Shown: positions 1 to 39,886, counted from the stretch's first letter. The stretch: DNA of 39,886 nucleotides from a candidate division WWE3 bacterium RIFOXYC2_FULL_42_13 (GCA_001773255.1 MEWF01000014.1:9416-49301), one strand, 5' to 3'. Made by a program: numbers and translations. The notes: generated by a model not told the origin, from the sequence alone.

Positions 1-243
1 TATTCTGGTGTCATTCCAAAAACAAGTGGTAGCTGCCGAAGTTATAGTAATGCCTCTTTCACGTTCCTGGGCCATCCAGTCCATTTGAGCGGCACCTTCA
101 TGAACTTCGCCTATCTTATGAGATTTTCCGGTGTAATAAAGTATTCGTTCGGAAGTAGTAGTTTTACCGGCGTCAATATGTGCAATGATGCCTATATTGC
201 GAATTTTGTCTAAAGGGTAGTTCTTGTTTGATGATTCGGCCAT
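1..243 (-). CDS. fusA: Elongation factor G, N-terminal fragment (gene continues past the left window edge)
   Basis: Minus-strand translation from the ATG at 243..241 reads [76 protein letters not shown]. This carries the AHIDAGKT P-loop and an EF-G-type switch region. It follows rpsL-rpsG as in the str operon. It is absent from the ORF track because the window truncates it. Confidence 0.9.
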
Positions 244-277
244 ATTTATAGAAACCTTCGTTAATAGAAATTAGTAA

Positions 278-745
278 TTATCTCCTGGCAAAATGTGCAA
301 ATGCTCTGTTAGCGTCAGCCATTCTGTGAGTATCGTCCCGTTTCTTGATCGCGTCACCCATACTTTGATAGGCATTGTTAAGTTCTTCATAAAGCTTTTC
401 TTCCATCGGCTTACCCTTTTTATTCCTCGCGGCTGTGATCAACCATCTTAATGCCAGGGCTTCGGATCTTTCGTGTTTAAGGGGCATGGGTACTTGATAA
501 GTGGCACCGCCCACTCTTTTTGATCTTACTTCCTGCTGAGGCATTACATTTTTAACTGCCGCTTCGAACGTTCTGAGACCCTCTTTTCTATCTTCATTTA
601 AACGGTCGATAGCACCATAAACAACAGATTCGGCGATGGATTTTTTTCCGCTCAGCATGACAATATTTATCATCCTGTTTACAATTTTCGACTTGAAAAC
701 GGGATCACCTAATAAAACTCTTTTCTTTGCGGGTTTTCCTCTCAT
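278..745 (-). CDS. rpsG: 30S ribosomal protein S7
   Basis: 155-aa ORF with a clear S7-family sequence ([23 protein letters not shown]). It overlaps the rpsL stop by 4 nt and sits in the str-operon position. Confidence 0.97.
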
Positions 746-1164
746 TTTTTAGCCTCCTTGGGTTTCTTAGTTCCGTAGATAGAACGTGAAGTTTTTCTTG
801 ACTGCACACCTGCGAGATCCAGTGTTCCTCTGACGATTGTGTACTTGACTCCGGGAAGGTCCTGAACTTTTCCGCCTTTCACAAGCACAACCGAGTGCTC
901 TTGAAGGTTGTGCCCCTCGCCGGGAATGTAAACAGTCACCTCTTTTTTGTTGGATAATCTCACCCTCGCAGTCTTTCTAAGAGCAGAGTTAGGTTTTTTA
1001 GGAGTTTGTGTTCTCACCAAAAGTACAACGCCCCTCTTGAAAGGACCCTGTCTTTTAATGGGACGCCTCTTCAGGGTATTGAATGCTTCCTTCAAAGCCC
1101 TTGTCGAAGATTTTTTAGATTTTGTTTTTCTGTTTTTTCTAAGTAACTGGTTTATAGTAGGCAT
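742..1164 (-). CDS. rpsL: 30S ribosomal protein S12 (with a basic insertion near the N-terminus)
   Basis: 140 aa with [27 protein letters not shown] and VQDLPGVKY motifs. A GGAG sits 7 nt upstream, inside the rpoC 3' end. Only 2 nt separate the rpoC stop from this ATG. Confidence 0.97.
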
Positions 1165-1166
1165 AA

Positions 1167-4100
1167 TTACTCCAATCGCGCGCGGTCGCCTGTCGGGATT
1201 AATCTACCAATTATAACGTTTTCTTTCAATCCCAAAAGATAATCAACCTTACCAGAAGCCGCTGCGTCGGTCAACACATTGCTTGTCTGAATAAATGAGG
1301 CGGCCGACAAGAAACTATCAGTGTTCAACGAAGCTCTGGTAATACCGAGCATGGTAAGTTTTCCCGTTGCGGGAGCTCCGCCACTGGCAATAACCTCTTC
1401 GTTCACTTCCATAAATCTGGCTTTGGTACTGAGCTCGCCCTCCATAAATTCTGTATCCCCGACCTCATCGATCTTGACGTGATTAAACATTTGTTTGACG
1501 ATTATCTCGATGTGTTTATCGTTTAAAGCTACACCCTGAGAAGCGTAAACTTTCTGAATCTCTTCAATGATGTACCTTTTGGTCTCATCGACTCCCACAG
1601 TCCTGAACAGGTCTGTAAGGTCAAGGTTGCCGGCGGTTAACTTCTCGCCCTTTGCAACAATCTCACCTTCTTTGACTATTATTTCTTCGACCGGATCCAC
1701 CAAATATTCGGTGGCCTCTTCATCACGATCCGTTGGAATAACGATAATCTTTCTTTCGTCGCCGCTTTTCACAATGTTGACAACACCTGTTATATCCGAC
1801 ATTAAAGAAAGAAATTTTGGAGCTCTTGCCTCTACCAATTCCTCAACTCTGGGCAAACCCTGAGTGATGTCTTTTCCTGCGATACCTCCGGTATGGAAGG
1901 TTCTCATGGAAAGTTGGGTGCCCGGTTCGCCGATTGACTGGGCTGCCGCAACACCTACCGCTGTTCCCATGTTCACAAGTTTCCCCGTCATGAGATCTTT
2001 GCCATAGCACTTGCCGCAGATACCTCTTCTGGTCTCACAGTGCATAGGAGATCTGATAATAATGTTCTCAACTCCACCGGCTTCTATTTTGGCGACATCT
2101 TCGCGCGAAAGTAGCGTATTTCTCTTTACCAAGGTCTTCCCTTTGACCTTAACATCCGAAGCGAGGTAGCGTCCTATAACTCTGTCCGCAAAGGTCTGAA
2201 GTAAAGTTCCTTCCCCCACCTTCATTGTTCTACCGTGCTCGGTGCCGCAGTCCTCGACTCGCACTATAACATCCTGTGAAACGTCTACCAGTCTTCTTGT
2301 TAAGTAACCTGCGTCGGCTGTCTTCAGGCCTTTGTCTACCAATCCTTTTCTTGCCCCTTTAGCTCCTATGAAGTATTCCAAAGCTGATAGTCCGTATTTA
2401 TAATTGCCGAGAATAGGAACCTCAACAGTTTTACCCGAGGTATCAACGACTAAACCCTTCATACCGGCAACCTGCTTAACCTGATCTCTCGAAGCACGGG
2501 TTGATCCTGACTTGACCAAAACTTTAACCGGATTATCGTCGGCCAGCGCATCCCAAATGGCAGCATCAAGGTCGGATATTACTTTATTCCATGTATCTTC
2601 TTTAAGTCTTGAAGCCTCAGCTCTTGTTATTAAACCTCTCTTGTAGTTAGACTCGATCTCGGCTACAGTTTCTTTTCCCTTAGTTATAATTGAAGTTCTC
2701 GCCTGAGGAACCTGAATATCAGCTAAAGAAACCGACTGACCGCTGATAGTTCCGTATCTTAACCCGAGGTCTTTAAGGTCGTCGATGAATTTAACAACTA
2801 CCTCATTAGTTTCCGTTTCAAAGGTTCTCTGCAATATGGAATTGATCTGTTTCTTATCCATCGTCTGATTTACATACCCGAACCTTTCCGGAACGACTCT
2901 GTTGAATATGAGTCTGCCGAAGGTAGTCTCTACGATTTCTCCGTTGACACCTATTTTTATCTTTTGTCTAAGATTTACTTCTCCGGTAACATCGACCGCG
3001 TGCATAAGTTCGTTCTCGTCGGAGAAAACTCTTTCAAATAGAGGCAGTTTCTCATCGATGGATGTTATGTAGTAAACACCGAACAACATTATTTTTGTCG
3101 GGATTGAGATCGGAGATCCGTTCGACGGGTTCAGCAAGTTGTTGGTAGATATCATCACTGTCTTGGCTTCTTCTATAGCTTTATCACCCAACGGAACATG
3201 AACGGCCATCTGGTCCCCGTCAAAGTCGGCATTGTATCCTGAACAAACGCACAGATGAAGTTTAATGGAATTTCCTTCCACCAGCTTCGGATAGAATGCC
3301 TGAATACCCAATCTCCAAAGAGTAGGTGCGCGGTTCAAAAGCACGGGATGATCATGAACAACTTCTTCCAGGATATCCCATACTTCAGGAACGCGTGATT
3401 CCAGATAGTATTTGGCACTTTTTACATTAGGAGCATATCCTCTGCCAAGTATTTCTCTCAGAACCATGGGTTTAAACAACTCCAGAGCCATGTCCTTAGG
3501 AAGTCCGCATTCATTCAACTTCAGGTTAGGTCCGTTTATGATAACGCCTCTTCCTGAGTAATCGACTCTTTTTCCCAAAAGATTCAAACGGAATATTCCC
3601 TGTTTACCTTTTATCATGTCGGCCAGGGATCTCAGTTCTTTTTTACCTCTGGTTACCCTTGTCTTTTGCCTTTGTTTCGAAGCATCAAAAAGTGCATCTA
3701 CGGATTCCTGCAACATTCTTTTCTCGTTTCTTACTATAATTTCGGGGGCGCCCAGGTCGAGCAGCCTTCCCAAACGGTTATTTCTGTTGATCAGCCTTCT
3801 ATATAGATCATTCAGGTCGGAACTTGCAAAGCGTCCGCCCTCCAGCTGAACCATAGGTCTCAAATCCGGAGGAATAACCGGAATTATTTCCATAATCATT
3901 CTGTCGGGAGAGATGTTTGCTTTTCTGAATTGTTCGACAACTTTTAATCTTTTATTTATTCTTTGAGCCTTCTGACCCTTGGAAGTAGTGAGATCCGATC
4001 TTAGTTTCTCTGACAGATCGTTAAGATCCATACTTTTTAATATGTTCTGCAGAGCTTCCGCTCCTATTTCCAACTGAGCGAATACTTCAAGATAATTTAC

Positions 4101-4835
4101 CAGCTGTATATATTCGTTTTCGGATATTACAGAGTACTGTTCGACACTTTCAATTTTCTTTTGAACTATTTTGAAGTGTTTTTCCTGCTCTTCTATCTTT
4201 TTTTCGTACTGTGTCCTTATTTGCTGAGTCTTCTCCCTGATCTTTCTTTCTTCTTCGGCGCGTTTTATTTCTTCAGGAATCTTAGCAATGTTCTTCAGTT
4301 CAACTTCTACTTCCTGCACTTTTACGTCGGCCTCTTTATTTATCTGAGCTTTAACTTTTTCAAAATCTTTTGTAACCATATCTATGGCCTCTGCTTTTTT
4401 CTTGCCGTCCATTGCTGTAACTATAAATGACGCGAAGTAAACAACAGACTCCACATTTCTCGGTGTAAGATCGAGAAGCAAGGCCATCTTTGACGGAATG
4501 CCTTTGAAGAACCATACGTGGGCTACAGGAGAAGAAAGTTTTATATGCCCCATTCTTTCTCTTCTCACTCTGGAATGTGTTACTTCAACACCGCACTTAT
4601 CGCACAAAACACCCTTGTATCTTATGCCTTTATATTTTCCGCAATAACATTCGTAATTCTTTGATGGACCGAAGATACGCTCATCAAAAAGTCCTTCCCT
4701 TTCCGGCTTGAAAGTTCTGTAGTTTATGGTCTCGGGTTTAGTAACCTCGCCGAATGACCAACTCAGTAGTTCCTGGCTAGATGCCAGATATATTTTTATT
4801 GCGTCAAAATCTTTTAATTGGCTAATGTCTTTCAT
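1167..4835 (-). CDS. rpoC: DNA-directed RNA polymerase subunit beta'
   Basis: 1222 aa. It has the N-terminal Zn-ribbon cysteines ([16 protein letters not shown]), the catalytic [13 protein letters not shown] motif, and bridge-helix/trigger-loop regions. It follows rpoB after 15 nt. Confidence 0.98.
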
Positions 4836-4850
4836 ATTTATATGCGGAAA

Positions 4851-7800
4851 TTATTCTTCCGATTCCGCCTCCTGCTCGGAAATTTCTTCACTGGCTATCT
4901 TTGCGGCCGTTTCCGTGGAAGTATCTACAACTTCCGCTTCCGGCACACTTTCCTCAACTTCTTCAGCCGGACCCGAACCTTCCTCAGAAGAATAGGCTTC
5001 AAGACCCAAACCCAATCCGTTAAGTTTTCTGACAAGTAATTTAAATGTTTCAGGTACGGAAGATTCAGGTATTTCTTTACCCTGAACCATCGCACTGTAA
5101 GCTTGAGTTCTTCCCAACATATCATCCGATTTAATAGTCAAAATTTCCTTGAGTATGTTTGCGGCACCATAAGCTTCGAGAGCCCATACTTCCATTTCTC
5201 CGAATCTTTGTCCGCCGAATTGAGCTTTACCCCCAAGAGGCTGCTGTGTAATCAAAGAGTAAGGACCCGTTGATCTGGCGTGCATTTTCTCTTCTGACAT
5301 ATGTATGAGTTTTAGAATGTATGTATCACCTACGACAATCTCGTTATGGAAATACTCACCGTTCCTGCCGTCAATCAGTTTCATTTTTCCCGTTACAGGA
5401 AGGCCGGCTTTCATCAACTCGGCGTTGATAAGTTCTTCGGGAATTTCCTGTAAGGAAGGAACCTCGTAAGTCTTTCCTAATGTTTTTCCGGCCATGCCGA
5501 GCGAGGCTTCCAAAATTTGGCCGACATTCATACGTTTCAGAACCGCTTCCGAAGAAAATATAATATCGATTGTGGTTCCGTCGGGAAGCATGGGCATGTC
5601 CACAACAGGTACTATCGCTGAAATAACACCTTTGTTACCGTGTCTTCCTGCCAGCTTGTCTCCGATATCTATCTTCTTTTGCTGCGCAACGTACACAGTA
5701 ATCCTCTCGATCGTTCCCGCAGGTAAAGATTCGTTGTCCTTCTTTGTGACCCTTTTTATGCCTATAACAACACCGTGCTCGCCGTGGGGCATGTACAAAG
5801 ACGTGTCCCTGACATCCTTGGCTTTTTCACCGAAAATGGCTCTTAAAAGCCGTTCCTCGGATGTAAGGTCCATTTCCCCTTTGGGGGCGACTTTGCCGAC
5901 GAGAATATCGCTGGATTTAACTTTAGAGCCGACGGCGACTATTCCGTCCTCATCAAGATTTCTCAATGACTCCTCGGAGACGTTGGGGATGTCCCGTGTG
6001 ATTTCTTCGGGTCCTAATTTGGTTTCCTGAACTGAAGTTTGGTAGTCGGAAACGTGAATTGAAGTTAAAACGTCCTCTTTTACCAGCCTGTCCGAAATGA
6101 CAATACCGTCTTCAAACTCAAGACCTTCGTAGATCATATAAGCAACTTTCATATTTGTTCCGATGGAAAGCTCGCCATTGTTAACGGCCGGTCCCTCGAC
6201 AAGTACATCGCCTTCTTTTACTTTTTGACCGGTTTCAACGACAACATACTGATTAAAACAAGTATCGCTGTTGGTCTGCTCGAATTTAGCTGCGGTGTAT
6301 TCTACCTTTGAACCTTTTCCTCCATGGCCGTACTTAACGATTACTTTTCTGGCATCCGCGAATTCAACAACTCCGTCTCCGTCTGCAAGAATAAGGGCAT
6401 TTGTATTTCGGGCAATTTCTCCTTCGATCCCGGTGCCTATTATAGGAGTTTCCGGTCTGATCAAAGGAACCGCCTGGGACATCTGTTGAGTACCCATCAA
6501 GGCTCTTGCGATATCGTTATTTTGCAAAAAAGGAATAAGACCTGCGGCTACACCCACGACCTGTCGTGGAACAACCTCAATATATTCTGCTAAAGCAACG
6601 TCACCGAGGAAAAAGTTGCCGCCCTTTCGGAGAGGAACCTGTTTATCGGTTATAAAACCTTTTGCATCCACAGCTACCGACTGATCCGTGATATGAGCGT
6701 TCTCTTCATCGTAGGCTGCCAGATAAACTATCTCGTCCGTTAGCCTGATATCACCCGAAGGTTTTTTTTCAAGTTTAATGTAAGGGGTTTCCAAAAAACC
6801 GTATTCGTTGACCTTGGCATAAGAGGCAAGGTAGTTGATTAATCCTATATTCGGTCCTTCCGGAGTTCTTACAGGACAAACTCTTCCGAATGAAGAATAG
6901 TGAACGTCTCTTACCGAGAAGCTTGCTCTTTCTTTTGTAAGACCTCCCGGTCCCAAAACCGAAAGTCTTCTCAAATGATCTAATGCCGTTAAAGGATTTT
7001 GCTGATCGTGAAGTTGGGACAATTGACCGGTAGCAAAAAAGCTGTGAACAGCAGCTGCTATGGCTCTGGGTGATATAAGAACAGAAGGTTCAGGAAGTGT
7101 TTCACGCGGAGACAAGGACATTCTCTCTTTAATATTCTTTTCCATTCTCAAAAAGCCTATTCTCATTTGCCACTGAAGAAGTTCTCCCACGCTTTTGACG
7201 CGCCTGTTACCCAAAAAATCTACATCGTCGGGAACACCGACACCATTATTCAACTCAATTATTCTCGAAACTATCTTAATAAGATCCTCCAAAGTAAGCA
7301 GTCTGTGATCGGCATCGTTGGGAATATTTAATCCCAGAGATTTGTTTAATTTAAATCTCCCGACGTGGCCCATGCTGAATCTTCTTTTGTTGAAGAACAT
7401 GGCAGCTACAAGAGCCTTGGCGTTCTCCAACACCAGAGGTTCTCCGGGTCTCATTTTTCTATAGATCTCGATGCACGATTCTTCAAAGCTGGAGGCCGGG
7501 TCTTTTGCCAATGTTTCGTTTATGTAGTTTATCTCAGGATTTGACTCTACATTTTCAAATGTTTTTCGTATGTCCTCGTCCTCTTCAAGTCCGAAAACTC
7601 TCAAAAGGGTAGTAACGGCTATTTTTCTCTTCCTGTCTATCCTCACACTCAAAACGCCATTTCTGGATGTCTCGAACTCAAGCCAGACACCACTCTTAGG
7701 CAGTATTTTTGCACCTGCCAAGAATTGTCCCGTAACGGGAGAAGGTTCTCCCGTAAAGAGAACTCCTTCTGCTCTGATCAGCTGATTAACTATGGTTCTT

Positions 7801-8159
7801 TCAACGCCGCTTATTACAAAGGTTCCTCTTTGAGTCATCAAAGGAAGGTCGCCCATGTATATATTCGATACTTTCTTCTTTTTTGTTAAAGGATCCTCTA
7901 TTGTAGCCTTGACATACCAGGGGGCGTCGAAAGTTCTACCGGTCCTTTTAGCTTCAGGTATGGAAATATTCTCCTTCTCTATAGAGGGATCGGAGAGGGT
8001 AACAACCCACCCTCTACCCGAGCTGTCCTCGACGGTACCTAGTTCTTCGAGAATCTCCTTAAGACCCTCGTTCATGAGCCAGTTGTATGAATTTAATTGT
8101 ATATCTGCTAAGTTTGGAAGATTTAAAGCTATTTTTCTTTTAGAAAAAGTTTCTCTCAT
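4851..8159 (-). CDS. rpoB: DNA-directed RNA polymerase subunit beta (with acidic C-terminal tail)
   Basis: 1102 aa with conserved blocks GRHGNKGV, MNVGQILE and TGPYSLITQQPLGGKAQFGGQRFGEMEVWALEAYGA. The last ~45 aa are an E/S-rich tail. Confidence 0.98.
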   Translation of the reverse strand: MRETFSKRKIALNLPNLADIQLNSYNWLMNEGLKEILEELGTVEDSSGRGWVVTLSDPSIEKENISIPEAKRTGRTFDAPWYVKATIEDPLTKKKKVSNIYMGDLPLMTQRGTFVISGVERTIVNQLIRAEGVLFTGEPSPVTGQFLAGAKILPKSGVWLEFETSRNGVLSVRIDRKRKIAVTTLLRVFGLEEDEDIRKTFENVESNPEINYINETLAKDPASSFEESCIEIYRKMRPGEPLVLENAKALVAAMFFNKRRFSMGHVGRFKLNKSLGLNIPNDADHRLLTLEDLIKIVSRIIELNNGVGVPDDVDFLGNRRVKSVGELLQWQMRIGFLRMEKNIKERMSLSPRETLPEPSVLISPRAIAAAVHSFFATGQLSQLHDQQNPLTALDHLRRLSVLGPGGLTKERASFSVRDVHYSSFGRVCPVRTPEGPNIGLINYLASYAKVNEYGFLETPYIKLEKKPSGDIRLTDEIVYLAAYDEENAHITDQSVAVDAKGFITDKQVPLRKGGNFFLGDVALAEYIEVVPRQVVGVAAGLIPFLQNNDIARALMGTQQMSQAVPLIRPETPIIGTGIEGEIARNTNALILADGDGVVEFADARKVIVKYGHGGKGSKVEYTAAKFEQTNSDTCFNQYVVVETGQKVKEGDVLVEGPAVNNGELSIGTNMKVAYMIYEGLEFEDGIVISDRLVKEDVLTSIHVSDYQTSVQETKLGPEEITRDIPNVSEESLRNLDEDGIVAVGSKVKSSDILVGKVAPKGEMDLTSEERLLRAIFGEKAKDVRDTSLYMPHGEHGVVIGIKRVTKKDNESLPAGTIERITVYVAQQKKIDIGDKLAGRHGNKGVISAIVPVVDMPMLPDGTTIDIIFSSEAVLKRMNVGQILEASLGMAGKTLGKTYEVPSLQEIPEELINAELMKAGLPVTGKMKLIDGRNGEYFHNEIVVGDTYILKLIHMSEEKMHARSTGPYSLITQQPLGGKAQFGGQRFGEMEVWALEAYGAANILKEILTIKSDDMLGRTQAYSAMVQGKEIPESSVPETFKLLVRKLNGLGLGLEAYSSEEGSGPAEEVEESVPEAEVVDTSTETAAKIASEEISEQEAESEE

Positions 8160-8347
8160 TAAGTTTTTCCCCTAAATTTGGCCGTAAAAAAAATTTTACT
8201 ACAAAAGGACGTTTTTATTAAGTTTTTTCCGTGTTTTCGTAATGAAAAGGTAATCTTTCACCGTGAAAACTGAGCCTTTTCCAACAGAAAATCGACCCCA
8301 AAGGTCTTATTTCTCAAAAATATTGGAAATGCTTTAGAACAGTGCGA

Positions 8348-8376
8348 AAACTACCATATCCCGAAAAGGTTGTCAA
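8348..8376 (-). promoter_or_regulatory. Putative sigma70-type promoter for rpoB-rpoC (TTGACA-17-TGgTAGTTT)
   Basis: The minus strand reads TTGACA (8376..8371), a 17-nt spacer ending in TGG, then TAGTTT (8353..8348). It lies immediately downstream of the lepB stop and implies an rpoB leader of roughly 180 nt. Motif match only. Confidence 0.4.
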
Positions 8377-8379
8377 CAT

Positions 8380-8928
8380 CTAATTTACGAACCCTACCTT
8401 TCCCACCGGCCAAAAGCGGAAAACAACCCTTCCTACAATATCCGAAGCCTTAACCATGCCGAAAACGCGGGAATCCAGAGAATTGCGCCTGTTGTCCCCC
8501 ATCACAACATAATAACCGTCCTTTATCTCCACGGATCTGCCCTCCTGCAAAAACTCATTCCCGCCTACAGTACAACCGCCGGAACCCAAATACTCCTCGT
8601 CCAGAGTAAATTGGTGGCCGTCGCGATATATGTAAATTTTACACTCAAATACTTTAATTATGTCACCCGGAAGCCCGATGACCCTTTTTATGAAGTGTCT
8701 GGAGTCTTCGGTGGGAGGTACGAGTACGACCACCTCGCCTCTTTCGTAACCCCTGAAGTTTTTGGATATTTTATCTACCAAAATTCTTTCCCCTGTTCCG
8801 AAATTCGGTTCCATACTTGCCCCCCAGACAACCTCGACGGACCCTATCGTAATGTACAGCACAAGAACAACCAGAAGGGAGGTTAAAAATGATTCTGCAA
8901 TTTCATAAAAATGTCTCTTTATATTCAT
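8380..8928 (-). CDS. lepB: Signal peptidase I (S26 family)
   Basis: Nucleophile box GASMEPNF, the conserved Lys region (IKRVIGLPGD) and the GDNRRNSLDSR box, with one N-terminal TM helix. I prefer the ATG at 8928 (MNIKRHF...). The track's ATG at 8979 would overlap the divergent gene's 5' end by 18 nt. Confidence 0.85.
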   Translation of the reverse strand: MNIKRHFYEIAESFLTSLLVVLVLYITIGSVEVVWGASMEPNFGTGERILVDKISKNFRGYERGEVVVLVPPTEDSRHFIKRVIGLPGDIIKVFECKIYIYRDGHQFTLDEEYLGSGGCTVGGNEFLQEGRSVEIKDGYYVVMGDNRRNSLDSRVFGMVKASDIVGRVVFRFWPVGKVGFVN

Positions 8929-8947
8929 ATCGGTTTTATGGTATTTA

Positions 8948-8953
8948 TATAAT
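8948..8953 (+). promoter_or_regulatory. -10 hexamer TATAAT, 8 nt upstream of the ATG at 8962 (possible leaderless transcript)
   Basis: TATAAT at 8948..8953, then atctgact, then ATG. No SD is present. The whole divergent spacer is only 33 nt. Confidence 0.35.
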
Positions 8954-8961
8954 ATCTGACT

Positions 8962-10560
8962 ATGGACAATAAATCTCATAAAGAAATTACATCACTTAAG
9001 GATTTTTTTCAAATTATTAAAGCAAACCGGGTCACGTTCCTTTTACTGTTTCTTTTAGTGATGATAGCTTACGGGAATCTTTCGAGGGGGGAGTTTCTGA
9101 ACATGGACGATGAAAAGGGTATTTTGTACAACCCGAACATCGGAAATATCGGGAAGATGTTCGGAACGGGGTTCTTATACAACATGGAATTAACGCTCAT
9201 CCACGCTGTTTTCGGTTTAAAACCCGGCGCTTACCACATGTTCTCGGTGCTTTCTCATTATATTAACGTGGTGCTCTTATTTCTCTTTGCCTACGCGGTA
9301 TTCGACAAGCAAAAAGCACTGATAGCAAGCCTCTTGTTTGCGGTCCACCCCCTTGCAAGCGAAGCTGTAGGCTGGATATCGGCGATGCACTATCTGCACA
9401 TTGTTTTTTTCACTTTAATCACCATGATATTCCACTACCTGTTCCGGATAACTGCGCAAAAAAAGTATTACGTTGCGGAAATTGTCATTTTTATTATCGC
9501 ACTGGCAATACTAAGGAACGCCTGGGTGCTCACATTACCGTTTTCTCTGCTGGTCTTTGATCAACTCATAATGAACAAAAAGATCAATTTCAGATCAATG
9601 CTCTGGATACTTCCGTATTTTATCTTTGCCGCCCTTCATGCTTACATAAACTTGTTCGGGGGATTTGCGACTAGAGTCACGGATCTTAAGCAGGACTATT
9701 ATTACAACCCGTATACCGCTACTCCCCTACTAAACCGCACACCATATATAGTATTCACCATAGCAAAACTTCTGATATCCCCCCTGGCGTTAACTGTCTA
9801 TCACGAGGGAATTTATATCAGTATTGTTTCCTACATAGCAATGATTGCGGTAACGATCGCCGTAGTAATACTAACTATAAAATTATACAAAAAAGCCAGT
9901 TACATGGCGGGATTCATCCTGCTTATTTTTATATCAACGCTGCCCTCGTTCAGCCCGGTAGCTATTGCGTGGTTTATCGCCGAAAGATACCTCTATCTTT
10001 CAACCATGGCATTTAGTTTGATACTTGCCTTCCTCATTCCTTATCTGGAAAAGTATACAGGCATAAAGAAATTTACTACTTACGCGGTTGCGCTTTTGTT
10101 GGCTTTTTATACGATCAGAACCGCAGTCCGAACACAGGATCTCTTGAACACGAGCAATCTATGGCATGCAACCCAAAAAGTGTCTCCTTACAGTTTCAGG
10201 GTTTATAACAATCTCGGAGACGTTTACGCAAGAGAGCAAAAATACGATCTGGCTGTTACCAACTTTAAAAAATCCATCGAGCTTGATCCGACTTACGCCG
10301 ATGCGGTTCATAATCTGGGGTATGTATATTTGCAGATGGGGGATTACGATAACGCGTGGAAATATCTTGAACAATCGTATCAGATGAATCCGAGATTATA
10401 CGGGGCGACCTACAAAATGGGCGTAATTGCCTTCTACAAGAAGGATTATGAAACCGCAAAAACTTTATGGCTAAAAACCCTGGAACTTAACCCCGGTGAT
10501 GCTAACGCCATTAATGCCCTTAAAGCACTCGAGCAGGCCGTCGCTGCAGAAGCGAAATAA
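8962..10560 (+). CDS. Polytopic GT-C-type (PMT/TMTC-like) putative glycosyltransferase with C-terminal TPR repeats
   Basis: 532 aa with about 10-11 hydrophobic helices. An acidic DDE lies in the first loop after TM1 (FLNMDDEKG), as in GT-C enzymes. The C-terminal ~130 aa form about 4 TPR units (e.g. NNLGDVYAREQKYDLAVTNFKKSIELDP, HNLGYVYLQMGDYDNAWKYLEQSYQMNP). Confidence 0.65.
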   Translation: MDNKSHKEITSLKDFFQIIKANRVTFLLLFLLVMIAYGNLSRGEFLNMDDEKGILYNPNIGNIGKMFGTGFLYNMELTLIHAVFGLKPGAYHMFSVLSHYINVVLLFLFAYAVFDKQKALIASLLFAVHPLASEAVGWISAMHYLHIVFFTLITMIFHYLFRITAQKKYYVAEIVIFIIALAILRNAWVLTLPFSLLVFDQLIMNKKINFRSMLWILPYFIFAALHAYINLFGGFATRVTDLKQDYYYNPYTATPLLNRTPYIVFTIAKLLISPLALTVYHEGIYISIVSYIAMIAVTIAVVILTIKLYKKASYMAGFILLIFISTLPSFSPVAIAWFIAERYLYLSTMAFSLILAFLIPYLEKYTGIKKFTTYAVALLLAFYTIRTAVRTQDLLNTSNLWHATQKVSPYSFRVYNNLGDVYAREQKYDLAVTNFKKSIELDPTYADAVHNLGYVYLQMGDYDNAWKYLEQSYQMNPRLYGATYKMGVIAFYKKDYETAKTLWLKTLELNPGDANAINALKALEQAVAAEAK

Positions 10561-11491
10561 AGAAACCGTCAAAATAATCATTGGGCAATATTCTCACTGC
10601 ACTGGAAATACGGGGATCTAATTTTTCCTCTTTGTAATCGGTAAATCCCGGTATATATGATAATCCTCTAACCTTAGGTTTTATTTCAACAGGAGCAAGA
10701 TCCGGGAATTTCTTTAACGCCCAATTTATTACAGCCTCATTTTCATCAGGAGAATATGTGCAGGTTGAATAGACCATAAAACCGCCCTGCTTTAGCATAT
10801 TGTACCCGGAAGCAAGAATTTTCTTTTGAAGCATTGATATCTTTTTAGACAGTCTTGGGTTCCAAAATTTAAGTGGCTCCGGGACTGAAAACCTTATATT
10901 ACCTTCATTTGAGCAAGGCACGTCAACCAATACTTTATCGAACGCTTCACGAAACCCGGGGTATCTGTTAAGCAGACTAACCGCATTTGATCTAATGGTC
11001 GCGACACCATCGTAACCCTGCGAAGCCAAATTCTTTTTCATCGAGTAAAAACGTACCGAATTATTTTCCACGGCATAAATATTTTTGGGGGCACCCGTCA
11101 GTGAAGCTATGTAGGAAGTTTTACTTCCGGGACTGGCACAGAGATCCATTATCTTATCGCCGGGTTTCGGATCTAAGACAACCACATCCAACATACTGCT
11201 CAGCCCCTGAACATATACGGCACCATTTTTAAAAAAGTCAGTTGAAGAAATTCTTAAACCTTTATGCGACGACAAATTAATGTAAGAGCCCGGGAGCGGC
11301 CCTTCTTTAATTTCAAACCCGAACTCCCGTAAACTTCCCGTCACTTCTTCAACACTGAACCCGGACGAATTTATCCTAAAACTCTCGTGTCTGGGATGGG
11401 AAATAGCATCCAAAACACTTTTGGCCTGAGGGCCAAAAACGTCTTTCACCTTATTCACAAACGTGTCGTGTTTTAGCTGATCACTTTCCAT
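10520..11491 (-). CDS. NOL1/NOP2/Sun (RsmB/RsmF-like) RNA cytosine-C5 methyltransferase
   Basis: 323 aa with the SAM motif DLCASPGSKT, catalytic motif IV VDVPCSNEG and motif VI YSTCT, and the typical DGFFIS C-terminus. The 3' end overlaps the convergent gene by 41 nt. Confidence 0.85.
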   Translation of the reverse strand: MESDQLKHDTFVNKVKDVFGPQAKSVLDAISHPRHESFRINSSGFSVEEVTGSLREFGFEIKEGPLPGSYINLSSHKGLRISSTDFFKNGAVYVQGLSSMLDVVVLDPKPGDKIMDLCASPGSKTSYIASLTGAPKNIYAVENNSVRFYSMKKNLASQGYDGVATIRSNAVSLLNRYPGFREAFDKVLVDVPCSNEGNIRFSVPEPLKFWNPRLSKKISMLQKKILASGYNMLKQGGFMVYSTCTYSPDENEAVINWALKKFPDLAPVEIKPKVRGLSYIPGFTDYKEEKLDPRISSAVRILPNDYFDGFFISLLQRRPARVL

Positions 11492-11504
11492 GACAGTGCT
11501 TTAG

Positions 11505-11570
11505 TTTACTAACGCAAGTTTTGCCCGTGGCAATACTATAATTTACTAACGCAAGTTTTGCCCGTGGCAA
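11505..11570. repeat. Perfect 29-bp direct repeat (11505..11533 and 11542..11570, 8-nt spacer) duplicating the secA 3' end
   Basis: The plus strand has tttactaacgcaagttttgcccgtggcaa twice. Copy 2 encodes the last ~7 secA codons (..CHGQNLR), the TAG stop and 4 nt beyond it. Copy 1 is non-coding and lies between secA and the methyltransferase ATG. Confidence 0.95.
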
Positions 11571-14104
11571 AACTTGTATTTCTTTCCGCTTCCGCATGGA
11601 CAGGGATCGTTTCTTCCGACCTTAACTTTACCGGACAATATCTGCTCAACCTTAAGAACTCTTCCCATTTGATCAACTACCCTCGGCGCCTGATTTCCCG
11701 CTGCCTCTTCGGATACTCCGGTTTCCAGTTCGCCGTGCCGGTAATTTAACCGCGACACTAACGCATCTTCCGCCGAGACGGCCCTTACTACTGTATCTTT
11801 GGATGCCTTGCTTAATCTTTCTCCGACAAAAGAATAAATACGACCAAGCAATATCTCAAATCTCTCGTGGCCCTCTTTCTTATATTCCACCATCGGATCT
11901 CTTTGAGCGTAACCTCTGAGCCCAATTCCGTCGCGCACCTGATCCATATCCACAAGATGATCCATCCAAAAATTATCAATAACAGGCAGGCTCCAGTCAG
12001 ATACAATGTCCAGCCAGGTGTCCTCTCCAAATTCCTTTTCTTTTTCCGCCCAGAGTTCTTCAGTTAGTGCGGATGAAGATGCAAGTTTTTGCATCAACCA
12101 ATCTTTATGTTCAGTAACTCCGGACTCAAGCTCCAGTATCCTCCTTCTTAGAGAATAGATAACTTCGCGGTGTACGTTTATTACGTCGTCCATTTCAACA
12201 ACTTGTTTTCTGCGGTCGAAGTTAAATCCTTCCACTCTTTTTTGGGCGTTCTCTATGGATTTGGTGACTAACCCTGCTTCCAAAGGAATTGTTTCGTCAA
12301 TCCCGAATCTGTCCATCATCCTGCCTACCTGCTCGCCACCGAAAATTCTCATTAAATCGTCCTGAAGTGAAACAAAGAACCTGGTTTCTCCCGGATCTCC
12401 CTGCCTACCGGAACGTCCTCTTAACTGATTATCAATTCTTCTCGAATCGTGCCTCTCAGTACCTATAACATACAAGCCCCCGGCTTCAATAACCTCCCTT
12501 TGTTCGTCCGCAACCGCGGGATCTCCTCCCAGGATTATGTCGACACCTCTTCCTGCCATGTTTGTCGAAATAGTCACCCCGCCTTTTCTTCCCGCCTGAG
12601 CGATTATCAAAGCTTCCCGTTCATGATTCTTGGCGTTTAAAATCTCGTGGGGAACTTTTCTCCTCGATAATAATTCATGAAGTTGCTCGCTTTTCTCAAC
12701 CGAGGTTGTTCCCACCAAAACCGGCTGTCCTTTCGCGTGTCGTTCAACAATGTCATCGGCTACAGCTTTAAACTTTGCGCTTTCCGTTTTATAAACAACA
12801 TCGTTCTGATCTTTCCTGATGTTAGGTTGATTGGTCGGGATGACAACAACATCAAGTTTGTATATCTTATAAAATTCCTCGGCTTCAGTAGCAGCGGTTC
12901 CTGTCATACCGGCGAGCTTTTTGTACATTCTAAAATAATTTTGATAAGAAATTTCCGCTAGAGTTTTTGATTCCTGTTGTATCTCCACTCCTTCTTTTGC
13001 CTCGATAGCCTGATGAAGTCCGTGAGAAAACCTGTTGCTGGGGAGTAATCTTCCGGTGAATTGGTCAACAATAACGATCTTCCCATCTTTCACAACGTAA
13101 TCACGATCTTTTTCATAAAGAGCGTGGGCAGTCAGAGCCTCCTCCATTAAATGGACCATCTCAAAATCCTGTTCATATAAATTGTTAACGCCCAAAAGTC
13201 TTTCCACACGCCTAATACCAAGGTCGGTCAATGTTACGTTCTTATATTTTTCTTCAACTTCGTAATCAGAATTTTTCGCCAGAGTTTTAACAATGCGGTC
13301 GGCGTCGAAATACCTTGAGGAAGGTTTGGCATCGGCTGCTGAAATTATTAAAGGCGTTCTTGCGACATCTATTAATATGGAGTCAACCTCGTCAACGATG
13401 GCAAAGTTGTGAACACCGAACTCTCCGTTGGGATTTGTCTGCACCATAGAACCTAACGAACGGACCATATTGTCCCTCAGGTAATCGAAACCGAATTCGT
13501 GGTTTGTTCCGTAAACAATTCCGCATTTGTAGGCTTCCTGACGGGAAACTTCTCTCAAATGTACAGCGTAAATGTCGTCAAATTCATTTCCTTCGAAGCT
13601 CTTGTCGTAAACAAAAGCCCTTTCCTGCATTATTACTCCGACGCCGATTCCGAGATAATCATAAATATCTCCCATCCAGCCTGCGCCGTGCCTGGAGAGA
13701 TAGTCGTTGGGGGTCACCAAATGAGCTCCACGTCCCGTCAATGAATTTAAAAATAACGGAAGGGTCGCCGTAAGAGTTTTCCCTTCACCGGTCTTTTGTT
13801 CTGAAATTTTACCTTCGTGAAGAACCACACCGGCCATGAGCTGGACGTCAAAGTGGCGTTTACCCAAAGTCCTCACCGAAGCCTCACGTACAAATGCGAA
13901 AGCTTCGGGAAGAATTTTTTCCATGACCTTTTTCTGATCTTCGTAGTCTAACCCCGACAACTCCTTCTTCCATTCTTCCACTTTTAAGAGCATTTCTTCC
14001 CGTGCCATTTTCTTAACCGAATCTTCCAGTGAATTTATTGCGCCCACCAAAGGTTGTATTTTCTTCAATTGTTTTTCGTTTGAATCAATAAATAACTTAA
14101 ACAT
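11546..14104 (-). CDS. secA: Preprotein translocase ATPase SecA
   Basis: 852 aa with Walker [14 protein letters not shown], the DEVD box [19 protein letters not shown], and the C-terminal zinc finger [14 protein letters not shown]. Confidence 0.98.
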
Positions 14105-14114
14105 ATCGAAACTG

Positions 14115-14123
14115 ATTATATCA
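14115..14123 (-). promoter_or_regulatory. Extended -10 (TGaTATAAT), 10 nt upstream of the secA ATG
   Basis: The minus strand reads TGATATAAT cagtttcgat ATG. No SD is present. It lies in the 38-nt gap after the uppP stop. Confidence 0.4.
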
Positions 14124-14142
14124 CCGCATTACCCGGTAGGTG

Positions 14143-14967
14143 TTAAAAAAGATACAGAAGTATAAGGAGAAATGAAAGTACCGTACGGTAAATAACAAAA
14201 GCTTTGAGTCCGTGTGAATTAAGGTATTTCATGAGACCTGCCACAGCCAGATACCCCGAAACCGCGCTGGATAAAAAACCGGAAATTAAAATCCCCGCAC
14301 CGGCACCGGAATAAACACCCAAAGCTTCGGGAAGTTGAAAAAAACCCGCCGCAGCTATTATAGGGATAGAAAGCAGGAACGAAATCTTTGCTGCCTGGTT
14401 TCTGTTTAACCCCGATAAAAGTCCACCGGATATGGACGCTCCCGATCTTGAAAAGCCCGGAAATAGAGCCAGACATTGGAAAAATCCTATCGAAACGATC
14501 TTTTTAAACGTCAGGGGAGGTGCGGGCAACGATCTGTCCTTATTCCGGCCAAATTTGTCGGCAAAAAACATTAAGACCGACCCCAGCAATAAAAAAATCG
14601 ATACACTAAGCACACTTCTGAAAGAACTCTCCAAAAAATCTCCGAACAACAGACCTGCCAATCCTGCGGGTAGTGTGGCAACAAGCAACCATCCAACTAA
14701 TTTACTTTCCGGAGAGTATTGAGAAAAACGCAGACCGAGCTTACCCGCATCACCGGCAACGGAAAAAACCATCCCGCGGATCTCCTTATAAAAATAAACG
14801 AGAAGCGCAGTAAGTGTGCCCAGGTGTAAAGTTGTATCGAAAGCCAAACCGCCTTGCTCCCAACCCATCAGTTCAGGAAATATTATAAGATGCCCGGAAG
14901 AAGAAACCGGTATAAACTCGGTCAGTCCCTGAACCATTCCCATGATAACGGATTGAAAAAAGGTCAT
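14143..14967 (-). CDS. uppP: Undecaprenyl-diphosphate phosphatase (BacA/UppP)
   Basis: 274 aa, polytopic, with the SSSGHL and PGFSRSG signature motifs. Confidence 0.92.
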   Translation of the reverse strand: MTFFQSVIMGMVQGLTEFIPVSSSGHLIIFPELMGWEQGGLAFDTTLHLGTLTALLVYFYKEIRGMVFSVAGDAGKLGLRFSQYSPESKLVGWLLVATLPAGLAGLLFGDFLESSFRSVLSVSIFLLLGSVLMFFADKFGRNKDRSLPAPPLTFKKIVSIGFFQCLALFPGFSRSGASISGGLLSGLNRNQAAKISFLLSIPIIAAAGFFQLPEALGVYSGAGAGILISGFLSSAVSGYLAVAGLMKYLNSHGLKAFVIYRTVLSFLLILLYLF

Positions 14968-14977
14968 TGGTAAGGAA

Positions 14978-15667
14978 TCAAACTTTTCCGTAAATCAGCA
15001 CGTTGTCTGAATTTGTGTAACCTGCAACAACCAAACATGTTACATTTTGTAAAAAATCCCCGAGGTACTCAATAAAAATATTCACATCGTCCTGGTGATG
15101 ATCCAGATAGATTCTGTTAAAAATTATAAGGCCGCCGGGCCTCACCATACTCTTTATGGAAGTAATGAAATTGCCGGATTTTCCCAGGTCCGGATACTTC
15201 TCTCCCTGGAAAATATCCACGATGCATACGTCAAAAAACTCCGGTTTAAGATCAAATTCTTCCGGTTCAATTACAACTCTCAAAGCGTCGTCAATTATTA
15301 CTCTGTGATTCGGTATAGAATCGAGATCGAAATAGTTCTTCGCAACATCTACCATTACCGGGTCTATCTCGACGCTAACCATGTTGGGCGCGTTGAATTT
15401 TTCCGAAATTAAATGGGCCATAGTACCGCCACCCAAACCCAGAATCAGGATATTTTTAAGATCCGGAGCGTTTTCTTCAAGAACTTCTATAACCTTGCCC
15501 CAAACAAGACGGTTGGCTGAGGGGGATTTGTGAGATATTGACTGATCTATTCTGTCGACCTTGATTTTGCGGGTTTTGCCGACTTCCCAAACCTGAATCT
15601 TGCCGTTAAATTTCGACTCGGTTTCGTAGATAATTTTCGGCAGTTGAATCCCGTCAAAAATATTCAT
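14978..15667 (-). CDS. Spermidine-synthase-like class I SAM-dependent methyltransferase-fold protein
   Basis: Glycine-rich nucleotide loop ILILGLGGGT followed by VSVEIDPVMVDVAKNYF and CIVDIF, the spermidine synthase family pattern. The ATG at 15667 is preferred; the track start at 15685 is a TTG inside the serS 3' end. Confidence 0.6.
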   Translation of the reverse strand: MNIFDGIQLPKIIYETESKFNGKIQVWEVGKTRKIKVDRIDQSISHKSPSANRLVWGKVIEVLEENAPDLKNILILGLGGGTMAHLISEKFNAPNMVSVEIDPVMVDVAKNYFDLDSIPNHRVIIDDALRVVIEPEEFDLKPEFFDVCIVDIFQGEKYPDLGKSGNFITSIKSMVRPGGLIIFNRIYLDHHQDDVNIFIEYLGDFLQNVTCLVVAGYTNSDNVLIYGKV

Positions 15668-15681
15668 ATTGATCCATACTA

Positions 15682-16965
15682 TCAAATCATTTTCTTTTTG
15701 GGCAGGATTTTGTCGAAATTTACGTACTGTCTTAACACTTCGGGAACGGTAACACTGCCGTCCGCGTTCTGGTAATTTTCCAGAACTGCCGCTAAAAGCC
15801 TCGGTGTAGCAGCCACTGTGTTGTTGAGGGTATACACATATTTAAGCTCCCCTGTGGAATCTCTATATTTAATATTCAGGCGTCTGGACTGAAAATCCCT
15901 AAAGTACGAGTCCGAGTGGGTCTCCCTATACTTACTCTGAGACGGGAACCAAGTCTCCAGATCATACTTCTTAACCTGTCCCGCACCCATATCCCCGGTA
16001 CACATTAAAAGTACCCTATAGGGAAGGTTTAGACCTTTTAGTATGTTTTCGGCATGACTCAGCATTTTTTCATGCCATTCTCTTGTTATCTCTTCGTTAG
16101 CAGTTGTAAGTACCACCTGCTCAACTTTGTTGAATTGGTGAAGTCTGAAAATACCCTTGGTGTCTTTGCCGTAAGCGCCGATTTCTTTTCTAAAGCATGG
16201 GCTCAATCCAAACAGTCTCACGGGAAGTTCGGATTCGTTCAGAATCTCGCCGGAGTAATAGGAGGTGAGAGATACTTCGGCCGTTCCGATTAAAGCTTTG
16301 TCATCTTCCAACCTGTAGTGATCGTCTTCTCCCCACGGGAAATACCCTGTTCCGGTGAAAAATTCGGGTTTTACTATCCAGGGAACACTCAACATTGTGT
16401 AGCCTTCGCCCAGCATCATGTCACACGCGTATCTTAAAATGGCTTGCTCAAGCTGAGCGCCTTCATTTTTTAAAAAATACCCTCTGAACCCACCGATCTT
16501 TGCACCCCGTTCAAGATCCATGATATCGAGCGATTGTCCCAGATCCACATGATCTTTAGGCTTAAAGTCGGGGTCTATGATATTTCCTTCCTCCCGCACG
16601 ACTTTGTTGCCGCTCTCGTCCTGCCCTACCGGAACATCCTCAGCAGGAACACTAGGCACCCAAAGCATCAGTTGGTCGAAAATTATCTTCATCTCAGTAA
16701 GTTCGTGTTCATACTTGCCGAGCTCTTCTTTGACCGCCGAAGCCTCATTTATAAGTTGAGATCTATCCTGAGACGCTACTTTCGAGATACTCTCGGAAAG
16801 CTTGTTTCTTAGGGCTCTATGAGTTTCCACCTTTTTCAGAAGATCCAAGTACCCGTCGTGGGTCTCAATTAACTTGTCAATGGAAACGGTCTTAGTCAGC
16901 TGTTTATCCTCGACGGCTTTTTTGACCTTGTCTGTGTTGTTTTTTATATAATTTATGTCCAGCAT
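15682..16965 (-). CDS. serS: Seryl-tRNA synthetase
   Basis: 427 aa with an N-terminal coiled-coil arm and a class II core (FRKEIGAYGKDTKGIFRLHQFNKVE, ETHSDSYFRDFQSRRL, NNTVAATPR). Confidence 0.96.
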   Translation of the reverse strand: MLDINYIKNNTDKVKKAVEDKQLTKTVSIDKLIETHDGYLDLLKKVETHRALRNKLSESISKVASQDRSQLINEASAVKEELGKYEHELTEMKIIFDQLMLWVPSVPAEDVPVGQDESGNKVVREEGNIIDPDFKPKDHVDLGQSLDIMDLERGAKIGGFRGYFLKNEGAQLEQAILRYACDMMLGEGYTMLSVPWIVKPEFFTGTGYFPWGEDDHYRLEDDKALIGTAEVSLTSYYSGEILNESELPVRLFGLSPCFRKEIGAYGKDTKGIFRLHQFNKVEQVVLTTANEEITREWHEKMLSHAENILKGLNLPYRVLLMCTGDMGAGQVKKYDLETWFPSQSKYRETHSDSYFRDFQSRRLNIKYRDSTGELKYVYTLNNTVAATPRLLAAVLENYQNADGSVTVPEVLRQYVNFDKILPKKKMI

Positions 16966-17006
16966 TGAAAAATCCCTTTTTTGTTGATTTTTACATATAC
17001 AATGGT

Positions 17007-17035
17007 AATATAAATTTCGCGGCTGGAAAAGTCAA
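17007..17035 (-). promoter_or_regulatory. Putative serS promoter (TTGACT-17-TATATT)
   Basis: The minus strand has TTGACT (17035..17030), a 17-nt spacer, then TATATT (17012..17007). This gives a ~35-nt leader with AAGGGA before the ATG at 16965. Confidence 0.45.
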
Positions 17036-17077
17036 TGTAATGCCCAAAACGCCCTTCGGTGGCTCCGAAGAGAGTTA

Positions 17078-17106
17078 TTGACCTATGGTAACCGTTCTGT
17101 TACAAT
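17078..17106 (+). promoter_or_regulatory. Putative infA / ribosomal-protein operon promoter (TTGACC-17-TACAAT)
   Basis: TTGACC at 17078..17083, exactly 17 nt of spacer, then TACAAT at 17101..17106, which is 29 nt upstream of the infA ATG. It is back-to-back with the serS promoter. Confidence 0.5.
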
Positions 17107-17135
17107 CAAGCGCGTTTGCTGAGTCAGAAAGCTAA

Positions 17136-17354
17136 ATGAGCACAAAAGAAGTAATTACAAAAGACGGAAAAATAACTGAGACCCATATGGGAGGGATGTT
17201 CAAGATAGAATTTGAAGACGAGACCAACGCTTTGGCCGTCATATCGGGAAAAATGAGGAAGGCCCACATTAGGGTTTTACCTGGGGACAAGGTTAGAATA
17301 GAATTTTCCCCCCACGATCTGACAAGAGGCAGGATCATTTACAGGCTTAAGTAA
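17136..17354 (+). CDS. infA: Translation initiation factor IF-1
   Basis: 72-aa S1-like OB protein (ISGKMRKAHIRVLPGDKVRIEFSPHDLTRGRIIYR). Confidence 0.96.
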   Translation: MSTKEVITKDGKITETHMGGMFKIEFEDETNALAVISGKMRKAHIRVLPGDKVRIEFSPHDLTRGRIIYRLK

Positions 17355-17379
17355 CTCAACCGGAAAGAATTTTTGAAAT

Positions 17380-17496
17380 ATGAAAGTCAGATCATCTGTA
17401 AAACCAATCTGCAAAGATTGCAAAATTATTATAAGGAACAGGACAGTTAGGGTTATTTGTAAAAGAAACCCTAAACACAAGCAAAGACAGGGTTAA
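17380..17496 (+). CDS. rpmJ: 50S ribosomal protein L36
   Basis: Not in the ORF track because it is too short. The ATG at 17380 gives [38 protein letters not shown] plus TAA, in the canonical position between infA and rpsM. Confidence 0.93.
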
Positions 17497-17498
17497 TT

Positions 17499-17885
17499 AT
17501 GCCGAGAATCAAGGGTGTAGACATACCGGGAGAAAAAAGAATAGAAGCATCTTTAAGGTATATCTACGGTATTGGTCCAACCATATCTAAGAAAGTACTT
17601 GAGAAATCGGGTATAAATCCCGACACCAGGGCTAAAAATCTTACCGACGAGGATGTTGCAAAAATAAACGCCGCAATAGCCTCCATGGAACTTCATGTCG
17701 AGGGAGAATTGAAAAGATTAGTTAACCAGAACATCAGACGTCTGCAGGAAGTAAAATCTTACAGAGGGCTTAGGCATCTGGCGGGACTTCCCGTAAGGGG
17801 ACAACGCACAAGAACTAATTCCCGTACGAGAAAAGGTAAGAGAAAGACTGTAGGCGGGCAGAAAAAGAAACTAGCTAAGAAGTAA
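17499..17885 (+). CDS. rpsM: 30S ribosomal protein S13
   Basis: 128 aa ([10 protein letters not shown]...YIYGIGP...[21 protein letters not shown]). Confidence 0.97.
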
Positions 17886-17900
17886 TTTATCCGGATTTAT

Positions 17901-18290
17901 ATGGCACAAAAAACAACAAAAGGCAAAAAGAAAGAAAAAATAATAACACCGAGCGGTAGAGTATATATAACCGCAGGGATGAACAATACTATTATTACGG
18001 TGACCGATTCCGAAGGTAACACTTTGTTCACGGCCAGCTCAGGCAGTGCCGGATTCAAAGGATCAAGAAAATCAACTCCCTACGCATCTACAAAAGCAGC
18101 TGAGATAGCCGGCAACGCCGCCTCAAAAGCAGGCGTCAGGGACGTATCGGTCTACCTAAAAGGAGCCGGATTAGGCAGAATCTCATCTATTAAAGCTCTT
18201 AAAACAGTCGGTCTCAATGTAGTGTCAATTTCAGACCTCACCCCGATCCCTCACAACGGATGCAGGCCTGAGAAAAAGAGGAGAGTTTAA
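17901..18290 (+). CDS. rpsK: 30S ribosomal protein S11
   Basis: 129 aa (NNTIITVTDSEGN...GFKGSRKSTPYA...PIPHNGCRPEKKRRV). Confidence 0.97.
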   Translation: MAQKTTKGKKKEKIITPSGRVYITAGMNNTIITVTDSEGNTLFTASSGSAGFKGSRKSTPYASTKAAEIAGNAASKAGVRDVSVYLKGAGLGRISSIKALKTVGLNVVSISDLTPIPHNGCRPEKKRRV

Positions 18291-18295
18291 CGCTT

Positions 18296-18898
18296 ATGGC
18301 AAGATATACAGGACCAAAGTGTAGGTTATGCAGAAGAGAGGGTGTAAAACTGTACTTAAAAGGTTCAAGATGCGAGTCCGATAAGTGCGCGATAGCAAAA
18401 AAGGCCCAAGCTCCGGGACAACACGGAACCAGAAGAAAATCCGTCTCAGAATACGGCAAACAGCTGAGAGAAAAGCAAAAAGCCAAGAGAATTTACGGAA
18501 TTCTTGAGAAACAGTTCAAGAACTACGTTAACAAGGCTTTATCCTCAAAAGGGGTATCGGGCGAAATTTTAATGCAGTTACTGGAATCAAGACTGGATAA
18601 CATGGTCTACAGAAGCGGATTCGCGGTTTCACGGGCACAGGCCAGACAATTCATAAGAAGAGGTTTATTTAATGTCAATGACCGGGAAGTAAATATCCCG
18701 TCAAGAACACTTAAGATCGGGGACGTAATAAAACCAATAAGCTTCGAAAAAATACATTTGAGAGAGGGCATTGTACTACCGGAGTGGCTTGAGGCGAATA
18801 TTAAAGAAAGGTATGTAAAATATTCGAGACTTCCTATGCCGGAAGACACTCAGGAAAAAGTAGATGTGCAGGCAATTATAGAATTTTATTCCAGGTAA
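18296..18898 (+). CDS. rpsD: 30S ribosomal protein S4
   Basis: 200 aa (MARYTGPKCRLCRREG...YGKQLREKQK) with a C-terminal S4 RNA-binding domain. AGGAG lies upstream. Confidence 0.97.
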   Translation: MARYTGPKCRLCRREGVKLYLKGSRCESDKCAIAKKAQAPGQHGTRRKSVSEYGKQLREKQKAKRIYGILEKQFKNYVNKALSSKGVSGEILMQLLESRLDNMVYRSGFAVSRAQARQFIRRGLFNVNDREVNIPSRTLKIGDVIKPISFEKIHLREGIVLPEWLEANIKERYVKYSRLPMPEDTQEKVDVQAIIEFYSR

Positions 18899-18916
18899 TT
18901 TTTAAAGGAGGAAACG

Positions 18917-19837
18917 ATGATAGTCAGTAAAGAAAATTTAAAAATAAACCCGATAAAGGAAAGCAACGAGACTAGCACTTACTCCGTTGAGCCTCTTCCT
19001 ACAGGGTTCGGGCATACGCTCGGAAATGCATTGAGACGTGTATTGTTAACGGAAATAGAAGGTGCCGCGGTAACCCAAATAAAAATTGCGGGTGCATCTC
19101 ACCAGTTTACGACACTTCCCGGTGTTAAGGAGGATGTGGTCCAACTTACACTGAACGTAAAAAAACTGAGATTTAAAATACACACGGACAATCCCGTCGT
19201 CGCCACACTTAAGAAAAAAGGCGCAGGACCTATAACTGCAAAAGATCTGGAAATACCATCGGATCTCGAAATAATGAACAAGGATCTTCATTTAGCCACT
19301 CTCGCGGACTCAAAAAGCGAGTTGAACATTGAACTTATTGTAGAACCCGGTGTCGGATATTCCCCCATGGAAGAAAGACAGACCTCCAAAGTTGGGGTGA
19401 TTGTGCTTGACTCTCTGTTCTCACCTGTTTTGAACGTGACCTACGCCGTAGAGCCCACAAGGTTCGGAGATAAGACAGATCTCGACAAGTTGCTTATCAC
19501 CGTGGAGACCGACGGAAGTGTCTCTCCTAAACAGGCACTTGTTAAAGCCTCAGGAATTCTTAAAGGGTACTATGAATCTTTTGAGAAATGGGAACTTGAA
19601 ACCGATAAAAGCATCGAACCCGAAGAAGAAAACGCCGCTTTAATAGACGTTGAAGACGTAGCGGTTGACGAACTCCCCCTTCAAACAAGAACTATCAACG
19701 CCCTGAAAAAACACGGCATAGATACTTTAAAACAATTGGCCAAGAAGTCAGACGATGAAATCGCCGACATCAAAAATCTCGGGGAAAAATCACTCGAGGA
19801 GATAAAGAAACTTCTCAAGAAGGAAGGACTCAGATAA
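18917..19837 (+). CDS. rpoA: DNA-directed RNA polymerase subunit alpha
   Basis: 306 aa with an N-terminal assembly domain (GFGHTLGNALRRVLL) and a C-terminal helix-hairpin-helix alpha-CTD (LPLQTRTINALKKHGIDTLKQL). A strong AGGAGG SD precedes it. Confidence 0.97.
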   Translation: MIVSKENLKINPIKESNETSTYSVEPLPTGFGHTLGNALRRVLLTEIEGAAVTQIKIAGASHQFTTLPGVKEDVVQLTLNVKKLRFKIHTDNPVVATLKKKGAGPITAKDLEIPSDLEIMNKDLHLATLADSKSELNIELIVEPGVGYSPMEERQTSKVGVIVLDSLFSPVLNVTYAVEPTRFGDKTDLDKLLITVETDGSVSPKQALVKASGILKGYYESFEKWELETDKSIEPEEENAALIDVEDVAVDELPLQTRTINALKKHGIDTLKQLAKKSDDEIADIKNLGEKSLEEIKKLLKKEGLR

Positions 19838-19854
19838 GAAGGAGATCTTAGAAT

Positions 19855-20319
19855 ATGAGACACAGAGTAGCAAAGAAAAAAATGGGAAGACCCGAAGGAC
19901 ACAGAGGATCGCTCGAAAAAAATCTTGCTGTCAGCCTCATAATTCACGAGAAGATAGAGACCACGTTGGAAAAAGCCAAGTTTGTCAAACCTTTTGTTGA
20001 AAGAGTCATCACAAAAGCTAAAAAAGGCTTTTCCTCGTCCGACAAGATAATCGTGTTCAACACGGTAAAAGAACTTAGAAAAGCCATAGGCAATGAAGAA
20101 GCTATCAAGAAGCTTATGGATAATATCGCGGGTCGTTTTGAGAAAAGAGCCGGCGGTTACACAAGAATAATAAAGACCGGAAATAGGGACGGAGATAACG
20201 CTAATACGGCAAGAATTGAACTCTTACCGGCCGAGAAAAAGGCAGAAACTCCTAAAGTTGAAAAGAAAAAGTCAGTAAGCAAAAAGACAGAAAAGAAAGA
20301 AAAGAAAAATGATAAATAA
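19855..20319 (+). CDS. rplQ: 50S ribosomal protein L17 (Lys-rich C-terminal extension)
   Basis: 154 aa (MRHRVAKKKMGRPEGHR...GGYTRI) with the tail AEKKAETPKVEKKKSVSKKTEKKEKKNDK. It overlaps the rplM start by 11 nt. Confidence 0.96.
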   Translation: MRHRVAKKKMGRPEGHRGSLEKNLAVSLIIHEKIETTLEKAKFVKPFVERVITKAKKGFSSSDKIIVFNTVKELRKAIGNEEAIKKLMDNIAGRFEKRAGGYTRIIKTGNRDGDNANTARIELLPAEKKAETPKVEKKKSVSKKTEKKEKKNDK

Positions 20320-20731
20320 AACTACACCGGCTAAAAAAACGCAGAATAGAAAATGGTATTTCTACGATGCCACAAATAAAGTGCTGGGAATGTTGGCAGC
20401 CGATATTGCAAAAATCCTGATCGGTAAAAACAATCCTGAATTCTCACCTAATCAGAATACGGGCGGGATTGTTGTAGTTACCAATGCAGAAAAAATAGCG
20501 TTGACCGGCAACAAAATGAAAAAGAAGGTATACATGCACCACACAGGATTCCCCAAAGGTCTCAGAGAAGAAAAGATCGAGAAGATCCTCGAAAAGAATC
20601 CTACACAGATATTAGTAAAAGCCGTAACCGGAATGCTTCCAAAAAACAGATTACGAAGCGAAAGATTAACAAATTTGCACGTATACGCAGGCCCCGAACA
20701 TCCTCACAAGGCTCAGGAAACGGTAAAATAG
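20309..20731 (+). CDS. rplM: 50S ribosomal protein L13
   Basis: 140 aa (KWYFYDATNKVLGMLA...YMHHTGFPKGL...LPKNRL). Confidence 0.96.
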   Translation: MINKTTPAKKTQNRKWYFYDATNKVLGMLAADIAKILIGKNNPEFSPNQNTGGIVVVTNAEKIALTGNKMKKKVYMHHTGFPKGLREEKIEKILEKNPTQILVKAVTGMLPKNRLRSERLTNLHVYAGPEHPHKAQETVK

Positions 20732-20766
20732 GAGCATTTGAGAATACTCAAAAAGGTGAAATAAAT

Positions 20767-21201
20767 ATGGCAAAAGAAAAAGCACAGGAAAAGACAAAAA
20801 TAGAACCCAAATTCTTCGCAGGCACCGGCCGCAGAAAAACAGCGGTCGCCAGGGTATTTATGTGGGACGAAAAAGGGGATATTACGGTAAACGGCATGGA
20901 TATAAATGATTACTTTCCTTCAGAAAAAGAGCAGATAGCTTGGACAAGACCTTTTCACATACTCGGAGTCTCCCATCCGAAAGCCAAATTCAAGGCCAGC
21001 ATAAAAGTAGCGGGTTCCGGTAAATCGTCCCAGCTGGGAGCAGTAGCGCACGGAATTTCCGTTGCTCTCGCGCTAATGAACGAAGAATACTCCGTAATGC
21101 TACATAAACAGGGACTTATGACCAGAGACTCAAGAATGGTCGAAAGAAAGAAACCTAACCTGCACAAAGCAAGAAAAGCTTCGCAATATTCAAAGCGTTA
21201 A
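20767..21201 (+). CDS. rpsI: 30S ribosomal protein S9
   Basis: 144 aa (GTGRRKTAVARVFM...GGGKSSQ-like GSGKSSQLGAVAHGISVAL...C-terminal YSKR). Confidence 0.96.
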   Translation: MAKEKAQEKTKIEPKFFAGTGRRKTAVARVFMWDEKGDITVNGMDINDYFPSEKEQIAWTRPFHILGVSHPKAKFKASIKVAGSGKSSQLGAVAHGISVALALMNEEYSVMLHKQGLMTRDSRMVERKKPNLHKARKASQYSKR

Positions 21202-21473
21202 TTTTCGGCTAAAACTTTTTCCAGACTTTCTACAAAGGTTTTTATGGAGATTATTTGGTCCCGCAGCTTACACTTTTCTATTTTGTTCATGTAGAGTATC
21301 GGAGTTGAAAAAATTTCCGAAATCGCGTTGATTATTTTTTCCGGCGGTACTGCACGTCCGGTCTCGTAAGCTGAAACCGTCTTCCCTGAAACACCTATCT
21401 TTTTTCCAAACCTATATTGGGATAGTTTGAACGAACTGCGTATATCTCTTATCTTTACACCAATTTCGGACAT
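21198..21473 (-). CDS. XRE-family helix-turn-helix transcriptional regulator
   Basis: 91 aa with an N-terminal HTH (IRDIRSSFKLSQYRFGKKIGVSGKTVSAYETGRAVPP) and a short helical C-terminus. It is divergent from radC and shares a palindromic intergenic site with it. Confidence 0.85.
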   Translation of the reverse strand: MSEIGVKIRDIRSSFKLSQYRFGKKIGVSGKTVSAYETGRAVPPEKIINAISEIFSTPILYMNKIEKCKLRDQIISIKTFVESLEKVLAEN

Positions 21474-21488
21474 ATATAGTGTGAGTAG

Positions 21489-21528
21489 AATTTAACATAT
21501 TGTAATGTACATTGCAATAACCTAGATT
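21489..21528. promoter_or_regulatory. Overlapping divergent promoters (xre and radC) built around a 20-bp near-perfect palindrome (21499..21518)
   Basis: The palindrome is ATTGTAATGT|ACATTGCAAT, with 9 of 10 arm positions complementary. On the plus strand, TTGTAA (21500..05), 17 nt, TAGATT (21523..28), then 7 nt to the radC ATG. On the minus strand, TTGCAA (21517..12), 17 nt, TAAATT (21494..89), then 15 nt to the xre ATG. The two -35 hexamers are the two palindrome arms. Confidence 0.5.
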
Positions 21529-21535
21529 ATATTCT

Positions 21536-22225
21536 ATGAATATTCTCTCATTACCTGAAGACGACAGACCCCGCGAGAAACTTTTGAGTTCGGGCCCGGG
21601 TACAATGTCGGACGCCGAACTGATTGCCATAATCCTTTCCAGCGGTGGAAAAGGACAATCTGTTCTTGAGCTATCCCAAAGTCTTATAAAGGAAGCGGAA
21701 ACGCTGACCGAACTTTTAAACTTCCCTATTCAAAAATTGATCGAACACAAAAACCTGGGCGAGGCCAAGGCGGTTAAACTTGCAGCGGTAAAAGAAATGG
21801 CAGCAAGGTACAACAACAAAAGTAAAGATATCGTCAGGATATCGGCACCCGGGGACGCGTACGACTATATCAAATCAAGCCTTTCAGGAAAAGAAACCGA
21901 ACATTTATATTTAATCACCCTTAACGCAAGAAATACCGTTATCAATAAAAATCTGATCTCGGTAGGTACCGTCAACGAAACTTTGATACACCCGAGAGAA
22001 ATAATAAAAGTAGCTGTAATGAACAACGCTGTTTCAATAATTTTGGTCCATAACCATCCGTCAGGAGAACCTTATCCGAGCTCTGAAGATATAAAAGTAA
22101 CCCAAAGGCTCGAAAGTGCCTGCAAGATTGTAGGAATCGGTTTTACCGATCACCTTATCGTGTGTGACAGCTCTTTTTCCAGCATGAGAGCACAAAATTT
22201 ATTGGGAGGGGGTGAAAAAAATTGA
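21536..22225 (+). CDS. radC: RadC-like JAB/MPN-domain protein
   Basis: 229 aa with an N-terminal HhH-like region (RPREKLLSSGPGTMSDAELIAIIL) and the C-terminal JAMM motif HNHPSGEPYPSSEDIKVT. Confidence 0.93.
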   Translation: MNILSLPEDDRPREKLLSSGPGTMSDAELIAIILSSGGKGQSVLELSQSLIKEAETLTELLNFPIQKLIEHKNLGEAKAVKLAAVKEMAARYNNKSKDIVRISAPGDAYDYIKSSLSGKETEHLYLITLNARNTVINKNLISVGTVNETLIHPREIIKVAVMNNAVSIILVHNHPSGEPYPSSEDIKVTQRLESACKIVGIGFTDHLIVCDSSFSSMRAQNLLGGGEKN

Positions 22226-22815
22226 AATTAAACAAAAAAAGTTTGCCACTTTACTTGGCAGGACTCGGTATAGTAATCAGTTTGGTTGCGGGAGTAACCT
22301 TCGCAGCTTTCACCGACAAAGCAAAGGTAATGGGCTCAACATTTTCTGTAGGAAGTGCCGACCTTAGATTTTTAGAGGACATGCCCAAAGGTACAGATCC
22401 TACGAACCTTGTCGATGAGATTCCCGGTCCGACATTCGGAAATATCGGACAAACCTGGTCAGCTGACTACCCTGTTAAACTGATCAACAACGGAACTTCG
22501 GGCATTACGATAGCATCGCGCGCATACTACGAAACCGTAAACGACCCCGCCGAATTAAGATCCGACATTAACGTAGAAATTTTCGAGTGGAACGATGCCA
22601 ACGTCAACGGTGTACTGGATCCAGGAGAAGTAGGCATGAGCCTGGGCAAGAAAACAATATTAAAATGGAAAACCGAGGGTTTGGGGGTGGGACAAATTAA
22701 CCCGGGACAGGTTCGGGCCTTAGTGCTTAGGTTCTCCACGGAAAATTTAAGCAGCACAAAACAGGGCAAATCCGCCTTGTTCGATTTTGAGTTTGAATCC
22801 GCACAGATGTATTAG
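22222..22815 (+). CDS. TasA/camelysin-family secreted protein with a SipW-type signal peptide
   Basis: 197 aa with a TTG start preceded by GGGAGGGGGTGA. The N-terminus KKSLPLYLAGLGIVISLVAGVTFAAFTDKA matches the SipW-dependent signal class (B. subtilis TasA has ...GGGTWAAFND). STFSVGSADL follows, compared with ATFASGTLDL in TasA. The C-terminus SALFDFEFESAQ compares with SIKLQFSFEATQ. Confidence 0.85.
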   Translation: MKLNKKSLPLYLAGLGIVISLVAGVTFAAFTDKAKVMGSTFSVGSADLRFLEDMPKGTDPTNLVDEIPGPTFGNIGQTWSADYPVKLINNGTSGITIASRAYYETVNDPAELRSDINVEIFEWNDANVNGVLDPGEVGMSLGKKTILKWKTEGLGVGQINPGQVRALVLRFSTENLSSTKQGKSALFDFEFESAQMY

Positions 22816-22880
22816 TTGATACAAGCGGGTTCGGAGGTAACATCACGGACAGGTACTACTTAAGCATACTTATATTTTTA

Positions 22881-23285
22881 TTGGTGGGAACAGCCAGATT
22901 AGCCGGAGTTTCACTCTTTTACGTTGTCACGGGTTCCATGAAACCCGCCGCCGATAAGGGAGACGTGGTCATAACTGTACCTGTCCGCAAAATAAAAAAC
23001 GGAGATATAATCTCTTCCAAGCAAAACGGGGTTGTTACAACACACCGTGTCGTAGAAATCCGGAGATCCCCTGCCGGGGTATATTTTGAAACAAAAGGGG
23101 ACAACAACGAAAATGAAGATCCTTTTCCGGTCTCGGAAAGGGAAATATTAGGAAAGGTGGTCTTTATTGTTCCCTCCGGCCGAATATTCAACGAGAATTA
23201 TATTCCGGTTTTATATTGGCTTCTGGGGTATACATTCGGTTTATTCATTTACGAGATCCGTGTACAAAAGGCACCCCAAGTCTGA
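22881..23285 (+). CDS. sipW: SipW-type (archaeal/ER-type, S26B) signal peptidase; the true start is probably upstream of the TTG in the track
   Basis: Catalytic boxes TGSMKP, TTHRVVE and KGDNNENED, plus a C-terminal TM helix. The frame stays open back to 22797 and encodes the missing N-terminal anchor (DRYYLSILIFLL) without any ATG, GTG or TTG; see findings. Confidence 0.85.
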   Translation: MVGTARLAGVSLFYVVTGSMKPAADKGDVVITVPVRKIKNGDIISSKQNGVVTTHRVVEIRRSPAGVYFETKGDNNENEDPFPVSEREILGKVVFIVPSGRIFNENYIPVLYWLLGYTFGLFIYEIRVQKAPQV

Positions 23286-23297
23286 TATTCTTATGTT

Positions 23298-25865
23298 ATG
23301 AAGTCTCTGCCCAGACTACCTCACGAATTTATAATATGGTGGTTCCTGAAAGCTCCGCGCAGGATACTTAAAATATCTTCCCGCCTAATCACGCTTACTA
23401 ACAGCCAGATTTCTTTCACTACAAACATCAGAATATTATTTGTGCCCCTCTTCGGTGACTATACTCTGGTCGGAAGATTTATAGGGTTTTTTATAAGGGT
23501 TGTGTGGACAGTGTTAGGTCTGGTGTTTTTCTTAATTCTCTTACCTGCAAGTGCCCTTTTTCCGGTCGCGTGGTACCTAGCTCCGGCGTTCTTGTATAAA
23601 TTCGCAGGCCCTGCCCATGCTCTAGCTTATGTTTTGGCAGTTTATCTTTTGTACTTACTGGGAAACAGGGATACCCCCAGAATCAGGGTGAACAAGAACA
23701 CTAAAGAAAACTTTCAAGCCAGTTCCAGAAAAAACGTGCTGACAGCCCTGGAGAGATTGGATTCGGAGCAAAGTTCCGGTATTAAGTGGCTCTTCGGTCT
23801 CCCCCAAGTCGAAAAAATATTCAGACGCTCGGAAATAAATAAGGATCTCCTCTTCGATAAACTAAGATCAGCACCCTCCATACAAATTGCGACGCTCGGA
23901 CAGGCAGCCTTCGCAGACTCCCTAAGGTTTAAGTCCAAATATATTGAGGTGGAACATCTCCTGCTCGCCCTGCTTAATAATATACCGAAGATCGATATCA
24001 TACTTTCCTCGCTTAACTCATCCATAAAAAGTGTCGAGGGAAGTATCGAATGGGAAAACGACAAAAGAAATGAAAAAGATAAAATCTTCCTCTGGCAGGA
24101 TGACTATGAACTTATGTTTACAGGAGGATTCGGAAAGGGAATGCTGGGGAGGGTAACACCTAATCTCGACGCCGTTTCACGCGATTACACCAAAGAAATA
24201 GCTTTGGGAAGGTATAAAAAAATCCTCGGACGCGAAACCGATATTAAGACTATCGCGCAGATCCTGAGCGGCTCCAAAGAAAATGTCTTAATTATCGGCG
24301 AACCGGGAAGCGGAAAAACTACGCTGGTAAGGGGCATTGCACAGCGGATTATGGAGGGAAACGAATACAGGTCTCTCAGCAACCACAGGCTAGTCGGTTT
24401 GGACGTCGGGGGTCTCATCTCAGGCGCAACATCGCCGGGAAAAATCGCCGAAAACCTTAAAAAAGTTATGGATGAGGTAAGAGGCTCGGGAGATATTATT
24501 CTGTTCATCGATGAGATACACAACCTCGTAGCAGGCGCTGGGGATACTGACGCAGAAACATCAAAAATCTACACAATGCTCGAGCCCCATCTTGCAAATG
24601 ACAAAATAAAATTTATCGGAGCCACAACCGTTTCCAATTACAGAAAGTATATCGAACCGAATGGAGCGTTCGCCCGTCTTTTTCATTTAGTCCAAATAGA
24701 CGAGCTTCCTAAAGACACTACGATAAAAATACTTGAGGCCAAGGCGGACAAGTTGGAAAACAAGAACAACATGTTGGTAACATACCCCGCTCTGGTCAAG
24801 ACCGTGGAATTATCGGAAAAATTGATGCACGAACGTGTCCTTCCCGATAAAGCTATAGATATTTTGAACAGAACTTCCACAAAAGTAGGGGGCGGTTCCG
24901 GGATGTTAACATCTTCCGACATTGCAGCCGAGATAGCGGAAATGACCAAGATCCCCGTCGAAACCGTGACCCAAGACGAAGCCCAAAAACTGCTCTCCAT
25001 AGAGGAAACGATGAAAACGACGGTAATCGGACAGGATGAGGCTGTAAGACAGATATCCACGGCTCTCAGGCGTGCCCGTGCGGGGATACGCGATGAGAAT
25101 AAACCCATTGCCAGCTTTTTATTTGTAGGAACAACCGGTATTGGAAAAACCCAAACCGCAAAAGCACTGGCCAAACATTATTTCGGCAACGAGATCAATA
25201 TGATCAGGCTGGACATGAGCGAATACCAGCAGGTGGACAGCATCAACAGATTGTTGGGAGATGTAAATGGGAACAGTAAAGGTTTACTGACCGAAATGGT
25301 GCGCACAAAACCCTTCGCGTTAATACTTCTCGATGAGATCGAAAAAGCGCATCCGAACATTCTTCTCACCTTTTTGCAGGTTCTTGACGAAGGAAAACTT
25401 ACCGATAACTCGGGGATGGAAATTGATTTCACTAACACGATAATAATTGCTACCAGCAATGTCGGAACAAAATCCATACAACAGGTTTTTGCAGAACACG
25501 GAACTTTGGAAAAAATGAGAGAACGGGCACTGGCGGATGTCCGGGAAAAATTTGCCCCGGAATTTTTAAACAGATTCTCGGGAATAATCGTTTTCAACCC
25601 TCTTACGGAGCAGAACGTAAGAGATATAACTTTACTTATGCTCGATAAGGTCCGGGGGCTCACCGCGGAAAAAGGTATCAGTGTCAGATTTAAACAGGAA
25701 CTGGTCGACGTACTTTCAAAAAGAGGGTATTCCCCCGAATGGGGAGCCAGGCCGTTGGCGCGCCTTATTGAGGATACCGTAGAAACGTATATAGCCACCA
25801 AAATGCTTAAAAAAGAGATCAACCCGGGTGACCAAATAATGCTCGGGACAGAAGCAGTGGATTGA
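23298..25865 (+). CDS. Clp/Hsp100-type double-AAA+ ATPase (ClpA-like layout) with an N-terminal hydrophobic membrane module
   Basis: 855 aa. Residues ~55-125 form 2-3 hydrophobic helices ([57 protein letters not shown]). A single Clp_N-like repeat follows ([11 protein letters not shown]). D1 has GEPGSGKTT and ILFIDEIH. D2 has [27 protein letters not shown] and [11 protein letters not shown]. There is no long coiled-coil M-domain. Confidence 0.85.
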
Positions 25866-25875
25866 ACAAAGCCGG

Positions 25876-25884
25876 TGGTATAAT
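25876..25884 (+). promoter_or_regulatory. Extended -10 (TGgTATAAT), 9 nt upstream of the prfB ATG
   Basis: TGGTATAAT at 25876..25884, then ctcatagtt, then the ATG at 25894. No SD is present. It sits in the 28-nt gap after the Clp-like stop. Confidence 0.45.
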
Positions 25885-25893
25885 CTCATAGTT

Positions 25894-33905: not shown

Positions 33906-36026
33906 TCAATTACCCGAATCGTCAGATTTAGGTTCAAGCGCTTTGTGCGACAAGCTGATCTTCCCTTCAGGACCGAGTCCTATTACTTTAACTTTTACTT
34001 TATCTCCGGGCTTATACCAATCCTCGACCTTTTTGACGTAAGAGTTGGTTATTTCGCTGACGTGCATCAGTCCTACTCTTCCCGGTAATATCTCGACAAG
34101 GGCGCCGAAGTCTAAAAGGTCTTTGACTGTTCCATCAAACACTTCGCCCGTTCTAAGTTCTCTTGTTAGTCCGTCAACGATCTTTGCAGCCCTCTGAACG
34201 TTTTCCATCTCAACTGCAGAGATTATTACTGTACCGTCTTCTTCAATAAATATCTCTGATTGAGTAGTTTCCTGTATTTCCTTTATAACTTTCCCGCCAC
34301 TTCCAATTACCATACCGATCTTCTCGGGGTTGATCTTAAGCATTGTGGTCTTAGGTGCGTACTTGGAAACCGTATCCTTAGGTGTGTTTATCGTTTTTTC
34401 CATTTCATCCAAAACTTTCATTCTGGCCTCTTTGGACTGAGCGATTATATCTTTAAGTATCTCGATCGGTATTCCCTTTACTTTCATATCGGCCTGTATA
34501 GCTGTGACACCGTTTCTTGATCCGGTCATCTTAAAGTCGAGGAAACCATACGCATCTTCCAGATACGCCAGGTCGGTCATTATCTTGTAATTACTGAAAT
34601 CATCGGTCGTTATAATTCCGACGCCCACGCCGGCTATCATTTCCTTTATAGGCACGCCTGCGTCCATTAACGCCAGTGTCGAACCGCACGTAGCAGCCAT
34701 CGAAGATGAACCGCTGGACGAAAGTACCTCAGAAACGAGCAACACGGTGTAAGGAAATTCTGTTTGGCTCGGTATCACAGCTCTCAAAGCTTTTTCTGCC
34801 AACATTCCGTGACCCACTTCTCTGGACTTAGGAGCTCCCATTCTACCCGTTTCTCCTGTTGAGAAAGGAGGGAAGTTGTAGTAGTGGATAAATCTTTTAT
34901 TGAACTCACCGTACATATTTTGTACCAAAAGCTCCATTGAAGGAGAACCTAATGTACAAACAGTTAAAGCCTGGGTTACTCCCCTTGTGAAGAGGGCGGA
35001 ACCGTGAGTTCTTGGTAAAAGACCAACTCTGGAGCTGATGTCTCTTATGTCTTTTATACCTCTTCCGTCAGGTCTTTTTCCTTCATCAAGGATTAGATGC
35101 TGAATGGATTTCTTTTCCAACTCCTCAAGAGCCATTACCATATCGGCTTTTTTGTACTTGCCTTCAAGACCCGTGAAAACCTTGTCCTTCATTTCTTCTC
35201 TCTTGTCCTGAAGCTCGGTTTTATCGAACTCCATTCTTATAATCTTTTCTATGGTCTCTTTTGCAATTGCCGAAACGTCAGCAATTATTTCCGGGCTCAA
35301 CGATTTAGGTAAGTACTTATACACCGTGTGCTCGGGATTTACCTCCATTGCAAACTCTTTTATAAGTTTAAACACCGGGTCCGCACCGTCTCTCGCGAAA
35401 TTGATCGCACCGAAAATATCATCCTCGGGCAAAATTTCAGCTTCGGCTTCTACGGCCAGGAATTTTTTCTGGTCGCCTACGAAGGAGATCATCATATTCA
35501 ACTTTGTACCATCTTCAAGAACAGCGCTGCTCGGGTTGAGTATGTAATTTCCGTCGACCTTACCGACTCTTAAACTGACCATGGGACCTTCCCACGGAAG
35601 TTCGCTGGCAGATAAAGCCGCGGAAATTGCCGTCATGGCTGTAAATTCAGGATCAGCATCAACATCAAGTGATAAAATGGTAGCAACCACCTGTACTTCA
35701 TCCATATATTCTTTGGGGAACAACGGCCTAATAGCGTGGTCTATCAGTCTTTTGCTGATAACCGCTTCGTCAGTTGCCTTACCGTCCCTTTTAACAAAAC
35801 GGGATGATTTTATAGTTCCGCTCGCGTACAACTTTTCCTCGTAGTTAACCGTTAATGGGAAAAAATCGATGTCGGGCATGGGTGCGCTGTGAACTACCGT
35901 AGCGAGGATAACCGTATCCCCATACGAAGCCTTTACGGCTATATCGGCCTGCATTGCAAGCTCACCTGTTTCAAGCACAAGGTTTCGGCCTGCGAAATTT
36001 ATTTCTTTTCTTATGATCTTATTCAT
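33906..36026 (-). CDS. pnp: Polyribonucleotide nucleotidyltransferase (PNPase)
   Basis: Two RNase PH domains plus KH (INPEKIGMVIGSGGKVIKEI) plus S1 (GEVFDGTVKDLLDFGALVEI). The ATG at 36026 (MNKIIRKEINFAGR...) aligns with other PNPase N-termini; the track start at 36080 is a GTG extension. Confidence 0.96.
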   Translation of the reverse strand: MNKIIRKEINFAGRNLVLETGELAMQADIAVKASYGDTVILATVVHSAPMPDIDFFPLTVNYEEKLYASGTIKSSRFVKRDGKATDEAVISKRLIDHAIRPLFPKEYMDEVQVVATILSLDVDADPEFTAMTAISAALSASELPWEGPMVSLRVGKVDGNYILNPSSAVLEDGTKLNMMISFVGDQKKFLAVEAEAEILPEDDIFGAINFARDGADPVFKLIKEFAMEVNPEHTVYKYLPKSLSPEIIADVSAIAKETIEKIIRMEFDKTELQDKREEMKDKVFTGLEGKYKKADMVMALEELEKKSIQHLILDEGKRPDGRGIKDIRDISSRVGLLPRTHGSALFTRGVTQALTVCTLGSPSMELLVQNMYGEFNKRFIHYYNFPPFSTGETGRMGAPKSREVGHGMLAEKALRAVIPSQTEFPYTVLLVSEVLSSSGSSSMAATCGSTLALMDAGVPIKEMIAGVGVGIITTDDFSNYKIMTDLAYLEDAYGFLDFKMTGSRNGVTAIQADMKVKGIPIEILKDIIAQSKEARMKVLDEMEKTINTPKDTVSKYAPKTTMLKINPEKIGMVIGSGGKVIKEIQETTQSEIFIEEDGTVIISAVEMENVQRAAKIVDGLTRELRTGEVFDGTVKDLLDFGALVEILPGRVGLMHVSEITNSYVKKVEDWYKPGDKVKVKVIGLGPEGKISLSHKALEPKSDDSGN

Positions 36027-36164
36027 TTTTATGTAAGCCGGGTGATAAATGTGGGGATTAAGACTTAAAATATTACGCACATACTGCTTGTGCCCAATAC
36101 ATTAACTCCTAATCCTGATCTAACGTCCGGACTTAAAACTTAATTACTACTGTCTGACTCTAAA

Positions 36165-36434
36165 CTACTTCGAAAGCTCCAACTTCTCGGAAACAGAAGT
36201 AAATCTTTCCTCATCCTTTTTTTTGAGATAAGAAAGAAGTCTTCGTCTCTTGTTGACCATCTGAAGCAACCCTCTTCTTGAGTGGTTGTCCTTCTTGTGG
36301 GCTTTCAGATGTGTAGATAGCTTGGTGATCTTCTCGTTCAAAAGCGCTATTTGAACTTCGGGAGATCCCGTATCGGCATCGTGAAGCCTGTTGGTCTTTA
36401 TTATTGATGCTTTTTTGTCTTTATTTAAAGCCAT
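36165..36434 (-). CDS. rpsO: 30S ribosomal protein S15
   Basis: 89 aa from the ATG at 36434 ([13 protein letters not shown]...[35 protein letters not shown]). Confidence 0.96.
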
Positions 36435-36446
36435 AACCAAGATGAA

Positions 36447-36475
36447 ATGGTATCAAAAAAACGTTGGAAAATCAA
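36447..36475 (-). promoter_or_regulatory. Putative rpsO promoter (TTGATT-17-TGaTACCAT)
   Basis: The minus strand has TTGATT (36475..70), a 17-nt spacer ending in TGA, then TACCAT (36452..47). It is 12 nt upstream of the ATG, giving a leader of only a few nt. Confidence 0.4.
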
Positions 36476-36491
36476 GGTTTTTCTTTATTAT

Positions 36492-37130
36492 TTAGCGATA
36501 AATGCCCGTGGTTAAAGCCTTAGCGGAACGCTGGTCTATGACCAGATCCCATTTCGGGGCCTTGTTTAGAATAAGCAAAGATAAGCTCTCCATTGAAGCA
36601 TCTACCAGGTATAAAGTGCCGAATCTGGTGTTAAGAGAGTTATTGTCTATATTTATAACCTTAGACTTTGATATTTCAGCCTGAAGATGTTCTCTAAGAA
36701 CACCCGTATCCTCGAAACTTTGTATACCTACTGTGATGTAGAGGTCAAAATCCGGTCCTGTGATCTCCGTTTTCACCTTGCTTAGGTCAAAATCACGGTC
36801 GACGGGAGTCAGGTAAAAGGACAAAACATCGTTTTCAGTAGTGTAGTTGACTTTTGAAGCCGTAGTTCCGGAATAGTCGATGGAAACAACCAAACTTCTG
36901 CTGCCCACTGAGGTGCTTATATTTATACCTTCGGTTATGCCCTCAAGTCCTGCAGGCACGGTACCGGGATATAGAATGGAGGAATCTTTGCCTTTAGAGG
37001 ACAGCATCCTATACAACCCTACAGCGGCGGCAAAAGAATCGGCACCGTCAACAACGGACGGTACAATAGCCACTTTACGGGCGTTTGCCAACATTTCTTT
37101 AATTTTTGTTTCTATATCGAATTCAGCCAT
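36492..37130 (-). CDS. Stand-alone DHH-domain protein with degenerate catalytic motifs (NrnA-like, DHH replaced by DNN)
   Basis: About 212 aa from the ATG at 37130 (MAEFDIE...). It is colinear with the NrnA N-terminal domain. Motif I reads PSVVDGADSFAAAVGL, motif II VVSIDYS, and motif III VINIDNNSL. There is no DHHA1 domain. Confidence 0.6.
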   Translation of the reverse strand: MAEFDIETKIKEMLANARKVAIVPSVVDGADSFAAAVGLYRMLSSKGKDSSILYPGTVPAGLEGITEGINISTSVGSRSLVVSIDYSGTTASKVNYTTENDVLSFYLTPVDRDFDLSKVKTEITGPDFDLYITVGIQSFEDTGVLREHLQAEISKSKVINIDNNSLNTRFGTLYLVDASMESLSLLILNKAPKWDLVIDQRSAKALTTGIYR

Positions 37131-37160
37131 ATATAAAGAGAATTTTCTTCGCGACAGGAG

Positions 37161-37189
37161 ATTGTACAACAGATGACCTATATAGTCAA
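37161..37189 (-). promoter_or_regulatory. Putative promoter (TTGACT-17-TACAAT) upstream of the DHH-like gene
   Basis: The minus strand has TTGACT (37189..84), exactly 17 nt of spacer, then TACAAT (37166..61). It lies between the infB stop and the ATG at 37130. Confidence 0.45.
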
Positions 37190-37217
37190 AAATGGATAAA
37201 TCGCTGAAATAGCCTAC

Positions 37218-38714
37218 TTAACGGACTTCGAGCCACATCCCGACCGCTACGTCGTCGAAGTGGGGCTTTAACATAACCCCACACTCCACATCCTTACCGA
37301 TCACCTTTACCTCTTCCTGGCCTTTGTGAAGAGATTTTATAGTACCGGTGTAAAGAGGGATGTCGTCAGAGGTGACATCAGAAGGATCCTTGTCGTAAAT
37401 TGAAACCCGGACCCCGGCTTTCAGGGCACCCGCTAAAACTTTTGTACCTACGATAACATCTCCAGATGGAAGTTTAAAAAGTTTGATAACCTGACCTCTC
37501 CCTTTTATTTTCGACTCAGCCTCCACAGCCGTTCCTTCAAGAATGTTCTTGGCATCATCAATTAAGTCGTAAATTGTTAAATAGGTCTTGACCAGGACTT
37601 TGTTACTTTCGGCCACATTTGCGGCTGCTGAAGGAAGTCTGATGTTAAACCCCAGTACTATTCCTCCTTTTGCGCTCTGCGCCAACATAACGTCAGATTC
37701 GGAGATATCCCCTGTACCGCAATATAAAAATTTTAAGGCGTAGGTTGCCCCGACTGAAGAAGATATCAGATCGGCTAGACTGCTTTTCACCGCCTCCAGT
37801 GTACCCTGAGTATCGGCCTTAAGAACGACTGCTATGGTTTTTTTGGCATCCTTGCCTATTATCTCTGTCTGGTCTTCCTGCACCGCAAGCTCAGCAAGTT
37901 CGCTTCCTTCATACACAATAAGATCCCCAACACGGGGTACTTCCTTGAAGCCCAATATTTCAACAGGAGTTGAAGGACCTGCTGCCTGAATGATCGCACC
38001 TTTATCGTCAGTCATTGCCTTTACTTTGCAGGAGTAACCTCCCGACACTATTTTATCTCCGAAACGCAAGGTTCCGTTACGCACAATGCAGGAAACTACC
38101 GCACCTTTTTTTCTGTCCAAACGTGATTCGATTATTATTGCTTCCAACTCTCCCGCAGGATCAGCCTTCAATTCGTGCATTTCAGAAACCAGAAGTATGG
38201 CATCTAAAAGTTTGTCTATGTTCTGACCGTTTTTGGCTGAAACCTCGACGCTGATGCATTCTCCGCCCCAATCCTCGACAAGAATATTTTCAGAAGCAAG
38301 TTCCTGCTTAACTTTCTGCGGATTAGAACCGGTCTTGTCTATTTTATTTATTGCCACGATTATGGGAACTTTAGCGGCGAGAGCGTGAGAGATCGCTTCT
38401 TTTGTCTGAGGTTTTACACCTTCATCTGCAGCCACAACTAAAACGACGATGTCGGCCGCCTTGCCTCCTCTTGCTCTCATCTGGGTAAATGCCGCGTGGC
38501 CGGGAGTATCTATAAAAGTGATTTTCTTATTTTTATGCTGGATCTGATAAGCACCAATGTGCTGGGTTATTCCACCGTATTCCTTTTCCTGTATGTTGCT
38601 GTGTCTGATAAAGTCAAGAATGCTGGTTTTGCCGTGATCGACGTGACCCATAACGGTAACGATGGGCGCCCGTAAATTCTTTTCAGTTGTATTTTTAGTT
38701 TTATCGCTAGACAT
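37218..38714 (-). CDS. infB: Translation initiation factor IF-2 (short form lacking the N-terminal region)
   Basis: 498 aa. The G domain begins at residue ~20 ([25 protein letters not shown]), followed by the domain II beta-barrel and C1/C2 domains. Confidence 0.95.
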
Positions 38715-38760
38715 AACAAATCCTTCATTTTAATTTTGCTTTTGGCAAAAGTTAGCATGA

Positions 38761-39886
38761 TTATTCAGCAGGAGTATTCTCTTCAGATTGTACATCCTGA
38801 GTTTCTTCTGTTCCAGATTCGACGCTTTCTTCCGGGGCCTTTTCAACTTCTGCCGCGGCCTCTTCCTCTTTGCGGACTCTGTCTTTTTCTATTTTTTCAT
38901 CCTCAGTTTTCTTTATTGCTTCGTCCCAAACACCTACAACTTTTTTGTCTTCCTTTGCCCCGATCTTTATTGCTTCACCCGAATCGGCCGAGAATATTCC
39001 GGCAGCTCCCTTAATGTCAATCTTCCATTTGGTCAATTTATTGGCAAGGCGCGCGTTCTGGCCTTCTTTTCCGATTGCCAAACTTTGCTGTTCCTCAGGA
39101 ACCGTCACAACTGCGCGTTTGTTTTCTTTGTCTAAAACTACCTCTGCCACTTTTGCGGGCGATAAACTTGCTGCAATAAATTTCTCGGTTATGTTATAAA
39201 AGGGAATAATGTCAATCTTTTCGCCGAAAAGCTCGGCGATTATCGCCTGAACTCTTACACCTTTTTGTCCGACGCAGCTTCCTACCGGATCTACTTTTTC
39301 ATCTTTGGAGGAAACGGCCATCTTTGTTCTTGAACCGGCCTCTCTTGCTACGGCCTCGACCACAACAACTCCCGAAGCTATTTCAGGAACTTCCTGCTCG
39401 AACAGTTTTACGACAAACTGAGGATCGGATCTGCTTACAACAACTTCCGTTCCGCGGGGACTTTCTTTAATATCTTTTACCAAAACTTTTAATCTTTGAT
39501 TTATTCTGTAATTTTCGAAAGGCACCTGTTCGCCTGAGGGCATTACTCCCTGAGCTCGGGTTTTACCGAGATCTAATGTAACCAAACCGTTATCGATTCG
39601 GAAAACAGTACCCAACATGATCTGTCCAATTTTTGCTCTGAATTCACTTGTGACTACCTCTTTTTCAGTTTCGCGTATTTTTTGTAAAATGACCTGTTTG
39701 GCTGTTTGAGCGGCTATTCTTCCGAAACCCGAAGGTGTAACGTCTTTTTTGTCTTTTATAATCTTTACTTCTCCGGTGTCTGTATTTAAATCTACTTCTA
39801 TTTCCTCGAGTTCTACCTCTTCCCCGGCTTCTTTTCTGTCTTTTTTGTACGCAGTAGCCAGAGCCGTTTTAACCGACTCGATAACA
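38761..39886 (-). CDS. nusA: Transcription termination/antitermination factor NusA (5' end lies beyond the right window edge)
   Basis: The frame is open to the window edge. The region upstream of the track's internal Met reads ..VIESVKTALATAYKK..GRIAAQTAKQVILQKIRETEKE, which is the NusA N-terminal domain. S1 and two KH domains follow (GVRVQAIIAELFGEKIDII, AIGKEGQNARLANKLT), then an acidic tail. Confidence 0.93.
   Translation of the reverse strand, partial: VIESVKTALATAYKKDRKEAGEEVELEEIEVDLNTDTGEVKIIKDKKDVTPSGFGRIAAQTAKQVILQKIRETEKEVVTSEFRAKIGQIMLGTVFRIDNGLVTLDLGKTRAQGVMPSGEQVPFENYRINQRLKVLVKDIKESPRGTEVVVSRSDPQFVVKLFEQEVPEIASGVVVVEAVAREAGSRTKMAVSSKDEKVDPVGSCVGQKGVRVQAIIAELFGEKIDIIPFYNITEKFIAASLSPAKVAEVVLDKENKRAVVTVPEEQQSLAIGKEGQNARLANKLTKWKIDIKGAAGIFSADSGEAIKIGAKEDKKVVGVWDEAIKKTEDEKIEKDRVRKEEEAAAEVEKAPEESVESGTEETQDVQSEENTPAE

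Follow-up and report, generated by a model that had tools for sequence, protein, structure and literature searches.

A conserved gene string of the WWE3 chromosome that brings a TasA-like gene next to a membrane-anchored Clp ATPase

The region between rpsI and prfB analysed here is most probably (about 0.7) a conserved gene string of the WWE3 chromosome composed of at least three functionally separate units, and not a dedicated fibre-assembly module. A preliminary description had combined its five genes, encoding an XRE regulator, RadC, a TasA-like protein, a SipW-type peptidase, and an Hsp100-like ATPase, into a single surface-fibre locus. The evidence lends no support to a new machine for fibre assembly, because the ATPase, referred to below as TM-Clp, is a standard gene of this group of bacteria that simply adjoins the TasA-like gene.

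Gene identities, distribution and synteny

The window (the whole stretch of DNA analysed, 39,886 nucleotides) is chromosomal DNA of a candidate division WWE3 bacterium (Patescibacteria). Its five open reading frames are real at the coordinates previously claimed, and the features of the region are as follows.

21198-21473, minus strand: XRE-family HTH regulator, 91 aa, divergent from RadC (PF01381 HTH_3)
21498-21519, no strand assigned: operator-like palindrome TATTGTAATGTACATTGCAATA, 11+11, in the XRE/RadC spacer
21536-22225, plus strand: RadC family protein, 229 aa, UPF0758 N-terminal domain and JAB domain (NF000642, PF04002, PF20582)
22222-22815, plus strand: TasA/camelysin-superfamily secreted protein, 197 aa (TIGR04088, hhalign, AF2/Foldseek)
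22222-22305, plus strand: signal peptide of the TasA-like protein, residues 1-28, predicted cleavage TFA|AFTD
22306-22812, plus strand: mature TasA-like jelly-roll domain, 169 aa (AF2 model)
22594-22629, plus strand: EF-hand-like 12-residue loop DANVNGVLDPGE, residues 125-136 of the TasA-like protein (motif)
22881-23285, plus strand: SipW-type (archaeal/ER-type) signal peptidase I, 134 aa from TTG 22881 (TIGR02228, NF046067)
23298-25865, plus strand: membrane-anchored Hsp100-like double AAA+ ATPase (TM-Clp), 855 aa (AAA, AAA_lid_9, AAA_2, ClpB_D2-small domains)
TM-Clp residues ~10-121: N-terminal membrane module, containing a 14-residue motif
TM-Clp residues ~209-227: degenerate Clp_N-like repeat
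TM-Clp residues ~300-560: D1
TM-Clp residues ~570-850: D2
25894-26901, plus strand: prfB, peptide chain release factor 2 (PCRF and RF-1 domains), 28 nt 3' of Clp

All five family assignments hold by profile scores. For example, XRE reaches 33.7 bits against PF01381 HTH_3 (cut-off 23), RadC reaches 230.5 bits against NF000642 (cut-off 180), 142 bits against PF04002, and 84 bits against PF20582, and SipW reaches 69 bits against TIGR02228 (cut-off 51.85) and 56.9 bits against NF046067 SipW. The spacing is also as first described: RadC and the TasA-like gene overlap by 4 nt, and gaps of 65 nt and 12 nt precede SipW and Clp, respectively. The 3' end of XRE overlaps the end of rpsI. No convincing terminator was found between the tightly spaced genes of the window, and SipW and Clp are likely co-transcribed in it, since a 12-nt gap is too short for a terminator. 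The module had been thought to end at 25865, but the same-strand string continues into prfB after 28 nt. Since this gene is essential and the string extends into it, XRE is unlikely to control the whole unit.

The first unit would consist of an XRE repressor and a housekeeping-type RadC that are transcribed divergently out of a 62-nt spacer. Within this spacer, about 17 nt 5' of the RadC start codon, lies the palindrome, 10 of whose 11 arm positions are complementary and which contains two ATTGYAAT boxes 12 bp apart. By-eye reading finds the two-box arrangement again in the XRE-RadC spacer of six related loci (L002, L004, L025, L026, L027, and L029) and does not find it in that of L001 and L028. 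The palindrome noted in the preliminary description is a conserved operator-like element between XRE and RadC. We infer that the XRE protein binds it, and the two boxes are a probable autoregulatory operator.

The ten WWE3 loci that carry the orthologous TasA-like gene conserve the entire order rpsI-XRE-RadC-TasA-like-(SipW)-Clp-prfB. TM-Clp is the next same-strand gene after the TasA-like gene in all ten. The string lies between rpsI and prfB in nine of the ten genomes, with TasA-like identities of 44-99%; XRE keeps its position in nine loci, and prfB directly follows TM-Clp in nine. SipW is present in five loci (the window, L001, L004, L025, and L026) and absent from the other five (L002/3, L023, L027, L028, and L029). 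The TasA-like gene and Clp are separated by a 261-aa opposite-strand gene in L029 and by a 750-nt gap in L027. In comparison with the closest relative, L025, identity is 60% for the TasA-like protein, 50% for SipW, 73% for Clp, and 73-89% for the other genes, a pattern that fits a separate, faster-evolving surface cassette of TasA-like protein and SipW.

The Clps of all WWE3 cases belong to the subclade closest to that of the window (45-73% identity vs 36-39% for others), which fits a single inherited event behind the TasA-like-to-Clp adjacency. Because the ten loci belong to one clade with general synteny, their unbroken adjacency counts as approximately one evolutionary event. There may nevertheless be some selection for it, since it is kept in L023, where XRE/RadC on the 5' side and prfB on the 3' side are both absent.

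The membrane-anchored Clp and its genomic partners

In an exhaustive HMMER search the TM-Clp family numbers 83 clusters. It is the region's most unusual component; our literature search found no relevant paper on a membrane-anchored Clp/Hsp100 in these bacteria. The hydrophobic N-terminus reported earlier is evident from 19-residue Kyte-Doolittle windows that score 1.6 or more at centres 66-89 and 112. The Walker A and Walker B motifs are intact. TM-Clp has no counterpart of the M-domain (ClpB 1qvr residues 393-520) and no ClpP loop, the KYR of its D1 pore loop is replaced by TSP, and the GYVG motif of D2 is deleted. The latter is deleted or altered in 32 of the 32 family members checked, all of which also miss both pore-loop tyrosines. 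The label "unfoldase" given to the protein is doubtful because M-domain, ClpP loop, and the tyrosines characteristic of a threading unfoldase are all lacking. With these motifs lost and the ATPase motifs kept, TM-Clp is probably not a classic threading unfoldase but a remodelling ATPase that works close to the membrane. Together with prfB it would make up the third unit of the string, a housekeeping block, and we infer that its place of action is the cytoplasmic side of the membrane, without involvement of the TasA-like protein.

Searching with a profile built from distant TM-Clp N-termini yielded 20 species-level loci in Microgenomatia-type, WWE3-labelled, and unclassified Patescibacteria MAGs. 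These are relatives outside the core group, because the peptide pattern of the genome scan leaves out the core WWE3 Clp subtype. Flanks of up to 7 kb, shorter on short contigs, were examined. Of the 17 non-core loci whose downstream sequence is available, 16 have prfB directly 3' of TM-Clp, and there it is followed by a small ORF, ftsE, and ftsX. The gene on the 5' side varies (AP_endonuc_2, DUF3307, or, by sequence inspection, SecA, cyclophilin, or Mur ligase). No tasA/sipW turned up in the fetched flanks of 18 of the 20 loci when these were scanned with HMMs, blastp, and motifs; such genes could be located elsewhere in these genomes, beyond the fetched flanks. A TasA-like gene lies directly 5' of TM-Clp in one locus (L023), and a non-orthologous TasA-like/SipW cassette lies 1.4 kb 5' of it in L005. 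In the sampled Patescibacteria MAGs, whether Microgenomatia-type (Beckwithbacteria, Chisholmbacteria), WWE3-labelled, or unclassified, TM-Clp belongs to the standard gene set; it is fixed 5' of prfB-ftsE-ftsX, and its constant partner is prfB-ftsEX, not tasA/sipW. It occurs regardless of tasA/sipW, a finding that the preliminary description itself had named as grounds for abandoning the ATPase as part of a fibre module.

Cassettes of the L005 type, consisting of a PF12389 TasA-like protein, SipW, and a third protein, occur in a Dojkabacteria genome and in two other contexts, and in these three contexts no Clp is encoded within 8 kb of the cassette. PF12389 homologs have already been reported in Patescibacteria (PMC9245690). 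Donor-strand exchange is described as the mode of assembly of TasA and archaeal ABP filaments, and a dedicated motor is not reported for them (PMC9245690); the study of CPR Pam pili concludes that specialised trans-envelope machinery is unnecessary (bioRxiv 10.64898/2026.03.03.709456). As the preliminary description supposed, the TasA and CPR-pilus literature examined describes no TasA-Hsp100 system.

Could TM-Clp have become an accessory to the TasA-like protein through recruitment in WWE3 only? It might then hold the pre-protein or pass it to Sec/SipW, or remove from the membrane any pre-protein that is jammed or uncleaved, and RadC, TasA-like, SipW, and Clp would form one operon controlled by XRE. 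The adjacency in ten of ten loci, including L023 with its differing outer flanks, the tight spacing without a convincing terminator in the window, the second cassette near a TM-Clp in L005, and the conserved operator-like element 5' of RadC all speak for such recruitment. We nevertheless regard it as improbable, given that TM-Clp is equally conserved in the 18 loci without tasA/sipW in the fetched flanks and has prfB-ftsEX as its fixed partner. The lack of SipW in half of the WWE3 loci, the opposite-strand gene of L029, the gap of L027, and the L005-type cassettes without Clp also count against a dedicated TasA-SipW-Clp unit. The missing pore-loop tyrosines argue against substrate threading, donor-strand assembly is described for TasA, ABP, and Pam filaments and no dedicated motor is reported, and the confinement of all WWE3 cases to one Clp subclade fits a single inheritance. 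Still further from the evidence, and very hard to credit, is a mobile or defence-type island. XRE and RadC/JAB are common on mobile elements, where divergent XRE arrangements are typical, and AAA+ ATPases are common in defence; PADLOC RmrA/HTH models match XRE at the HTH level, and the DolB and PDC-M37B AAA models match Clp D2. However, these PADLOC matches are to generic HTH and AAA domains only, and RadC, the TasA-like protein, and SipW have none. RadC satisfies the housekeeping equivalog model NF000642, the GC of the XRE-to-Clp region (0.41-0.455) is the same as that of the flanks, with no anomaly, no integrase, tRNA, or repeats are present, and the rpsI-prfB position is shared by nine of ten WWE3 genomes, with TasA-like identities of 44-99%.

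The TasA-like protein and its peptidase

The second unit is the TasA-like protein with SipW. Its assignment as an exported-type jelly-roll protein of the TasA superfamily with an adjoining cognate SipW-type peptidase is sustained by TIGR04088, hhalign, and Foldseek. The protein scores 22.4 bits against the TIGR04088 SipW-dependent signal peptide model (cut-off 19) and 15 bits against Pfam PF12389 Peptidase_M73, the latter below the 22.5 threshold and in the signal-peptide region only; hhalign against a PF12389 member gives 95% probability over 174 columns. Cleavage at TFA|AFTD is predicted by analogy with TasA. The AF2 model of the mature domain, which contains no His and no Cys, has a pLDDT of 88.8. 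Its residues 1-8 are predicted to be disordered (pLDDT <50), as a free donor strand would be. After the predicted cleavage the N-terminal sequence is AFTD...STFSVGSADL, which resembles the N-terminal segment of TasA, AFND...TFASGTLDL. With this model, the top Foldseek match is AbpA (7ueg_A, E=4.6e-4, probability 0.99), and the TasA fibre (8aur_A) is found at TMq 0.52. Among the best neighbours, donor-strand filament subunits predominate (ABP 7ueg, TasA fibre 8aur, Sulfolobus 0406 thread 7pnb, and the CS20 and Fim pilins), at modest TM-scores of 0.36-0.52 that unrelated beta-sandwiches also reach. Of 25 TasA-like family members, 19 carry the motif D-x-[DN]-x-[DNS]-G-x-[ILVM]-x-x-x-[ED]. D125 and E136 of the loop are invariant, and residues 118-151 give weak PDB sequence matches to Ca-binding proteins. 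By its motif alone, loop DANVNGVLDPGE is a putative Ca2+ site.

In an alignment with homologs, SipW shows the corresponding motifs GSMKP (Ser), THRV (His), and KGDNN (Asp). The signal peptidase family named for this ORF stands; its TTG 22881 start is doubtful, as the N-terminal anchor is then largely missing. Upstream, the frame stays open to 22818 and contains an ATC codon at 22842, preceded by GGAGG at 22833-22837; this codon may be the actual start and would restore a homolog-like N-terminus. A separate LepB-type S26 peptidase is encoded at 8380-8979 of the window.

The TasA-like protein would be exported through Sec, and its signal peptide cut, in this genome by the adjoining SipW-type peptidase. 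Cleavage would free the 169-aa jelly-roll with a floppy N-terminal strand and the EF-hand-like loop, most likely on the cell surface, where the protein may polymerise by ATP-independent donor-strand exchange, like TasA and archaeal bundling pili. Somewhat short of an even chance is given to a different fate, in which it is a monomeric or cell-wall-associated Ca2+-binding surface protein (an adhesin or envelope structural protein) whose likeness to TasA stops at the SipW-type leader and the jelly-roll fold; the separate units of the string would remain as described. The sub-threshold, leader-only PF12389 match, the modest TM-scores, the conserved loop, and the lack of an adjoining TapA-like or AbpB-like nucleator or anchor gene agree with such a protein (no TapA-like gene was found at the locus, as had been noted). 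The predominance of donor-strand filament subunits among the best structural neighbours and the TasA-like, predicted disordered N-terminus point instead to a fibre subunit.

Relation to known systems

The tapA-sipW-tasA operon of Bacillus subtilis, like sipW-tasA-calY of B. cereus, pairs a jelly-roll protein bearing a SipW-dependent leader (A-A-F-x-D after cleavage) with a dedicated archaeal/ER-type peptidase, and in both Bacillus and WWE3 a LepB-type peptidase is encoded separately elsewhere in the genome. In contrast to Bacillus, the window has no TapA-like accessory or anchor gene, its order is tasA-like then sipW, and SipW is dispensable at half of the orthologous loci. The WWE3 protein is shorter (169 aa mature), fails the PF12389 threshold, and carries the EF-hand-like loop, and its cassette is embedded in a housekeeping string and not in a regulated biofilm operon.

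Archaeal bundling pili of Pyrobaculum calidifontis provide the top structural match (AbpA, PDB 7UEG), and AbpA and other donor-strand filaments likewise build on a small, beta-rich subunit that is exported by Sec and has its N-terminal strand free. Published models of such filaments, including CPR Pam pili, invoke donor-strand exchange and propose no motor (bioRxiv 10.64898/2026.03.03.709456). However, the TM-score between AbpA and the WWE3 model is low (0.36), and polymerisation of the WWE3 protein is predicted by analogy. No AbpB, PamC/D chaperone, or anchor homologs adjoin the WWE3 gene, and Pam pilins, which are two-domain Ig-like proteins with PapD-like chaperones, are a different family.

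TM-Clp shares with Class I Hsp100/Clp proteins (ClpB, ClpA, ClpC, and ClpV) two AAA+ modules with intact Walker A/B, AAA_lid_9, and ClpB_D2-small; it is collinear with ClpA over residues 302-849, and its D2 is ClpB-like (E ~1e-127 to structure 1qvr). It differs in the membrane module that replaces most of Clp_N, in the absent M-domain and ClpP-binding loop, in its altered pore loops, and in scores far below the equivalog cut-offs (ClpB 545 vs 1232, ClpA 485 vs 993). FtsH and Msp1/ATAD1 are also AAA+ rings held at the membrane by N-terminal hydrophobic helices, and Torsins also lack aromatic pore-loop residues. This likeness is an architectural analogy, with no sequence relationship beyond the AAA+ fold; unlike these proteins, TM-Clp is a Clp-type double ring with no protease domain, bacterial, and restricted to Patescibacteria.

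Organization of the region

The window covers housekeeping genes of a genome from candidate division WWE3 (Patescibacteria), and the nearest relatives of its TasA-like protein carry WWE3 names. Its gene order, with minus-strand genes up to about 17 kb and plus-strand genes from there to prfB except for XRE, is as follows.

Genes of the window in order of position
Near the window start, minus strand: rpsG and rpsL, part of a minus-strand run from the start to ~17 kb
1167-4835 and 4851-8159, minus strand: putative rpoC and rpoB (identity from size and position)
After 8159 and up to ~17 kb, minus strand: lepB, further on secA, then serS
17499-18898, plus strand: three ORFs, S13, S11 and S4 (identity by synteny with annotated homologous loci)
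After 18898 and before XRE, plus strand: rpoA, rplQ, rplM and rpsI
21198-21473, downstream of rpsI, minus strand: XRE
21536-22225, plus strand: RadC
22222-22815, plus strand: TasA-like protein
22881-23285, plus strand: SipW
23298-25865, plus strand: TM-Clp, a membrane-anchored Hsp100-like double AAA+ ATPase of 855 aa
25894-26901, plus strand: prfB
Beyond prfB, minus strand: ftsK, RNase J and more housekeeping genes

The preliminary description had presented the five genes from XRE to TM-Clp as a distinct island, in which a fibre subunit, its signal peptidase and an unfoldase form one module. The coordinates of the five ORFs, the 4-nt overlap and the gaps of 65 and 12 nt are all reproduced. The families also hold as HTH_3, RadC, a SipW-dependent signal peptide, an archaeal-type signal peptidase and a double AAA+ Clp, but the label 'unfoldase' does not. 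The string does not end at Clp, as prfB begins 28 nt downstream on the same strand, and it is not an island in composition, as its GC content equals that of the flanks. A defence or mobile island was considered and rejected on the same GC content and on PADLOC, which gives only generic HTH and AAA matches in the region, so that it corresponds to no known defence system.

No RNA genes, tRNAs or Rfam families were found in the window. Promoter and terminator scans performed no better than on shuffled sequence and therefore do not settle the transcription units. Co-transcription of the string in this genome is likely, yet uninformative.

XRE (HTH_3, 33.7 bits) and RadC (equivalog NF000642, 230.5 bits against a cut-off of 180) are separated by a 62-nt spacer that holds a 22-bp palindrome with two ATTGYAAT boxes 12 bp apart. 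Of eight further XRE-RadC spacers from WWE3, six show the two boxes in this arrangement, and these sequence features support the palindrome as a candidate local XRE operator at the XRE and RadC promoters. Control of the whole string by XRE, as had been proposed, is unlikely, because the string runs into the essential prfB and because TM-Clp-prfB exists in lineages without XRE.

Several other features of the window are worth recording. GC skew and AT skew switch sign at the flip from minus-strand to plus-strand genes (window ~16000-17500), and the cumulative GC-skew minimum lies near 16-17 kb; this may be a simple gene-strand bias or a replication-related switch. The window prfB is one 335-aa ORF without a programmed +1 frameshift. 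A prfB homolog in another genome (locus L009, 9597-10584) consists of two overlapping ORFs, which fits a classical frameshift site or an assembly error. Between prfB and ftsK lies an 88-aa ORF (26903-27169, minus strand) that has a hydrophobic helix at its C-terminal end and matches no Pfam family; four homologous loci (L002, L025, L026 and L028) have called ORFs of 77-98 aa in the same place and on the same strand. Further on, a 357-aa protein (31890-33873, minus strand) has AAA and Lon_lid domains without a Lon protease domain and overlaps a 305-aa ORF without a Pfam match; the pair may represent a Lon-like system that is split or has degenerated.

The TasA-like protein and its signal peptidase

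Two sequence results support the assignment of the secreted protein to the TasA/camelysin family. The SipW-dependent signal peptide model TIGR04088 matches at 22.4 bits (cut-off 19), with A28, A29, F30 and D32 invariant or nearly so among 25 homologs. In addition, hhalign of the 25-sequence profile against the PF12389 TasA-like protein of a non-orthologous cassette (locus L005) gives full-length homology (95% probability, E=3.3e-8, 174 columns), and the L005 protein itself passes PF12389 (28.2 bits against 22.5). The Pfam part of the assignment fails: PF12389 (Peptidase_M73) reaches 15.0 bits against the 22.5 cut-off and covers residues 13-49 only, so that Pfam speaks for the leader alone. The TasA model NF046066 gives 14 bits where 450 are required. 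PF12389 homologs in Patescibacteria are already on record (PMC9245690).

The mature domain is modelled by AF2 at a pLDDT of 88.8, with a disordered N-terminus. In Foldseek searches with this model the best match is 7ueg_A, the bundling pilin of Pyrobaculum (E=4.6e-4, TMq 0.36), and the best TM-score belongs to the TasA fibre 8aur_A (TMq 0.52, E=1.2e-3), unrelated beta-sandwiches scoring similarly to both. The full-length model, leader included, gave only weak generic matches, and it was the re-modelled mature domain that put TasA and the archaeal bundling pilin (ABP) on top. A PDB sequence search with the profile found nothing significant. Filament subunits thus occur among the fold neighbours of the model, and fibre formation by donor-strand exchange may be considered for this protein as a candidate. 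Zn-metallopeptidase activity of the camelysin kind is ruled out, because the mature protein has neither His nor Cys. The protein also carries an EF-hand-like loop, DANVNGVLDPGE, that is retained in 19 of 25 relatives.

SipW matches TIGR02228 at 69 bits (cut-off 51.85), and its catalytic Ser (GSMKP), His (THRV) and Asp (KGDNN) motifs align with those of homologs. Read from TTG 22881, the first canonical start, the enzyme has only about 10 hydrophobic residues ahead of the catalytic Ser and misses most of the N-terminal anchor of its homologs. The frame is open for a further 63 nt upstream, to 22818, and this stretch encodes the missing TM anchor. The sole Shine-Dalgarno sequence in 22818-22881 is GGAGG at 22833-22837, 4 nt ahead of an in-frame ATC at 22842, and a start at this ATC would restore a homolog-like N-terminus. 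The reading frame therefore suggests either a non-canonical start codon (such as ATC 22842) or an N-terminally shortened enzyme.

Taken together, the TasA-like protein is a divergent member of the TasA superfamily and probably a surface protein. Its cognate SipW is optional, and cassettes of this kind are already known. With its EF-hand-like loop the protein is clade-wide across the WWE3 loci examined, and it may be a component of a WWE3 surface fibre or adhesin.

A probable set of three units side by side

Exact-protein look-ups gave ten independent WWE3 loci with an orthologous TasA-like gene (the window, L001, L002/3, L004, L023 and L025-L029). The order rpsI-XRE-RadC-TasA-like-(x)-Clp-prfB is common to nine of them, the L001 contig stopping inside Clp; L023 lacks XRE, RadC and prfB and retains TasA-like-Clp. 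The TasA-like gene and Clp adjoin in all ten. [quoted passage not shown] The slot is empty in L002/3, L023 and L028, is a 750-nt gap with no credible ORF in L027, and holds an opposite-strand gene of 261 aa in L029. The second secreted or anchor protein (TapA-like) of a tapA-sipW-tasA type operon was found in no WWE3 locus.

The constant adjacency agrees with the proposed module, but synteny extends over the entire region in which it lies. The Clps of all ten loci also belong to the subclade nearest the window (45-73% identity, against 36-39% for others). The ten adjacencies are therefore best counted as one inherited event. Relative to the closest relative of the window, L025, the TasA-like protein (60% identity) and SipW (50%) are the least conserved products of the string and diverge faster than Clp (73%; other genes 73-89%).

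A wider view comes from a scan in which each species was represented by a single genome and the query was a profile made from the N-termini of distant TM-Clps. It gave 20 loci, and since the scan pattern leaves out the core WWE3 Clp subtype, these are relatives outside that group; the MAGs that contain them are WWE3-labelled, Beckwithbacteria, Chisholmbacteria or unclassified Patescibacteria. Flanks of up to 7 kb were read and neighbours typed by blastp, custom HMMs and the leader motif. Where downstream sequence is available, prfB lies directly 3' of TM-Clp in 16/17 loci, followed by a small ORF, ftsE and ftsX. The upstream gene varies: it is AP_endonuc_2 or DUF3307 (both Pfam), or by sequence inspection SecA, cyclophilin or Mur ligase. 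The fetched flanks hold no tasA or sipW in 18 of the 20 loci, and a TasA-like gene stands immediately 5' of TM-Clp only in L023. In L005 a non-orthologous PF12389 protein, SipW and an LPATG-anchored protein lie 1.4 kb upstream of Clp, with an AP_endonuc_2 gene intervening.

The L005 cassette (8-2126) encodes the PF12389 TasA-like protein, a SipW of 219 aa and a secreted protein of 217 aa that ends in an LPATG signal for sortase-type anchoring. Three genes laid out in this way, with a third protein of about 206 aa, are found in a Dojkabacteria genome and on two other contigs (L030-L034), and no Clp-type ATPase lies within 8 kb of the cassette in these three contexts.

Several MAGs with the TM-Clp-prfB-ftsEX synteny typical of Patescibacteria bear the labels 'Pseudomonadales' or 'Saccharibacteria' (L012, L019, L022 and L005), and one identical protein (P0135) goes under the name 'Nitrososphaeria archaeon'. 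In these cases the taxonomy given in public records is probably wrong.

TM-Clp thus occurs in related genomes regardless of tasA and sipW, a distribution that the preliminary description had itself held to speak against TM-Clp as part of a fibre module. Co-occurrence of TasA-like protein, SipW and TM-Clp beyond inherited synteny was not found across lineages, neither in the 18/20 loci nor in the three Clp-less cassettes. A mechanistic need for a cytoplasmic motor is also doubtful, because the subunit would be exported by Sec, with secA and lepB both within the window, because the assembly described for TasA, ABP and Pam pili is extracellular and proceeds by donor-strand exchange, and because the ATPase has no threading loops. 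Functional coupling of TM-Clp to the TasA-like protein in the WWE3 clade, for example at the Sec/SipW site through the membrane module at the TM-Clp N-terminus, is accordingly regarded as very improbable; if true, such co-option would for the first time connect a TasA-type subunit with an AAA+ ATPase.

The region is instead most likely three units side by side in a compact genome. One would be XRE-RadC, another the divergent TasA-superfamily surface protein with its optional SipW, and the third a housekeeping TM-Clp-prfB(-ftsEX) block. With this the 'fibre plus motor' model, attractive but without support, falls away, and two concrete leads remain for this uncultivated phylum, the surface protein and the Clp family.

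TM-Clp and known Hsp100 proteins

The TM-Clp family is the most unusual object of the region. The window protein matches PF00004, PF17871, PF07724 and PF10431, which gives two AAA+ modules and a D2-small domain, and for Clp_N there is one partial, sub-threshold repeat (residues 209-227, 20.4 bits against a cut-off of 20.7). All equivalog models are missed: ClpB at 545 against 1232, ClpA at 485 against 993 and ClpV at 453 against 885. A word-indexed search with the N-terminus returned a single homolog, and it was exhaustive HMMER that revealed the family: as defined by the N-terminal 300 residues, it amounts to 83 clusters (50% identity) among 1.84 billion representatives, about 30 of the clusters being full-length proteins of 780-880 aa.

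Residues ~10-100 (23298-23600) carry a W-W-x...LF-x-P-L-F-G-D-Y-x-x-x-G-R motif followed by hydrophobic helices. The first ~100 residues also exist alone, as membrane proteins of 110-155 aa without a Pfam family (P0107-P0134), and the segment may act as a mobile module for membrane targeting or for interactions. A literature search on membrane-anchored Hsp100 proteins in CPR/Patescibacteria found nothing relevant. So far seen only in Patescibacteria MAGs, the family unites an anchor in the membrane with a pair of Clp-type AAA+ rings. It could be a Patescibacteria-specific class of Hsp100, so far undescribed, that is bound to the membrane, does not thread and is tied to prfB-ftsEX.

The protein was compared with the solved structures of ClpB, ClpC and ClpA, and then with 32 family members of different lineages. 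TM-Clp is collinear with ClpA. In contrast to ClpB, it has no counterpart of the M-domain (residues 393-520 in 1qvr), and in contrast to ClpC it has a 6-residue gap in place of the ...FAGFG... loop and thus no ClpP loop. The D1 pore loop KYR of ClpB (1qvr) is replaced by TSP, and the D2 GYVG is removed by a 4-residue deletion. The pore-loop tyrosine is missing at its canonical position from both rings in the 32 family members. Walker A and B are retained among the same members (n=32), the D1 Walker B being degenerate in a few. TM-Clp is a membrane-anchored ATPase of Hsp100 descent, and the name 'unfoldase' is unjustified, because the aromatic pore-loop residues of the threading type are absent in D1 and D2; judged by these residues, it probably does not thread substrates. 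Compared with the known Hsp100 proteins, the M-domain and the ClpP loop have disappeared from the family, together with the two tyrosines that grip substrates. The family has kept its ATPase motifs and its fixed position next to prfB-ftsEX, and offers a testable case of an Hsp100 that probably works without threading its substrates.

Follow-up and report, generated by a model that had tools for sequence, protein, structure and literature searches.

What might an Hsp100 ATPase do at a membrane? The question is raised by an open reading frame (ORF) of candidate division WWE3 bacterium RIFOXYC2_FULL_42_13. The ORF lies in a stretch of 39,886 nucleotides that was analysed as a whole and is called the window here. 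It occupies nt 23298..25865 of the window, is complete, and encodes 855 aa; it and all features described below are on the plus strand. We assign its product to a membrane-integral class-I Hsp100 ATPase in a fused form, the membrane location being predicted. Homologues of ~855 aa, which span 99-100% of the ORF's length at 47-89% identity, are publicly annotated as 'ATP-dependent Clp protease ATP-binding subunit', ClpC or ClpA. To our knowledge, the characterised Hsp100/Clp proteins (ClpA, B, C, E, L, G/K, V, Hsp104 and HSP101) are all soluble and all thread via pore-loop tyrosines. In the literature searched, we found no published description of a membrane-anchored Hsp100 or of this Hsp100 family.

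Domain architecture and the N-terminal membrane module

The ORF is a genuine class-I Hsp100 with a double AAA+ ring. It contains two AAA+ modules, of which D2 belongs to the AAA_2 type, plus a ClpB_D2-small domain, with Pfam matches to AAA (2.7e-24), AAA_lid_9, AAA_2 (3.4e-48) and ClpB_D2-small (4.6e-19). The domain order is a membrane module with two predicted transmembrane (TM) helices, a divergent Clp N-domain, D1, and D2. An AlphaFold2 monomer model has a pLDDT of 88, and Foldseek superposes the predicted protomer on ClpB and ClpC chains with a TM-score of ~0.8. The best NCBIfam model is ClpB (TIGR03346), yet it scores 545.3 bits against a cut-off of 1232.1 and matches in two stretches that skip the M-domain. 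ClpA (TIGR02639) gives a single colinear match (aa 290-848) at 485 bits against 993.15, and ClpV/TssH (TIGR03345) falls below its equivalog threshold, with 452.9 bits against 884.95. Pfam detects no Peptidase M41 domain, the protease of FtsH, in the ORF.

The protein begins with a conserved, K/R-rich segment (aa 1-56, nt 23298..23465), for which a position in the cytoplasm or at the membrane interface is predicted. Within it lies a long amphipathic helix with a WW motif (aa 8-38), and AlphaFold places helices at aa 8-38 and 40-45. The motif LFxPLFGDYTxxGRxIGFxxR (aa 47-67) begins in this segment and extends into the first hydrophobic helix (aa 57-103, nt 23466..23606). This helix, identified by Kyte-Doolittle hydropathy and modelled by AlphaFold as one helix from 57 to 103, comprises the predicted TM1 (core ~aa 61-84) and an outer-face extension with W92. 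A predicted second TM helix (aa 105-122, nt 23610..23663; Kyte-Doolittle 1.64, AlphaFold helix 105-122) would return the chain to the cytoplasm. It is followed by a 14-residue basic stretch, and the positive flanks are conserved. With a 19-residue Kyte-Doolittle window, the block at aa 57-98 peaks at 2.61 and aa 103-121 at 1.64; the same measure finds no other hydrophobic segment in the rest of the protein. The hydrophobic block, of median length 66 aa and with K/R-rich flanks on both sides, is kept in 45/45 relatives. P50, G59, R60 and R67 are invariant in 45 sequences, and W92 is invariant in the module alignment.

The preliminary description of this locus had proposed a hydrophobic, polytopic membrane module. 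The conserved hydrophobic segments bear this out as a prediction, and 'polytopic' narrows to two predicted TM helices. The topology is best read as these two helices with both termini in the cytoplasm, membrane insertion and topology being predicted from Kyte-Doolittle hydropathy, charge bias and the AlphaFold monomer model only. No Pfam or NCBIfam family was found for the module when the N-terminal 290 aa and five stand-alone module proteins were scanned. Foldseek gave no structural match for it in the PDB; the N-domain alone was matched. The module profile, used in a word-indexed search for homologues, retrieved 17 short proteins only, all unnamed or 'hypothetical'.

Downstream of the module is a divergent, all-helical Clp N-domain (aa 136-260, nt 23703..24077). 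Its Pfam Clp_N match is weak (aa 209-227, E = 5.8e-4, 20.4 bits against a cut-off of 20.7), and in the predicted structure the fold is clear. With aa 136-260 as the Foldseek query, the top 49 of the 50 listed matches are Hsp100 N-domains or Hsp100-family chains, over ~105-160 aligned columns. HSP101, ClpC1, Hsp104, ClpA and ClpB are matched with a probability of ~1 and a TM-score on the target of 0.5-0.63. A conserved, family-specific Gly-rich linker of low pLDDT (aa 263-291, nt 24084..24170; WQ[DE]DY...GGxGKGMxGRVTPxLD) connects the N-domain to D1, with W266, G277, G281, T287 and L290 invariant. The preliminary description had overlooked the N-domain, and also the loss of both pore-loop tyrosines and of one D1 finger and the existence of the module as a separate gene in most lineages, all described below.

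ATPase motifs, pore loops and the ClpP position

D1 with its lid covers aa 300-560 (nt 24195..24977; Pfam AAA and AAA_lid_9, and alignment to E. coli ClpA and ClpB). D2 covers aa 565-768 (nt 24990..25601; Pfam AAA_2, E = 3e-48) and is followed by the D2-small domain (aa 769-848, nt 25602..25841; Pfam ClpB_D2-small, E = 4.6e-19). D2 is 44.6% identical to E. coli ClpB and 36.3% to ClpA. Both modules have an intact Walker A and an intact Walker B: GEPGSGKT (aa 334-341, nt 24297-24320) and aa 400-408 (nt 24495-24521) in D1, and GTTGIGKT (aa 611-618, nt 25128-25151) and aa 675-685 (nt 25320-25352) in D2. The D2 sensor-1 (TSN) and Arg finger (FLNRF, nt 25563-25577) are intact as well, and sensor-2 reads GARPL (aa 816-820, nt 25743-25757). 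Walker A/B, sensor-1, Arg finger and sensor-2 of D2 are invariant across 66 relatives. The Walker motifs and GARPL lie where the preliminary description had placed them. Its further claim that both rings are catalytically intact holds for the Walker motifs and fails for one D1 arginine finger, the pair being cut to one (RR to RL in FARLFH, nt 24669-24686), and for the tyrosines of both pore loops.

The D1 pore loop, GATSPG (nt 24423-24440), has TSPG where KYRG stands canonically, and this Tyr position is aromatic in 0/66 close relatives. The D2 pore loop, GDVNGNSKG (nt 25257-25283), is non-aromatic and ~five residues shorter than GAPPGYVGY. The 66 close relatives share a conserved G-x-P-D-G-x-x-K-G with invariant glycines here, and one D2 position is aromatic in three of them. 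The ORF has neither KYR in D1 nor GYVG in D2. Sampling 20 more fused lineages revealed the range of D2 loops. Across the family they run from GYPGY through to a 12-residue deletion, while the D2 Walker A/B, Arg finger and sensor-2 are kept. Near-canonical loops occur in some fused members, with GYPGY in L104 and GYVGY in L116. An aromatic-free D2 loop as a family-wide rule was dropped, since some fused lineages keep GY[VP]GY. The D1 Tyr is missing from every family member examined. D1 is degenerate in many of them, with a Walker B of FINQ or FIDA and no Arg finger, and many split forms have a single Walker A.

This degeneration would suit an Hsp100-derived scaffold or pseudo-enzyme that, like plant SMAX1/D53, has lost most of its activity, and whose role at the membrane is structural and not that of a motor; the lost pore loops would suit it too. 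We give this explanation very little credence, as both Walker A/B pairs are intact in the ORF and the D2 motifs are invariant in the 66 relatives and kept family-wide.

The preliminary description had also predicted an unfoldase, and on comparative grounds we consider this label doubtful, because, from one family member to another, the D2 pore loop erodes or vanishes but the ATPase motifs are retained. The family's ancestor was probably a threading machine, because some members (L104, L116) keep a near-canonical D2 loop, and some threading ability may remain. A processive, protease-independent extractase or unfoldase is unlikely. Its hexamer would thread proteins in or near the membrane via D1 and D2 into the cytoplasm, in a topology like that of FtsH minus the protease, or of Msp1. 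Neither pore loop of the ORF offers it an aromatic, close relatives have none in D1 and one D2 position in 3/66, the D1 Tyr is lacking in all members examined, and several lineages have deleted the D2 loop wholly yet kept the ATPase motifs. Tyr mutation in ClpB, ClpA, ClpX and Hsp104 is established to abolish or greatly lower threading. Such an extractase would nonetheless draw on a predicted N-terminal TM anchor that sets the D1 entry face at the membrane, on the retained N-domain, on intact Walker A/B in both rings, and on the intact Arg finger and sensor motifs of D2. GY[VP]GY is still present in D2 of some family members, and the D2 loop of the ORF's own subfamily is conserved, not decaying. 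The likeness to FtsH is one of working logic only, with N-terminal TM helices setting the AAA+ entry face at the cytoplasmic side of the membrane. FtsH is built of a single classic-AAA ring that has an aromatic pore loop and is fused to an M41 protease, whereas the ORF encodes a double Hsp100 ring and no protease.

Alignment, NCBIfam and AlphaFold indicate a short D1-D2 junction without the M-domain coiled coil (aa 515-557, nt 24840..24968). Its length equals that of ClpA; E. coli ClpB has ~125 additional residues there, and the AlphaFold model of the ORF shows no long coiled coil or M-domain. The ClpC-type short M-domain, which is MecA/McsB-regulated, is also absent from the ORF; this insertion is present in a ClpC-like paralog of the same genome (contig C10). 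The ClpA-like layout noted earlier is therefore upheld by the alignments to E. coli ClpA and ClpB and by the model. ClpA shares the short junction, the missing M-domain and the one colinear match (aa 290-848), but it has an IGL loop and pore-loop tyrosines, whereas the ORF has neither, is membrane-anchored by prediction, and is 36.3% identical in D2. ClpB and Hsp104 resemble the ORF in their two AAA+ rings, Clp N-domain fold, D2-small domain and lack of a ClpP loop, and D2 is closest to that of ClpB. They differ in that the ORF has no M-domain, and so no DnaK-coupling element. The ORF also lacks the pore-loop Tyr in D1 and D2, has a D2 loop ~five residues shorter, has lost one D1 finger, and has gained the membrane module.

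At the ClpP-loop position (aa 722-739, nt 25461-25514) the ORF reads QQVFAEHGT and aligns without gaps to loop-less ClpB. E. coli ClpA has SIGLI at this position, and the same-genome paralogs have EIGF and DIGF. An [ILV]-G-[FL] tripeptide is absent here from the ORF, 66 close relatives and 51 other family members, so the alignments confirm the missing ClpP tripeptide, like the missing M-domain, that the preliminary description had read by eye. 'RAGL' in the split member L061 was considered as a ClpP tripeptide and taken as chance; its relative L063 has 'RAGI', and the loop is of ClpB length.

The 780-kb host genome (87% complete) encodes ClpP (contig C23), FtsH (contig C11), DnaK and two further Hsp100 paralogs, of the ClpC/ClpE type (contigs C10 and C3), which both keep an IGF loop and GYVGY. 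ClpX was not found in this 87% complete assembly. The two paralogs belong to the same superfamily and share the arrangement of N-domain, D1 and D2, but they are soluble by sequence and have an M-domain, IGF and GAPPGYVGY, none of which the ORF has. Because the genome holds FtsH, DnaK, ClpP and two ClpP-type Hsp100s, the ORF would provide an additional function and not a replacement. Elsewhere, a ClpP match is missing in 17 module-positive genomes, many of them 92-100% complete. Whole families of module carriers are without one (f62, 5/5; f98, 2/2), and module presence is not associated with ClpP (odds ratio 1.07, p = 0.87).

Independence of the ORF's product from ClpP, and from a protease generally, is well supported by these comparisons, since IGF is kept in the paralogs, no ClpP match turned up in 17 carriers, and module and ClpP are not associated. 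In this respect the earlier prediction holds. An ordinary ClpP-dependent Clp ATPase, as annotated, would have to dock ClpP by some other contact. It would accord with the public annotations, with ClpP in the host genome and with the failure to find ClpX there, but it is extremely improbable. The ORF has no [ILV]-G-[FL] and aligns gaplessly to loop-less ClpB, the two other Hsp100s of the host have IGF, the scores are far under the NCBIfam cut-offs (ClpA 485 against 993, ClpB 545 against 1232), and the module shows no ClpP association, with 17 carriers lacking a match. Annotation as a ClpC/ClpA protease subunit is misleading, and it inflates the ClpP-protease capacity inferred for Patescibacteria.

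A fused and split family in Patescibacteria

The window protein served as the alignment reference of a family defined by a module (profile A3) fused to, or directly upstream of, an Hsp100 that has neither M-domain nor ClpP loop. The module carries the motif PL[FY]GDY..GR..GF..R plus W92. The Hsp100 ORF has all of these features. Among 401 sampled Patescibacteria genomes, 126 match the module profile with one copy each, 38 of them fused and 88 stand-alone. At all 32 of the split loci sampled, a module gene of 103-154 aa lies directly upstream of an Hsp100 gene (~810-960 aa) on the same strand, with a gap of -103 to +177 nt. This arrangement shows the Hsp100 ORF to be the fused form of a predicted two-gene system, in which module and Hsp100 are separate genes in most other Patescibacteria. 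When 1.84 billion representative proteins were searched, 601 clusters contained the module, in every case at the N-terminal end, and its full-length matches are either ~105-150 aa or ~780-875 aa long. Split-form Hsp100s have TM helices of their own, yet the small partner gene is always kept.

A tree of D2 groups 30 fused and 31 split members on one branch (support 100/96), opposite ClpA and ClpB of E. coli and the host genome's two ClpC-like paralogs. The unresolved backbone of the tree is compatible with a single fusion as well as with repeated ones. A motif scan for the fused type across 185,579 species genomes returned only Patescibacteria, Saccharibacteria, entries unclassified beyond 'bacterium', and one probably mis-binned contig. 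So far, the predicted two-component membrane AAA+ machine has been found in Patescibacteria only. Roughly one in three sampled species of this phylum has the family, and the phylum itself makes up a large share of bacterial diversity.

The neighbourhood of the ORF invites another explanation. Upstream lie a TasA/camelysin-like gene (nt 22222-22815) and a SipW-type signal peptidase gene (nt 22881-23285), the latter ending 12 nt before the Hsp100 start. Co-transcribed with sipW, the ORF could encode a helper dedicated to the TasA-like fibre and SipW system next to it, for example in signal-peptide clearing or subunit hand-over. Besides the 12-nt gap, such a helper would explain why, in 48 fused-type loci of the species-genome collection, a tasA-like gene is upstream in 36 and sipW in 23, and why WWE3-type fused loci repeat the order rpsI-xre-radC-tasA-sipW-Hsp100-prfB. 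We regard it as very unlikely. TasA-like proteins occur in 24/401 genomes, against 126 for the module, and are confined to families f1-f3 of the same class and four weak matches. In the f3 genomes, and likewise in G181 and G300, tasA is distant from the Hsp100 gene or on another contig, and G030 has tasA without a module match. Neighbours of the split loci vary (for example rsmH/ftsL/ftsW or nusB/rnc), and no family-wide conserved neighbour besides the module was found among the split and fused loci examined. The TasA/SipW adjacency is synteny of the WWE3 class and no trait of the Hsp100 family. A general TasA/SipW link was rejected, given the varied neighbours of split loci and the limitation of TasA-like proteins to three families.

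Possible action at the membrane

We tentatively favour a membrane machine without ClpP or DnaK coupling, most likely a short-stroke remodeller or segregase and unlikely to be a processive threading unfoldase. The product would form a hexamer, as other Hsp100s do. Because the predicted TM hairpin is N-terminal to the N-domain, the N-domain/D1 face, which is the substrate entry in other Hsp100s, would be held at the cytoplasmic side of the membrane. The machine would then act at the membrane, and its target would be either the membrane module itself or clients that lie within the membrane or close to it. It would run without ClpP and without DnaK coupling, with D2 as the conserved motor. Since the gripping tyrosines are absent here and appear dispensable family-wide, this motor may use ATP to change conformation, and in doing so prise apart, release or gate proteins associated with the membrane. 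The conserved polar D2 loop of the ORF could still move a polypeptide, and the retained Clp N-domain suits ordinary handling of protein substrates; both speak against a remodeller.

The favoured remodeller has partial parallels among AAA+ proteins at membranes. According to published knowledge, Msp1/ATAD1 and Bcs1 have an N-terminal TM anchor and act on membrane proteins independently of a protease. They are unrelated single-ring AAA clades, with homology limited to the AAA+ core, and Msp1 uses aromatic pore loops. Bcs1 has no canonical gripping loops and moves a folded client.

The logic of Bcs1 would also fit a gate or motor of a membrane conduit. Here, the twelve TM and six amphipathic helices of each hexamer would assemble into a collar or pore that shares its axis with an AAA+ channel, widened and free of aromatics. 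The assembly would move folded protein or a non-protein polymer through the membrane, or gate the path. The module is highly conserved (P50, G59, R60, R67 and W92 invariant) and is more than an anchor, because split-form Hsp100s with their own TM helices always keep the small partner gene. Pore loops that are short, polar or basic, or deleted, would agree with a conduit, as would the general dependence of Patescibacteria on exchange with a host. However, no conserved secretion or uptake genes were found among the neighbours, and two TM helices per subunit are a small contribution to a channel, so that a conduit seems decidedly unlikely. Still less probable is a bolder version, a new bacterial membrane machine whose hexameric TM collar is coaxial with an AAA+ channel shorn of gripping loops. 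By hydrolysing ATP, D2 would open or close its conduit or drive it. The cargo, either folded proteins or a polymer other than protein, would be moved across the membrane of these host-dependent cells or out of it, and R60 and R67 might act in trans on a degenerate D1, as LAP1 does for Torsin.

The short-stroke remodeller, too, would depart from characterised Hsp100s in its predicted membrane anchoring by a dedicated, conserved module that is a separate gene in most lineages. The family departs further in having neither a protease-docking nor an Hsp70-coupling element, and in tolerating that the gripping loops are lost or even deleted while the ATPase motifs stay. It offers a natural experiment in which capacities are left to an Hsp100 ring that has no aromatic residues in its pore loops. 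In a minimal genome, a retained gene of ~2.6 kb is unlikely to be idle, and the family hints at an unrecognised membrane function in such organisms.

Two further systems bear comparison. Plasmodium HSP101 (PTEX) is a ClpB-type Hsp100 at a membrane pore, without a protease, and its N-domain is the top structural match to aa 136-260. It is soluble, docks its D2 face on EXP2/PTEX150 and keeps the M-domain and pore-loop tyrosines, whereas the ORF's product would have its N-terminal/D1 face at the membrane. Torsin with LAP1/LULL1 is a ClpB-D2-related, membrane-associated AAA+ protein without aromatic pore loops that needs a small membrane partner, comparable to the module here. It differs in being single-ringed, eukaryotic and in the ER lumen, and its partner donates an arginine finger. 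That R60 and R67 act like this finger is, by analogy, pure speculation. The Pfam Torsin model gives a weak match on one split-form member of the family.

Domain layout of the predicted membrane Hsp100

The Hsp100 gene (23298-25865, + strand) is open throughout and encodes 855 aa. Its ATG at 23298 lies 12 nt past the stop of the SipW-like gene upstream, and homologues of equal length share its N-terminal start residues. Pfam places AAA (aa 330-445), AAA_lid_9 (aa 473-562), AAA_2 (aa 602-761), and ClpB_D2-small (aa 769-848) along the protein. The top NCBIfam model is ClpB (545 bits), whose match is broken into two parts on either side of the M-domain. Next comes ClpA (485 bits), matched colinearly in one piece over aa 290-848, and after it ClpV, ClpK, and ClpG. 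Since all of these scores fall far under the equivalog cut-offs, the protein is, as judged from sequence, a class-I Hsp100 outside every named subfamily.

We aligned its motifs with E. coli ClpA and ClpB (annotated K-12 record) and with two Hsp100 paralogs of the same genome, and also used alignments to PDB structures of T. thermophilus ClpB and of S. aureus ClpC. The preliminary description had proposed a ClpA-like layout lacking the ClpB M-domain, and this holds: the protein has ~125 residues fewer than ClpB and a D1-D2 junction of ClpA length, which contains short helices only in the full-length AlphaFold model (pLDDT 81). The ClpP-binding tripeptide is missing as well, as had been claimed. 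Its position reads QQVFAEHGT, aligning without gaps to loop-less ClpB, and is occupied by SIGLI in ClpA and by EIGF and DIGF in the two paralogs.

An N-terminal membrane module had also been suggested, and hydropathy, flanking charge, and structure prediction support it. Hydropathy (Kyte-Doolittle, 19-residue window) is high over aa 57-98 (peak 2.6) and 103-121 (1.64), the rest of the protein having no such stretch. The hydrophobic block is kept in 45/45 relatives (median length 66 aa), with K/R-rich flanks on the N-terminal side in nearly all and on the C-terminal side in most. Two predicted TM helices with both ends cytoplasmic fit the hydropathy, the flanks, and a cytoplasmic ATPase. AlphaFold2, using a 45-sequence alignment (pLDDT 88), gives helices at aa 8-38 (long), 57-103, and 105-122, with a PLFGDY-containing loop between the first two. 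The invariant residues P50, G59, R60, R67, and W92 are sited at the predicted cytoplasmic approach to TM1 and at the outer interface. The module has no match in Pfam or PDB. In the same model aa 136-260 form an all-helical domain, whose top PDB matches are all Hsp100 N-domains (HSP101, ClpC1, Hsp104, ClpA, and ClpB).

ATPase motifs and pore loops

Both AAA+ rings had been described as intact. This is correct for Walker A (GEPGSGKT), Walker B (ILFIDEIH), and sensor-1 of D1, and for Walker A (GTTGIGKT), Walker B, sensor-1 (TSN), the Arg finger (FLNRF), and sensor-2 (GARPL) of D2. It is not correct for the D1 arginine pair, where RRF has become RLF, or for the pore tyrosines, which are gone. The D1 pore loop is GATSPG, versus G[TA]KYRG in ClpA and ClpB. 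The D2 loop is GDVNG-NSKG, versus GAPPGYVG[FY], and is ~5 residues shorter and non-aromatic. None of these pore-loop and RLF changes appeared in the preliminary description. None of 66 close relatives has an aromatic residue at the D1 Tyr position, and their D2 loop follows the consensus G-[TSA]-P-D-G-[SK]-[TS]-[KS]-G with invariant glycines. This conservation indicates, at the level of sequence, that the pore loops of this group are remodelled and constrained, not decaying.

The D2 pore loop and motifs were examined in 20 further fused lineages, in which module and Hsp100 share one ORF. In all of them M-domain, ClpP loop, and D1 tyrosine are absent, and D2 Walker A/B, Arg finger, and sensor-2 are retained. 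Their D2 loops form a series: near-canonical in some (GPPPGYPGYEEGG, GDSAGYVGY), with Q, H, or M in place of Y in others (GQVGY, GHLGF, GMPGY), then the shortened type exemplified by the protein studied here, and at the far end a 12-residue deletion, carried by seven lineages. D1 is often degenerate in the family (Walker B FINQ or FIDA, no arginine finger), and many split forms, in which the module is a stand-alone small gene upstream of the Hsp100 gene, have a single Walker A. The family ancestor was probably a polypeptide threader. The gripping loop appears dispensable for the conserved family function, which makes short-stroke remodelling or gating at the membrane, powered by ATP, a better candidate than processive unfolding; our confidence in the detail of such an action is low.

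Distribution across Patescibacteria and independence from ClpP

A profile built from the module alone (A3) was searched against 401 genomes sampled evenly across the phylum. It matches 126/401, in single copy in each, with 38 matches in open frames of 684-920 aa (fused) and 88 in frames of 104-186 aa. We fetched 32 stand-alone cases, and in 32/32 an Hsp100 gene of ~810-960 aa immediately follows the small gene in the same orientation. Gaps range from -103 to +177 nt, many pairs having a 1-4 nt overlap or 0-3 nt spacing. Because the partner Hsp100s already bear TM helices of their own, the small module protein is more than an anchor. Some partners have a CxxC...CxxC ribbon at the N-terminus; in several (loci L062, L084, and L091) this zinc-ribbon-like start, CxxC-(9-12 residues)-CxxC, precedes the TM helices.

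Across 1.84 billion representative proteins the module occurs in 601 clusters, N-terminal in every case. The proteins are ~105-150 aa or ~780-875 aa long, the remainder being contig-end fragments. Named carriers are WWE3, Kazan, Buchananbacteria, Minisyncoccia, and Parcubacteria, and public annotation calls the proteins 'hypothetical' or Clp protease ATP-binding subunits. A D2 tree places 30 fused and 31 split members on one branch (100/96), apart from E. coli ClpA, E. coli ClpB, and the two paralogs.

ClpP is matched in 349 of the same 401 genomes. Seventeen module-positive genomes have no ClpP match, 15 of them with the fused form; they include all sampled members of families f62 (5/5) and f98 (2/2) and genomes that are 97-100% complete. 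Module and ClpP presence give an odds ratio of 1.07 (p = 0.87, descriptive only, as related genomes are not independent samples). The membrane Hsp100 family persists where ClpP is not found. A check of the source genome found ClpP, adjoining the trigger factor gene, along with FtsH, DnaK, and two IGF-bearing Hsp100s; ClpX was not detected in this 87% complete assembly.

The earlier observation is confirmed. Its interpretation as a protease-independent unfoldase is partly supported: ClpP independence stands, and processive unfolding is disfavored by the remodelled or deleted D2 gripping loop. The protein is best read as an Hsp100 turned membrane machine, which has its own dedicated membrane partner, probably works without ClpP or DnaK coupling, and probably engages substrates in a non-canonical way. 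The full-text literature searched yielded no earlier description of the module or of a membrane-anchored Hsp100, and one may be published elsewhere.

Neighbouring genes and other Hsp100s of the genome

Fused-type loci in the species-genome collection share the order rpsI, xre(-), radC, tasA-like, sipW, Hsp100, prfB, ftsK(-), with tasA in 36/48 and prfB in 28/48, many of these contigs being short. The tasA-sipW-Hsp100 adjacency is lineage synteny and not a family trait, since a TasA-like protein is rare (24/401 genomes: families f1-f3 of the same class plus four weak matches), is encoded well away from Hsp100 in the f3 genomes, G181, and G300, and is present in G030, where the module match is absent.

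The SipW-like peptidase ORF (22881-23285, +) has weak, sub-threshold Pfam matches to Peptidase_S24 (23.1 bits, cut-off 23.3) and S26, and looks short at its N-terminus when read from a TTG start. In one relative (L054:5989-9627, +) one open frame of 1212 aa spans both Hsp100 and the prfB that follows it; a genuine fusion, loss of a stop codon, or misassembly may explain this. Locus L048 (JBAZEV010000237.1, 2551 bases), deposited as 'Candidatus Bathyarchaeia archaeon', has the patescibacterial tasA-sipW-Hsp100 arrangement and strongly resembles L047 and L049-L051; the contig was probably mis-binned. At L063 (G347:C5:213000-219500) and L064 (G223:C2:18500-24500) the module-Hsp100 pair follows an rsmH C-terminal-like ORF and a small ftsL-like gene, and at L063 a multi-TM ftsW-like gene lies two ORFs past the pair; by eye, this looks like a division and cell-wall cluster.

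The second Hsp100 of the source genome (769 aa; L004, contig C10:9676-13182, ORF 1192-3501, -) lies beside radA, and Firmicutes clpC likewise adjoins radA. In its D1, Walker A (GEPGVGKR) and Walker B (ILFIKNF) are degenerate and the arginine finger is missing; D2 is of the canonical kind, having GYVGY and the IGF loop for ClpP. A weak CLP_protease-family match (L002, contig C5:7903-8412, -; E = 4e-11, 41.8 bits, 240-aa frame) may represent a ClpP-like or SppA/NfeD-type serine protease and not another ClpP. The third Hsp100 (L003, contig C3:5569-9093, ORFs 323-1087 and 1102-2355, +) belongs to the ClpC/ClpE type: it carries a CxxC...CxxC zinc ribbon at its N-terminus, contains a short coiled coil, and has both GYVGY and IGF; its gene appears split because part of D1 consists of masked bases.
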